NCBI RefSeq assembly: GCF_000143415.4
Contig: NW_003314367.1
Location: forward strand, 310,001-374,000
From: Selaginella moellendorffii
Taxonomy: Eukaryota > Plantae > Lycopodiophyta
DNA length: 64,000 nucleotides
Direction of reading: 5' to 3'
The translations under genes and the position numbers were made by a program. Positions 1 through 64,000 of the stretch are shown one piece after another. The notes beneath the pieces are model-generated. The model searched no databases, had not been told where the DNA came from, and saw nothing but the letters and a program-made list of their open reading frames with translations. The first letter of the stretch is position 1, and every line of letters starts with the position of its first letter.

Positions 1-330
1 AAATACGTCCACCCGTCTTTCAGCTCCCAGTGACAACAAGACGAAAGCACCGCGATGGAGGTGATTCCATCCGGTTCAACTCCATCCAAACCCATCTCCT
101 TGAAGAGATCCAGAGCTAGCAGGCCATGACCACTCTGTGCATATGCAGATATCATCGCACTCCAAGACACCATGCGTCTTTCAGGCATCGCATCGAAGAT
201 CCAATGAGCCTCCTCCAGACTGCCGCACTTCCCATACATTGTCAGGATCGACGTCAAAACCGGCTCCAACGCGTTGAATCTGGCGGGGGCAGCTTCGACG
301 TGGATCAGCTTCCCGACTTTGAGCAACGAG
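1..330 (-). pseudogene. PLS-class PPR gene, 3' part (runs off the window start); continuation of 27954-28950
   Basis: Manual minus-strand translation gives LLKVGKLIH...LTMYGKCGSLEEAHWIFDAMPERRMVSWSAMISAYAQSGHGLLALDLFKEMGLDGVEPDGITSIAVLSSC, which are typical PLS PPR motifs. It joins in frame to ...DACATV at ~27954 when the copia and one TSD are removed. Confidence 0.9.
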
Positions 331-484
331 AGAAAGAAAAGCGGAGCAAGAACAACGGATTTCACTTCAACACATGCCTTGATTCATATATGGCTGTATA
401 TATATACAACTTCAATCAAATCGGAAATCACCAGAGATTTGATCACGATTCAGACTGCTTGTCGTGTTCATCATTATTCCTACA
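331..484 (-). repeat. Copia 3' LTR (154 bp, TG...CT)
   Basis: Matches 27795-27948 with 7 transitions by manual count. Preceded on the minus strand by the PPT CTTGAAGGGGGAG. Confidence 0.95.
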
Positions 485-489
485 CTCCC

Positions 490-3147
490 CCTTCAAGCTG
501 AGGGTGCTTGACACTCCAAGTTGATTCCTCAGCTTGATGAATGTGAGCTCCGAAAGTGGCTTGGTTAGAAGGTCTGCCAATTGATACTGTGAAGGAACGT
601 ATTCCAGGTGAAGATCTCTGGCTGCTACATGTTCGCGAATGAAGTGATGCTGCACGTCTATATGTTTCGTACGAGCATGAAACACAGGATTCTTTGACAT
701 GGCAATTGCACTTCTGTTGTCGCAACGCAGAATGGTCGCATCTGATTGCTGTTGATTGAGTTCTCCAAGTAATCAACGAAGCCAGATGATCTCCCTTGCT
801 GCTGTACTGGCAGCTACGTATTCTGCTTCTGCACTGGAAAGAGCAACCGTTGTTTGCTTCTTGCTTCCCCATGAAACCGGAGCACCAGCAATTATGCAGC
901 AAATTCCGGAGGTTGAATGTTGTGTATCCAAGTTGCCAGCCCAATCTGCATCGCAGTAAGCTTGAAGAACAAGTTTGGACTGACCTGAGCATTTGTAAAC
1001 CAGTCCATGAGCAGCTGTTCCTTTCAAATACCTCAAAACTCTCTTTGCCATCTGCCAATGATAACAATTTGGAGACTGCATGTATCGGCTGAGGAGACCA
1101 ACGGCAAAGGAGATGTTGGGGCGAGTTATGTTGGCGAGGTAGAGTAGTCCTGCAACAAGCGATCGGTAGACTGAGGGCTGATCAAATAAATCATCCATTT
1201 TGCTTGTAAACTTGATGCCAGTGACAACTGGTGTAGCCATGGATTTGCAACTTGTCATGTTGAACTGGTTGAGAAGCTTCTTCACATATTGGCGCTGTGT
1301 GAGGGTGATTGTCCTGTCAACTTCCATCCCTAACAGCTGCCACACAGCTCCTAAGTCCTTCATCACAAACCTGTCCATAAGCTTGATCTTCACATCCTTC
1401 AAAACAGTGTCATTGTTGCTAACAATCAAACAGTCGTCCACATAAACTGCTATCACAACAAAGTGATCACCCTGCTGAAGAAGATATAGATTTCCATCGC
1501 TGTTCAACCTCTGCATACCAAGATCCATAAGAAAAGAATCCAAACATTCATACCACTGACGGGAAGTCTGCTTAAGGCCATAAAGAGCCTTGCAAAGCTT
1601 GCAGACGAGTTCGGAGCACCATGATCCAAAAAGCTCAAAGCCTGGGGGTTGCCGCATAAATATCTCCTCCTTCAAGTTCCCATTAAGGAAGGCTGTTTTT
1701 ACGTCCATGTGATGTGCGCACAAACCAAACTCCGCTGAAAAAGCCAGAAGCGTTCTGATACTTATCTACTTCACAATTGGTGAGAACGTCTCATCAAAAT
1801 CCACTCCAGGAACTTGTGAATATCCTTGAGCAACAAGTCTTGCTTTGTAACGCTGTACTGATCCATTAGGATTTCTGTGAAGCTTGAACACCCAGCGTGA
1901 TCCAACAACTTCACGTCCTTCAGGAGCTTGCACCCAGTCATAAGTCTGGTTCTCATCAAAAGAATTCAACTCATCTTGCATTGCTAAAATCCACTTATCT
2001 GCATCAGGAGCTTGAATCGCTTGCTCAAAGTTGACTGGTTCAGAAGCTATTTCTGTTGCTGCAAAAGACCATTGCTTGGGATGAGGTGCTCTGCTTGATC
2101 GTCTAGATGATGTCCGCCCATAGTTCTCCACATTGAATGGTAGATCATGTGTGAGCCTGTCGACTTCTCCAATTCGTGCATGATGAGCAGCATTGCCCTG
2201 TTCTTCAGGAAGAAAAGATCCAACAAGAAAGGCCAGCTTGCTTCTGCTCTCCAACTTGCCGAGATGCTCATCCACCCTTTTTGCAAAGCTTAAACAACCA
2301 AAACGCCTGAGATGCACTACCGATTGTCTTTGACCAGTCCAAAGCTCTTCTGGGATCTTGTTGGGATTGCAAGAATGAGGGAGAAGGTTTTGAACATGCA
2401 CAACTAATCCGACTGCTTCAGCCTAGAGGAATTTTGGTAGTCCTAATTCTTGAAGGAAGCACCGAACTGCGTTCATGATTGTCCTATTCTTGCGCTTAGA
2501 GACTCCATTCTGTTGAGGGGTATGAGAGCAAGAGCGCTGATGAAGAATTCTTCATTCAGCACAGAACTGCTGAAAGGACTTGTTGACGTATTCCCCTCCT
2601 GAATCAGTACGTAAACAACCAACCCTCTGACCATTTTTCACTTCGGCTTCTGCTACGAATTGCTTGAATTTGCTGAAGACTTCATCTTTGTGACGAAGAA
2701 AGAAGACGTCCGTGTGCCTGGAGAAATCATCTGTAAATGTCACAAAATACTTCGTGCCATTCTGAGCAAACAGTCATATGGGTCCACAAACATCTGAGTG
2801 AATGAGCTGCAAGGGACGAGTGCTTCTGATCATAGCAGGTTTGAAAGTATGACGGGTTTGCTTGCCAAGAATGCAAGTGTAACATTTTGCTGAACTTTGA
2901 AGAACGTGGTTGTTGAAGCCATCCACAAGCTCCTGCTTCTGCATATGCCTGATGAGAGGGGGATTGGCATGTGCAAGTCGAGAATGGCAGAGAGAACTAT
3001 CTGTAGTCATGCATATCTCAGGAGCATTCGATTTTTCTCCAGAAGCTATCTCCTTCTCAAACAGGTTACCATATCTGGGAAAATGCAGTAATGGACAGCC
3101 ATTTGCAAGAACTTGACATTGATGTTTGGAGAAATTCACATCTAGAC
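490..3147 (-). pseudogene. Copia pol remnant: GAG-pre-integrase, integrase, RT, RNase H
   Basis: ORF fragments contain HSRLAH..C..C, LIHSDVCGP, FTDDFSR, LRTDSGGEY, RYKARLVAQGYSQ, MDVKTAFLNG, YVDDCL, YCDADWAG and FHARTKHIDVQHHFIRE. Broken by stops and frameshifts. Confidence 0.95.
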
Positions 3148-4998
3148 TGTAAGCGACTAATTTTTCCATTCTACTTTAGTCACTTAACCACACCTCCGAC
3201 CACTTGGAAGAGTCTCATTCACAACCTCCATAAGTCCAACTCAGGACTTGGGGCTTGGTAGCCCCGAGAATGGCATCCATGCCACTCAACCTTAGCACGT
3301 GGTCCAAGTGCTCCACGTGTCCGATCCCATGATCGACACCCTAAGGTACCACCGACGTATCGGCCTGTTACGCTAAGGCCATGCCCATTTACCTTGGTCA
3401 CACTGGTGGTCCAACACCACCTGCATTCCAATCCTCTCTCCAAGACTGAGTCATCCGTCCATGAGTGATCATCCTAGATCCACTCCTTAACATCCTTAAG
3501 ATGCCTACAGACATGGGGAATAGCCTTCCCCAATAACTCTGTTCCGGTCCCCACCAAGTCCCTTTCTGTCCTTGGCTATGTTCGCCAACACTGCCACTGG
3601 ATCAAGGCCCACCGGCCCGACCACTAAGTCCCACTATCCTCTAGGACTTCCTCACCATGTGACCGTATCCTTGGTCACTACATTAGAGGCCTACTTCTCT
3701 TCCCTTTCACCGTTTGGGACTTTGGGACAACATTTCGGAACACCGTGGCCTTACGCAAGCCTCATGGGTACTCTCCCCGCCTTTCGCCTTTAGGTGCTCT
3801 AGCCATGAGCTTAGAGCGAGGTTCCGTTGAGCCACGACAGGTATCCAAGTAGGTAGTGCCACCCACACTTGGACTGGGAGCATCGGCCAGTCGATCTCCC
3901 GGGGGGTACTAGAGCCGGCTCTTGAACACTTCACCAAGCTACCCCGCTTGTCGGTCCGTGTTCACTCTAGTCTTGGACTTCCCAGTGGGCAGCTCATCAC
4001 CCAACACTGGGTCTGGCCTTCCTGGGCCCAACTGGCCTTTCCTGGCCAAACTGGCTCCACTGCAGTCCTCCCCCTACTATACTTTTGGAGCTCACCAAAC
4101 CCCCCAGGGTCTGGGAGACGAATGCTTTGGGCTTTCACCCTCTCAGACTCGAACTCGGACTCGGACTCGGACTCGGACTCGGACTCGGCCTCGGTCTCGG
4201 CCTCGGTCTCGGCCTCGGCCTCGGTCTCGGCCTCGGCCTCGGTCTCGGCCTCGGCCTCGGTCTCGGCCTCGGCCTCGGTCTCGGCCTCGGTCTCGGTCTT
4301 GGTCCCGGTCTCGGTCTCGGTCCCGGTCTCGGTCTCGGTCTCAGTCTCGACTTCGGACTCCATCTCGGACTCCATCTCGGACTCCATCTCGGACTCCATC
4401 TCAGACTCCATCTCGGGTCCATCTCGGACTCCAGCTCGGACTCCATCTCGGGTCCATCTCGGACTCCATCTCGGACTCCATCTCGGGTCCATCTCGGGTC
4501 CACCTCGGACTCCATCTCGGCGTCCATCTTGGACTCCATCTCGGGTCCATCTCGGGTCCACCTCGGGTCCACCTCGGACTGCATCTCGGACTCCACTTTG
4601 GACTCCAACTCGGGTCCATCTCGGACTCCATCTCGGACTCGAACTCGGGTCCATCTCGGATTCCACTTCGGACTCCAACTCGGGTCCATCTCGGACTCCA
4701 TCTCGGACTCCAACTCGGGTCCATCTCGGATTCCACTTCGGACTCCAACTCGAGTCCATCTCGGACACTTCTACGTATCATGTGTTGGTCCTTTTGGGTC
4801 CCTTTTTAGAGCCTCGCTTATTGCTCGCCTCATGCTCGTTCCTCGAGCACTTTGTTGGGAGTTCCACTCCCGCTCTTGACTTTTCAAGTCGGAGCTTTTG
4901 GTCCAAACGTGTTACGCTCGTTTGGCTCTCGTTTCAGCCACTACCACGTGGCACCCTTTCCGGCTCCACTTTGGGGCCTAGGGATTTTGTGTCTCACA
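3148..4998 (-). repeat. Element A 3' LTR (~1.85 kb)
   Basis: Plus-strand ends TGTAAG...CTCACA. Nearly identical to 9103-9954 and to the later pieces of the 5' LTR. Confidence 0.92.
4148..4765. repeat. LTR-internal tandem array: (CTCGGA/C/T)n hexamers followed by CTCGGACTCCAT / CTCGGGTCCAT 11-12-mers
   Basis: Directly visible. Equivalent arrays at ~17642-18245, ~18580-19262 and ~24610-25203, and a related array in the B LTRs (~10755-11010, ~17140-17392). Confidence 0.95.
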
Positions 4999-7900
4999 AC
5001 TCCACCACCCATCGACGAAGTTCGATGTCCTCATCGAACGGTAAACCATTTTGTAAAGTAATACTCACATGTGTTACCATTTCCATCCTTGGCACTTAGC
5101 CAATATTTGTCAATGGTTTGACATTGAAGGCTCACCATGCCTTTTTGCATATGCCTCAATGGTTTGACACCAAAGGCTCCCCATGCCTTGCCTATCCTCT
5201 AAGGAGGGTAGTCTCTCCAACTTAGAGACTGATTGGACCACATGTAGTGGTTCTTTCCTTTTATTGGTTTAGTTCTCGCTAAACCTCTTAGAGACCCTTC
5301 TCTAAGTCAATCCCACTACTCCTTCTCGAGTAGTCTCAATTTCCATCTATTGAATGTTTGCACCTTGGAACTTTTACTCTTTTGACTTTTGGAAGTCAAT
5401 TTCCTAGGTGTCTCCAACACCTTGCATTGCACAGATTGTGCAGCTCCACTTCCCTATCCTAGGAAGTTCATTACTTGAGGGCACCATCATCCTTTTTTCT
5501 ATTTCGTGCCACCTTGGGCACTAAGTTCCATTTATCACACTTTGTGCTAGGGTTGTCCATCGCCCTATCATTTGGCTACCTTACCGCTCCCTCCCTTGGA
5601 GCTTCCACTTTCGCCAAATCGGAGCAATTCGGAATCCATCCTTGGAAACACACTTCCTTTCCCACAATTTGTTAGCGTCCAACACATTAGTGTTCCTCGC
5701 CTAACTTTGTCACTTGGATTCCTTCCAAGGAATTCCACGGCCCTATCTTGGCCACTCATCTTTTGCTTCTATCCATTGATTGTTGCACCAAGCAACATCG
5801 AATCTCTACCTCCCTCCTTGAGGTGTTCTTTTGATTCCATAGCAAAGGCTTTGCTTTGCCAAGACTAGGGTGTTCACCCCTAGTAAGTCTCTTTTAGCAT
5901 CTTCTGCTGTGGGCTCTATCCTTGGCCCAACTTTGTGACCCTCTCATGGGTCTCTTTAGAGACTACTTTCCTTGGACACATTATGCCATCGCAATGACAT
6001 AGCTCATTTCCCTAAGGTGCTTTTCCCACTTGGTCACCTTGACCAAGCCACACCATCATCAATAGTTCAAATCATCACTTTGAACTAGGAACCTTATTCC
6101 TTAACCCAAACAAGGACCTTGTCCTTATTTAGCCACAAGATCATCTAGTGATCTCACCTTGGCACGTTAACAGGTTTGCCAATAGGTACTAAGTCTTCTA
6201 GACCTTTAACTTGTTAACTACGACCCCGGGGGCATCCCCCACACTTGGCGGTGCGCCCAAGCTAGCCCTTCCGGCCAAGGGTCCATAGCAACTGAGATTA
6301 GGTGTCCCCATCTCACTCACCACGTCCTTGGTGCCACTTGCACCAAAGCGTTCAAGTTAGATATGCCGAGCTTTCACACTAAGCAATCTAACCGTGCATC
6401 ACGACTCCGAGGCATCCCTCGCTTGGCGGTGTGCCCAAACCAGTCTCCCCACTGAGAGTCCATGACCACCGAAATATGAGTGTCCTCATATTCCAAACCA
6501 TCACCACGCCCTAGTGATTTGGGACTCGAACCTAAGCACTAGAGGGTCGGGACTCGAACCCAACCTCCGTATATGCATCTACGGACGGCATCACACAAGA
6601 TGCCTGGCGTGACTCCCCACGCCGGTGCACCAACTTATTTTTAAAGCGCGCTACAGATCACAGCTTAGGAACCTAGTTCCCCCACACTGCCAAGTCCTCT
6701 CACTTGACATATCTGTGATCATGCATGGGCTCCTCCATGTTTGGCCCCATGGGCCACCCTTTTTGAAGTTAGCACCTTCAACTAGGGTATTTATTCCCCC
6801 CAACTTGCCAATCTCACTTAGCAAGTCATCCGACCACCGTAACATGGTTCATGCATAAGCGTGGAAGTCCTTAACCATCAACTTTCGTTCAAAGCCCTCT
6901 CTTTGAACACTCGGGAACTACTTCCCTAACCTTGACAGCCTTGCCTCATGGCAAGCTTCAAGACCACGCTTCTGCTGCGCCACTCTGATTTCGCGCGTTC
7001 TATGAACCATTTACACTTGGCCTTTCTAGGTACTAAGCTACCTAGAATCGTCTTTGGGAACCTTGAAGGAACTCTGTCCCTTAGCTTGCTAAGGCTTCCC
7101 TTTTTGCAAGCTTTCCAATTGCCACATAGTCTAACATAGACAATTCCATATTTTAGACTCTCCATGGCATCACGGTTGCTAGCGGCAACACCCTCGAGCC
7201 CCCACTTAATTCTCCACTCCCAGCTGGCATAAATAACCTTGGTTATGCCCTTCGATTTCTATGGTTCAGTTCCATCCCAATACTACTTGCCTTTTGGCCC
7301 CATATGTTTCCTTTGGTTATTCTCCTCCAGACCAGGAGGATAGCTTTTGCACTTTCTATCATGCCTTAGCAAGTATTCTTAGGGATGTACCTACCCAATA
7401 GCCCAAGGAGTGGTTCCTCAATCCGGGTATGCTCACCTTATAATCCCACACACTGGGATTACATTGTTGCTTATGGGCCTTTACATGCCCATCAGTAGCC
7501 TTGCCAAAATTCCATTCTTGGCTTTGTCCAACTCGGGTAGACAGTCCTCTCCTGTCTCCGCTACCTCGGACATTTGGATAGCACCTTCTATCCATCATTC
7601 GTTAGGGACTTAGTCCCTTGGGCTTTATCCATTGCCCTCGCGACATCAAACACCACCTTCTAGTGTTTTAGAGTGTTCGGGTGTCCCAATGATGGCTTTC
7701 TTGACAATGAGTATTTCCTTTTATGATATTGACTTACTATATCGCAACACAAGCAACTTATCCCCCGTAAGGGTGTATCCGACTTCCCTATGCTATTAAG
7801 AAGTCTTGGGTAGCTACCTTCTACCCGTTCAACCAGTTATTTTGCACATTTTGCTTAGTTGCCTCATAGTTGTCAAGTCCTACAACTCATTGTTTGGTGC

Positions 7901-9954
7901 TTTCACACCTCCATCATTATCTGGGTCACCACACTCCAATTGCATGCTCTGCAGCTTAGGCTATGCCATTCCCATTTCCATTGGGATTCCTTTGGCAAGG
8001 AGTTCTCATGAACCCACCAACATAGCCTCAAGGTATCACACCTTGGCACATTTGGTGTCTCCACACCATCGGCTCCACAAGCCTACCTCTATGACACTTC
8101 CCCTTCGTGTTTATGTCTTTGCCAAGACCAACACCGCTCTTTCTCATGCCAACCATCCGTTAGCACTGCACCATAGAAGTCACACACAACTTTGTGTCAA
8201 AGTTGTTTTCTTCTGAGAACACCTTTCCCATAACTTTAGCATGGCACATTTTGTCATCGATGAGATACCCTCTGTTTTCATCCTTGGATCCTATGATCCC
8301 CCCCCCCATCCTTTGTGGGGTACAACACACCTCAGTCCAAATGCTTCCATCAGTCCTTTTAGGACCATCCCTTGACTCTACTTGAGTCATCAACAGTTTT
8401 GGACTTGGTTAATCCATAGACCCTTAAAGTCCTACTTGTGAGGCACTAGCTCACTGGAATACACTTCTGGCATTCCTGTCCTACTCAAAAGGACTATTTT
8501 CACAAGTGTTACTCCGACACTTGATTTTGTTCTCTGGGGGCAACTTTTGCCCCTTAGGACTTGCGATGAGAATACCACTCATCTCTAAGTACACCCCCCA
8601 ACTCCTTGGGTTGTTCCAGCATTTATTAAAGGTAGCCCCGGCTACCATTTCAAGGACTTGAGTCCTCTTCCGTATTTGACCTCCCACGGTCATTACCTCT
8701 GGTCTCACATTCATGACCACCAACCTCAACTATATGAGGATAATCTTGTGACTCCTTTATTGTTTTGGAGTCTCTATCTTTCCCGTGATCCCAACTTTAG
8801 TTGTTTACCACAACAACCTTAGCCAATTTGCTGAGACAAATGCTCATCCGGATCACATCCTCAACTCAATGAGGAAAACCTTGCACTGTTCCCAAGATCC
8901 CAAAGTCGTTCCATTATTGGCCCTTTTCTATCCACCACCTTATCTACAAGTTCACACATGAACTGTAATGGAGAGCCATGTCTTCCCGACTTGCTACTCC
9001 TCAAGGATAGGCCCACTCCTCGGACCTTCCGATGCCAACACTAGTGGTGATATACTTGAGCACCAATAAAAGTCGGACTAAGGAACAGCCCTGATACCAA
9101 ATTGTAAGCAACTAATTTTTCCATTCTACTTTAGTCACTTAACCAAACCTCCGACCACTTGGAGGAGTCTCATTCACAACCTCCATAAGTCCAACTCAGG
9201 ACTTGGGGCTTGGTAGCCCCGAGAATGGCATCCATGCCACTCAACCTTAGCATGTGCTCCAAGTGCTCCACGTGTCCGATCCCATGATTGACACCCTAAG
9301 GTACCACCGACGTATCGGCCTGTTACGCTAAGGCCATGCCCATTTACCTTGGTCACACTGGTGGTCCAACACCACCTGCATTCCAATCCTCTCTCCAAGA
9401 CTGAGTCATCCGTCCATGAGTGATCATCCCAGATCCACTCCTTAACATCCTTAGGATGCCTACAGACATGGGGAATAGCCTTCCCCAATAACTCTGTTCC
9501 AGTCCCCACCAAGTCCCTTTCTGTCCTTGGCTATGTTCGCCAACACTGCCACTGGATCAAGGCCCACCGGCCCGACCACTAAGTCCCACTATCCTCTAGG
9601 ACTTCCTCACCATATGACCGTATCCTTGGTCACTACATTAGAGGCCTACTCCTCTTCCCTTTCACCGTTTGGGACTTTGGGACAACATTTCGGAACACCG
9701 TGGCCTTATGCAAGCCTCATGGGTACTCTCCCCGCCTTTCGCCTTTAGGTGCTCTAGCCATGAGCTTAGAGCGAGGTTCCGTTGAGCCACGACAGGTATC
9801 CAAGTAGGTAGTGCCACCCACACTTGGACTGGGAGCATCGGCCAGTCGATCTCCCGGGGGGGGTACTAGAGCCGGCTCTTGAACACTTCACCAAGCTACC
9901 CCGCTTGTCGGTCCGTGTTCACTCTAGTCTTGGACTTCCCAGTGGGCAGCTCAT

Positions 9955-11102
9955 TGTAAGCCACAAATTTTTCCTTTCCAATTTGCCAGCTTACCTCGTC
10001 TATCCGTCCAACACTGCCTTGGCTTTTGCTAAGTTCCCTTGCCAAGGTTATCGCCTATGGTACCAGCTCCTACTTGGTTTCAGCTACTCACTGCACGAGC
10101 AATGGAGCGTTAGCCATCCTTCCACGGATTCCCAAATCACTCCCAATCCCCCTCCCCGGGTTAGACTGGACTTAAGGTTCGGCTACACTCCCCACAAGCA
10201 CAAGTAGCCAAGCACACCAAGCTTCCAGGTTCCTAACATCCCTTGGTACCACAAGACTTGATCATGGGACCCTCTAAATCCCAAGTCTTGAGTGCAACAC
10301 TTGCTTCGGGACGCCGGGGCGAAACACCGTGGCCTAACGGCCCGGCATGGGTACCTCTCGCCCCCCACTTCCATCCCGAAGGAAGGCCCAAGCCCCTAGG
10401 AAGGGCGAGGACCAATGAGCCGCATGGTACTCAAGTGGGGCACCACTCCACATGAGCCGAGAGCACCGCAATCGGTTTCCCTTTCGGGAGTGGGAGCTGC
10501 TCTTGAGCACTTCCTTGGATGGCCCCTCCGGCACCAACCAAGTCCATGCTCACTCCCACCCAAGGCCCCTCGGTCCCAGTCCCAACCTCAAGTCAGTTTG
10601 GGAGCCCCACTGGAGAGTCCCTTCTAAACTGGTTCCTGGACCTCACTATCCCTACTATACTTTTGGAACCCCCTGCAGCCCCCCCCCCCTGGGGGACGCA
10701 CGCTTTGGGCTTTCACCCCTTGACCCGTATTAGTATTTGGACTTAGTCTCTGGCTCGATCTCGGATCCGATTTCAGATCCGACTTCGGATTCGGTCTCGG
10801 ACTCGATCGCGGACTCGATCTCGGACCCGATCTCGGGCCCGACCTCGGACTCGACTTCGGACTCGGTCTCGGACCCGATTTCGGATCTCGGACTTCGTCT
10901 CGAACTCGGTCTCGAACTCGGACTCGAACTCGGTCCCCGAGTCGGTCTTGGACTCGATTCCGGACTCTATCTCGAACTCGGTCCTAGAGTCGGTCTTGGA
11001 CTCGATCTTTGACTTGGTCCCATCCGATGAACTTTTTGTCATTTTGGTCATGCTTTCGGGGTTCCCTTAGCCTACGACACCTCGGCGAGTTGGTTCCTTA
11101 CA
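9955..11102 (-). repeat. Element B 3' LTR
   Basis: TGTAAG...CTTACA; about 99% identical to 16338-17486 by eye. Confidence 0.95.
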
Positions 11103-11505
11103 ACTCCACCACCCATAGAAGAAGTTCGATGCCCACATCGAACGTCTCTTTTTTATCCTACGACTTGTTGACCATGTCTCCGGGGGCATCCCCCCACTTA
11201 GCGGTGTGCCTAAGTTAGCCTCCCCGGCCAAGAGCTCATGACAACGGAATATAGGTGTCCCTATACTCCACCCCTCACCACGCCCTAGTATGGGGTCGGG
11301 ACTTGAACCCAGCCTTGCTTTACTAGGGGGTTGGGACTCAAACCCAACCTCCGTAGAATACGTCTACGGATTCGACATCCCCGCAGGGAGTCGGGCGTAG
11401 CTCCCTACGCCTGGTCGACCTAGCTAACCCATGCTAATTAGCTTACCTTCGGCGTGCCTTCGGGTCCCAACATATGCCATTGCTCAACTTCTCAAATTGA
11501 TACTT

Positions 11506-14500
11506 TTAATTGAACTTTGCATAAGTACATAGAGTTCTGCCATGCAGAAATTCCTCCACTAGATCTCGCGCGTTCGCTAGGTTCTCCTCCGGTTCCCATG
11601 TTGCTTCGCAGTGTGGAAATCCTTTCCACTTCACATGGAACTCTCTCACCTCACGTCCTTGTCGCTTGCTCTTGCGCGCATTGAGGATGGCCTCGACTTC
11701 GTATTCCTCCTCCCCTTGGATAACCTTAGGTAAAGGTCTTACTTGGTCCTTGCGAAGCGGATCCTCAAAATACGGCTTGAGTAAGTTCACGTGGAACACG
11801 GGATGCATCTTCCCCATCTCTCGAGGAAGTCGGAGACGGTAAGCCACTTTACCGATTCGAGCCTCAATCTCGTAAGGCCCCGCGAACCTGCTTAAGGAAC
11901 TCAAGATCAATTCATTTACAGGAATACATGCATTTTTACCTTTGGGTCAACTTCCGGCTGATCCCACTTGGTAGCCTGAGGTTCTTGGTGTTCAGCCACA
12001 CCTTCTCCCCAGCTTGGAACTCCACATCTCGACGCTTTTGGTTCGCGTACTTAGTTTGCCTTTGTTGAGCCCGTTCCAAGGAATCCCTCACTAGATTCCA
12101 AATGTTGAGTCTTTCCGCCGTGAATGCCTCCACTACGGGTAACTCTCCATGATACTCGGCCACGCCGAGTTCCACAGGACCTTCAATAGCTCGCCCATTG
12201 ATGACTTCCCATGGACTCACCCCGATGCTCGAATGTGGTGAGTTGTTATAACACATTTCCGCAAGTCCCAAATGACTTACCCAGTCGGTCTGGTCTCCCG
12301 AGACATAGCATCGCAAATAATCCTCCAGTTGCCTATTCACCCTTTCTGTTTGTCCGTCTGTCAAGAAGTGTTAGTGCCATCAATCTTGACTCAATACCCA
12401 TTACCTGTCTGTGGGTGATAGGCCGTGCTGAATTTCAACTTGGTGCGATACTGTTCTAGGAGTGTCCTCCAGAACCTACTGGTGAAGATCTTATCTTGAT
12501 CTGAGATAATCTCTTCCGGCCTTCCCCGCACTCGAACCACTTGTTCGAAGAACAGCTTCGCCACACCTTCCGCATCCACATCCGTTGTGGTGGGTATGAA
12601 ATGTGCCATCTTTGAAAATCGGTCCACCACCACGAATATCGCATCGAACCCCTCGCTTGGGGGTAGTCCCGTGATGAAGTCCATCGTGAGACATTTCCAC
12701 GGACGATCTGGAATGGGGATGCTTTGCAACAAGCCCCCACTAGCCTTCGTCACGGCTTTGACCTGCTGACATGTTGGGCATGTCTTTACATAGTCTTGGA
12801 CGTCCTTAGCCATATCTGGCCAGTGATACTTCCTTTTGAGTAAGCCCATCGTCTTGGGCACTCCGCCGTGTCCCGCGAGAGGTCCGTCATGACACTCTTC
12901 CAAGGCTACCTTCCTTAGTTCCCCTTCTGGAACATACACCCTCGTTTGCTTGTAATATATGAGTCCGTTGCGTTCCACATAGCCCGTTTTCTCTTCCGTT
13001 GGCAGCTCACCTCTCTGGTGAGCTTCCCGCGCCTCCAGATTCCTCAGCAACACTTCTTGTGCTAGACCATCACTCTCGTATGCGGTCCGCACATCGTCCC
13101 AAAAGGTTGTTGTCGCGCTAGATATCGCCAACTTCAAGCTCGCTTTTCGACTTAGCGCATCTGCCACGATGTTGCTCTTCCCAGGCTTGTACAGGATCTC
13201 GCAATCAAACTCCGCCAAAGCATTGGCCCACCGACCTTGTTTTCCCCTTAGGTCGGGCTGTGACAAGAAGTGTTTCGTTGCCACATTGTCCGTGTAAACC
13301 TTGAAGTGTCTCCCAAGGTAGTGTCGCCACTCCTTGAGCGCCTTGACCACCGCAAACAATTCCTTCTCGTGGGCAGGCCACTTCCGTTGAGCCTTGTCCA
13401 GTTTCTTCGAGAAGAACGCTACTGGATGGTTGTCTTGCTTCAAAACTGCGCCCAACGCAAAGTCCGAAGCATCCGTGTCTACCTCAAAGTCCTTACCAAA
13501 GTCTGGTAATGCCAACACCGGAGCCTTCCTCAACTTCCCTTTGAGGTGGACGAATGCCGCCTCGCATTCCGCTATCCATACCATCTTCCCTTTTCCTGTT
13601 TGGTCCGTTAAGGGCAGGGCTACTCTCGAATAGTGTCTGATAAACTTTCGATAGTAGTTGCATAGCCCCAGGAACGCCCTCAACTCATGTACATTCAATG
13701 GTCGTTCCCATTCCTGGATCGCTTGGACCTTCTCCGGGTCCACCTTGAGCCCGTCCTGGCCCACCACATGCCCGAGAAACTTTACCTCTTGTTGAGCAAA
13801 GTCACATTTGCTCTCTTTAGCATACAGTTTGTGTTCCCTTAGTTTCTCAAACACCTTCGCCAAGTGTTCGGCATGCTCCTCTAGCGTCTCGCTATAGATC
13901 AGGATGTCGTCAATATAGACGACCACGAAGCGATCCAGATAGGGTACAAAGATGTGGTTCATCAATGCCGAAAACGTTGCCGGCGCATTGCACAGCCCAA
14001 AGGGCATCACCAAAAACTCAAAGCTCCCATACCTCGTTCGACAGGTTGTCTTCTCGACATCTTCCTCAGCTACCCTGATCTGGTAGTATCCTGACCTTAG
14101 GTCAATCCTCGAGAAGTATTTTGCCTTTCCCAACCTATCGAACAGGTCCTCGATCCTTGGCAAAGGGTACTTGTTCTTCTTGGTATACTTGTTGAGCAAC
14201 CGGTAGTCTATGCACATGCGCATAGATCCATCTTTCTTTTTCACAAATAGCACCGGTGCCCCATACGGCGACTTGCTCAACCTAACATACCCTTTGCCCA
14301 CCAACTCTTCTAGTTGGCTCTTGAGCTCCTTGAGTTCTTTTTCATTCAATCGATAGGGTGGACGAACCACCGCCTCAGCACCCTCGACCAGCTCAATCTT
14401 ATGTTCTATCGGTCGTGCGGGGGGCAACCCCGCCGGTAGCTCCTCTGGCATGGTATCCTGGAATTGGTCCAGCACCTGCTGGATCACTAAAGGTACTTCT

Positions 14501-16278
14501 TCCGTTCTTGTCTTTTTGTCACTCTTCACCGAGAGTAAGCACAAAAAGGCTGCCTTAGTTCCTTTAGTGAGTTGTCCTCTCGTGGACACCAGGTTTAAGC
14601 ATGACTCTTTGGCCTTGCTTTGCCCTACCTTTAGATCCTGGGCCTCCACCCTAGATCTTCTTCCTTGGGCATTCGCCAATACCACAAGGTTCGTACCTTG
14701 TCCATGTAGGGCTACCACGAACCGATTAAACCAATCCATTCCGAAGATCACGTCAAATCCCGCCATGTCCAAGACGGTGAAATCCATGTCCACTTTCCAT
14801 GTCCCCACTTCGACTCTCGCTTGTCGAAGTACCTCATCGGTGCTTTGGCTACCTTGAACAAACTCTATAGTCCTTGGTTCGCCTAGCCGCTGCACCGTTA
14901 GTCCGGCTTGCCGGACTATGTCTGCAGCCACAAAATTATCCGAAGCACCCGTGTCAATAAGGATCTTAACAAAGCTACCTCCGAGCTTCCCTCGGAGGGC
15001 TAGTAGATGTCGCGAACGACTCTCTACCAAAGTTGCTCGTGTAATGAGTAACTTTGAGTTAGGGACTGGATCACATACCTCAGTTTGGACTTCACCCGAC
15101 TTGATGGCCATATTGGCTCTGGCCTTCTTCGGGTAGGGACATTCCCTCGAGAAGTGTCCCGCTTCGCCGCAGTTGTAGCATATGTTGTTGCCCACGCTGC
15201 TATACGACTTGACCTTCTTATCCGTGGGTTTGTCTTTTTTCGCTTGACTTCCCCACGTACTCGCTCGCTGGCCACCGGATTTGCTTTTCCGGAACCCCGA
15301 GGACTCATTCTTAAAGAAACTCTTCTTGAATTTCCCCTTGCTATATGTTCCCCTCGGTTTGGCCCCTTTGTGAAACGTGGATCCCGACCCCGTCGTGTTC
15401 CCCTTTCGCAGGTTATCGTTGAAATGCACCTTGATGGCCGCATCCAACGCTTCCTTGTAGTTGGTCGGGTTCCAGCGCATCACCTCACCGCGAGCCCAGG
15501 TTTGCAAACCTGATATAAAGGCATGGAACGTATCCATATCCCCCATGTCCGTGACAAGTATCCTCTTTGCCATGAACCCATTCACATATTCCTGGATGGT
15601 TCCAGTTTGCTTCAGCCTACTCAACTCATCTCTCAGATGCAGAGTGGCATTCGGAGGAACGTATGTCGCGCGGATCCTCGCCTTCATCATGTCCCAGGTG
15701 GCCACCGGTCCTTCGTTGGCCTCCGTTGTTCTCCACCAAGACTTGGCATTATCTGCCAAGTATGGTTTTGCACATGGGACCTTCTCCGAGCTCGGTAACC
15801 GCAACGCTCGGAAGTAGTCCTCCATATCGTAAAACCAATCCTCCACAACCTTATAGTCGTTCACTCCCTTGAACACCGGTGGGGGCTTTGGTTTGTACTT
15901 GGGAACTGCCTGAGGGACTGATTCCACTTCGGTCTGTTCGACCTTGTCTGGTTTTGCCTCAGTCCCTGCCGAAGGGTCCGCACCTTCTGCGCTGCCAGCA
16001 TCCGCAGTCTTTCGCTTTTTCTTCCGCTTCTCGTCACGCTTTAACTTGCGTACGAGAGTCTCCAGCAGGGCATTGGTCTGTGCCAACTGTCCTTCTAGGA
16101 CGTCCAATCGAGCCTTGGACGACCAAACCTCGCCACCGGACTCCTGTTTGGAAGTTTCCTCACTGGAGTCCTCCTCATGCAAGGATTCCTCATCCATAGC
16201 CTCTTGTTCAACCGGAGGCTCCAGCTCCGGCGGAGGTTCCGTCTCCGCCTGGGTTCGCTTACGCCCTGCCCTTGCCAT
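11506..16278 (-). CDS. Gag-Pol polyprotein (Gag-CCHC, PR, RT, RNase H, IN, chromodomain); predicted exons 16278-12405, 12357-11940, 11887-11506, giving 1557 aa
   Basis: Motifs [43 protein letters not shown] zinc finger, MDF..SDQD..TERVN, FAGPY, and chromodomain YEVEAIL...VKWKGF...ATWEPEENL. The three exons total 4674 nt, i.e. 1558 codons including the stop. Confidence 0.9.
11888..11939 (-). other. Predicted 52-nt GT-AG intron just before the GPY/F motif
   Basis: AAG|GTAAAAATG...TTCCTTAAGCAG|GT, AT-rich. Removal restores KLTQRFAGPY. Confidence 0.85.
12358..12404 (-). other. Predicted 47-nt GT-AG intron in the integrase core
   Basis: CAG|GTAATGG...CACTAACACTTCTTGACAG|AC, with a CTAAC branch site. 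Removal restores the conserved [12 protein letters not shown]. Confidence 0.85.
15024..15078 (-). other. Candidate 55-nt alternatively retained intron between the Gag zinc knuckle and the protease
   Basis: GAG|GTATGT...CCTAAC...TTTGGTAG|AG. The frame stays open if it is retained. Splicing gives ...QTE-RVVRDIY-stop (TAG at 15002-15000). Confidence 0.5.
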
Positions 16279-16337
16279 CTCCCAACAATCCGCCTCTATC
16301 CTTCGCTAGAACTGAGATAAAGGCTCCGATACCAAAT

Positions 16338-17486
16338 TGTAAGCCACAAATTTTTCCTTTCCAATTTGCCAGCTTACCTCATCTATCCGTCCAACACTGC
16401 CTTGGCTTTTGCTAAGTTCCCTTGCCAAGGTTATCGCCTATGGTACCAGCTCCTACTTGGTTTCAGCTACTCACTGCACGAGCAATGGAGCGTTAGCCAT
16501 CCTTCCACGGATTCCCAAATCACTCCCAATCCCCCTCCCCGGGTTAGACTGGACTTAAGGTTCGGCTACACTCCCCACAAGCACAAGCAGCCAAGCACAC
16601 CAAGCTTCCAGGTTCCTAACATCCCTTGGTACCACAAGACTTGATCATGGGACCCTCTAAATCCCAAGTCTTGAGTGCAACACTTGCTTCGGGACGCCGG
16701 GGCGAAACACCGTGGCCTAACGGCCCGGCATGGGTACCTCTCGCCCCCCACTTCCATCCCGAAGGAAGGCCCAAGCCCCTAGGAAGGGCGAGGACCAATG
16801 AGCCGCATGGTACTCAAGTGGGGCACCATTCCACATGAGCCGGGAGCACCGCAATCGGTTTCCCTTTCGGGAGTGGGAGCTGCTCTTGAGCACTTCCTTG
16901 GATGGCCCCTCCGGCACCAACCAAGTCCATGCTCACTCCCACCCAAGGCCCCTCGGTCCCAGTCCCAACCTCAAGTCAGTTTGGGAGCCCCACTGGAGAG
17001 TCCCTTCTAAACTGGTTCCTGGACCTCACTATCCCTACTATACTTTTGGAACCCCCTGCAGCCCCCCCCCCCCTGGGGGACGCACGCTTTTGGCTTTCAC
17101 CCCTTGACCCGTATTAGTATTTGGACTTAGTCTCTGGCTCGATCTCGGATCCGATTTCGGATCCGACTTCGGATTCGGTCTCGGACTCGATCGCGGAATC
17201 GATCTCGGACCCGATCTCGGGCCCGACCTCGGACTCGACTTCGGACTCGGTCTCGGACCCGATTTCGGATCTCGGACTCCGTCTCGAACTCGGTCTCGAA
17301 CTCGGACTCGAACTCGGTCCCCGAGTCGGTCTTGGACTCGATTCCGGACTCTATCTCGAACCCGGTCCTAGAGTCGGTCTTGGACTCGATCTTTGACTTG
17401 GTCCCATCCGATGAACTCTTTGTCATTTTGGTCATGCTTTCGGGGTTCCCTTAGCCTACGACACCTCGGCGAGTTGGTTCCTTACA
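16338..17486 (-). repeat. Element B 5' LTR
   Basis: Lies 3 nt from the tRNA-iMet PBS and matches 9955-11102. Confidence 0.95.
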
Positions 17487-18297
17487 CTCATCACCCAACA
17501 CTGGGTCCGGCCTTCCTGGGCCAAACTAGCCTTTCCTGGCCAAACTGGCTCCACTGCAGTCCTCCCCCTACTATACTTTTGGAGCTCACCAAACCCCCCA
17601 GGGTCTGGGAGATGAACGCTTTGGGCTTTCACCCTCTCAGACTCGAACTCGGACTCAGACTCGGACTCGGACTCGGACTCTGCCTCGGTCTCAGCCTCGG
17701 CCTCGGTCTCGGCCTCGGCCTCGGTCTCGGTCTCGGTCCCGGTCTCGGTCTCGTCTCGGTCCCGGTCTCGGTCTCGGTCTCAATCTCGGTCTCGACTTCG
17801 GACTCCATCTCGGGTCCATCTCGGACTCCATCTCGGGTCCATCTCGGACTCCATCTCGGACTCCATCTCGGACTCCATCTCGGGTCCATCTCGGACTCCA
17901 TCTTGGACTCCATCTCGGGTCCATCTCGGGTCCACCTCGGACTCCATCTCGGACTCCATCTCGGACTCCATCTCGGGTCCATCTCGGGTCCATCTCGGGT
18001 CCACCTCGGACTCCATCTCGGACTCCATCTTGGACTCCATCTCGGACTCCATCTCGGGTCCATCTCGGGTCCACCTCGGACTTCATCTTGGACTCCACTT
18101 CGGACTCCAACTCGGGTCCATCTCGGACTCCATCTCGGACTCAAACTCGGGTCCATCTCGGATTCCACTTGGGACTCCAACTCGGGTCCATCTCGGACTC
18201 CATCTCGGACTCCAACTCGGGTCCATCTCGGATTCCACTTCGGACACTTCCTCGTGTCATGTGTGGGTCCTTTTGGGTCCCTTTTTGGAGCCCCTCG

Positions 18298-21200
18298 TGA
18301 GACCCAACACCGATACGCCCCGAAGTGGATCNNNNNNNNNNNNNNNNNNNNNNNNNNNNNNNNNNNNNNNNNNNNNNNNNNNNNNNNNNNNNNNNNNNNN
18401 NNNNNNNNNNNNNNNNNNNNNNNNNNNNNNNACACGTGAGGCCCAACAAGCTCCGACTTGAAACGTCAAGAGCGGGAGTGGAACTCCCAACGAAGTGCTC
18501 GAGGAACGAGCACGAAGCGAGCAAAAGGCGAGGCTCCAAAAAGGGACCCAAAAGGACCAACACATGACACGTGGGAGTGTCCGAGATGGACTCGAGTTGG
18601 AGTCCGAAGTGGAGTCCGAGATGGACCCGAGTTGGAGTCCGAAGTGGAGTCCGAGATGGACCCGAGTTGGAGTCCAAAGTGGAGTCCGAGATGGACCCGA
18701 GTTGGAGTCCGAAGTGGAGTCCGAGATGGACCCGAGATGGAGTCCGAGATGGAGTCCGAAGTGGAGTCCGAGGTGGACCCGAGATGGACCCGAGTTGGAG
18801 TCCGAAGTGGAGTCCGAGATGGACCCGAGATGGAGTCCGAGATGGAGTCCGAGATGGAGTCCGAGGTGGACCCGAGATGGACCCACAATGGAGTCCGAGA
18901 TGGAGTCCGAGATGGACCCGAGATGGACCCGAGTTGGAGTCCGAAGTGGAGTCCGAGATGGACCCGAGATGGAGTCCGAGATGGAGTCCGAGATGGAGTC
19001 CGAGGTGGACCCGAGATGGACCCACAATGGAGTCCGAGATGGAGTCCGAGATGGACCCGAGATGGACCCGAGATGGAGTCCGAGATGGAGTCCGAGATGG
19101 AGTCCGAAGTCGAGACCGAGACCGGGACCGAGACCGAGACCGAGACCGAGATCGGGACCGAGACCGAGATCGAGGCCGAGGCCGAGACCGAGCCCGAGCC
19201 CGAGTCCGAGTCTGAATCCGAGTCCGAGTCCGAGTCCGAGTCCGAGTCCGAGTCCGAGTCCGGAGCCTGAGAGGGTGAAAGCCCAAAGCGTTCGTCTCCC
19301 AGACCCTGGGGGGTTTGGTGAGCTCCAAAAGTATAGTAGGGGGGAGGACTGCAGTGGAGCCAGTTTGGCCAGGAAAGGCCAGTTTGGCCCAGGAAGGCCG
19401 GACCCAGTGTTGGGTGATGAGCTGCCCACTGGGAAGTCCAAGACTAGAGTGAACACAGACCGACAAGCGGGGTAGCTTGGTGAAGTGTTCAAGAGCCGGC
19501 TCTAGTTCCCCCGGGAGATCGACTGGCCAATGCTCCCAGTCCAAGTGTGGGTGGCACTACCTACTTGGATACCTGGTGTGGCTCAACGGAACCCGCTCTA
19601 AGCCCATGGCTAGAGCACCCAAGGGCAGAAGGCGAGGAGAGTACCCAGGTGGCTCGCGTAAGGCCACGGTGTTCCGAAATGTTGTCCCAAAGGCCCAGAC
19701 TGTGGAAAGGAAGAGGAGCAGTCCTCTGGGGTAGTGACCAAGGACACAGTCGTGTGGTGAGGAAGTCCCAGAGGACCGTGGGACTTAGTGGTCGGGCCTG
19801 TGGGTCTCGATCCAGTGGCAGTGTTGGCAAACACGGCCAGGGGCAGAAAGGGACTTAGTGGGGACTGATAGAGGGATATTGGGGAAGGCTAATCCCCTTG
19901 TCGGTGGGCATCCTAAGGATGCTAAGGAGTGGATCTGAGATGACCACTCACGGATGGTTTGCCTAGTCTTGGAGAGCCAAGACGGTGATGCAAGTGGTAT
20001 TGGACTACTAGTGTGGCAAAGGTGATTGGGCATGGCCTTAGCGTAACGGGCTGCTATGTCGGTGGTACCTTTGAGTGTCGGTCATGGGATCGGACACGTG
20101 GAGCGCTTGGACCAAGTGCAAATGTTGAGTGGCATGGATGCCATTCTCGGGGCTAGCAAGTCCCAAGTCCTAGATTGGACTTATGGAGGTTGTGAATGAG
20201 ACTCCTCCAAGTGGTCAGAGGTGTGGTTAAGTGACCAAAGTAGAATGGAAAATTTAGTCGCTTACAACTTGGTATCGGAGCTGTTCCTTAGTCCGACTTT
20301 TATTGGTGCTCAAGTATATCACCACTGGTGTTGGCAACGGAAGGTCCGAGAAGTGGGCCTATCCTTGAGGAGTAGCAGGTCGGGAAGATATGGCTCTCCA
20401 TTACAGTTCATGTGTGAACTTGTAGACAAGGTGGTGGATAGAAAAGGGCCAATAATGGAACGACTTTGGGATCTTGGGAACAGTATATGGTTTTCCTCAA
20501 AGAGTTGAGGATGTGATCCAGATGAGCGTTCGACTTAGCAAACTGGCTAATGTAGTTGTGGTAAACAACTACAGTTGGGATCACGGGAAAGATAAAGACT
20601 CCAAAGCAATAAAGGAGTCACAAGATTTTCCTCATATAGTTGAGGTTGGTGCTCATGAATGTGAGACTAGAAGTAATGACCGTGGGAGGTCAAATACGGA
20701 AGAGGACTCAAGTCCTTGAAAAGGTAGCCGGGGCTACCTTTAATAAATGCTGGAACAACCCAAGGAGTTGGGGGTGTATTAAGTGGATGAGTTAGTGTTC
20801 TCATCACATGGACAAGTAGTCCTAAGGGGCAAAGGTTGCCCCCAGAGAACAAAATCAAGTGTCAGAGTAACACTTGTGAAAATAGTCCTTTTGAGTAGGA
20901 CAGGAATGCAAGAAGTGTATTTCAGTGAGCTAGTGCCTCACAAGTAGGACCTTACGGGTCTGTGGATTAACCAAGTCCAAAACGGCTGTATGACTCAAGT
21001 AGAGTCAACGGATGGTCCTGAAAGGACTGATGGAAGCATTTGGACTGAGGTGTGTTGTACCCCACAAAGGATGGGGGGGGATCATAGGATCCAAGGATGA
21101 GAACAGAGGGTATCTCATCGATGGCAAAATGTGCCATGCTAAAGTTATGGGAAAGGTGTTCCCAGAAGAAAACAACTTTGACATAAAGTTGTGTGTGACC

Positions 21201-24200
21201 TCTATTGTGCAGTGCTAACGGATGGTTGGCATGAGAAAGAGCGGTGTTGGTCTTGGCAAAGACTTAGACACGAAGGGGAAATGTCATAGAGGTAGGCTCG
21301 TGGAGCCGATGGTGTGGAAACACCAAATGTGCCAAGGTGTGATACCTTGAGGCTATGCTGGTGGGTTCATGAGAACCCCTTGCCAAAGGAATCCCAATGG
21401 AAATGGGAATAACATAGCCTAAGCTGCAGAGCATGCAGTTGGAGTGTGGTGACCCAGATAATGATGGAGGTGTGAAAGCACCAAACAATGAGTTGTAGGA
21501 CTTGACAACTATGAGGCAACTAAGCAAAAGGTGCAAAATAACTGGTTAAACGGGTAGAAGGTAGCTACCCAAGACTTCTTAATAGCATAGGGAAGTTGGA
21601 TATACCCTTACGGGGGATAAGTTGCTTGTGTTGCGATATAGTAAGTCAATATTATAAAAGGAAATACTCATTGTCAAGAAAGCCATCATTGGGACACCCG
21701 AACACTCTAGAACACCAGAAGGTGGTGTTTGATGTCGCGAGGGCAATGGATAAAGCCCAAGGGACTAAGTCCCTAGCGAATGATAGATAGAAGGTGCTAT
21801 CCAAATGTCCAAGGTTGCGGAGACAGGAGAGGACTGTCTACCCGAGTTGGACAAAGCCAAAAATGGAATTTTGGCAAGGCTACTGATGGGCATGTAAAGG
21901 CCCATAAGCAACAATGTAATCCCAGTGTGTGGGATTATAAGGTGAGCATACCCGGATTGAGGAACCACTCCCTAGGCTATTGGGTAGGTTCATCCCTAAG
22001 AATACTTGCTAAAGCATGATAAAAAGTGCAAAGCTATCCTCCTGGTCTGGAGGAGAATGACCAAAGGAAAGGTGTGAAGCCAAAAAGCAAGAAGTAAGGG
22101 GATAGAACCGAACCGTAGGAATCAAAGGGCATAACCAAGGTTGGTTATGCCAGCTGGGAGTGGAAAATCAAGTGGGGGCTCGAGGGTGTTGCCGCTAGCA
22201 ACCGTGATGCCATGGAGAGTCTAAAATATGGAATTGTCCATGTTAGACTATGTGGCATTTGGAAGGCTTGCAAAAAGGGAGGCCTTAGCAAGCTAAGGGA
22301 CAGAGTTCCTTCAAGGTTCCCAAAGACGATTCTAGGTAGCTTAGTACCTAGAAAGGCCAAGTGTAAATGGTTCATAGAACGCGCGAAATCAGAGTGGCGC
22401 AGCAGAAGCGTGGTCTTGAAGCTTGCTATGAGGCAAGGTTATCAAGGTTAGGGAAGTAGTTCCCGAGTGTTCAAAGAGAGGGCTTTGAACGAAAGTCGAT
22501 GGTCAAGGACTTTCACGCTTATGCAGGAACCATGTTACAGTGGTCGGAGGACTTGCCAAGCGAGATTGGCACGTCGGGGAAACAAATACCCTAGTTGAAG
22601 GTGATAACTTCAAAAAGGGTGGGCCATGGGGCCGAGCATGGAGGAGTCCATGCATGATCACAGACATGTCAAGTGAGAGGACTTGGCAGTGTGGAGGAAC
22701 TAGGTTCCTAAGCTGTGATCTGTAGCGCGCTTTAAAAATAAATTGGTGCACCGGCATGGGGAGTCACGCCAGGCATCTTGTGTGATGCCGTCCGTAGATG
22801 CATATACGGAGGTTGGGTTCGAGTCCCGACCCTTTAGTGCTTGGGTTTGAGTCCCAAATCACTAGGGCGTGGTGATGGTTTGGAATATGAGGACACTCAT
22901 ATTTCGGTGGTCATGGACTCTCAATGGGGAGACTGGTTTGGGCACACCGCCAAGCGAGGGATGCCTCGGAGTCGTGATGCACGGTTAGATTGCTTAGTGT
23001 GAAAGCTCAGCATATCTAACTTGAATGCTTTGGTGCAAGTGGCACCAAGGTCGTGGTGAGTGAGATGGGGACACCTAATCTCAGTTGCTATGAACCCTTG
23101 GCCGTAAGGGCTGGCTTGGGTGCACCGCCAAGTGTGGGGGATGCCCCCGGGGCTATAGTCAACAACTTGGAGGTCTAGAAGACCAAGTACCTCTTGGCAA
23201 CTCTGTTAAGGTGCCAAGGTGAGATCACTAGGTGATCTTATGGCCAGATATAGGCAAGGTCCTTGGTTGGCTAAGGAATGAAGTTCCTAGTTCAAAATGT
23301 TGAAATTGAACTGTTTAAGGTGGTGTGGCTTGGTCGTGATGACCAAGTGGGAAGAGCACCTAAGGGAAATAAACTATGTCCGTGCGATGGCATAGTGAGT
23401 CCGAGGAAAGTAGTCTCTATAAAAGACCCATGGGAGGGTCACGAAGTTGGGCCGTGGGTAGAGCCCATAGCAGAAGATGCTAAAGAGACGTACTAGGGGT
23501 GAACATCCTCCGGACTTGGCAAAGAAGAGTCTTTGCTATGGAACCGAAATAATACCTCAAGGAGGGAGGTAGAGATTCGATGTTGCTTGGTGCAACAATC
23601 AACGGATAGGAGCAAAGGACTAGTGGCCAAGTTTGGGCCATGGAATTTAATGAAAGGGATCCAAATGGCAAAGTTAGCCAAGGAACACTAATGTGTTCGA
23701 TGCTAACAGCTTGTGGGAAAGGAAGTGGACTTCCAAGGATGGATTCCTAAGTGCTCCAATTTAGCGAAGTAAAAGCTCCAAGTGAGGGAGCGGTAAGGTA
23801 GCCAAATAATAGGGCCATGGACAGCCCTAGCACAAAGTATGATAAATGGAACTTAGTGCCCAAGGTGGCACGAAATAGAAGAGAGGATGATGGTGCCCTC
23901 AAGTAATGAACTTCCTAGGATGGGGAAGTGGAGTTGCACAATCTGTGCAATGCAAGGTGTTGGAGACACCTAGGAAATTGACTTCCAGAAGTCAAAGAGT
24001 AAAAGTTCCAAGGTGCAAACGTTCCATAGATGGAAATTGAGACTACTCGAGAAGGAGTAGTGGGATTGACTTAGAGAAGGGTCTCTAAGAGGTTTAGCGA
24101 GAACTAAACCAATAAAAGGAGAGAACCACTACATGTGGTCCAATCAGTCTCTAAGTTGGAGAGACTACCCTCCTTAGAGGGTGGGCAAGGCATGGTGAGC

Positions 24201-25061
24201 CTTCAATGTTAAACCATTGACGAATACGGAGAAGGCATGGTGAGCCTTCAATGCCAGACCATTGACAAATATTGGCTAGGTGCCAAGGATGGAAATGGTA
24301 ACACTTGCGGGTGTTACTTTATAAAGTGGTTTACCGTTCGATGAGGACATCGAACTTCGTCTATGGGTGGTGGAGTTGTGAGACACAAAATCCCTAAGCC
24401 CCAAAGTGGAGCCGGAAGGGCGCCACATGGTAGTGGCCGAAGCGAGAGCCAAACGAGCGTAACACATTTGGACCAAAAGCTCCGACTTGAAAAGTCAAGA
24501 GCGGGAGTGGAACTCCCAACGAAGTGCTCGAGGAACGAGCACGAAGCGAGCAAAAGGCGAGGCTCCAAAAAGGGACCCAAAAGGACCAACACATGACACG
24601 TGGGAGTGTCCGAGATGGACTCGAGTTGGAGTCCGAAGTGGAGTCCGAGATGGACCCGAGTTGGAGTCCGAAGTGGAGTCCGAGATGGACCCGAGTTGGA
24701 GTCCAAAGTGGAGTCCGAGATGGACCCGAGTTGGAGTCCGAAGTGGAGTCCGAGATGGACCCGAGATGGAGTCCGAGATGGAGTCCGAAGTGGAGTCTGA
24801 GGTGGACCCGAGATGGACCCGAGTTGGAGTCCGAAGTGGAGTCCGAGATGGACCCGAGATGGAGTCCGAGATGGAGTCTGAGATGGAGTCCGAGGTGGAC
24901 CCGAGATGGACCCACAATGGAGTCCGAGATGGAGTCCGAGATGGACCCGAGATGGAGTCCGAGATGGAGTCCGAGATGGACCCGAGATGGACCCGAGATG
25001 GACCCGAGATGGAGTCCGAGATGGAGTCCGAGATGGAGTCCGAAGTCGAGACCGAGACCGG

Positions 25062-25093
<32 letters not shown>

Positions 25094-26208
25094 TCGGGAC
25101 CGAGACCGAGATCGAGGCCGAGGCCGAGACCGAGCCCGAGCCCAAGTCCGAGTCTGAATCCGAGTCCGAGTCCGAGTCCGAGTCCGAGTCCGAGTCTGAG
25201 TCCGGAGCCTGAGAGGGTGAAAGCCCAAAGCGTTCGTCTCCCAGACCCTGGGGGGTTTGGTGAGCTCCAAAAGTATAGTAGGGGGGAGGACTGCAGTGGA
25301 GCCAGTTTGGCCAGGAAAGGCCAGTTTGGCCCAGGAAGGCCGGACCCAGTGTTGGGTGATGAGCTGCCCACTGGGAAGTCCAAGACTAGAGTGAACACAG
25401 ACCGACAAGTGGGGTAGCTTGGTGAAGTGTTCAAGAGCCGGCTCTAGTTCCCCCGGGAGATCGACTGGCCGATGCTCCCAGTCCAAGTGTGGGTGGCACT
25501 ACCTACTTGGATACCTGGTGTGGCTCAACGGAACCCGCTCTAAGCCCATGGCTAGAGCACCCAAGGGCAGAAGGCAAGGAGAGTACCCAGGTGGCTCGCG
25601 TAAGGCCACAGTGTTCCGAAATGTTGTCCCAAAGGCCCAGACTGTGGAAAGGAAGAGGAGCAGTCCTCTGGGGTAGTGACCAAGGACACAGTCGTGTGGT
25701 GAGGAAGTCCCAGAGGACCGTGGGACTTAGTGGTCGGGCTTGTGGGTCTCGATCCAGTGGCAGTGTTGGCAAACACGGCCAGGGGCAGAAAGGGACTTAG
25801 TGGGGACTGACAGAGGGATATTGGGGAAGGCTAATCCCCTTGTCGGTGGGCATCCTAAGGATGTTAAGGAGTGGATCTGAGATGACCACTCACGGATGGT
25901 TTGCCTAGTCTTGGAGAGCCAAGACGGTGATGCAAGTGGTATTGGACTACTAGTGTGGCAAAGGTGATTGGGCATGGCCTTAGCGTAACGGGCTGCTATG
26001 TCGGTGGTACCTTTGAGTGTCGGTCATGGGATCGGACACGTGGAGCGCTTGGACCAAGTGCAAATGTTGAGTGGCATGGATGCCATTCTCGGGGCTAGAA
26101 AGTCCCAAGTCCTGGATTGGACTTATGGAGGTTGTGAATGAGACTCCTCCAAGTGGTCAGAGGTGTGGTTAAGTGACTAAAGTAGAATGGAAAATTTAAT
26201 CGCTTACA
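18298..26208 (+). mobile_element. Second LARD-like element (element C, same family as A, opposite orientation) inserted in the 5' LTR of A
   Basis: LTRs ~18298-20266 and 24377-26208. PBS TGGTATCGGAGC at 20270 and PPT ATGGGTGGTGGAGT at 24363-24376. TSD CCTCG at 18293-18297 / 26209-26213; the left end lies beside the N gap and looks low quality. The internal region is a diverged reverse complement of 4999-9102. Confidence 0.9.
18332..18431. other. Assembly gap (100 N)
   Basis: Run of N. Flanking bases deviate from the expected LTR sequence, suggesting poor read ends. Confidence 1.
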
Positions 26209-26400
26209 CCTCGCTTATTGCTCGCTTCGTGCTCGTTCCTCGAGCACTTTGTTGGGAGTTCCACTCCCGCTCTTGACTTTTCAAGTCGGAGCTTTTGGTC
26301 CAAACGTGTTACGCTCGTTTGGCTCTCGCTTCAGCCACTACCACGTGGCACCCTTTCCGGCTCCACTTTGGGGCCTAGGGATTTTGTGTCTCACATAGAC

Positions 26401-27560
26401 CTTCATCCGTAAGCTTGGCTACAGAAACCAGATTCTTCACTATCTTTGGAACATACCATGCATTCTTCAAGAGCAGAGATTTTCTTCCCAGTGGACCTCG
26501 CACATCCCCAGTTGCGCGAACAGGTAAAATGCTTCCATCTCCCACATGAATGCACTTCCCTTTTGCAGCATGCAACTGCACAAAGTTTGACCCGCTTTGC
26601 ATCAGGTGTCTCTCTGAACCTGAATCGATGGTCAGTTTTTCAGAAACGTTTGGAACTGCTACCTCAGATGATGCTGCAAGTTCTTGTGTTTCCCCTTCCT
26701 GAGCATTTGCTGCGAGCCTTATGTTCATGCGCTGCAGCCAAGCTGCAACTGGGCAATCCTTGGAGTAGTGTCCTGGCATCCCACAGGTCCAGCATTCCTG
26801 TTTGTTCTTGCCCACAAAACAATCCCGAACTACTGCTTCTTTACCAGAATTCCCTGAATTCTACTGCTGCTGTGGATTTCCCCTAAACCTGCGACCTCTG
26901 CCTCGTCCTCCTCTTCCGCGGCCTCCTCTGCCTCGATGATTTCCAGCCCACATAGCTGAATCAGTCCCTGACTGATTGATTGATGCAGAAGCATTTGATG
27001 TAGAATGTGAGATCAAAACATGGGAAGGCCTCTGATCAAAGTCCACAATCAAACCTCTCGCAGCCAGCTCCGAGCGTAAAGTTTGCTCAGCTTGTTCAAA
27101 GTTGAGCGACATCATGCGAACGGTAGGGACGAAAGAACTAAAAGAAGAATCTTGCATGGCCTCGCAAAGTGCCAAAACTTTCTTGCTTTCGTTGAACGCT
27201 GCTAGACTGCCTTCAAGCTCCATCCACAGATCTTGCATCTTGGCGAGGAACTCTTCAAAGTTCTCGCCTGGATGAAAACGGGTCTCACGAATGCAAGTCT
27301 CGACCATGCTAATCTTGGAGAGGGAAAGAACAGCATACTTGTTGTGGAGATGAGCCCAGATCTCACAAGCACACTTATGACACAAACGCATCATAAGGGC
27401 ATCTGCAAACTTAGAAAGAATCAATCCTTTTGCTCGAGATTCCTTCTTCTCCAGCGCAGCTTGTTCCCCTGGATCAAGCTGTTGTCAAGCTGCTGGAACA
27501 GAGGCACGAATTGCCTCTTCATCCACGACTTCTCCTTCCACTGAAGTGAAGCTCCCAATG
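26401..27560 (-). pseudogene. Copia gag-protease remnant
   Basis: Gag-like ORF 26861-27424, zinc knuckle CWTCGMPGHYSKDC, protease-like LTIDSGSERHLM, and LKNAWYVPKIVKNLVSVAKLTDEGL, which continues at 3147 after A is removed. Frameshifted. Confidence 0.9.
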
Positions 27561-27794
27561 CAGCAGGGGCTCACCATGTACAAGCATCTGCAGCGATTGT
27601 CGGTGGTGAAACGATTTCCTAGAGTTCTTCCATCTGCAGCACGCGCATCATTTTCTCGGACCGGGTGTTGAACCCTCTCCTCCCATCAAAGGCAGTGACT
27701 CCCTGAAGCAAGATCAATCCAACTTTGCTGCAGCTCATGATGTGAGGCACAAAAAAAGGAGAAGAAAGAGTTCAGAAACTAAGCTCTGATACCA

Positions 27795-27948
27795 AGAAAG
27801 AAAAACGGAGCAAGAACAATGAATTTCACTTCAACACACACCTTGATTCATATATGGCTGTATATATATACAACTTCAATCAAATCGGAAATCACCAGAG
27901 ATCTGATCACGATTCGGACTGCTTGTCGTGTTCATCATTATTCCTACA
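27795..27948 (-). repeat. Copia 5' LTR
   Basis: Directly abuts the PBS and matches 331-484. Confidence 0.95.
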
Positions 27949-27953
27949 ACAAG

Positions 27954-28950
27954 ACCGTTGCACAGGCGTCGGAGACCGTAACAAAGGTGATCTCGTTGGG
28001 TTGCAAGCCTTCAAGATCCATCTTTCAAAACAACGCGATGGCCTGCTGATTATGCCCGTTGTGCGAATACGCCGCAATCGTAACGTTCCAGGAAACCACA
28101 TCTCTGCAAGGCATCTGATTCAAGACATCCACAGCTTGATCAACCAGTCCGTTCTGAGCATAGGCTGTGACCATTGAGTTCCAGGTCACGACATCCCTCT
28201 CAGGCACCTTTTCAAACAACACCCTTGCCTCACGTAAATGACCGTTTTGCGCATACTCTCTAACGATCGTCGTCTTTCTTCTCCGGCATCGCATCAAACA
28301 CCATCCTCGCAAGTCCCAAATCGCCCTCCGAAGCGTGCGCAGCTACGATCGTGTTCCTGGCGATGAGATTCTGCTGAGGCATTCCGTCAAACAAAGCCTT
28401 TGCTCGAGCGGTGTCGCCATTTTGAGCATACGCGGAGATCATCAGCGACCACGAAACCAGATCTCTCCTCGGCATATCTTCGAACAATGTCTCGGCCTCG
28501 CGAAAACGCTTCGTGTGAGCGTAACCAGATATCATCACATTCCAACAGATCCTCAGCCTCTTCAAGACCACCAGTTCTTCTGTAGGCTTCCAGCATTGTC
28601 GTCCAGGAAACCACATTCTTGATCGGCATGTTGCCGAACAAAATCCTCGCTTGCAGCAACTGACCATTCTCTGTATATGCACGGATCATGATGTTCCAAG
28701 TGGACGCATTAGGCTGGTTAACACTATCAAACACGTCGCGAGCATCAGGCAAACTCCCGCATTTCCCGTACATCTGAACGAGCAGATTGCAGAGGACTGT
28801 GTTGTTTGTTTGCCAGGACGCATGGATCTCTCTGTGAAGTTGTTTCCCTCTGGCTAAGTCTCTGGTAAGAGCGCAGGATTTCAGCAGCGAGACGTACAGA
28901 GCTGGGCTGATGGTGGTTCTAGAAACGCACATCTCTGTCAACTGAATCAT
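27954..28950 (-). pseudogene. PLS-class PPR gene, 5' part
   Basis: LLVQMYGKCGSLPDARDVFD, VVSWTTML and DVVTWNSMVTAYAQNG repeats spread over three frames, plus an internal TGA (ALF*KMDLEG). Confidence 0.92.
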
Positions 28951-29057
28951 CGATCTTATACAGCGCTAGCCTACAGCTTCTATCTAAACTGGTTTTGCGA
29001 CATCCATATCAACAATCCGGCTTGTTTCGTCGGTGCTCGTCTTCTTCTTCGGTTTCT

Positions 29058-29661
29058 TCATCTCATGTAGACGGACAAGTAGGCAATGCTGAGCAGCAAA
29101 GTGACGAGTGTAAAAGCAGCACCGACAACACTCACGCCTTGCAGAACAGTGCTGCAACCAGATTCTTCAAACCTTTCCACTTGGTAACTGCTGAGGCTGG
29201 CCGCCGTGTTCAAGAAGAGCTCAGCGATCACGAAAGAGATCCTGCCATTACCACAAAAGTTGATCTTTTAAATAAATGAATTTTTCTTTCTTGCTGAAAA
29301 TACCAGGAAAGAGTGAGGAGGATAATTTCAGCGATCTTGCATCCGCGTCGATGAAGCGACGAAGAACAGCAAGTGCATTTTGTGGCGGCTGTGGCGGTGA
29401 TTTAGCCGAGAGGCAAACACACGGCAGCTCCGATAGCTAAGCCGCTTGCTACCCCTCCTCTCTTGGGGATGCATCTGATTCTGGTGTGATCAGATGAAAT
29501 CTCGTCTTGAATGGTTTCCTACAGCCAGAAAACGCGAATTCAAGGGCGAAGTGAAGGCGGCTTACATGATAACTTGTGGACGAAGAACCGACTGAAAGGC
29601 CGAACGCGAGGAGATCCAACGCTAATGTAAATGCAGCAGCGGGATAAAGAGATAACCTCAT
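29058..29661 (-). pseudogene. DUF1218 (Fb34/MWL-like) small membrane protein, 3 exons, disrupted
   Basis: Manual translation: LALDLLAFGLSVG / VASGLAIGAAVCLPLG*ITATAATKCTCC..IILLTLSW / ISFVIAELFL..CSTVLQGVSVVGAAFTLVTLLLSIAYL. This fits the family pattern from recall. There is a stop and a frameshift in exon 2. Confidence 0.65.
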
Positions 29662-29943
29662 TGGAACTCTTGCAACTGGGAATGAATCAATTGAAGCAGA
29701 AGCAGAGTAAAGGGAGACATTGTCGGTGAAGTTAAGCAAAGTGAGTTAGTATTTAACATATAATTAACAAAATGTTTGCAAAAAACATATTCTATGAAAA
29801 TAGTCAACTCTATGTTTTGTTACATTCCACTGAGGGGGAATTCTAATTGGTACATAATATTCTTTTCCATACAAAGAATATTCTGGTACACGGTAATTGT
29901 GTCAAGTTTAAGGATTTTATAAAAACATAATTATTATTTATTT

Positions 29944-29953
<10 letters not shown>

Positions 29954-29985
<32 letters not shown>
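29954..29985. repeat. (TA)n microsatellite
   Basis: About 16 TA units. Confidence 0.95.
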
Positions 29986-29990
<5 letters not shown>

Positions 29991-30004
29991 CTAAATATAA
30001 ACTA

Positions 30005-32695
30005 CTAGCACTTGCCCAGCATGTGCTGTCCTATTAGCAAAATATTGTTTTGATTGTTATAATTTTGTTATATTAAAAATTAAAAGTAGAATAATATCAA
30101 AAAATAAATATTGTATTCTACTTTGAAAGAAGAATTGAGGGAATTATGCCCAGCAAATGTTAGGTGAACACAAAAGTCAATTCTTGTAAACTTGATATTA
30201 TAAATATTTAGAACAAAATATATTCCTAGAGAAAAGTAAGAATAAATATTCATGGTGGGTGCCTTTAGCCATACTAGAGTCTGCATCTCAGACCGAAGTC
30301 CATTGAGAAACTAGTTCATACCTAAAACATCTGGAACAGAAGCCTCATGGGTACTTTCCCCGCCTTTCGCCTTTAGGTGCTCTAGCCATGGGCTTAGAGC
30401 GAAGTTCCGTTACCATGTGATCCAGGCCATTACCCCAGAACTTCAGCGCGATCACAAACCGGCATGATGGCAATGCGAAATACTAATAAAAATATTAGAT
30501 ACAATTATTATTTGGAAATATGAATATATTTAGACCCAGAAAAAAATAAAAATAAAAATTCTATTATTAATAATATGTTATATGTAAGTTATATTTTTAT
30601 TTGGGATAAGCTTATATTAAGAGAATAATTACTAAGAATAATTATTACTCATTTTTATTAGCAAGACATTACTTAATTATGTGGTTTACCTAAAATATAA
30701 AACATTAAGTTTTTAGGAACATTACTCAGATCCAGTCAAGAAAATAATTACTAAAAAAATCTTTTGTAAATATATATACTATAGAAACTGTATCTTAGTA
30801 TTCCCACCACCCAAGAGCCCCAGGGTGGTGGGACTGGGAAATGTACCTTGTCTTGCGGCTCACTGCACAATCGTTAAATTCCCACCTTGTTCTCAAAAAT
30901 GTCTCTGCATTTTATTTGAAAGTATTCGCGAATCACAACAATTGATTGATCCAAAAGAAGTTTTACACAAAATCTCGAGACTTACCTGGCACTTGGTCTC
31001 TTCAGGTCGATTGTTACAAGTTTGCAAGCATGAAGGATCTGCAATGCATCGAGTGAGCTCCAATCTAGAGAAGAAAAAAAAAAAAAAACATCAAGCAAGC
31101 TCCTTGTTCAGTCTCCCAAAGCTTTCCTTTGCATCAGGCACGTCTCTCTCTCCTCGAGCGCCTCGAGCCCCGTGATCCTCTCCATCAGCTGCCAGTTACT
31201 TGCTTCTCCAGGCTTGCCTTTCGCTTCCAAACTCTGCCATCCTCTTCTCGACGTGCTCCTGGCCAAGAGCTCCACCTCGTGCAGCGGATTTGACTCCATC
31301 AGCCATTATCCCCTGGGGCTCCTGTCCGAACACTTCCCTCATTCCACCAGATGAGAGAGAACGTCTAGCATAGTCTGTCTTATAGTCTCCGCAGCCATCT
31401 GAAACCCCGGTCACAAGCAGCTTCAGCTATATTGTCTTCTCGCCATCTTGCAGCCATCTGGCACTGGTTTACGTCGTTCCTCACTACTATCATGGACAGC
31501 CTTACCGGATCCAACTTCTGGATTTGACTCTTGAGAGTTGGCTTCTCCGATGTTAGAGTCCGAGCACTGGCCTCCAGTTGACCAATCCTTGCAGCCAACT
31601 TCTCGAGCTAGGAGCCAGCTTCATTTCTCGTTTCTTCGACGTGCTTAGAACAGTTTGCTCGTGTTCTCTTCTCAGGTAAACCTAGGGTCTAGTCGTCTTA
31701 GAGTTCGCTCCAGCCCGGCCGATCATCTTCTTGCCATCATGGTTCCGACAAAACAAACACTCATCGTTCACTCCAGCTCTCTACAACAAACACGTTATTA
31801 GCTAACGGCCATCTGGAATCTGGAAGGTATATCAAACTTACCTGTCTCCTCTTGAATTCGGCAACAAAATCTCTCCCTGCACGATCATATAGTTCTTTTG
31901 CCTCCTTCACGAAGACCACCTCGCCGGACTGAAGCTCCTTCCACGGTTTCCTCTCACTCGAGATCCTATACAGCATTTTCTGGAGCCACATCATCTTCTG
32001 CGCTCGCTTGATCCTCTCTCGGTCGCTGGATTTGCCGTTGAGCTCCTCGTAAAGCTGCTCAGTGAATCTGATCAGAATCTGGAGCGCGCTAACACTCCAA
32101 GACTTTTCCTCGTGCTTCTCCTCTTCTGTTTCCTCGCGCTTTTCCTCTTCCAAGCTGCGGATCTTCTTCTCAGTTTTTCCCCTCTGGTTTAGCCACCGGT
32201 TTGCCTTGTGGAAAGCTTCGAGAGATGTGAACTCAACATATCCCCATTGGCCATCGCTAAGATCGGTTTCACTGCGATTTGGGAGAAGATCCGCCACACC
32301 TCTGAACATCCACAATCTGGACATACACATCAATGATTGGGATTTTTCCCAAGGCAAAGATCCTCCTCTCCATGGCGAGTGAGAGCAACGCAGTGTCCTG
32401 AAATACCATCCTCACGAGCTACATCCAATTCGGCCATCTTAGCCCCGCGATCGCGATCTTCCGCGCCATGCTGGATCCAAATCTAGTCTCCTGGACAGCA
32501 GTGATCACTGGCATTGCCCACAATCCCGGGTTGCATTGATCGGCACTGGATTTTCTCTGCGAGCTCTAGCAGGAGGGCTGGAATTCCAGCAAGATCTGTT
32601 ACAGAACACATGCATATGACACGCGTCGCTGCGCCTTCCTCTCCTGCCCCACATGGCTTGGCTGCCTCCCATTGGCCAAGAGCAAACATCAGCGC
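30005..32695 (-). mobile_element. Non-autonomous Helitron (minus strand, 5' end truncated)
   Basis: Minus-strand 3' end CAGCACATGCTG hairpin + GGCAAGTGCTAG|T at 30005. About 230 bp are homologous to 35440-35654. Bases 32615-32695 are an inverted copy of the 5' module at ~32912-32990. Confidence 0.7.
31761..32357 (-). CDS. Hypothetical 198-aa charged protein within the Helitron
   Basis: Open frame with protein-like composition; no recognised domain. Confidence 0.35.
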   Translation of the reverse strand: MPWEKSQSLMCMSRLWMFRGVADLLPNRSETDLSDGQWGYVEFTSLEAFHKANRWLNQRGKTEKKIRSLEEEKREETEEEKHEEKSWSVSALQILIRFTEQLYEELNGKSSDRERIKRAQKMMWLQKMLYRISSERKPWKELQSGEVVFVKEAKELYDRAGRDFVAEFKRRQVSLIYLPDSRWPLANNVFVVESWSER

Positions 32696-32818
32696 GATAA
32701 TTCACTAAGATGTGGTTAAAGAAATAACCCCTTTACAGTTACCCCTATCGGATGGCTGCGATTGGCTGGATTTGGTGGCCCAGAAATTTCGGCAACTCCT
32801 CCTTATTGTGATAGATAA

Positions 32819-35654
32819 TCTATACATATAAAGTGATAGCAGGGAGGCTCCCCGACCGTTGGATCCCAGGCCTGGGCCAGGGTCAGTAGCCATGGTTGCG
32901 CAAGAAATTTTTCTGATATTTGCTCTCGGCCAATGGGAGGTGGCCAAGCTGCGTGGGGCGGGAGAAGAAGGCACAGCGACATGTGTCTTTCCTGCACAAA
33001 TCGCCTCGTCACTCTCGATGTGGAGCGCCGCTGCTTTAGGGAAAGGGCAAGAGAGCGATGCGCTCGAGTAAATGGTCAGTGAAGCTGTGGCTCCTGGATC
33101 TCCCAGGCAGAGATCTTCCACTCAGAGATCTCCCGCTCAATTGCCACAGCAATCCCTGCAGGAACAGGCACCAGCAGCAGATCCGGAGCTACAGTCTCGC
33201 CACCGTCACTCCCGGCATGGAGGATCTCCACCGCTGCTTTAGGGAAAGGGCATAGCTCTAGAGGAGAGCGAGTAAATGGCCCAGTGGTCCACCCAGTGGC
33301 AGCAGTGGAGGGATGGACAAGGGGGGTGGTGCGATGACACTCGGTGGTTTTCAGCCTCCAAAAGACATGGTTTTTACGTCATCTGATCCCCATCGTAGGT
33401 ATTCGTTCATTCTTTATGACTTTGTTAGAGTTGAAAGCTACAAACAACAGTAGCAAAGCATTAGTTTTCCTATCATCCTAGTTTTTTTCTTCTCCACAAC
33501 AATGACAAAGAGACTATGTCTGAGTGGTGGTGGTGGTGGTGGTGGCACTCTCGCCACCACTCCTGTTAAGTCTGCTAAAGAGGGCAGCACTGAGAAACCC
33601 ATCCTAGGAGGAGCCTTGCGACACTGATCTTGCAAACTTAGAGAACAATCCGGTGCTGTTCTCCGCGGAGCTGCTGTTAGTGCTAAGGTTGGGTGCTGGT
33701 GTGGAGCTCTGTCTTTTTTTCCAGTCCTTAATACAACTTGATGCTCAAAGGAATTTGTTGCACTTAAAGCCCGAAGTTTTTGATGGCAAGTAGGGCACCG
33801 TTCTGGACAGCAGAACGACATACACATACTTCCTTGGAGCTGCGTTTCAGGCTTTTAAAAGTGTAGTAAGTGCGAGAGAGCCACCACAGCTCCGGTGGTC
33901 ATTGGCTCCAAGCGAGGCAAGACAGGCATGTGACATGTGTCACCAGTGGTGTCCTGCCCCTGTGCCCGTTCTTTTTAGCTCGCCCTAGATGCCCTGCCGC
34001 AATTGAACTAACACTTGCTTGGATCAGTGGCAATCGCAGCAATTGTGCTTTTTTCTGCAGAGGTCTGTGTTCAGCGTCAGGCCGGCAGCCACTAATTTGG
34101 CCCCCAACCCCAACAATCTGGATTTTTGTGTGCTGTGAAAATTTGAGACGTCTTCATTTGGGTTTGTGGATGCTATCCAGTGGCAGAGCTAGCCTTCACG
34201 GCCAAAACCATTAGCCCTGTCCTTTTGCGAGAGAGAACAAGCCCAAGGTAAGTTCTCTAACTTGCAAACTTCACCCACCTCTCACGGCTGCTCACCAAGG
34301 TTTTATTGGTTGCTTTTGTTTACAGATTAAGGTGTGTACAGATTGTGCTCTCATTGTATAGTCTTTTTTTTTTTTCCAGTGTAAGAATGTGAGTTCAGGC
34401 TTTTACTTAGAATCTCTGAAAATCTATACACATAAAGCGATAGCGGGGAGGCTCGCCAGCCATTGGATCCCAAGCCCAGGCCAGGGTCAGTAGCCATGGT
34501 TGCGCGAGAAATTTTTCTGATGTTTGCTCCCGGCCAATGGGAGGCGGCCAAGCCGCGTGGGGCGGGAGAAGAAGGCACACCAACACGTGTCACATGCAAG
34601 TGTCTTTCCTATCATCATCCAAACTTTTTTTGTTGAGATCTTTTAAATTTTCCTGCACAAATGTGGAGCGCCCCTGGTTTAGGGAAAGGGCAAGAGAGCG
34701 ATGAGGTCGAGTAAATGGCGAGTGAAGCTGTGGCTAGGCAGACATCTTCCACTCAGAGATCTCCTGCTCAATCGCCACAGCAATCCCCGCAGGAACAGGC
34801 ACCAACAGCAGATCCGGAGCTACAGTCTCACCACCGTCACCCCCGGCATGGAGGATCTCCACCACTGCTTTAGGGAAAGGGCGTAGCTCTAGAGGAGAGC
34901 GAGTAAATGGCCAGTGAAGCTGCGGCTCCCAGTCCCCGCGGGAACAGGTGCTAGCAGCAGATCTGGACCCGCGGGCTCTAGATCCAACGGGTCCAGTGGT
35001 CCACCCAGTGGCAGCAGCAGCACCTCCACCAGCGACGACAGAGGTGTTGAGAAGAATGCCATGGAGGACGTTTTCTCTTTTTGTTATGGAGGGATGAACG
35101 AGGGGGGTGGTGCGATGACACTCGGTGGTTTTCAGCCTCCAAAAGACATGGTTTTTATGTTGTCTTGATCATACTTTCAAGGACATTCTTCTTCACATTC
35201 CTCTTAAGCTTGGAAAGAAACAACACATCCTTAAGCTGTCTACTGTGGTAAATGCCACTGGCCCCGACCAATATTTCATTGCCCCTTCGGCATTACAAGC
35301 CTTAATCAATGTAGTTACTCTTGAAGTGGAACATGAGTAAGTTAAAGAATGTTGAGATATCTTACTCATTTTAGTGACTGACTGGATCGGACCATCTGTG
35401 ACAGTCACATTTACCAAGGAACTCTATCTCGAAGCTTTATTTTTATTTATGCCTAGGAGTATATTTTGTTCTAAATATTTATATTATCAAGTTTTTAAGA
35501 ATTAATTTTTGTAATGAATCTAACATTTTCTAGGCATAATTAAAGTGGAATAAAATATTTGATTTTTTTATACAATTCCAATTTAGTTTTTATTATATTA
35601 AAAAATCAAAACAGTATTTTGCTACCTACACAGCATATGCTGGGCAAGTGCTAG
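32819..35654 (+). mobile_element. Non-autonomous Helitron(s): 5' ends A|TCTATAC at 32819 and 34423, 3' end hairpin+CTAG|T at 35654
   Basis: Canonical TC...CTAG termini. Bases 32819-33400 are duplicated at 34423-35165. Confidence 0.75.
35043..35168 (+). pseudogene. Captured A1 aspartic protease exon fragment (second copy at ~33307-33400)
   Basis: VEKNAMEDVFSFCYGGMNEGGGAMTLGGFQPPKDMVF resembles the plant aspartyl protease motif FSLCYGGMD.GGGAM.LG. The other copy ends at a splice donor (CGTAG|GTATT). Confidence 0.7.
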
Positions 35655-35754
35655 TTTTAAGATAAGTGCTTTGACTTTCTTTTTTTACTTCTTGCTTTAA
35701 GTTTATATTTACACTAGATAGGTTATTTCATCTCATTTATCATCCCTAGCAAAT

Positions 35755-38700
35755 ATGCCTCGGCTTTGCAAAGTATTCAGAGGCATACGTCACCATTTGC
35801 CTCCAACTACTGACACTAGCACATATAATCATATTCACAACAACCTTGCATATGCTAATGAATAAACTAATCTAGACCTTGAACATGCTAATAAAAAAAT
35901 TACTTCAAATCTTGACAATGCTAATACAAACATAGCATATGCTGATGAAGGTCATACAAATATAAACCTTGAAAATGCTAATGAAACTAATACAAATATA
36001 TGTAATCATCACAGTTATACAGTCTATAAATTAGCACATCAAAATAATTATAATGACCATAAAATACATATGTTTAATATTGGAAATATGTCATCCATAT
36101 ATGTCTTTTGTGGTGCATTACATTTTGAAAATGAGTCAAGATCAATGTGCTGCCAGAATGGAAAGGTTTCCCTTCCCCAACTTTCATCTTTACCTACTAT
36201 ATTGCATATGCTTTTTAATGAAAATAAAAACTCCAATTTTAAAATTAACATAAGAAATTTCAACAGTGCTTTAGCTTTTGCATCAATGGGTGATAATATT
36301 AATAATTTAAGTGGTAAAGGCTCATATTGCTTTAGAATACATAGTCAAATTTATCACAATATTGCTACAGCATATCCTGCTGCTAACGTGCCACCATCAT
36401 ATGGACAACTTTACATGCTTGACGCATCTGAGGCTACAAATATTAGAAAGCAAAACCCATTCAACACAAATTGTGATTCTAATTTATTATTACAATTAGA
36501 TAAATTGCTAAGAACAATAAACCCGTATGCACAAGCTTTTCAAATGATGTATAATCTTGAATCACAAGAACAATATCGCTCAATTTGCAATGGAACTCCA
36601 AAACATGGTGTTTATATGATTGTTAGAAGTGAAAATATTAATCTACATCGTTATAATTTGCCACGGACTAATGATGTTGCTATTGTTTTCGCTATTGATG
36701 AGGGTGAGCCATCTCTTGACAAAGAAATATGCATACATTCATATAACTCACAGTCAACAAAAATCTCTATTCTTAATGAAAATTATGATCCTATAGTTTA
36801 TCCTTCACTTTTACCATTTGGTGATAAAGGTTGGCATAAAAAAATCTATCACAATGAGTTGCATGTAACGCTACTCCAGTACTATGCATATCGATTATCT
36901 CAACGAGATAGTATTGGCAACTCTTTCCTTTATGATCAATTACTATATGCTGAAAAACTCACTCAACAATTTATAGTTGATGCATATGTAAAGGTTGAAT
37001 CTAACAACCTTAATTTCTTTCGTACTTATCAAAAACACTTAAAAGTGGATTACTACACAGGTATTATGGACTATGTTAGCAACAGAGCTGTTACTAATAA
37101 TGCTAAACCTGGAAAAGCTATAATTTTGCCTTCTATATTTCCTAGTAGCCCACGAGTAATGCAACAACATTATCAAGATGTTATTGCTATTGTCACACAT
37201 TTTGGAAACCTAACTTATTTATTACATTTACATGCAACCCAAAGTGGCCTGAAATTGTGCAAAACTTACAACTGAATGAATCACCTGAGGATCGATCTGA
37301 TCTTATTTCAAGAGTTTTCAACTTAAAGCTTAAAGAATTCTTACATGACATAAATATCAAAGGAATTTTTGGGAAGTGCATAGCATATGTTTATGTTATT
37401 GAATTCTAGAAAAGAGGTTTGCCTCATTGTCATTTCTTAGCAATGTTATCAAGTGAAGACAAGATAAGAAATTGTGATTCGGTTGATGAATTTGTCACCG
37501 CATAGTTGCCACACCCACTGCTAGAACCAGAATTGCATAACATAATTATAAATCATATGATACATGGTCTATATGGTAATTTAAATCCTAAAAGCCCTTA
37601 CATGGAAAATAATAAATGCTCTAAAAATTATCCAAAAGAATTTAATGTTGAAACCATTTATTGTGTTGATGGTTATCCTGATTACTACTGACCCAATAAC
37701 GGACGCACTTTCATAAAGAATGGTTGTACTATTGATAATAGATGGGTTGTTCCTTATAATAAATACCTTTGTAAAAAATATAAAGCACACATTAATGTAG
37801 AGATCTGCGCTTCTATTAAAAGTATTAAATATTTATTTCAATATGTATACAAAGGTTATGATTGTGCAACATTAGAATTCCTAATTGCATTTGAAGAACG
37901 AGGGACTTTAAATTGGGATGAAATCTCAAGTTTTGTCGATGCTTGATATATTTCTGCTCCTGAAGCCATGTGGCATATATTTAAGTTTCGTATGCATGAT
38001 AAATCACTAACTATTATACACCTTCCAGTTCATTTACCCAATTTTCAAAATGTCTATTTCAAACCAAGTCATGAACAAGAAGCACTAGAAAGAGCCACTC
38101 AAAATGGAACAATGCTTACACAATAGTTCAATTTAAACGTGCAAGATACTAATGCAAGGCAATATACATATGCTCAAATTTTGTTATATTACACATATAA
38201 CAAATCCTTTCATAAATGGCAATTACACAAACGAAAAGCTAAACTCATACCAAGAATGTATTCCATATCTCCTTCTAATAATGAGTTGTACCACTTGTGG
38301 CTTATATTACTCCATAAAAAAGGTGTTATATCATTTGAGGATATATGTACTATCAAAGATGTTATTTTCTCCTCTTTTAAACAAGTAGCTATGGCAATGG
38401 GACTTTTAGCAGATGATTCAGAATGGCAACATTGCATGCAAGAAGTTTTTACTTTTAAAATGCCATCCCAATTAAGATAATTATTTGTTTTTATTTGTTT
38501 GTATTGTTCACCAAAAGATCCAATTCTATTATGGGATCAATTCAAAATTGATATGTTTGAGGATTATGCTAGAAATGATATAAACTATTTTGACATTGTT
38601 TTAGTCGATATTAATTCAAAATTCCAACAACACAATAAATCTAATTGTGATTTTGGTTTACCACTCCCAACTCTTACTCCCATTATCAAACACATGCTTA

Positions 38701-40124
38701 ATATAGAGATCCATGACCCATCACAAGACCAAATAAATGCAAACATAAATCAATTCAGTTATAAACAACGTTATATTTTTGAACTCATTATAAATGCCAT
38801 TGACACTAACCAACATCAATGTTTCTTTATTGATGGTACTGGAAAAACTTTTCTACTTAATACCATCATTACAGTATTACAATTTTAAAAAATAAAAGTA
38901 ATCAGTATGGCATGGATTGGGATTGCAAACATTTTGCTAAAATATGGTCAAACAGCACATACAACTTTTAAACTTCCTGTTCCTTTAAATGAAACTTCTG
39001 TCTCTGCTTTAACAATTAATAGTGATACTGGAAAAACCATTAAACAAGCAAATGTTCTCATATGGGATGAAATTTGGTCCACACACATGCTTTCTCTATG
39101 GTTGATAAATGTTTAAAGCATCTTAAATGTAATTCTAAACCATTTGGAGGCGTTATAGTGATTACAAGTGGTGACTTTCGTCAAACCTTTCCTGTTGTTC
39201 CCCATGGCCATAGAACCTCTATTATTTCAAACTCAATTAAAATGAATAGACTATGGTCACTTTTTACAACACTAACACTAACAAAGAATATGCGTTCAAG
39301 CAATCTTTGTATTTCTGAATGGCTTCTCAAACTTGGCAATGGGTAATAGTAGTTTGCAGTTGCCATGTCTCCCACCAAATATTATCAAAATACCACATGC
39401 ATTATCTATCTCTACACCTATTGTAAACTTTGTTTTCCCAAATACTGATGATATTATAAATACCTATACAACTACATCAAAGGTTATTCTCACCCCACTC
39501 AATGATGACACATTTAGAATAAATAATGACATTGTTGGAAGACTACCAGGTGATCCATATGTTTATTTGAGCATTGACACGGTTAACTCAGATCACCCTA
39601 AAGAGTTCCCAATTGAATTCTTAAATTCAATCACCCCATCGGGACTACCATCACACAAATTAATTCTAAAAAAAAATGTGATTTTGATTCTTCTTAGGAA
39701 CATATCTCCACAAATTGGTTTATGCAATGGCACTCGCCTCATTCTCAAGCAAGCATCTCAGAACGCTTTAGATTGTGAAATTATCATGGGACAATTCAAG
39801 GGATCGCGAGTTTTTATTCCACATATTACCCTTACACCTTCTGATATTGAAATCCCTTTCAAGATGTCCCGAAGACAATTCCCAGTTCGTCTGGGTTATT
39901 GCTTAACTATTTTTAAAGCCCAAGGCCAAACTTTCAACCATGTTGGCATTTACCTCCCCTAACCTATTTTCACACATGGTCAACTTTATGTTGCTTTGTC
40001 AAGGTGTAGATCACCTGAACAACTTCGTGTTCAAGTGTTTGTAACCCCCTTTCAAGGCAATCTTATACCACATGATCAACACTTTTACACTGTGAATATA
40101 GTCTATGCTGAAATTCTTAAGTAG
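35755..40124 (+). pseudogene. Helitron Rep/PIF1 helicase (RepHel), intronless, decayed
   Basis: Rep motifs LFITFTCNPKWPEI, VIEF*KRGLPHCH and KYLFQYVYKG. Helicase motifs DGTGKT, IWDE, GDFRQTFPVV, RRQFPVRLGYCLT..KAQGQT and THGQLYVALSR. Many stops and frameshifts. Confidence 0.95.
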
Positions 40125-40349
40125 ATTGACAAATACATGGCACAATTCTAAATATAACCATGATTCCACAAAACTATCTACTCAGCCACCCTTGACTTGC
40201 AATTGTGAGTTTCAAGTGCACACCACAACAAAGCTAGCACTGACTGGTGTGCCTTGGATGGTGTCCCATTTTAGTTATGGCAACATGCTATTAAGTTGCT
40301 AATGGCAGAAGTATACTTTTCATCCTATTGCTTCTTGAGTGCAGCTCTC

Positions 40350-42975
40350 ATTGCAATATAATGGTTTTCGGCTCATCCCAGGAACCTCTCTAGCGGGCTG
40401 TGGAACAAGTAGCAACACCTGCACCAAAGATGGACTTGGAAGTATTCTTTGGGCTTTTTGTGTTCAAAATGGAGGAATGCAACTCAATAGTGATCTAATC
40501 TAGCTTATATAATGCTTATAACACATTTTGTCAAGAGAATGTCTTTCAGTTGTGGAGTCGATCAAATAGCAAACATAACTAAGCTCAGGAAACCTCTTCA
40601 AATGGCATCAAATTTGCCAACCACCCAGCATTTGCTGGCAATTGCTAGTATAAACATAACTTTTCAACTATTTTCGCTGCTATCTGCTAACAAACAATAG
40701 TATACCATGGGAACTGGAAATCTTCTGGCTCGTCAAGGAGTGTAGCATGTGTTCAGGATGTCCTTGTTCTTTGCAACCTTGGAGTAGGGGGAACCGAAAA
40801 TACACATGGCAACGATGCTTTCCACATTAAAAAGTACCAATTTCGAAAGGATGAGTTACCTTTCCAGGAGTCCTGGCACATCAGCGATTTGTGTTGGCCA
40901 CTACTTAACTCAACACAGAGTTTGTTTTACCTCTTAGAGCCTCTGCTCTCGAGTCCTGCCGTGTCAGTGAGTCCCGCCACATCAGCATGTCCTGCCATAT
41001 CAGCGAGTCCCACCACGTTAGCGAGTCCTGCCACATCAACGATTTGTGCTGGTCGCCATTTAACTCAGAATAACCTTTCTAAAAATACGGTATCCCCAGG
41101 ACCTTGCCGTGTGCGCGTAGTTTGTCTGTAGGAACTTCAGCTTGCAAGTTTCTGCAGTGTTATTCAAAGCCGGCAAATCATCCGATAGCACAAACACCAC
41201 CATGTAGCCAGCTCTGTCTAGTATCCCAAAAGCAGGGTTCACCAAGTTCTTCAGTAAAGCATCCGAGAACTCCGTATACTGATCAACCACCCCCGGCTCA
41301 GCAACGCATCTAGTAGGCAAATCGATGATGAGAAGATCAACAGCTCCCTGGACACATTTCGGTAGAGACTTTGCACAAAAAAGTGAACAGTTCAGCTTGA
41401 CCTGTGACTGACAATCCAATCCTCAAGCTCCTTTAGTCCTGGCGGAAAAGGTCCCAGCTTTGAAGTACTACTGGACTGCAAGGTTTCCTGAATCTGCATG
41501 AATGATTTCCCAACTCCCGTTTCCGTTCTCTGGCATCAGCATCCTCAACATATCACCTTCTTCCGATCTGGCGACGGGGCTGAAGAAAAAGCCTGGCCCT
41601 TGCTGCCCTTGGTGGCCGATCTTGCTGACTTGTGTATCTTGTAGCTGGCCATCTCCCATTCCGGACAGCCACCGGGAAGGAAATCCAGCCAGAAAGGACA
41701 GTACTACACTTCAAAATCGCTAATGTCACACATGAGCCTGCTCCACATACATCCAAAATTTTCAGGGAGTGCATCATTTTTCCATTTGAAAAACCATAAA
41801 TAGATAAATATAAATAAAGAAACCAATTAAAGACTTGCCTGAATGTCATTCTTTTCGAACTCAAATAACTGAGAATGTAAAATTGTCGCACTAACTCCTT
41901 GTTCTCACGCATCCTCTGGTACATATCTAGCTCGTGCATCTTCATATACCAGGCCATAAACTCGTCAACGTAACTGCTTGCCTGTTCGACCTGCAAGTGC
42001 CATTCCCATTAGCTTTTTTCACAACTTGCTAAGGAGGTCTAAGACCTCCCAACCAAGAGTTCCTTTGCATTTGGTACTTCTTCACCCACCGAGGTCGCTC
42101 CTATGAAGATAGATAACAATTAAGTAATATATCAACAAAGCAAAAGAGGACTTCATCCACCTCTATGCTAAGTCCCATTACTCTTTCAATGGCAACAAAT
42201 TTCATTTTGTCAATATTTAAACTCTTATTACACAAGTTCTAATAAACCAGGCAGAACCTAAACCAGATACAATAGACTCAGCTTAATTCGCATTGCAAGG
42301 TTTCCTTTGTTCCTTTGGCACTAAGTGGTTAGTAGCGTCAGTGCTCTCCACTCTCAATAGGGTACTAAAACAACTGGTACTCCACCCACCACGTTCGCCC
42401 ATTAATTGCCAAAAGACATACCATCTTGTTTCTCCAAGTGAAATTACACTCTTTGATGAAAACCACCTAATAGAGTTTCAGCTGCCTTCAGTGACTTGCA
42501 TATTCACTAGCATTCGGTTAGTTATTTCCCCCACAAGCCACTAATCCTAGATAATAAAAAAACTCGGACAACCAGAAATCCACATCTCTCACAGGGACAA
42601 GTTCTATCCAAACATGAGGTGGTTTCACTCCACCAAGCCTTTCGGTTATGCCTGCATTTCAACGCTTCCACAATCTAATACCTTCAGTTCCATATCTGAG
42701 CATTGTGGAGCTCATACTATCTGGTTCACCCAGGGCCTTTACGAGCCTACCAATAACCAAGAATTTCCAAAACCACATTACAGGTTTTCAAGCTCTTCAA
42801 ACTCTCTCTATCGGTAAACTAGTTCTCCAGAGTTTCAGTTAGGTTCTCTAGTTAGCCAGGAAGAAAAACTCTTCCTACAGATTAGCATTCGTTTAGCTTA
42901 CAACAACTTGTAGCCAGCAAGGAATCTGGATCTTCCAACATGTTTTGAATTGACGTCCCATTTCGCAGTTCATCT
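40350..42975 (-). pseudogene. Multi-exon gene remnant with weak amino-methyltransferase-like motifs; partial second copy at 55140-56930
   Basis: Short GT-AG introns. Segments VDLLIIDLP, AFGILDRAGYMVVF and PELSYVCYLIDSTTERHSLD occur in beta-class order. No intact ORF. Confidence 0.35.
40951..41040. repeat. 18-bp tandem repeat x5 (GAGTCCTGCCACATCAGC consensus)
   Basis: Directly visible; one additional unit at ~40868-40885. Confidence 0.85.
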
Positions 42976-44251
42976 GTTTGAAAATAAACTAAAGAAAATT
43001 AAAACAGTCAACTAGTCTCTCTGATACCAGGACCCATTTCTGGTACTGGCTGCCCTCTCAAGAAGCCTCGACCTACGTTCCGACTCGGAGCTTCTATTTT
43101 ACCAACTTTCGAGTGCGGCATAAATGTTAAATGCTATTGCCTGGAGATTCTCATAAATGTTAGAAGCTAGCATTTATGTTGTTGCCATGGCTGGAACAGT
43201 GAATGTTGCCATGTGTGCAAGAATGGAATTCATTCGTGTGGCAGCGAGGGATGATTTGCAAGCGATCTATGGTGCCTTGAAAGAAGTCGTTGTTGCCATA
43301 GCTGGAGCAATGGATGTTGTGGCTAACCTCCAAGCCCTTCACGGCACTCTTGAAAGCTGACATTGCCACAACCCTCTATCGGGTAAGCATTTGTTAGATC
43401 TAGATTTTGTGCGGCTTTTAAAATACTGGATCAGGATTTGGATGGCTTGATCAGGTCCAAAGCGCAAAGTGGCGCTGCTGCTGGTTCAGTGATTCATAGA
43501 AACGACGAAGTGTTCTTTTTTTCTCAGGAAATTTTTTTCTGATTCGGATCTTCGGAAATAAAAAGGCTTATATGTCGTAAGCTTCTGATAGTAAGTCTTT
43601 TTCCGGGCAAGAACATAGACATGAACGTGGCCTGGCAGTATCTAATTGGTACTTTCTTGTAGGTGGATGAGACCCTTTGGAGCTGCCGATAGTCACTACT
43701 GGGTTTTGTATGGTAGAGGAACATGTGATAGAAGGAAGATTTACAAGCGATCCATGGTGCATTAAAGGAGGGTGTGGTTGCCATAGATAAATGGTGATGA
43801 ACTTAAAAACCACATAAATTGCAATGGTGCTAACAAGCACCATGGCAATAGGAAAACTCCATCACTAGGGTTTGCAGCAACAAGAACAAAATCAACCTTC
43901 ACAAATCAGGGTTTGCAGCAGCTATGAAAGACGTCACAAGAACCCTAAGCTAACGGTCCCTTTGAAAATAAAGACGTGGCCACTGGCGGCCGTTCGTACA
44001 GTGGTCTGGCGGGAATTCGAGTTCCTTGTGCCACGATCAGTGGATTCTCGCGATTTCTATCAGTACGTGGGCTCGATGACAAGAGGACGAAGAGAAGGAT
44101 GGCGCTCCATCTCCCCGACTTCTTTCGTCCTCATGGTTTTCCAGGTATAAAAAGATTGAGAGTGATCCTCGGACTGATAATGTAGATGGATGTGTAAGGA
44201 ATATGTTTCTTTTCTTCGTTAACTAAGACCTCGAGAAATTTTTTACAAAGC

Positions 44252-47200
44252 TCACATTTGCAGTGCCTCAGAGAAGCGTTCTCTCAGCCGCTCCACCTTG
44301 AGCACCGACGAATGCTGTTTCCCAAAATATGTCCGGAAGTTGTCGATCAGTATCCAAGGTCGTGTGACACCGCCATCACGCTACGATAATAGTTGTTCTC
44401 CAGCCGCTCGCGAATCACGTCCATGGAGATTGGTAGCGCAATCCTGCATTGATTGAAAACCTTTAGCTTCTTTCTCAATCGCAAGAGATTTTTCCAACTT
44501 GCCTGTCAAGAAAATCCGGCTTGCTCACGGCCTGCTGCAACCTCCACAAGCCATACTCGTCCTGCGAAAAGCAAAAGCTCGTCAAGCCAAAAGCAAAAGC
44601 AAAACCTTCCTCACGTCTATGATCGATCGCGCAAAAACAAACCTTGGATTGGTTCGAGTGGAGCACCTCGTCCACGATGTCGAGCAGCTCACGCACCTTG
44701 TCCTGCTCGATCTGTGGCGACTCCCAAGTTAAAGGATTCTCAACGTCGTGAAGCTCCCAGGGGCAGTGGTTCGTCGTCGATGGCTCGTCCTTGTACAGCA
44801 CACTGATGCTGTCCCAGGGGCTGTTTGGAAACTCGGGCGACTTTGCCTTCACCTGAGTTATCGTCCCTTCCCACCAGCGACCACCTTCTTCCTCGTCCGA
44901 CCTCCACTTGTCCCGACTGGACCAGTTCCTGGCCATGGAGGCCTCGTAGCGGCTTCTCTCCACTATAAAGTCGGCGAAGTCTGTCAGCTCCGGCAAGTCG
45001 ACGCTGAAGCTGCTGCCGCGAATCCTGTACCCGTCCATGAACTCAAGAGTCAGCCGGCAACAAGTGTTCCCCGACACCTCGAGAATGATGTACTCCAGTC
45101 CGGTGATCTCGCAGAACTCGACCGCTTGCAGTTCCCTTTTCACGCTTCTCCAGGGACCATCGTCGTCGAGCCGCTTGTTGTCTAAGTAGTCTTGATGTCC
45201 CTGCGATCGACAGTTTCAATTCAAACATAATTCAAGACAAGCTCGTTGGATCTCTTACCTGTCGGAAGTACACCACCTCATCACCATACTGTGGGATGTA
45301 GCGCGTCCGCTCCACCTCTATCAAGAGTAACCAGGACACGTTGCTCGGACTCCGATGCACCGTGCTCAGGTTTCTCCTCACGTGGAAATCCTTGTACCTC
45401 GACCCAACGTTCTTCTGCAGCTTCACTTTAAGTCTGCTCGAAGTTCTTCTTTCGGGCTTTCGGCGTCCATCGTCGTCGCTGCTTCTATCCCAGTCCGAGT
45501 CGTCGTAAGACGAGCTAGCTTCCCAGTGTGAGGAACGGCCGACGTTTCTCCTGCTTCTTGTGGACCTGCTGTTAACCACGCGACCCTGCCCCAGCCGTGT
45601 ACTTCTCCTGCGGCCACCTGAAGCGTGCTCGTCGGCCTCATAACACTCGGTCTTAGTCGCAACTTTGCGAGGCCTTCTCCTTGAGTAGACGGCCTTGTTC
45701 ATATTGCGCTTCATTTGTATATCGTCCACGTCCAGGTCCTCACTTGCCTGCTCTTCCTCGGGCTTGTAAGCATCCTCCAGCGACTCACTGTTACTGCCGG
45801 GTGAAACCTCTTCGTGGTAATCAGGGTCATTGTCACCATCTGGAGCTTCTCCATTCTGTAAGGACTCATTGCTCATAAGAGTGTGATTCTGCTCTCGTCT
45901 CTGCTGTTCGTCACGGTAGTCAGCTGAAAGAGACCTCTCCGACTCGGACTCGCTAATGATCGCCCTTGCCACCACCTTTGTGTCTCCGTTTTCTACACGA
46001 GTCGCTTCAAGGCCTTTCTTGGTATCACAAGGAACGTCTACCAGTTTATCCTCTTCGGAGCTGCTGCTGCTGTGATAAGGCATGCGAGCACGCTTGGCTG
46101 CTTTCCCCTTCTTCCATATGTATCCCTGTTTGTCGTCAGACGAAACAGCTTCAGTGGGATTCTCGTCCGCGATAAAACCATCTGTTTCTGGATGACTGTC
46201 ATTAGCCTCGGCCACGGGGACCTTAGAAGTGCCTTGTTCTGGTATTTCGAGGCTCCGAAAAGTATCCTCGTTGTTGGACGTTTGTGCACAGTTTCTCAAC
46301 TTGAGTACTAACTTTCGCTGAGACCTTGGCCGCCTGCATTCACCCACATCCGAAGTCTCTGCGGGACTCTTCTTCGGAGGTTCATCGTCTTCACGTTCCT
46401 GAGTTTCTGTAAGAACTTTCCCGTTGCGTAGAAGCCTCTGGTTCTCGTTCTCTCCAGATGTACCAGGTCTTTTGGCATCCTCAGCGGCCAGGCGGCGTGC
46501 TTCGTCGTCTTCGTACTCATGTAAGCTCGAAAACATGGTCAACGCATTCCGAGCTGCCATCCTCATAGGCCTCAATGCATGGTCTGGGTTTGACTTTCTT
46601 ATCCGCTTTCTAGACCTCAGCCTCTGCATTTCCTCAGGCATCAAAAGAGCATTGTTTGACTCCTCCAAGCGCCTGCGCTTTTGCTTCCTCACCAAGGTTG
46701 CGAGTACCTGTAGTGGACAATCACCATTGAAGTTATCAGAGACGCAAAAGCTGGACGTACGTACCTCTCTCTTCTTTTTCCTTGTTCTTCGGTTACGAAG
46801 CCCATCAGAATCGATTTCGTCAATTTCTTTGTCGGTTGTTTCCGATTCACAGATCGTACCACTTTCTTCTCGAGCTTTCTTCGCTCGCGCAGTAATCAGA
46901 ACCAGAATCGTCACTCAATCCAGTGACTTCTTCATCCCAGTCCATTGCCTCACCATCCGCCGGTTGTTCTACCCATCTGTTGCCTTGCTGGTTTGTTTGC
47001 TCGATTGCTTGTAGAGCGGCAACTACTGCTTGAGGCTGATCTTGAGGAATAAACGCTGGATCATCAAACGTTCCCACTGCGAGCTGAACTGATGGTGGTT
47101 GCCAGTAGCAACCTAGGAGTCCCAGACGACGTTGCTGGTACGAACTTTGATAAGGTTCTGGATAGGGAATCAAGCCTGAAAATGAAACAGAAAAATAAGT

Positions 47201-48135
47201 TGGACGAGGTGAGAAGTCACCAGCTTACTTGCATCGCACAAGAGATCTTGAAGATTCCTTTGATGAGGAGGCAACTGAGTTTCCTGTAAAAGAAAGATAC
47301 TCAGTTTTTGCAAGAACAATACCCGAAAAGAACAACACTCAGGACTAAAACTAAATAAAAGCACTTACATCATTTTATTTACCTGATCGAGAACGTTTCC
47401 ATGAGTATCTCGAACAAGAGGCCGATAATCTCCAAGAAAAAACTAAACAAAACCCGAAAAACAAACAAACAAAAAAAAGCTGTTAGGAGAAGGAGATGAA
47501 GCTAATCTTCCTGATACCTGGTCGTATTTCGCATCTTCGTCGTCTTGACTTGGTGGTGCTCCCGTAGAAAAAAGGTAGACCTGGCCGACCTCATCGGAAA
47601 CAACCAATGAGGTTCCATCCCTGAAAATTGGCAAACATGAGAACAGTATATGGATATGAGAACAAGCTTACGGTGAAAAGTTGCCATCGACAAGATTATA
47701 ATCTCCCGTCTCAAATGTCCTTACTGGACGGCCCTCCCAGATCTAAAACAAAATTCGTGATCATTTTTTTTGAGCGAATACACTTACATCCCACACAATA
47801 ACTCGGCCATCGTAGCCCGCACTCATTGCAATGTGAGGATTGCATGGATGTACATCTAGCACGTAAGTCTAAATAATAGATGTTAAGAAAGAATAGAATC
47901 AATAAATTCAATACCTGCTTGGTATGGCCAGTTAAACAGTGCACCAGACTGCCATCAACCGCATTCCAGACACATATCCGGCAATCTGCACATCCATGTT
48001 ATTCCATAAAATTAGTTCGTGAGGTATCTTACCCATAATCGCGGCGAGTACAAAACGATTGTCCAAACTCCAGACTATCATATTAACACCTCGAGGAGTT
48101 GGAAGCAGTTTTTGTTGAGGTCCACCGCGCTTTTC
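44252..48135 (-). pseudogene. BRWD/PHIP-like WD40-bromodomain gene, damaged and 5'-truncated copy
   Basis: PTPRGVNMIVWSLDNRFVLAAIM, DGTSLVVSDEVGQVYLFSTG, PYPEPYQSSYQQRRLG and RYIPQYGDEVVYFRQ. Relative to copy 2 it has frameshifting deletions near 46868 and 44355 and has lost CQVW. Confidence 0.88.
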
Positions 48136-48234
48136 GAGGATTCTCTGTAACAGTTTATTTCCGAATGGAGTTGGCTTGGTGGCCGGCTGTTTTGATTTCA
48201 CTCCTCAAACTTGCGGACGGGATTCCCGTCACTC

Positions 48235-49777
48235 ATGAAGTCTTCAACAACAGGAAAGGCCTGTGTCAACCCGTATCACTACACCTGCAGGGAGTTTTCG
48301 GTCTGTGAAACTATCAAGCACTTCAATGACTCTGAATCTTTCGTTTTCTTCTGCCGCAGGTTCCAACCAAGGATGGATTTCTGCTGGGTGTGCAACGAAT
48401 GTATGCTGCGAACAGATCCAAGGGGCCGGTGTTTCTGTACCATGGCATTATGCAGGTGCGTCTTCGTTCCTCTTTATCAATTCTTGTTCTGACTGATTGC
48501 TTGCGTGAGTTGAATTGCGTTGCAGGGAGGAGAGGTGTGGGTTGTGAATCAACCAAAGGTCACTCGCATTTCTGCTCGCCGACGCTGGTTACGATGTCTT
48601 CATCGGAAACACAAGAACTTCCAACTTCAGCTACGGCCATTCCTCATTAACACGCTGAGACGATGTAGACAGACACGCACTCCACTCTTTGAGTTTGAGT
48701 CTTCTGACGAGCCGCTTTGCAGGACTATTGGGACTGGACCTGGGATACTCTGGTTGACCAAGATTTGCCAAACATGCTACGTTTCGTGCATGCTCAGACG
48801 AATCAACGAGCAATGTATGTCGGCTTCTCGCAGGTAAACTCTTTTACTCTTTTACTCTTTCTTCATTTCCAATGTTCTAAACTTTCACTACGAGTCTTTT
48901 GCAATGACTGCTTTTGCTGCGTTTTCCCGTGGAGACGTTTCAGGCCAGGTCAAGAAGGCCGCAATGCTCCCGTTGCGTACTTAGAGCATGTTGACGCCCC
49001 TATGCTCTCCGTCGCTTCGCGGATGTACTTAGACAAGGTTTTTTTTTTCATTTTTCATTTCCGCTTTTTGTAACTCCTGGTTCCTGTCAGATCCTTCTGC
49101 TGGCGGGCGTGTTTGAGTTTCGCGTTGAAAAGTATGTATCACAGAAGTATTTTTGCGTTCCACCGGGTCTGATTCAATGCAGCCAAGATCAGTTCGGGAG
49201 GCAGAAGGGTGATCAACTCCGTCTGCAAGTTTCAGCGAACGGAACATGAGGATTGCTTCAACAATGTGCTGGATCTTGTCACAGGAACTACTGTGATAAT
49301 CTCGCCTTCAACCAGCTTCCGGAAACTAATGCAGGACCGAACTGCTGCATCAATCCAACAAGAAGATCCCGGTACGAGATGCAGGGAACCTCGATGAGAA
49401 ATCTTGCGCAAATGGCTCAGTGTAAGAAATCTGCTGCGTTTTTTTATTCCTCCATCATCCTTTTCGACATCATCGTTGCAGTGGTACGATCTGGAGAGTT
49501 TCAAAAGTATGATCACGGCGCCATTGGCAATCTTATGCACTACGGAAGCATGAATCCGCCATCGTATGACCTCTCCAAGATCCCCAGTGACATTCTGCTG
49601 ATCCGGGGAGAGAAGGATGAACTCGCTGACAGAGAAGATGTTGAGCGTCTAGTGAAAGAACTGCCAGGACATCCTCAGTTTGAGATCATCCCTCGCTATG
49701 CGCACGGTGATTTAGTGCTCGGAGCTAACGCAACTTCGTTGGTGTTTAAGAAGGTGCTCGACTTCTTTGCCAAGTGA
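48235..49777 (+). pseudogene. Triacylglycerol/acid lipase (alpha/beta hydrolase, LIP1/MPL1-like), frameshifted
   Basis: Exons give VPTKDGFLLGVQR, PVFLYHGIMQ, LAFLLADAGYDVFIGNTR, YWDWTWD, YVGFSQ, HYGSMNPPSYDLSKIP and YAHGDLVLG. Frameshifts near 48555 and 48970. Confidence 0.85.
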
Positions 49778-49989
49778 AACAGCTCTCCTGCCTCTGCAAG
49801 TAAACATACGATGCAAATATATGTTAGAAATGTTGTTTGGCGCCGGGGTTTGCATCCTGGAACATCTGCTGCTCCGGGTACTTCTGCCTACTGGAAGGCG
49901 TCACGGCATTTCGATTCAAAGCAGGAGATTCATCAGGAGGTATGATTTCTTCCTTAGAGATCCAGAAAATGCATCGCGCATTTTGATTT

Positions 49990-51600
49990 CAAGCGTGATT
50001 GGCAGCTCTCAGAAGCGTAAATTGCCGCTTACTGTAGAGCCGGTGCTATATCCTCCACCAAAGAGGCAGAAGAAATGCACAATGCAGGCCACACAAGTGA
50101 AAAAAGCTCAAGAAGTTGTGCTATGGACTGAGAAGTACTCTCCGAAAGCAAGAGGGGACATTGTTGGAAAGCAAAACTTGGTACTACTTTGTGATTTTGT
50201 TTTGTGTTCATTCAAGTTTATGTTGGCAGATTTTGCGACTGCACTCTTGGCTGCAAACATGGGAAGATTATTTGGCTCGTGCAGGTTTGAAGAGGGCAGT
50301 TTTGACCAGCGGGCTACCTGGAGTTGGAAAATCTATTGCTGCTGTTGCCGTCAGCAAGGGTTTCGGTAAGTAATCCTGAAACCTTGCTTTGATATTTCAT
50401 CTTCATGTAGCTTTCATCACAGGCACTTTCTATTGCGTCGAAGGAAAAGCAGCTGGGAAACATTCTGAACGAGTTGTTAAACAATCGACGGCTCTGGTTT
50501 GCTCTTCAGTAGAAAGACGCTGCTCATTGTGGAAGGGATGGATCAGCTGGAGGACTCAACGATTCAGTCTTTATCTGATTTAGTAAGACGGGGCAAACTT
50601 CCAGTCATTTGCATATGTAATGACAGATATCACAAGCGCATCCGCAATCTTGCGGATTACTGGTTCGAGCTCAAGTTCCAGAAACCCAAAACAAACGATA
50701 CGTCTGGTAACGTTGTTTATTCTTCAGATCTTGAAATTGCTTTTCGGTGTTCAGGAGCAAGAAAACGTGCTTGTGGATAAGGTAGCTTGGTGCGATTCAC
50801 GAGCTGCTGACAAAAGCTTTGGTTCAGGAATTTCTGAAATTGCTTGTAGACAGTGCTCAACGGAATGTTCGACAGAGTTTGCTTCAGATGCAGGTGTCGT
50901 ACCTGGTGGTATTTCCAATCTGTGTTTCTTTCTGATCACTGAAGTCTGCAGTATCTGTGTGCTGGAAATCCCGTAAACAGGAAACTAGATGCGAAAGATA
51001 GTATGCCGAGTTCGTTCGCTGTCGTAGACAGGTAAGAATCCGAACACAGCATTACGACTACTACTAACACACGTTGTTCTTAAGCTTGTGCGCTGAATTA
51101 GGCACTCGGACGAACCAACCTCTTCCAGCTCGCATCAATCTCATACTTGAAGATTTCGAGTTTGTTGCACTCCTTGTTCAGGTAAGACAACAGTTTCGAC
51201 CTTTTTTTTGTCTATCTTGTTTCTGTCAGGAAAACTACATCAACTACAAGCCTGCTAACTGAAAGGAAGCGTTTATCATGGATTCTATTTCAAAAGCTTC
51301 GGATTACCTTTACGTTGGAGACATGACCAGCAAAAGCATGCACAAGTATCGGACATGGGAGCTCACAAACTTACTTTGTGCAGTTCTGGCTCTGACCTGG
51401 TATGACATGCAACTTCTCAACTGATGTACTGGTATCTACGGGTATGTTATCTGCAGTTCATCTGTTCTGCAAGGAAGAAGGGAGTCGTTCGATGCTGTAA
51501 GCTTTAATAACCTTGTTCGGATATTCTACGATATGTGTTTTGCAGATGGAAGATAAACTCAGATTTCCTGCATGGCTTACAAAGGGTTGTAAGAGGAAGA
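49990..51600 (+). pseudogene. Replication factor C subunit 1-like gene, diverged or disrupted
   Basis: LWTEKYSPK..DIVG, RAVLTSGLPGVGKS, LPVICICNDRYHKRIRNL and LLVQ|ENYINYKP across short introns. Confidence 0.75.
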
Positions 51601-53244
51601 AAAGAGAGGGACGTTTGCACTGCAGGTCCGGCCGAATCGTGAGATATTTCTGTTTCTGCCTTTAGTCTGTTTTCAGCTTCAGAAGGTTTTGGCTTTGCAG
51701 ATTCATTCCAGAACTCGATATCCTACCACCGTTGCTCAAGCGCCAAGCTCAGAGTGTAGGAACTGTACATTTGCTGGTGATCTGCTACTGACCTTTCTGG
51801 TACCAGATTCCAGATTTCCGAGGTCCCGCAGCTGAAGATCACGCATTTAAACAGACTACGGATGAGCTTTTCGCTCTGCTCAAGGAATGTCGGCACTGAG
51901 TGAGGTTGGAGTGTCAATTCGGGCAATGGTTTTCAACATGACTCGTTGATGCTTTGAATGCACAGAGGTATGAATGATTTTTGTCCTGAAACGGTTGAGC
52001 CGTCTTGATGTTAACAGTGTGTCTCATAGCTGAAACAGATTCGCTGTGCTGCCTCCTTCGAATTCAACAACGCAGTGTGTCAAAGACGTTCATGGCACTC
52101 GTAGTCGCAAATCGTTGCGCTGCTTGTGAGGGAGCTGAGCTCGTTGGAGTGTCAAAGACGTTCACGGCAAACCTTCGAATTCATTTCTGCTTGCAGCAAG
52201 CTGAAATGAGTTCGCAAAATGTTCGGCTGCTTGTGAGGGAGATTTCCGACTCGAGGTACTTTCCTTTCCCACTTTTTCTTGTTTCTTGATCATACACTTC
52301 TCTCTCGTGCATGCAGCCTGCCTGATTCTCATGCGAAATCATTCCCCTCTGATTCCGTGAAGTTTTTGTCTGCTCGTCTGAGTGAGACTTGACAAGTGCT
52401 GATCGTATCATCTAAAACGATGGTTTCTTTTTTTCTTTGTTTTCGTCTGTATCTACGTGCTCTTTTGTGCTGCTCATGACTTTGCTTCTCGTTTCGTGGG
52501 AGCCACGGAATCTTTGATTTTAATTGCCTGAAGCTTAACAGCTGCAGTATAGAGCACTAAGCTCCCCCATTTACTCCTGCCTCCGCCCGAGTCGTCTTCG
52601 CCTCCCTCAGCAATTGCATTTGGTCCTGTTTGATGTGGTGGGTGATCGTTTTGTTTTCTTTTTTTGCTTTGTTTTTTTTGGTGCTTAGGCCAAGCGGACA
52701 GACTTGAAAACATTTTCTTCTTCATCAGCAACAGGAGCTCTTCTCTAGCTCGTCGTCGCTAGTGTTTGGTGGTTTTGTCTAGGGCTCTATTCCAGCAGCA
52801 TCGAAGCGCTTCATGGCACGTAGGGAGTTGATCTTCTCTTCTTCTTCTTCTTCTCCTTGATCTGATCCGATTCATTTCTCTGCCCCTCTCAGAGCAGAGT
52901 TTTTGGAATGCAATCCAGACCTTTGCGTTCCACCGCCAGGTGTGTTTTCTGAAGCAGCAGTTGCAAATAGGGTGATTAAACAACTGCTATTCAATGTTTG
53001 TAGTGTAGTCAACTTTGGAATTTCTCGTCGAATCATGTTTAATGCCTGGCGGGTTTCTTTTGCATCCTCGCCTGCCGAGCTGCGACTACTCCCTAGGTAG
53101 GTCCACTGAGGAAAGAAATCGACAAACAGGTGGTTTTGTTCTTGTTTTTCTTTATTTTATGCCGATTCTCAAGCTCAGCTGCTGACTGCTGTGTGCGTTT
53201 TGTAGATATGGATTCTGCTTCTGCCGCTGCTGTTACCTCTGATA

Positions 53245-54090
53245 ATGTTACCTCTGTCGATGGGAGATCACGACGGCTTGTTGACTGATCTTCTGGACGA
53301 TGTGTTCGGGTTGACATCCAGCCGCGTCTGTCACACTTCTTGCAAGCTTCGAGACGTCTGCAGCTCTGATAAGCTCTGGTTCCCGCAGTGCCAAAGGCTG
53401 GTTAGAGAAGAAGAAGCGGAGGAATACATCGACTTGAGCACTTGGAGGCATGGGATGCAGTTGCAGAAGGCGCTGTTCAGATTCATCAACGGGTCAGGAA
53501 TCTGGTGGGTATTTGGGTGCATCAGAATCCGGAGCTGGGGAACTTAATCTATGTTACTTGGGGATTTCTTTCGGTGGTGGGCTGCCGAATCATACCACCC
53601 CTCGAGGAATGGATTGCGGGTTGCTCTGGGTTCCGGTGTTTGAGATCATCGGCCTTCCTGACGGATCTCTAGCGTTTTTCCTCCACGGAAGGGACAGGGA
53701 CGACTACTGCTATCCCGGGAGATTTGAAGCCGCCAGGAGCAGCGTTCTCTTACTGGAAGCGGAATCGTTCATCACCGAGCAGAAGCAGCGTTTGCCAATC
53801 AGTCCAGACAGCACATCGTGGGGTTTGATGGCGGAGAACAGCGATGGCGACGAGTGCAGCTCGAGAAGATCAGAAAGCAGGTCTGGTACTGTTTCGGTAG
53901 GCTCAGCTTTGGTGACAGAAGACAACTGCTGGAAGCGCTGGTCACGCAAGTCCGGATCAAAATGCCCGCCTCCGTCTTCTTCAAGTCGAAGCATTCTTTC
54001 AAGAAGGAACTCAAGGCTGTGACGGAAAGGCATGCGCTGTTGCTGTGGATGCACATTCACGGGGATCCTTGCAGGATGGAAAGCAAAAGT
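53245..54090 (+). pseudogene. F-box protein pseudogene (inverted copy of 58303-59139)
   Basis: LTDLLDDVFGL..CSSDKLW, LVGIWVHQNPELGNLIYVTWGFLSVVGCRIIP and PVFEIIGLPDGSLAFFLHG; frameshifted. Confidence 0.8.
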
Positions 54091-54153
54091 TGAAATCGTT
54101 TGCAAAAGTTTCTCTTTGTTAGGGACTAATATGATATTCACATTTCTAAGTTT

Positions 54154-54838
54154 CTATTCGTCCAGTTTGTCAAACGCACCATCACAAAACATTTTCATAG
54201 CCACATGGTGGGTAGGCGACCTTGCCATAACGAAATCACAGTTCATGGCCATGTCAAAGTCTCGAAGATCATCATAAACAAGTCCCGGCAGCATGTAATG
54301 AACATGTATCACATTGAAGGAGAGCATTGCTTTGATCTGCCGCTGGCACTCCGAGATGTCTGACTTGAAGATATGGCGGCAAATCTTCGACAGCCCAACT
54401 GCACCATGCGCCACAATGAGCTTCATCACCTCCCTGAACTTAGCCTCTTCCCAGCCGTGACCATGCTCCAGTCCCAGGAGAATCATGGGCAGCTGTGCCA
54501 CCACCATATCTTCAAGAACCACCTCCATGCTGCTTCCTGCTCGAACACATTGATCACACAGTTCTCAAGTGTTAAAGGGTAGCCACCACAGATCTCATAC
54601 ACCCTCTGCTCTCCGACCACGAGTCGGGAGCTGTGGCACCTGCTGTTATGCACTTGGCGACGAGGGTTGACAGGAATGCCTTGGCGTTCTTTTCACCAAC
54701 ATGCCCCACAACAACTGGCTTCCACTGCTCGACGTCTGTGTAACTCTGAAACCACTGTCGAAAAAATGTCATCAGAGGTGGACATAATCACCACAGCAGT
54801 TTGGTCCTGCTTAGTCATGGCTATGAAACATCCCAGGA
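54154..54838 (-). pseudogene. 3' fragment of the P-loop ATPase gene (inverted copy of ~57545-58233)
   Basis: Near-identical to the C-terminal half of the 419-aa ORF, with frameshifts. Confidence 0.88.
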
Positions 54839-55139
54839 GGGTGCCTATATCCTCCTTCCTGGGATGTTTCATAGCCATGACCAAGTAGAACTGGGCTGCT
54901 ATAGTGATTATGTCCACCTTCGATAATTTTTTCCAGCAGTGGTTCTAGAGTCACATAGACATTAAGCAATGGAAGCCAGTTGCGAGGCACTTTGAGCTAC
55001 CACATCTATGAGCCAAGAAGCCCAAGTTCACATCTGTCTTGCAATCTGTGCCACAGCCTGCTATGGGGAACTGAAGTCCGCAGCCCTCATGTCCATGTAG
55101 AAGAGCGGCAACTGGGCTTTCAGCAAAGGGCTGGTATCC

Positions 55140-56930
55140 CACATCACCATGTAGCCAGCTCTGTCTAGTATCCCGAAAGCAGGGTTCACCAAGTTCTTCA
55201 GTAAAGCATCCGAGAACTCCGTATACTGATCAACCACCCCCGGCTCAGCAACGCATCTAGTAGGCGAATCGATGATGAGAAGATGAACAGCTCCCTGGAC
55301 AGAAAAGGTCCCAGCTTTGAAGTACTACTGGACTGCAAGGTTTCCTGAATCTGCATGAATGATTTCCCAACTCCCGTTTCCGTTCTCTGGCATCAGCATC
55401 CTCAACATATCACCTTCTTCCGATCTGGCGATGGGGCTGAAGAAAAAGCCTGGCCCTTGCTGCCCTTGGTGGCCGATCTTGCTGACTTGATATCCATCTT
55501 CACCTGGAGCTTCCTCACAGCACTCTCGTTCTTCCACAATAGCTCTCACCGATAATCCTTGTGTATCTTGTAGCTGGCCATCTCCCATTCCGGACAGCCA
55601 CCAGGAAGGAAATCCAGCCAGAAAGGACAGAACTACACTTCAAAATCGCTAATGTCACACATGAGCCTGCTCCACATGTTGCAACATCCAAAATTTTCAG
55701 GGAGTGCATCATTTTTCCATTAGAAAAACCATAAATAGATAAATATAAATAAAGAAACCAATTAAAGACTTGCCTCATTCTTTTCGAACTCAAATAACTG
55801 AGAATGTAAAATTGTCGCACTGAACTCCTTGTTCTCACGCATGCTCTGGTACATATCTAGCTCGTGCATCTTCATATACCAGGCCATAAACTCGTCAACG
55901 TAACTGCTTGCCTGTTCGACCTGCAAGTGCCATTCCCATTAGCTTTTTTCACAACTTGCTAAGGAGGTCTAAGACCTCCCAACCAAGAGTTCCTTTGCAT
56001 TTAGTACTTCTTCACCCACCGAGGTCGCTCCTATGAAGATAGATAACAATTAAGTAATATATCAACAAAGCAAAAGAGGACTTCATCCACCTCTATGCTA
56101 AGTCCCATTACTCTTTCAATGGCAACAAATTTCATTTTGTCAATATTTAAACTCTTATTACACAAGTTCTAATAAACCAGGCAGAACCTAAACCAGATAC
56201 AATAGACTCAGCTTAATTCGCATTGCAAGGTTTCCTTTGTTCCTTTGGCACTAAGTGGTTAGTAGCGTCAGCGCTCTCCACTCTCAATAGGGTACTAAAA
56301 AAACTGGTACTCCACCCACCACGTTCGCCCATTATGTCAACCGACATTGCCAAAAGACATACCATCTTGTTTCTCCAAGTGAAATTACACTCTTTGATGA
56401 AAACCACCTAATAGAGTTTCAGCTGCCTTCAGTGACTTGCATATTCACTAGCATTCGGTTAGTTATTTCCCCCACAAGCCACTAATCCTAGATAATAAAA
56501 AAACTCGGACAACCAGAAATCCACATCTCTCACAGGGACAAGTTCTATCCAAACATGAGGTGGTTTCACTCCACCAAGCCTTTCGGTTATGCCTGCATTT
56601 CAACGCTTCCACAATCTAATAACTTCAGTTCCATATCTGAGCATTGTGGAGCTCATACACTAAAGGTTACCCAGGGCCTTTACGAGCCTACCAATAACCA
56701 AGAATTTCCAAAACCACATTACAGGTTTTCAAGCTCTTCAAACTCTCTCTATCGGTAAACTAGTTCTCCAGAGTTTCAGTTAGGTTCTCTAGTTAGCCAG
56801 GAAGAAAAACTCCATTCGTTTAGCTTACAACAACTTGTAGCCAGCAAGGAATCTGGATCTTCCAACATGTTTTGAGTTGACGTCCCATTTCGCAGTTCAT
56901 CTGTTTGAAAATAAACTAAAGAAAAATAAA
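55140..56930. repeat. Direct segmental duplicate of ~41195-42995
   Basis: Long near-identical blocks with reciprocal small deletions. Confidence 0.9.
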
Positions 56931-56982
56931 ATTATTAACCGCGCGCGACTTTAGGTTTAACACATTTTAGGGGTTGGCGGCT

Positions 56983-58233
56983 ATGGCGGCTGAAGCGGTG
57001 AGGGAGCTGAAGAAGTCGCTCAACGACGACGAGGGTTTCTTTGATAGGCACGAAGAGATGACTGATCTGCTCACACATATTGAGGCAGGCTTCAACCGCA
57101 TCGCTGTAGTGATGGGCCCCAACGATTCAGGCAAGTCTGCTCTGCTCAAGCAGCTCAGGAAGATGTGGGATACCAGCCCTCTGCTGAAAGCCCAGTTGCC
57201 GCTCTTCTACGTCGACATGAGGGCTGCGAGTTCCCCGGAGCAGGCTGCTGCACAGATTGCAAGTCAGATGCGAACTTGGGCTTCTTGGCTCAAAGATGTG
57301 GCAGCGGCCCTTCTGAAGACGATCGGAGGTGTCAGTGTTGATTTGAAGAAGCTGACGTTCAAGGGCGTAAACCTTGATGCATCGAGCTTTCTAGAGCTGT
57401 TAAAAGCGGAGCCAGTGAAGGACTTAGGCTCTGTCATGAGTTGGTTTATGAGCCTGGCGGCTGAAAACCAGCACAGGAGGCCAATTTTTGTCATCGATGA
57501 AGCTGACAGGCTGAAGTGGTGGTCCGACCAGGATGTAAACACCCTCCTGGGATGTTTCATAACCATGACCAAAAAAGACCGGACTGCTGTGGTGATTATG
57601 TCCACCTCCGACGACCTTTTTCGGCGGTGGTTCCATAGTTATACAGATGTTGAGGAGTGGAGGCCAGTTGCTGTGGGGCACTTTGGTGAAAAGAATGCCA
57701 AGGCATTCCTGTCAAACCTCGTCGCCAAGCGCATAGCAGTAGGTGCTACAGCTCCCGACTCGTGGTCGGAGCAGAGGGTGTATGAGATCTGTGGCGGCTG
57801 CCCTTTAACACTTGAGAACTGTGTGATCGATGTGTTCGAGCAGGGAAGCAGCATGGAGGTGGTTCTCGAAAACATGGTGGTGGCACAGCTGCCCATGATT
57901 CTCCTGGGACTGGAGCATGGTCACGGCTGGGAAGAGGCTAAGTTCAGGGAGGTGATGAAGCTCATTGTGGCGCATGGTGCAGTTGGGTTGTCGAAGATTT
58001 GCCGCTGTATCTTCAAGTCGAACATCTCAGAGTGCCTGCGGCAGATCAAAGCAATGCTCTCCTTCAACGTGATACATGTTCGTTACATGCTGCCGGGACT
58101 GGTTTATGATGATCTTCGAGACTTTGACATGGGGCCTGCCATGAACTGTGATTTCGTCATGGCAAGGTCGCCTACCCACCATGTGGCTATGAAAATGTTT
58201 TGTGATGGTGCGTTTGACGAACCGGACGAATAG
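56983..58233 (+). CDS. Intronless P-loop NTPase resembling the archaeal-type ATPase (ATPase_2/STAND-like) family
   Basis: Open 416-aa frame from the ATG at 56983. FFDRHEEM start, Walker A GPNDSGKS, Walker B IFVIDEAD, VVIMSTSD strand, and GGCPLTL (GxP motif). Confidence 0.75.
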   Translation: MAAEAVRELKKSLNDDEGFFDRHEEMTDLLTHIEAGFNRIAVVMGPNDSGKSALLKQLRKMWDTSPLLKAQLPLFYVDMRAASSPEQAAAQIASQMRTWASWLKDVAAALLKTIGGVSVDLKKLTFKGVNLDASSFLELLKAEPVKDLGSVMSWFMSLAAENQHRRPIFVIDEADRLKWWSDQDVNTLLGCFITMTKKDRTAVVIMSTSDDLFRRWFHSYTDVEEWRPVAVGHFGEKNAKAFLSNLVAKRIAVGATAPDSWSEQRVYEICGGCPLTLENCVIDVFEQGSSMEVVLENMVVAQLPMILLGLEHGHGWEEAKFREVMKLIVAHGAVGLSKICRCIFKSNISECLRQIKAMLSFNVIHVRYMLPGLVYDDLRDFDMGPAMNCDFVMARSPTHHVAMKMFCDGAFDEPDE

Positions 58234-58302
58234 AAACTTAGAAATGTGAATATCATATTAGTCCCTCATCAAAGCAACAAAGACAAACTTTTGCAAACTA
58301 TT

Positions 58303-59139
58303 TCAACTTTTGCTAAGCTTCGTTTTCCATCCTGCAAGGATCCCCGTGAATGTGCAAACAGTGCATGCCTTTCCGTCACAGCCTTGAGTTCCTTCTTGAA
58401 AGAATGCTTCGACTTGAAGAAAACGGAGGCGGGCATTTGATCCAGACTTGCGTGACCAGCGCTTCCAGCAGTCGTCTTCTGTCACCAAAGCTGAGCCTAC
58501 CGAAACAAGTACCAGACCTGCTTTGCCATCGCTGTTCTCCGCCATCAAACCCCACGGTATGCTGTCTGGACTGATTGGCAAACGCTGCTTCTGCTCGGTG
58601 AGGTCCAGTAAGAGAACGTTGCAGTTGTTGCTCCTGGCGGCTCCAAATCTCCCAGGATAGCAGTAGTCGTCCCTGTCCCTTCCGTGGAGGAAAAACGCTA
58701 GAGATCCGTCAGGAAGGCCGAAGATCTCAAACACCGGAGCCAGAGCAACCATTCCTCGAGGGGTGGTATGATTCGGCAGCCCCCCACCGAAAGAAATCCC
58801 CAAGTAACATAGACTAAGTTCCCCAGCTCCGGATTCTGTCTGATGCACCCAAATACCCACCAGATTCCTGACCCCGTTGATGAATCTGAACAGCGCCTTC
58901 TGCGACTGCAGCCCATTCCTCCAAGTGCTCAAGTCGATGTATTCCTCCGCTTCTTCTTCTCTAACCAGCCTTTGGCGGAACCAGAGCTTATCAGAGCTGC
59001 AGACGTCTCGAAGCTTGCAAGAAGTGGCGCTGAGGTTGCAGAGATCTCTGTGACAGACGCGGCTAGATATCAACCCGAACACATCGTCCGGAAGATCAGT
59101 CAACAAGCCATCGTGATCTTCCATCAAGGAAAAAAACAA
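58303..59139 (-). pseudogene. F-box protein, probably pseudogene
   Basis: F-box LTDLPDDVFGLISSRVCHRDLCNLSATSCKLRDVCSSDKLW. The frame slips around VHQ/NPELGNL and near the C-terminus. Confidence 0.8.
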
Positions 59140-59555
59140 GCTCCTGGATCATGCATCAGAGGTAACATTATCAGAGGTAACAGCAGCGACAGGAACAGCC
59201 AGCCACCAAGCCAACTCCATTCGGAAATAAACTGTTACAGAGAATCCTCGAAAAGCGCACAAATATCACATGTTCCTCTACCATACAAAGCAATTGAACC
59301 CAGTGACTATCGGCAGCTCCAAAGGGTCTCATCCACCTACAAGAAAGTACCAATTAGACGCTGCCAGGCCACGTTCATGTCTATGTTCTTGCCCGGAAAA
59401 AGACTTACTATCAGAAGCTCACGACATATAAGCCTTTTTATTTCCGCAGATCCGAATCAGTAAAAAAAATTCCAGAGAAAAAAGAGAACAGTTCGTTGTT
59501 TCTATGAATCACTGAACCAGCAGCAGCGCCACTTTGCGCTTTGGACACGACCTGA

Positions 59556-60179
59556 TCAAGCCATCCAAACCCTGATCCAGTATTTTAAAAGCCGCACAAA
59601 ATCTAGATCTGACAAATGCTTACCTGATAGAGGGATGTGGAACAGTCGACCATGACTTGGTTGTGGGCTGCTATAACATCCTCCTTCACTGTGTCGTGAA
59701 GTGCCTGGAGGTCCTCCTTGATTGCAGCACGCTCCAACCACAGCAACAAAGTCCTCCTTCAAGGCACCATGGATTGCTTGCAAATCCTCCCTCACTGCTG
59801 CACGAATGGATCCCATTCCTGCTCCAACCACGGCAACAACGTCTTCCTTTATGGCACCATGGATTGCTGGCACATCCTCCCTCACTGCACCATGGATCGC
59901 TTGCACATCCTCCCTCGCTGCCACACGAATGCCGGAGGCCATCACCTGGAGATTCTCAGTCACGGCTCCCATTCCTGCACGCATCGTAGATGCCAGCACC
60001 AGCACACAAGCTGTGGTCACGATGCACAACACATTGATCGTAATGGTGCTAACAAGAGCTATTGCAAACCCCGATTTCTCGCAGTTGCAAAGCCTGATTT
60101 CATTGTTACGGACTTGGTGCTGGAATTTCTGATTGCGATGGTGTTTATTACAGAATCTTGTTAGCACCATCGCAATCAT
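59556..60179 (-). CDS. Hypothetical ORF with REDxQAIHGA repeats (inverted partial copy at ~43143-43450)
   Basis: Repeated ~33-nt unit; no recognised family. Confidence 0.3.
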   Translation of the reverse strand: MIAMVLTRFCNKHHRNQKFQHQVRNNEIRLCNCEKSGFAIALVSTITINVLCIVTTACVLVLASTMRAGMGAVTENLQVMASGIRVAAREDVQAIHGAVREDVPAIHGAIKEDVVAVVGAGMGSIRAAVREDLQAIHGALKEDFVAVVGACCNQGGPPGTSRHSEGGCYSSPQPSHGRLFHIPLSGKHLSDLDFVRLLKYWIRVWMA

Positions 60180-60641
60180 TCCATCGCCAGGTCCACAACA
60201 ATAAAATCAAACTTTGCAGCTGCGAGAAATCAGGGTTTGCAACAGCTTTGCAAGACGCAAATGACACTTACCAAAATTTCGAGCCATATCTTCGCAAGAA
60301 CCTAACCTAGGCTTCTCTTTTTTGGAATAAAGGCAATGTTACGTACAATGGGCCACTGGCCACTTTCTTGGTGGGCCGCCGTTCGTACAGTGGTCTGGCG
60401 GGAACTCGAGTTCCTTGTCAGTGGATTCTCGCGATTTCCATCAGTACGCGGCCTCGATGACAAGAGGAGGAGGAAGAGGAGAAGAATGGCGCCCCATCTC
60501 CTCGACTTCCTTCTTCCTCATGGTTTTCCAGGTATGAGAGTGATCCTCGGAATAATCTCGTGTTTGACAATGTAGATGGATGTGTAAGGAAAATGTTTCT
60601 ATTCTTCGTTAACTAAGACCTCGAGGAAATTTTTACAAAGC

Positions 60642-63600
60642 TCACATTTGCAGTGCCTCAGAGAAGCGTTCTCTCAGCCGCTCCACCTTGAGCACCGACG
60701 AATGCTGTTTCCCAAAATATGTCCGGAAGTTGTCGATCAGTATCCTAAGATCGTGTGACACCGCCATCACGCTACGATAATAGTTGTTCTCCAGCCGCTC
60801 GCGAATCACGTCCATGGAGATTGGTAGCGCAATCCTGCATTGTTTGAAAACCTTTAGCTTCTTTCTCAATCGCAAGAGATTTTTCCAACTTGCCTGTCAA
60901 GAAAATCCGGCTTGCTCACGGCCTGCTGCAACCTCCACAAGCCATACTCGTCCTGCGAAAAGCAAAAGTTCGTCAAGCCAAAAGCAAAAGCAAAACCTTC
61001 CTCGAGTCTATGATCGATCGCACAAAAACAAACCTTGGATTGGTTCGAGTGGAGCACCTCGTCCACGATGTCGAGCAGCTCACGCACCTTGTCCTGCTCG
61101 ATCTGTGGCGACTCCCAAGTTAAAGGATTCTCAACGTCGTGAAGCTCCCAGGGGCAGTGGTTCGTCGTCGATGGCTCGTCCTTGTACAGCACACTGATGC
61201 TGTCCCAGGGGCTGTTTGGAAACTCGGGCGACTTTGCCTTCACCTGAGTTATCGTCCCTTCCCACCAGCGACCACCTTCTTCCTCGTCCGACCTCCACCA
61301 CACTTGGCACTTGTCCCGACTGGACCACTTCCTGGCCATGGAGGCCTCGTAGCGGCTTCTCTCCACTATAAAGTCGGCGAAGTCTGTCAGCTCCGGCAAG
61401 TCGACGCTGAAGCTGCTGCCGCGAATCCTGTACCCGTCCCTGAACTCGAGAGTCAGCCGGCAACAAGTGTTCCCCGACACTTCGAGAATGATGTACTCCA
61501 GTCCGGTGATCTCGCAGAACTCGACCGCTTGCAGTTCCCTTTTCACGCTTCTCCAGGGACCATTGTCGTCGAGCCGCTTGTTGTCTAAGTAGTCTTGATG
61601 TCCCTGCGATCGACAGTTTCAGTTCAAACATAATTCAAGACAAGCTCGTTGGATCTCTTACCTGTCGGAAGTACACCACCTCATCACCATACTGTGGGAT
61701 GTAGCGCGTCCGCTCCACCTCTGTCAAGAGTAACCAGGACACGTTGCTCGGACTCCGATGCACCGTGCTCAGGTTTCTCCTCACGTGGAAATCCTTGTAC
61801 CTCGACCCCACGTTCTTCTGCAGCTTCACTTTAAGTCTGCTTGAAGTTCTTCTTTCGGGCTTTCGGCGTCCATTGTCGTCGCTGCTTCTATCCCAGTCCG
61901 AGTCGTCGTAAGACGAGCTAGCTTCCCAGTGTGAGGGACGGCCGACGTTTCTCCTGCTTCTTGTGGACCTGCTGTTGGAGAGACTAACCACGCGACCCTG
62001 CGCCAGCCGTGTACTTCTCCTGCGGCCACCTGAAGCGTGCTCGTCGGCCTCATAACACTCGGTCTGAGTCGCAACTTTGCGAGGCCTTCTCCTTGAGTAG
62101 ACGGCCTTGTTCATATTGCGCTTCATTTGTATATCGTCCACGTCCAGGTCCTCACTTGCCTGCTCTTCCTCGGGCTTGTAAGCATCCTCCAGCGACTCAC
62201 TGTTACTTCCTGGTGAAACCTCTTCGTGGTAATCAGGGTCATTGTCACCATCTGGAGCTTCTCCATTCTGTAAGGACTCATTGCTCAGAAGAGTGTGATT
62301 CTGCTCTCGTCTCTGCTGTTCGTCAAGGTAGTCAGCTGAAAGAGACCTCTCCGACTCGGACTCGCTAATGATCGCCCTTGCCACCACCTTTGTGTCTCCA
62401 TTTTCTACACGAGTCGCTTCAAGGCCTTTCTTGGTATCACAAGGAATGTCTACCAGTTTATCCTCGTCGGAGCTGCTGCTGCTGTGATAAGGCATGCGAG
62501 CACGCTTGGCTGCTTTCCCCTTCTTCCATATGTATCCCTGTTTGTCGTCAGACGAAACAGCTTCAGTGGGTTTCTCGTCCGCGATAAAACCATCTGTTTC
62601 TGGATGACTGTCATTAGCCTCGGCCACGGGGACCTTAGAAGTGCCTTGTTCTGGTATTTCGAGGCTCCGAAAAGTATCCTCGTTGTTGAACGTTTGTGCA
62701 CAGTTTCTCAACTTGAGTACTAACTTTCGCTGAGACCTTGGCCGCCTGCATTCACCCACGTCCGAAGTCTCTGCGGGACTCTTCTTCGGAGGTTCATCGT
62801 CTTCAGGTTCCTGAGTTTCTGTAAGAACTTTCCCGTTGCGTAGAAGCCTCTGGTTCTCGTTCTCTCCAGATGTACCAGGTCTTTTGGCATCCTCAGCGGC
62901 CAGGCGGCGTGCTTCGTTGTCTTCATACTCATGTAAGCTCGAAAACATGGTCAACGCATTCCGAGCTGCCATCCTCATAGGCCTCAATGCATGGTCCGGG
63001 TTTGACTTTCTTATCCGCTTTCTAGACCTCAGCCTCTGCGTTTCCTCAGGCATCAAAAGAGCATTGTTTGACTCCTCCAAGCGCCTGCGCTTTTGCTTCC
63101 TCACCAAGGTTGCGAGTATCTGTAGTGGACAATCACCATTGAAGTTATCAGAGACGCAAAAGCTGGACGTACGTACCTCTCTCTTCTTTTTCCTTGTTCT
63201 TCGGTTACGAAGCCCATCAGAATCGATTTCGTCAATTTCTTTGTCGGTTGTTTCCGATTCACAGATCGTACCACTTTCTTCATTTCCATCCTCGTCACTC
63301 GAGCTTTCTTCGCTCGCGCAGTAATCAGAACCAGAATCGTCACTCAATCCAGTCACTTCTTCATCCCAGTCCATTGCCTCACCATCCGCCGGTTGTTCTA
63401 CCCATCTGTTGCCTTGCTCGTTTGTTTGCTCGATTGCTTGTAGAGCGGCAACTACTGCTTGAGGCTGATCTTGAGGAATGAACGCTGGATCATCAAACGT
63501 TCCCACTGCGAGCTGAACTGATGGTGGTTGCCAGTAGCAACCTAGGAGTCCCAGACGACGTTGCTGGTACGAACTTTGATAAGGTTCTGGATAGGGAATC

Positions 63601-64000
63601 AAGCCTGAAAATGAAACAGAAAAATAAGTTGGACGAGGTGAGAAGTCACCAGCTTACTTGCATCGCACAAGAGATCTTGAAGATTCCTTTGATGAGGAGG
63701 CAACTGAGTTTCCTGTAAAAGAAAGATACTCAGTTTTTGCAAGAACAATACCGGAAAAGAACAACACTCAGGACTAAAACTAAATAAAAGCACTTACATC
63801 ATTTTATTTACCTGATCGAGAACGTTTCCATGAGTATCTCGAACAAGAGGCCGATAATCTCCAAGAAAAAACTAAACAAAACCCGAAAAACAAACAAACA
63901 AAAAAAAGCTGTTAGGAGAAGGAGATGAAGCTAATCTTCCTGATACCTGGTCGTATTTCGCATCTTCGTCGTCTTGACTTGGTGGTGCTCCCGTAGAAAA
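60642..64000 (-). CDS. BRWD/PHIP-like WD40-bromodomain protein, 3' exons (gene continues beyond the window)
   Basis: 655-codon and 226-codon open stretches with DKCQVWWR..RWWEGTI and PEFPNSPWD. Bromodomain-like end ALPISMDVIRERLENNYYRSV. Direct duplicate of ~43960-47575 without the lesions seen there. Confidence 0.88.

What the first reader, a model, noticed from the sequence alone, without database searches (positions are those of the whole stretch)
11888..12404. Young gypsy chromovirus whose integrase requires removal of two spliceosomal introns
Seen: the pol ORF of element B is broken twice, by 47 nt (GTAATG...CTAAC...CAG) and 52 nt (GTAAAA...AAGCAG). Each break has exact GT/AG ends at an AG|G proto-splice site. 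Removing both restores [12 protein letters not shown] and KLTQRFAGPY and gives one 1557-aa frame with no other stop or frameshift. The LTRs are about 99% identical and the TSD is perfect. Known: retrotransposition of spliced RNA erases introns, so LTR-element pol genes are normally intronless. Described splicing cases (Drosophila copia, Arabidopsis EVD, Ogre) lie at or remove the gag/pol boundary rather than sitting inside integrase. Inference: the element packages unspliced RNA but makes integrase only from spliced mRNA. Unspliced RNA terminates before the catalytic Glu of D,D35E. Retaining only the second intron would give an integrase lacking the GPY/F and chromodomain parts. Host splicing would thus control integration and targeting. 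I cannot verify whether this has already been published.
Basis: partly seen in the sequence, partly recalled or inferred. Interest (0 to 1): 0.93.

Follow-up and report, generated by a model that had tools for sequence, protein, structure and literature searches.

The report
Jumping gene keeps four spliced introns
A high-copy spikemoss jumping gene carries four introns that are cut out of its RNA yet kept in its DNA copies; two split the enzyme that inserts it, and one removes the site where copying starts, which likely explains why the introns are never lost.

Summary
Confirmed and extended. The element is a young Ty3/gypsy chromovirus of Selaginella moellendorffii matching SM1-Galahad (PMC3350952), published as a 1295-aa ORF plus two stray ORFs with 'no intact copy'; the words intron and splic- do not occur in that text. 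Both integrase introns (47, 52 nt) are skipped exactly in one RNA-type contig. Family-wide DNA keeps them, and 14 of 17 variants in the two downstream exons are synonymous. The reads revealed two more GT-AG introns. A 157-nt one removes the protease motif and leaves a 401-aa Gag (two studies). A 66-nt one removes the end of the 5' LTR and the whole primer-binding site (two studies). Best model: unspliced RNA is the only template for copying but cannot encode a working integrase, while spliced mRNA makes the proteins but cannot be primed. Not shown: linkage of the splices on single molecules, a Gag-Pol mRNA, or what is packaged. Most junctions rest on contigs of runs only guessed to be RNA. Ten literature searches found no such layout. 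The scan noted other intron-bearing retroelements before, not this one.

The parts
9955..17486 (-). Element B, full-length Ty3/gypsy chromovirus (SM1-Galahad by descriptors), inserted in the right LTR of non-coding element A
   Evidence: PMC3350952 section 2.1
16338..17486 (-). 5' LTR, TGT...ACA, with poly-G tract and TATA-like site at 17042
9955..11102 (-). 3' LTR, 10 mismatches to the 5' LTR
9950..9954 (+). Target-site duplication CTCAT, left copy
17487..17491 (+). Target-site duplication CTCAT, right copy
16312..16377 (-). Intron 0 (new), 66 nt, GTAAGC...CTCAG: last 40 nt of the 5' LTR including the terminal CA, plus the whole PBS
   Evidence: loose ends at 16313 in contigs of X15 (110 nt) and X18 (43 nt) continue with the LTR sequence just upstream of the donor; ends read
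16322..16334 (-). Primer-binding site, tRNA-Met type, inside intron 0
   Evidence: a tRNA-Met PBS is given for SM1-Galahad; the match to initiator tRNA is recalled
12405..16278 (-). gag-pol exon 1: Gag, CCHC knuckle, protease, RT, RNase H, integrase zinc finger and most of the core
   Evidence: Pfam hits
14922..15078 (-). Intron G (new), 157 nt, GTATGT...GCAG, facultative: removal deletes the protease DTG motif and ends Gag at 401 aa, one codon after the junction
   Evidence: joint 14921/15079 in X15 and X17
12358..12404 (-). Intron 1, 47 nt, in the integrase core before the catalytic Glu; holds the in-frame stop (TGA here, TAA in most family DNA)
   Evidence: joint in X15; variant 12392
11940..12357 (-). 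Exon 2: catalytic Glu and C-terminal part of integrase
11888..11939 (-). Intron 2, 52 nt, just before the GPY motif
   Evidence: joint in X15
11506..11887 (-). Exon 3: GPY/F (SH3_Tf2-1) region and group I chromodomain, stop codon
   Evidence: Pfam Chromo 1.7e-16 and SH3_Tf2-1 2.1e-15
11170..11480 (-). 3' UTR array of short hairpins shared with non-coding elements A and C; candidate packaging or export signal (inferred)
   Evidence: z -4.5; 72-76% match to A and C; 8 of 80 pairs compensatory in 3 sequences
11104..11114 (-). Polypurine tract

Best explanation
This spikemoss retrotransposon has four GT-AG introns that are removed from its RNA and kept in its DNA copies, and it likely uses them to split its RNA into a copied but integrase-dead genome and translated but uncopyable messages. 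SHOWN: the four introns exist; each junction appears in RNA-type contigs; family DNA retains the integrase introns; the exons behind them evolve as protein. INFERRED step 1: removing intron 0 deletes the primer-binding site and LTR end, so spliced mRNA cannot start reverse transcription. INFERRED step 2: removing intron G gives a Gag-only mRNA and keeping it gives Gag-Pol, which sets the Gag excess without a frameshift. INFERRED step 3: Gag-Pol mRNA must lose introns 1 and 2 to encode the D,D35E Glu, the GPY/F region and the chromodomain. INFERRED step 4: splicing is close to all-or-none, so RNA that keeps the PBS also keeps introns 1 and 2, and every new copy inherits all four introns.
For:: X15 contig 1 (2,500 nt, depth 11.2) skips 47 and 52 nt at the predicted ends. 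X15 and X17 skip the 157-nt intron. X15 and X18 join the LTR donor to the acceptor behind the PBS. All 3 of 3 X15 contigs laid are intron-free and tile 11559-16313; one X22 raw read covers 12329, 12347 and 12424 but not 12392, with 104+47 nt in the two bins, which fits a read spliced over intron 1 (my inference; not a listed joint). DNA run X1 has even depth across both introns, and none of the 15 joints shown (of 44) is at an intron; 14 of 17 listed variants in exons 2-3 are synonymous against 28% expected (p=5e-6); a stop falls one codon after the intron G junction; the published family consensus has the same 3885-bp ORF and 309-bp ORF3, so the breaks are family-wide in a second genome data set; 189 of 269 relatives read straight through the intron-1 site and none of the 14 irregular ones breaks there (66 lacked the motif), so the introns were gained in this lineage.
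Against: No single molecule links the four sites. X15's tiled contigs, if one RNA, encode only Gag, so a Gag-Pol mRNA (G kept, 1 and 2 removed) was not seen. Integrase joints are listed in only 1 of 4 contig runs (X15). X17 runs through intron 1 without a gap and about 14 nt into intron 2 while splicing intron G; this is mixed splicing or DNA carry-over, and mixed splicing counts against all-or-none. X18 has part of intron 2 in a chimeric contig. X20 runs unspliced past the PBS and does not cover the integrase introns. The contig runs are only guessed to be RNA. The three recorded RNA runs gave 10, 2 and 0 reads and no listed joint. In X1, 29 of 44 joints were hidden and some were not counted, so rare intronless copies are not excluded. 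A co-packaged spliced RNA could still donate intronless sequence by template switching (established for retroelements; recalled).
Confidence: 0.7

Rival explanations
1. Integrase needs splicing, but the introns survive because Gag or an export factor selects unspliced RNA through a signal in or near an intron, as in retroviruses. The PBS intron is a by-product, not the lock.
For: Mixed forms in X17 suggest the introns are not strictly coupled. Cer1 exports unspliced RNA with a dedicated factor (PMC10309623 abstract). BARE keeps separate RNA pools by promoter use (PMC3735527 passages).
Against: Introns 1 and 2 are only 47 and 52 nt. The one structured element shared with the non-coding elements A and C lies in the 3' UTR, present in spliced and unspliced RNA alike. 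Intron 0 removes exactly the PBS in two studies.
Confidence: 0.15
2. The family is non-autonomous and moved by proteins of the single-ORF sister SM2-Galahad. The splices are incidental use of short-intron signals and the split integrase is vestigial.
For: SM2-Galahad has one intact 1577-aa ORF and hundreds of copies. No Gag-Pol mRNA was seen whole. Expression in the three recorded RNA runs is very low.
Against: 14 of 17 variants in exons 2-3 are synonymous. The frame is restored with no other lesion over 1557 aa. Intron G ends Gag one codon after the junction.
Confidence: 0.08
3. Retention of intron 2, or of both, is a regulated switch that yields short integrases lacking the chromodomain and so changes targeting.
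For: Keeping intron 2 gives a 1431-aa product with a complete core. Retained forms are seen in X17 and X18.
Against: No contig shows intron 1 removed with intron 2 kept. The retained forms may be genomic RNA or DNA.
Confidence: 0.05
4. The intron-free contigs come from intronless genomic copies rather than from splicing of expressed copies.
For: X15 is about 96% identical to B, is only guessed to be RNA, and is a different sample from X1.
Against: No such joint among the 15 best DNA joints at depth near 10^6. A copy lacking the PBS and LTR end could itself only come from a spliced RNA. One recorded-RNA read fits the same junction.
Confidence: 0.02

Closest known systems
SM1-Galahad of Selaginella moellendorffii (Novikov et al. 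2012, PMC3350952; abstract, section 2.1, passages and supplement search seen)
   Same: 7.5 kb, LTRs over 1 kb with poly-G, tRNA-Met PBS, ORF of 3885 bp / 1295 aa, downstream ORFs of 316 and 309 bp (here 318 and 309), group I chromodomain in ORF3, hundreds of copies
   Different: The paper reports no intact copy and reads the pieces as separate ORFs; 'intron' and 'splic' occur 0 times in its main text. Here the pieces are exons of one spliced gene, with two more introns.
Arabidopsis EVADE and barley BARE1 (Ty1/copia; PMC5580714 and PMC3735527, passages seen)
   Same: A facultative intron at the gag/protease border shifts the frame and gives a Gag-only mRNA, as intron G does
   Different: They are copia; their unspliced RNA encodes the whole Gag-Pol; no intron in integrase or over the PBS appears in the passages seen. 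PMC5580714 found no conserved splicing in Arabidopsis gypsy elements.
Ogre (Ty3/gypsy Tat clade; passages in PMC6317226 and PMC4408406)
   Same: A retained intron must be removed to translate the full polyprotein
   Different: One intron between two ORFs (Gag-PR and RT-RH-IN), not inside an enzyme domain; non-chromovirus
Foamy viruses (PMC7828637, passages seen)
   Same: Pol comes only from a spliced mRNA, separate from the genome
   Different: One large splice removes gag; there are no short introns inside pol. That their major donor lies upstream of the PBS is recalled, not seen in the passages.
Penelope-like elements (PMC8557442, passages seen)
   Same: Retroelements that keep introns; a 5'-UTR intron spans the boundary between terminal repeat and body
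   Different: Not LTR elements, no tRNA priming; the paper calls the significance of retention unknown
Engineered Ty1 helper without PBS and his3-AI reporter (PMC6844567, passages seen)
   Same: Shows that an RNA without PBS supplies proteins but is not copied, and that a sense intron is lost on transposition
   Different: Laboratory constructs; here splicing would make the PBS-less helper RNA naturally

Membership tests
Ty3/gypsy LTR retrotransposon | Domain order PR-RT-RH-IN between LTRs with TG...CA ends, PBS, PPT, 5-bp TSD | tested here: met
Chromovirus | Chromodomain at the integrase C-terminus | tested here: met
   Pfam Chromo 1.7e-16 in exon 3; joined to integrase only after splicing
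Galadriel/Galahad clade | RT-RH-IN phylogeny | not tested
   No tree built; best relatives only 40-56% identical; placement taken from PMC3350952
SM1-Galahad family | Host, size, LTR features, PBS and ORF lengths as published | tested here: met
   Host gene matches an S. moellendorffii protein; ORF1 3885 nt, ORF3 309 nt, about 7.53 kb
SM1-Galahad family | Over 80% nucleotide identity to the published consensus | not testable with these tools
   The consensus was not in the supplement text that could be read
U2 spliceosomal introns | GT-AG ends, host-like length and composition | tested here: met
   4 of 4
U2 spliceosomal introns | Exact removal in RNA, presence in DNA | tested here: met
   the contig runs are RNA by the tool's guess; introns 1 and 2 rest on one study plus one inferred read
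EVD/BARE1-type gag splicing | Intron removes protease start and stops Gag just after the junction | tested here: met
   works like it, but a different superfamily
EVD/BARE1-type gag splicing | Unspliced RNA encodes complete Gag-Pol | tested here: not met
   Unspliced frame stops at 1295 aa, before the catalytic Glu
Ogre | Single intron between Gag-PR and RT-RH-IN ORFs; non-chromovirus | tested here: not met
   Gag through most of IN is one ORF; chromodomain present

The most novel reading that the evidence does not exclude
An intron laid across the LTR end and primer-binding site acts as a template lock. It makes every spliced RNA uncopyable, frees this LTR retrotransposon from the rule that reverse transcription erases introns, and has let it gain ordinary host-type introns inside its integrase, giving a retroelement whose genomic RNA cannot encode its own integrase.
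Probability: 0.55. Interest if true: 0.9.

Novelty: new variant of a known kind. Interest (0 to 1): 0.82.

Why it matters
Intron loss during copying is the classic signature of LTR retrotransposition, and a 2025 review (PMC12786077, passages) says plant LTR elements generally lack introns apart from Ogre and EVADE. A young family with hundreds of copies and four introns, two inside integrase, breaks that expectation and offers a simple mechanism. It makes two open questions testable in one 7.5-kb unit: how a retroelement chooses which RNA to translate and which to copy, and how new spliceosomal introns arise and persist, with single-ORF SM2-Galahad as the control. It also warns that ORF-based surveys can label active families as having no intact copy.

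Tried and rejected
No whole genome is held, so copies with separate TSDs could not be counted. The metagenome scan found no relative. Protein searches found no close relative: best about 50% among 120 listed and 40-56% for most of 150 listed, so the age of the introns is open. No holder on record as RNA was listed. X24 gave 0 reads (no test) and X23 gave 2 partial reads that I could not interpret. The X18 joint 14871/14984 (CC..CG ends) was rejected as not a canonical intron. Rfam gave only three weak MIR2933 matches in LTR tandem repeats, far below the gathering score. Frameshifting or readthrough was rejected: both introns hold stops and change frame, and exact junctions exist. Private insertion in this copy was rejected. 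A fungal host was rejected. Elements A and C have no Gag-Pol match. PMC12477816, PMC7175516 and PMC2864245 (passages) held no precedent; PMC7175516 mentions a cryptic Tf2 intron tied to silencing. The look-alike search of earlier findings returned only an unrelated bacterial protein, and the same-genome search returned nothing.

Full report
OBSERVATION. On the minus strand, 12404-12358 (47 nt) and 11939-11888 (52 nt) have exact GT-AG ends. Removing both gives one 1557-aa Gag-Pol frame from ATG 16278; the unspliced frame stops at 1295 aa and retention of the second intron alone stops at 1431 aa. The first stop falls before the catalytic Glu: D1200, D1260 and E1296 can be read. Pfam places gag, CCHC, protease, RT, RNase H and the integrase zinc finger and core in exon 1, and the SH3_Tf2-1 and chromodomain in exon 3. 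The element spans 9955-17486 with TSD CTCAT and LTRs differing at 10 positions in about 1,150 (the script's outer ends were one base off). A random segment of this element has GT..AG ends with p=0.005.

HOST AND FAMILY. A neighbouring BRWD gene matches a Selaginella moellendorffii protein (84% with introns left in; near-identical exons). Three of its introns are 58, 81 and 59 nt. Novikov et al. 2012 (PMC3350952; I saw the abstract, section 2.1, passages and a search of the one supplement PDF) describe SM1-Galahad. It is 7.5 kb, with LTRs over 1 kb with poly-G, a tRNA-Met PBS, an ORF of 3885 bp / 1295 aa, further ORFs of 316 and 309 bp with the chromodomain in the last, hundreds of copies and no intact copy found. 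Element B gives 3885, 318 and 309 nt. The match is by descriptors, not by sequence. 'Intron' and 'splic' occur 0 times in that text. The sister family SM2-Galahad has a single 1577-aa ORF.

DNA KEEPS THE INTRONS. In DNA run X1 (59,562 contigs laid), depth is even across the element. The bin holding intron 2 has 1,019,176 against 1,081,452 and 972,587 beside it. A site inside intron 1 (12392) has 687,030 against 639,093-752,628 at nearby exon sites, and its majority variant turns TGA into TAA, still a stop. None of the 15 joints shown, of 44, is at an intron; the shown ones have depth 150-335. The tool hid 29 and warns that some were not counted, so rare intronless copies are not excluded. X1 may be the source sample, but the published consensus gives the same breaks independently.

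RNA REMOVES THEM. I laid 7 of the 9 RNA or RNA-guess runs listed. In one search, one X15 contig of 2,500 nt skips both introns at the predicted ends. That is 1 of 4 contig runs. X17 runs through intron 1 ungapped and, by its end distances, about 14 nt into intron 2. X18 carries 25 nt of intron 2 in a chimeric contig, and X20 does not cover the region. The three recorded RNA runs gave 10, 2 and 0 reads and no listed joint (threshold 3 reads). One X22 read covers 12329, 12347 and 12424 but not 12392, and its bin depths (104 + 47 nt) fit a read spliced over intron 1; this is my inference from the tables.

TWO MORE INTRONS. One search lists a 157-nt GT-AG skip (15078-14922) in X15 and X17, two studies. 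It removes the protease DTG motif and ends Gag at 401 aa, one codon after the junction. X17 also covers this intron. Contigs of X15 (110 nt) and X18 (43 nt) leave the stretch at 16313 and continue with LTR sequence lying just upstream of a GTAAGC donor at 16377. This defines a 66-nt intron holding the last 40 nt of the 5' LTR and the whole PBS. The junction is read from loose ends because my stretch stopped at 16330. X20 runs unspliced past this point. All 3 of 3 X15 contigs are intron-free. All four introns are U-richer and GC-poorer than their flanks.

THE SPLIT INTEGRASE IS UNDER SELECTION. Of the variants printed (40 rows each, of 193 and 195), 17 distinct ones fall in exons 2-3. Of these, 14 are synonymous in the spliced frame against 28% expected (p=5e-6) and none makes a stop. 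Among 269 related proteins, 189 read straight through the intron-1 site, 14 are irregular without breaking there and 66 lack the motif; 99 of 269 match a continuous motif over the intron-2 site. The introns were therefore most likely gained in this lineage (inference). No relative above about 56% identity was listed and the metagenome scan was empty, so their age is unknown.

MECHANISM. I commit to a three-RNA model (0.7). Unspliced RNA keeps the PBS and is the template but cannot encode a working integrase. RNA lacking introns 0, 1 and 2 but keeping G would make Gag-Pol. RNA also lacking G makes Gag. Loss of the PBS blocks priming of spliced RNA (established; the engineered Ty1 helper in PMC6844567, passages, rests on this). 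For introns 1 and 2 to persist, PBS-containing RNA must also keep them, which needs near all-or-none splicing or early capture of unspliced RNA; this is not shown, and X17's mixed pattern counts against it unless it is DNA carry-over. The Gag-Pol mRNA was not seen as one molecule. A hairpin array in the 3' UTR (z -4.5) is shared with the non-coding elements A and C. If it is the packaging signal, spliced RNA would be packaged too and PBS removal would be the needed safeguard; this is speculation on three sequences.

COMPARISON AND NOVELTY. Intron G works like the EVADE and BARE1 gag introns (PMC5580714, PMC3735527; passages) but in a gypsy element. Ogre needs splicing of one intron between ORFs (passages and section 9 of PMC6317226, passages of PMC4408406). 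Foamy virus Pol comes from spliced mRNA (PMC7828637, passages). Penelope-like elements keep introns, one across the repeat boundary (PMC8557442, passages). Cer1 needs a factor to export unspliced RNA (PMC10309623, abstract). A 2025 review names only Ogre and EVADE as notable intron-bearing plant LTR elements (PMC12786077, passages). Ten full-text searches returned no paper that, by listing or by the passages I read, reports introns inside an LTR-element integrase or an intron over the PBS; most hits were seen as listings only. The library lacks most subscription papers, and the REXdb tables of PMC6317226 were too large to read. Earlier scan notes list antisense intron-bearing genes in fungal elements and an intron in a recombinase retroelement, untested here, and not this layout.

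VERDICT. Real, family-wide and spliced; a known family whose gene structure was misread; a new variant of splicing-controlled retrotransposon expression. Interest 0.82. The template-lock reading has probability about 0.55 and would deserve 0.9.

Noticed in passing
window 3148-9954 plus 17487-18432 (A, minus) and 18432-26211 (C, plus): Two 91%-identical LTR elements of about 6.8-7.8 kb with no Gag-Pol match. They share LTR termini, PBS, PPT region and an AG just behind the PBS with B; likely non-autonomous passengers of the Galahad families. B inserted into A's LTR.
   Followed up: partly
window 11170-11480 (B), 6200-6640 (A), 22740-23173 (C): Array of short hairpins (z -4.5 and -5.6) conserved between B's 3' UTR and the interior of A and C, partly duplicated in A and C, with 8 of 80 pairs compensatory in only 3 sequences; candidate packaging or export signal, no Rfam match.
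   Followed up: partly
window 16313 (run X1 loose end): Some family DNA has a different sequence between PBS and leader but keeps a pyrimidine run and the AG at the same place as the intron 0 acceptor.
   Followed up: no
window 12358-12409 and 11886-11941: Intron 1 is flanked by a 5-nt direct repeat and intron 2 by a 4-nt one ('both' values), as expected if they arose as insertions with a short duplication.
   Followed up: no
window 480-2422 and 26375-27484: A broken Ty1/copia element hosts the nested A, B and C insertions.
   Followed up: no
window 43985-47571 and 60374-64000: Two 96%-identical copies of part of a BRWD/PHIP-like gene; also duplicated F-box and AAA ATPase genes (53215-59198), a Helitron (35866-39962) and a PPR fragment (28387-28965).
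   Followed up: partly
window 11915-12100 (run X18 record 12): A 1,599-nt contig of depth 64 ends in a fragment of the integrase region; probably a host transcript reading into a truncated copy.
   Followed up: no
window 18332-18431: A 100-N assembly gap between elements A and C.
   Followed up: no

Follow-up and report, generated by a model that had tools for sequence, protein, structure and literature searches.

Structure of the element and its surroundings

The window (the whole 64-kb stretch of DNA that was analysed) carries on its minus strand a complete LTR retrotransposon, whose outer features are as follows.

9955..17486, minus strand: full-length Ty3/gypsy chromovirus, 7532 bp, recognised by LTRs, target duplication and homology
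16338..17486, minus strand: 5' LTR, 1149 nt, TG...CA, with a 12-G tract at 17073
16322..16334, minus strand: primer-binding site (PBS), 13 nt
11104..11114, minus strand: purine-rich tract preceding the 3' LTR
9955..11102, minus strand: 3' LTR, 1148 nt, differing from the 5' LTR by 10 mismatches and 1 internal gap

The element is a young chromovirus-type LTR retrotransposon. It is bounded by a 5-bp target duplication (ATGAG at 17487-17491 and 9950-9954), and its TG...CA LTRs, PBS and polypurine tract are those of a Ty3/gypsy chromovirus, as are the Gag-PR-RT-RH-IN order and the C-terminal chromodomain found by Pfam. By the same matches the integrase does not precede RT, as it would in the Ty1/copia order. 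The chromodomain enters the frame of the element only once two introns in the integrase region are out. The proteins nearest to the element, mostly unnamed, are 59-62% identical across RT-RH. The PBS is presumably of the tRNA-Met type, going by the description in PMC3350952 rather than by a match to a tRNA.

The element matches SM1-Galahad, a family of Selaginella moellendorffii (Novikov et al. 2012, PMC3350952), and we infer the family and its host from the description in the accessible part of that paper. SM1-Galahad was described as 7.5 kb long, with LTRs of more than 1 kb containing a tract of 11-25 G, a 13-nt tRNA-Met PBS, an ORF of 3885 bp (1295 aa) without a chromodomain, and two short downstream ORFs of 316 and 309 bp, the chromodomain lying in the 309-bp one (PMC3350952). 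Here, the corresponding values are 7532 bp, LTRs of 1149 and 1148 nt, 12 G, a PBS of 13 nt, an ORF of 3885 nt, and downstream ORFs of 106 aa (318 nt) and 103 aa (309 nt), the first of which differs by 2 nt from the published 316 bp. The placement in the Galadriel/Galahad clade comes from the same source (PMC3350952), whose accessible text reports a broken integrase and no intact copy, gives a multi-copy consensus carrying the same integrase break, and contains the words 'intron' and 'splic' 0 times. It also describes a relative, SM2-Galahad, with a single 1577-aa ORF and hundreds of copies.

The element has inserted into the LTR of a different LTR element, which occupies 3148-9954 together with 17487-18292 and has a second copy, 91% alike and in the opposite orientation, at 19417-26208. 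Both copies have LTR repeats, a PBS and a 3' purine tract similar to those of the studied element, and no coding domains were detected in them; none of the 13 ORFs had a Pfam match, and no tblastn match was found. This host element may be a non-autonomous partner of the SM1-Galahad-like family. An assembly gap of 100 N lies at 18332-18431, in a tandem-repeat LTR region. Pieces of Ty1/copia RT and Gag at 776-1765 and 26864-27484 (minus strand) flank the nested elements and may belong to a single older element that the insertions broke up. Elsewhere in the window, Pfam matches mark a piece of a PPR gene (28390-28965), a Helitron-like ORF (35866-37272), an ATPase-domain ORF (56971-58230) and an F-box ORF (58306-59148); the neighbouring PPR gene is of the streptophyte type. 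Moreover, two pairs of blocks are duplicated at about 96% identity, 43985-47571 with 60374-64000 and 41629-43004 with 55558-56931, and the first pair holds ORFs of 560 and 672 aa without Pfam matches.

Coding layout and integrase introns

The internal features, given from 5' to 3' of the element, are as follows.

16312..16377, minus strand: leader intron, 66 nt, GT-AG, containing the final 40 nt of the LTR and all of the PBS; X1 (net 66 nt) and X4 (joint 16311/16378)
15079..16278, minus strand: gag exon, 400 codons from ATG 16278, with Retrotrans_gag and zf-CCHC (about 15136-15183) by Pfam
14922..15078, minus strand: alternative coding intron, 157 nt, GT-AG; joint 14921/15079 in X1 and X3
15024..15078, minus strand: candidate 55-nt intron read from the sequence, sharing donor 15078, acceptor use not seen
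14916..14918, minus strand: TAG at which a 401-aa Gag would end once the 157-nt intron is out; not in frame in Pol
12405..14921, minus strand: remainder of the protease, RT, RNase H, integrase zinc finger, catalytic Asp 1200 and 1260
12358..12404, minus strand: integrase intron, 47 nt, GT-AG; joint in an X1 contig and 1 raw X14 read
11888..11939, minus strand: integrase intron, 52 nt, GT-AG; joint in X1
11506..11887, minus strand: last exon, with SH3-like domain, chromodomain (about 11548-11703) and stop, by Pfam

Without splicing, the ORF starting at ATG 16278 has 1295 codons and covers Gag, the CCHC knuckle, protease, RT, RNase H and most of the integrase, while the SH3-like and chromodomain matches lie downstream in another frame. 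Once the 47- and 52-nt introns are out, the full Gag-Pol frame amounts to 1557 aa. Frameshifting is not needed, since Gag and Pol share one frame that is open through RT and RNase H; no slippery-type heptamer occurs near the Gag end, the only one being at 15336.

The two integrase introns had been called in a preliminary description made from the letters of the window, and the joints of both were found in X1. The stop of the unspliced 1295-aa ORF (12391-12393) sits within the 47-nt intron, and the catalytic Glu1296 (12344-12346), 35 residues after Asp1260, is reached only past it, so that the D-D(35)-E spacing is restored only after the 47-nt splice. An active integrase would therefore need splicing, because the unspliced frame ends at 1295 aa, before Glu1296. 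Across the 47-nt joint, all 85 homologue alignments spanning it are gapless (85/85); for the 52-nt joint, which lies in a more variable stretch, this holds for 42/72. Among the best 40 of 205 protein matches, 28 have the integrase motif and 25 of these 28 continue for more than 200 aa. Given that relatives run on for more than 200 aa and that SM2-Galahad has a single 1577-aa ORF, the integrase introns are likely to be gains in the SM1-Galahad family. The published breaks of SM1-Galahad (in the accessible part of PMC3350952) correspond to introns here, and two further introns were seen.

Sequencing evidence

Eight of 23 listed sequencing runs were compared with the window. X1 (study P1), X3 (P2) and X4 (P3) consist of contigs and are RNA by guess only; their joint-bearing contigs are about 96-97% like the window and thus come from other copies or alleles. 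All four joints (52, 47, 157 and net 66 nt) are present in X1, each with GT..AG on the coding strand, and are distributed over three separate contigs, one of which links the two integrase introns only. None of the four joints was found in the DNA-like X8 (1486 contigs, bearing another organism label) or X9 (332 contigs). One X9 contig, with a depth of 46.9, runs unbroken through both integrase introns; X9 holds 3 Mb of contigs only and would miss a single-copy intron-less element. The raw RNA runs X14-X16 gave 10, 2 and 0 reads, none of them over the gag intron.

The U content of the introns is 0.29-0.35, against 0.17 in the gag exon and 0.21 in pol. Low-depth skips without GT-AG, four in X8 and one in X4, were discounted as artefacts or as deletions in diverged copies. 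Two distant loci among metagenome contigs, at 32% identity, were left aside. Gag-based protein searches gave no matches, and none of the viral contigs matched.

The gag intron

A frameshifting intron begins just after the CCHC knuckle, as had been proposed for a splicing switch to Gag-only protein. The donor on the minus strand, GAG/GTATGT at 15078, reads as described beforehand and is used in the joints of X1 and X3. The proposed intron was the 55-nt stretch ending at 15024, with CCTAAC and TTTGGTAG, which is indeed present and open in frame if retained; its removal would give RVVRDIY-stop and a 407-aa Gag from ATG 16278. The acceptor that is used, however, is that at 14922, and the intron is 157 nt long in both X1 and X3, which would give a Gag of 401 aa. 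The junction 15079/15023 was found in 0/8 runs, and X1 and X3 are the only ones showing any joint from donor 15078. The switch is thus partly supported, being real in outline with the wrong acceptor. That the 55-nt intron is the main Gag switch, producing the 407-aa Gag, is most unlikely: GT, CTAAC and AG are present and the size is like that of the other three introns, but two runs join the same donor to 14922 and none of the eight to 15024. Contigs drop rare forms, so minor use of the 55-nt splice is possible.

The joint 14921/15079 (157 nt, CT..AC on the plus strand) was found in contigs of two separate studies, in X1 (P1) at a depth of 7.73 with at least 255 letters on the shorter side, and in X3 (P2) at a depth of 4.67 with 30 letters on the shorter side. 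If retained, the 157-nt intron encodes residues 401-453, including the protease DTG (14947-14955); if it is removed, the protease active site is lost and one codon more is read before the TAG. The acceptor reads TGCAG and follows a U-rich stretch; TTGAC, 36 nt upstream of it, overlaps the codon of the catalytic Asp and is the inferred branch point. Within the gag intron, X3 has a bin mean depth of 4.37, about 0.7 of that from the spliced contig by a hand count; this depth beside the spliced contig indicates that spliced and retained forms both occur. In X1, the gag intron was seen only as the spliced form (bin mean 1.03). The spliced contig of X1 extends 763 nt beyond the joint into pol, contigs being unable to show RNA ends.

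By its letters the gag donor is unremarkable. With a 9-position consensus, 22 of the 317 sense-strand GT sites in 11102-16600 score at least as high, and this simple score failed to single out the true donors; most out-of-frame AGs downstream of donor 15078 likewise give a nearby stop, and no notable fold was found at either the gag donor (z 0.73) or the gag acceptor (z 0.40). The best donor-like site of the element (8/9) is at 11446 (minus strand), in the 3' untranslated region, and no joint occurs there. In addition, X4 contains a low-depth, non-canonical skip, 14871/14984, of 112 nt (14872-14983), which is possibly a 106-nt GT-AG intron (14978-14873) that removes the protease site too, or else an artefact.

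The TAG of the spliced Gag lies 2511 nt upstream of two further junctions. A stop codon far upstream of junctions is a likely target of nonsense-mediated decay, and the 157-nt-spliced Gag RNA may invite decay via these distant downstream junctions.

The leader intron and the PBS

The preliminary description counted three introns; splices from the gag donor and in the integrase were seen, and a fourth, which covers the LTR end and the PBS, had been missed. Of this leader intron, the first 40 nt belong to the LTR; its end lies 10 nt beyond the PBS and 33 nt before the ATG. Its joint comes from two studies (X1, P1; X4, P3), and it is retained in X3 and X9. In a hairpin at 16334-16384 (minus strand) the leader donor is paired to the LTR end (z -4.25, 1/200 shuffles, in a window chosen afterwards), and a second hairpin (z -2.31, 3/200 shuffles, in a window chosen after viewing the larger fold) includes the leader acceptor. 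The fold of the whole leader is not significant (z -1.03), and the same leader region of the partner LTR element has no notable fold (z -0.33). The donor hairpin may set how much RNA escapes splicing.

RNA without a PBS cannot start tRNA-primed reverse transcription. As the leader splice removes the LTR end together with the PBS, RNA spliced there would not be primed, and the splice would thereby bar mRNAs from being copied.

A probable role of splicing in sorting RNA

Four GT-AG introns are removed in the transcript-like contigs of related copies, and we consider it probable that splicing sorts the RNA of this element into three jobs. The evidence for splicing is good at all four sites; that the gag splice serves Gag excess is likely, and a gate on the PBS by the leader splice is plausible. 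With the 157-nt intron out, a joint seen in related copies, the predicted product is the 401-aa Gag. With this intron kept and the 47- and 52-nt introns out, the frames and the catalytic motif predict a 1557-aa Gag-Pol from an isoform of that kind. Unspliced RNA would serve as the genome, and fully spliced RNA would give Gag. The joints fit this three-isoform scheme, which we infer from separate molecules, each contig or read covering just one of the leader, gag and integrase regions. Only if leader splicing accompanies the internal splices would the bar on copying account for the survival of introns in a family copied through RNA. X3 shows the gag splice but only the retained leader (depth 13.5) and the retained 47-nt intron (depth 5.52), and this pattern does not fit a strict coupling of leader and gag splicing unless assembly dropped the leader joint.

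Since the joint-bearing runs are RNA by guess only and X1 has joined forms only, the joined contigs might be intron-less genomic copies, either as DNA or as their transcripts, rather than the product of ongoing splicing. This is very improbable, as X8 and X9 have no such joints, one raw RNA read has the 47-nt joint, the subsets of joints vary between runs, and normal LTR replication does not make a copy without the LTR end and PBS. A dead integrase, with short insertions merely tolerated and the family moved by the integrase of its intron-less relative SM2-Galahad, is extremely unlikely; the single 1577-aa ORF and hundreds of copies of that relative (accessible text of PMC3350952) would suit it, but the exact excisions in X1 bring back the catalytic motif and open a frame of 1557 aa that includes SH3 and chromodomain.

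The gag splice could instead be real but incidental, either cryptic or feeding decay, with Gag excess made otherwise, the leader splice having no role in the choice of genome RNA and only the integrase introns being functional. The donor that is unremarkable by sequence (22/317), the Gag stop far upstream of two junctions, X3 without a leader joint, the further low-depth non-canonical skip 14871/14984 in X4, and the finding of each joint in two runs only are in its favour. Nevertheless, we regard it as unlikely: the identical joint was found in two studies, the splice removes the protease site and meets a stop one codon on, as in the EVD element discussed below, X1 assembled the spliced form only, and with Gag and Pol in one frame there is no slippery-type heptamer near the Gag end. 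Sorting of RNA by splicing is the preferred reading.

Relation to known systems

The gag splice resembles that of EVADE/COPIA93 (EVD) and other Ty1/copia elements of Arabidopsis, in which an alternative intron over the protease yields shGAG (Oberlin et al. 2017, accessible part of PMC5580714). In both cases the splice shifts the frame and the Gag stop lies just past the joint. Unlike the present element, with its three further introns, EVD belongs to Ty1/copia and has one intron. In the shGAG strategy the spliced RNA is translated preferentially, and splicing is coupled to early polyadenylation (PMC5580714); here the spliced contig goes on for at least 760 nt into pol. According to the same text, conserved splicing was not seen in Arabidopsis Ty3/Gypsy elements (PMC5580714). 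BARE1 of barley, also Ty1/copia, was reported to make Gag via splicing over the protease (Chang et al. 2013, accessible part of PMC3735527); it also separates translated from copied RNA, but by two promoters and a missing R region, not by PBS removal. In Ogre (Ty3/gypsy, Tat lineage), known to us by secondary description, the full polyprotein requires intron removal and the copies retain the intron (PMC6317226, PMC3735527), whereas here Gag, RT and RNase H lie in one open frame. Penelope-like elements keep introns too, including a 5' UTR intron across the boundary of repeat and body, and the reason for retention is stated as unknown in the accessible part of Craig et al. 2021 (PMC8557442); they differ in being non-LTR elements without a tRNA primer.

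A further reading, which we put forward tentatively and hold at slightly below even, is that the layout reverses the retroviral scheme. Gag and active integrase would be made from spliced mRNAs only, the genomic RNA would be unable to encode a working integrase, and the PBS-removing leader intron would mark every spliced RNA as uncopyable, so that introns in pol could be gained and kept. A foamy-virus splice donor lies upstream of the PBS. Retroviruses package unspliced RNA only, and foamy virus Pol comes from spliced RNA (accessible text of PMC13736810 and PMC7828637). MMTV is unlike the present element in that its spliced RNA keeps the PBS, which lies before the major donor (PMC13736810).

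According to the accessible part of PMC12786077, introns are generally absent from plant LTR elements, with Ogre and EVADE as the exceptions. In the literature searched, with most subscription journals and repeat-database reports outside it, no report of introns in SM1-Galahad was found; within the same scope, no introns inside the integrase of an LTR element, no PBS-removing intron in an LTR retrotransposon and no four-intron layout in a Ty3/gypsy chromovirus were found. The accessible texts of PMC12786077, PMC2864245, PMC7828637, PMC12130899, PMC2911113 and bioRxiv 2024.04.02.587720 contain nothing on the four-intron layout. The SM1-Galahad family is known, and its introns appear not to have been reported previously.

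Retroelements should lose introns in each round of copying, yet a high-copy family here keeps four, one of them inside the catalytic motif of the integrase, and the layout offers a testable reason for this retention. The production of Gag by splicing would be extended from Ty1/copia to a Ty3/gypsy chromovirus, and the leader splice would be a simple way to part translated from copied RNA. Moreover, the family, on record as lacking any intact copy, may be intact, and ORF-based screens may therefore miss active elements.
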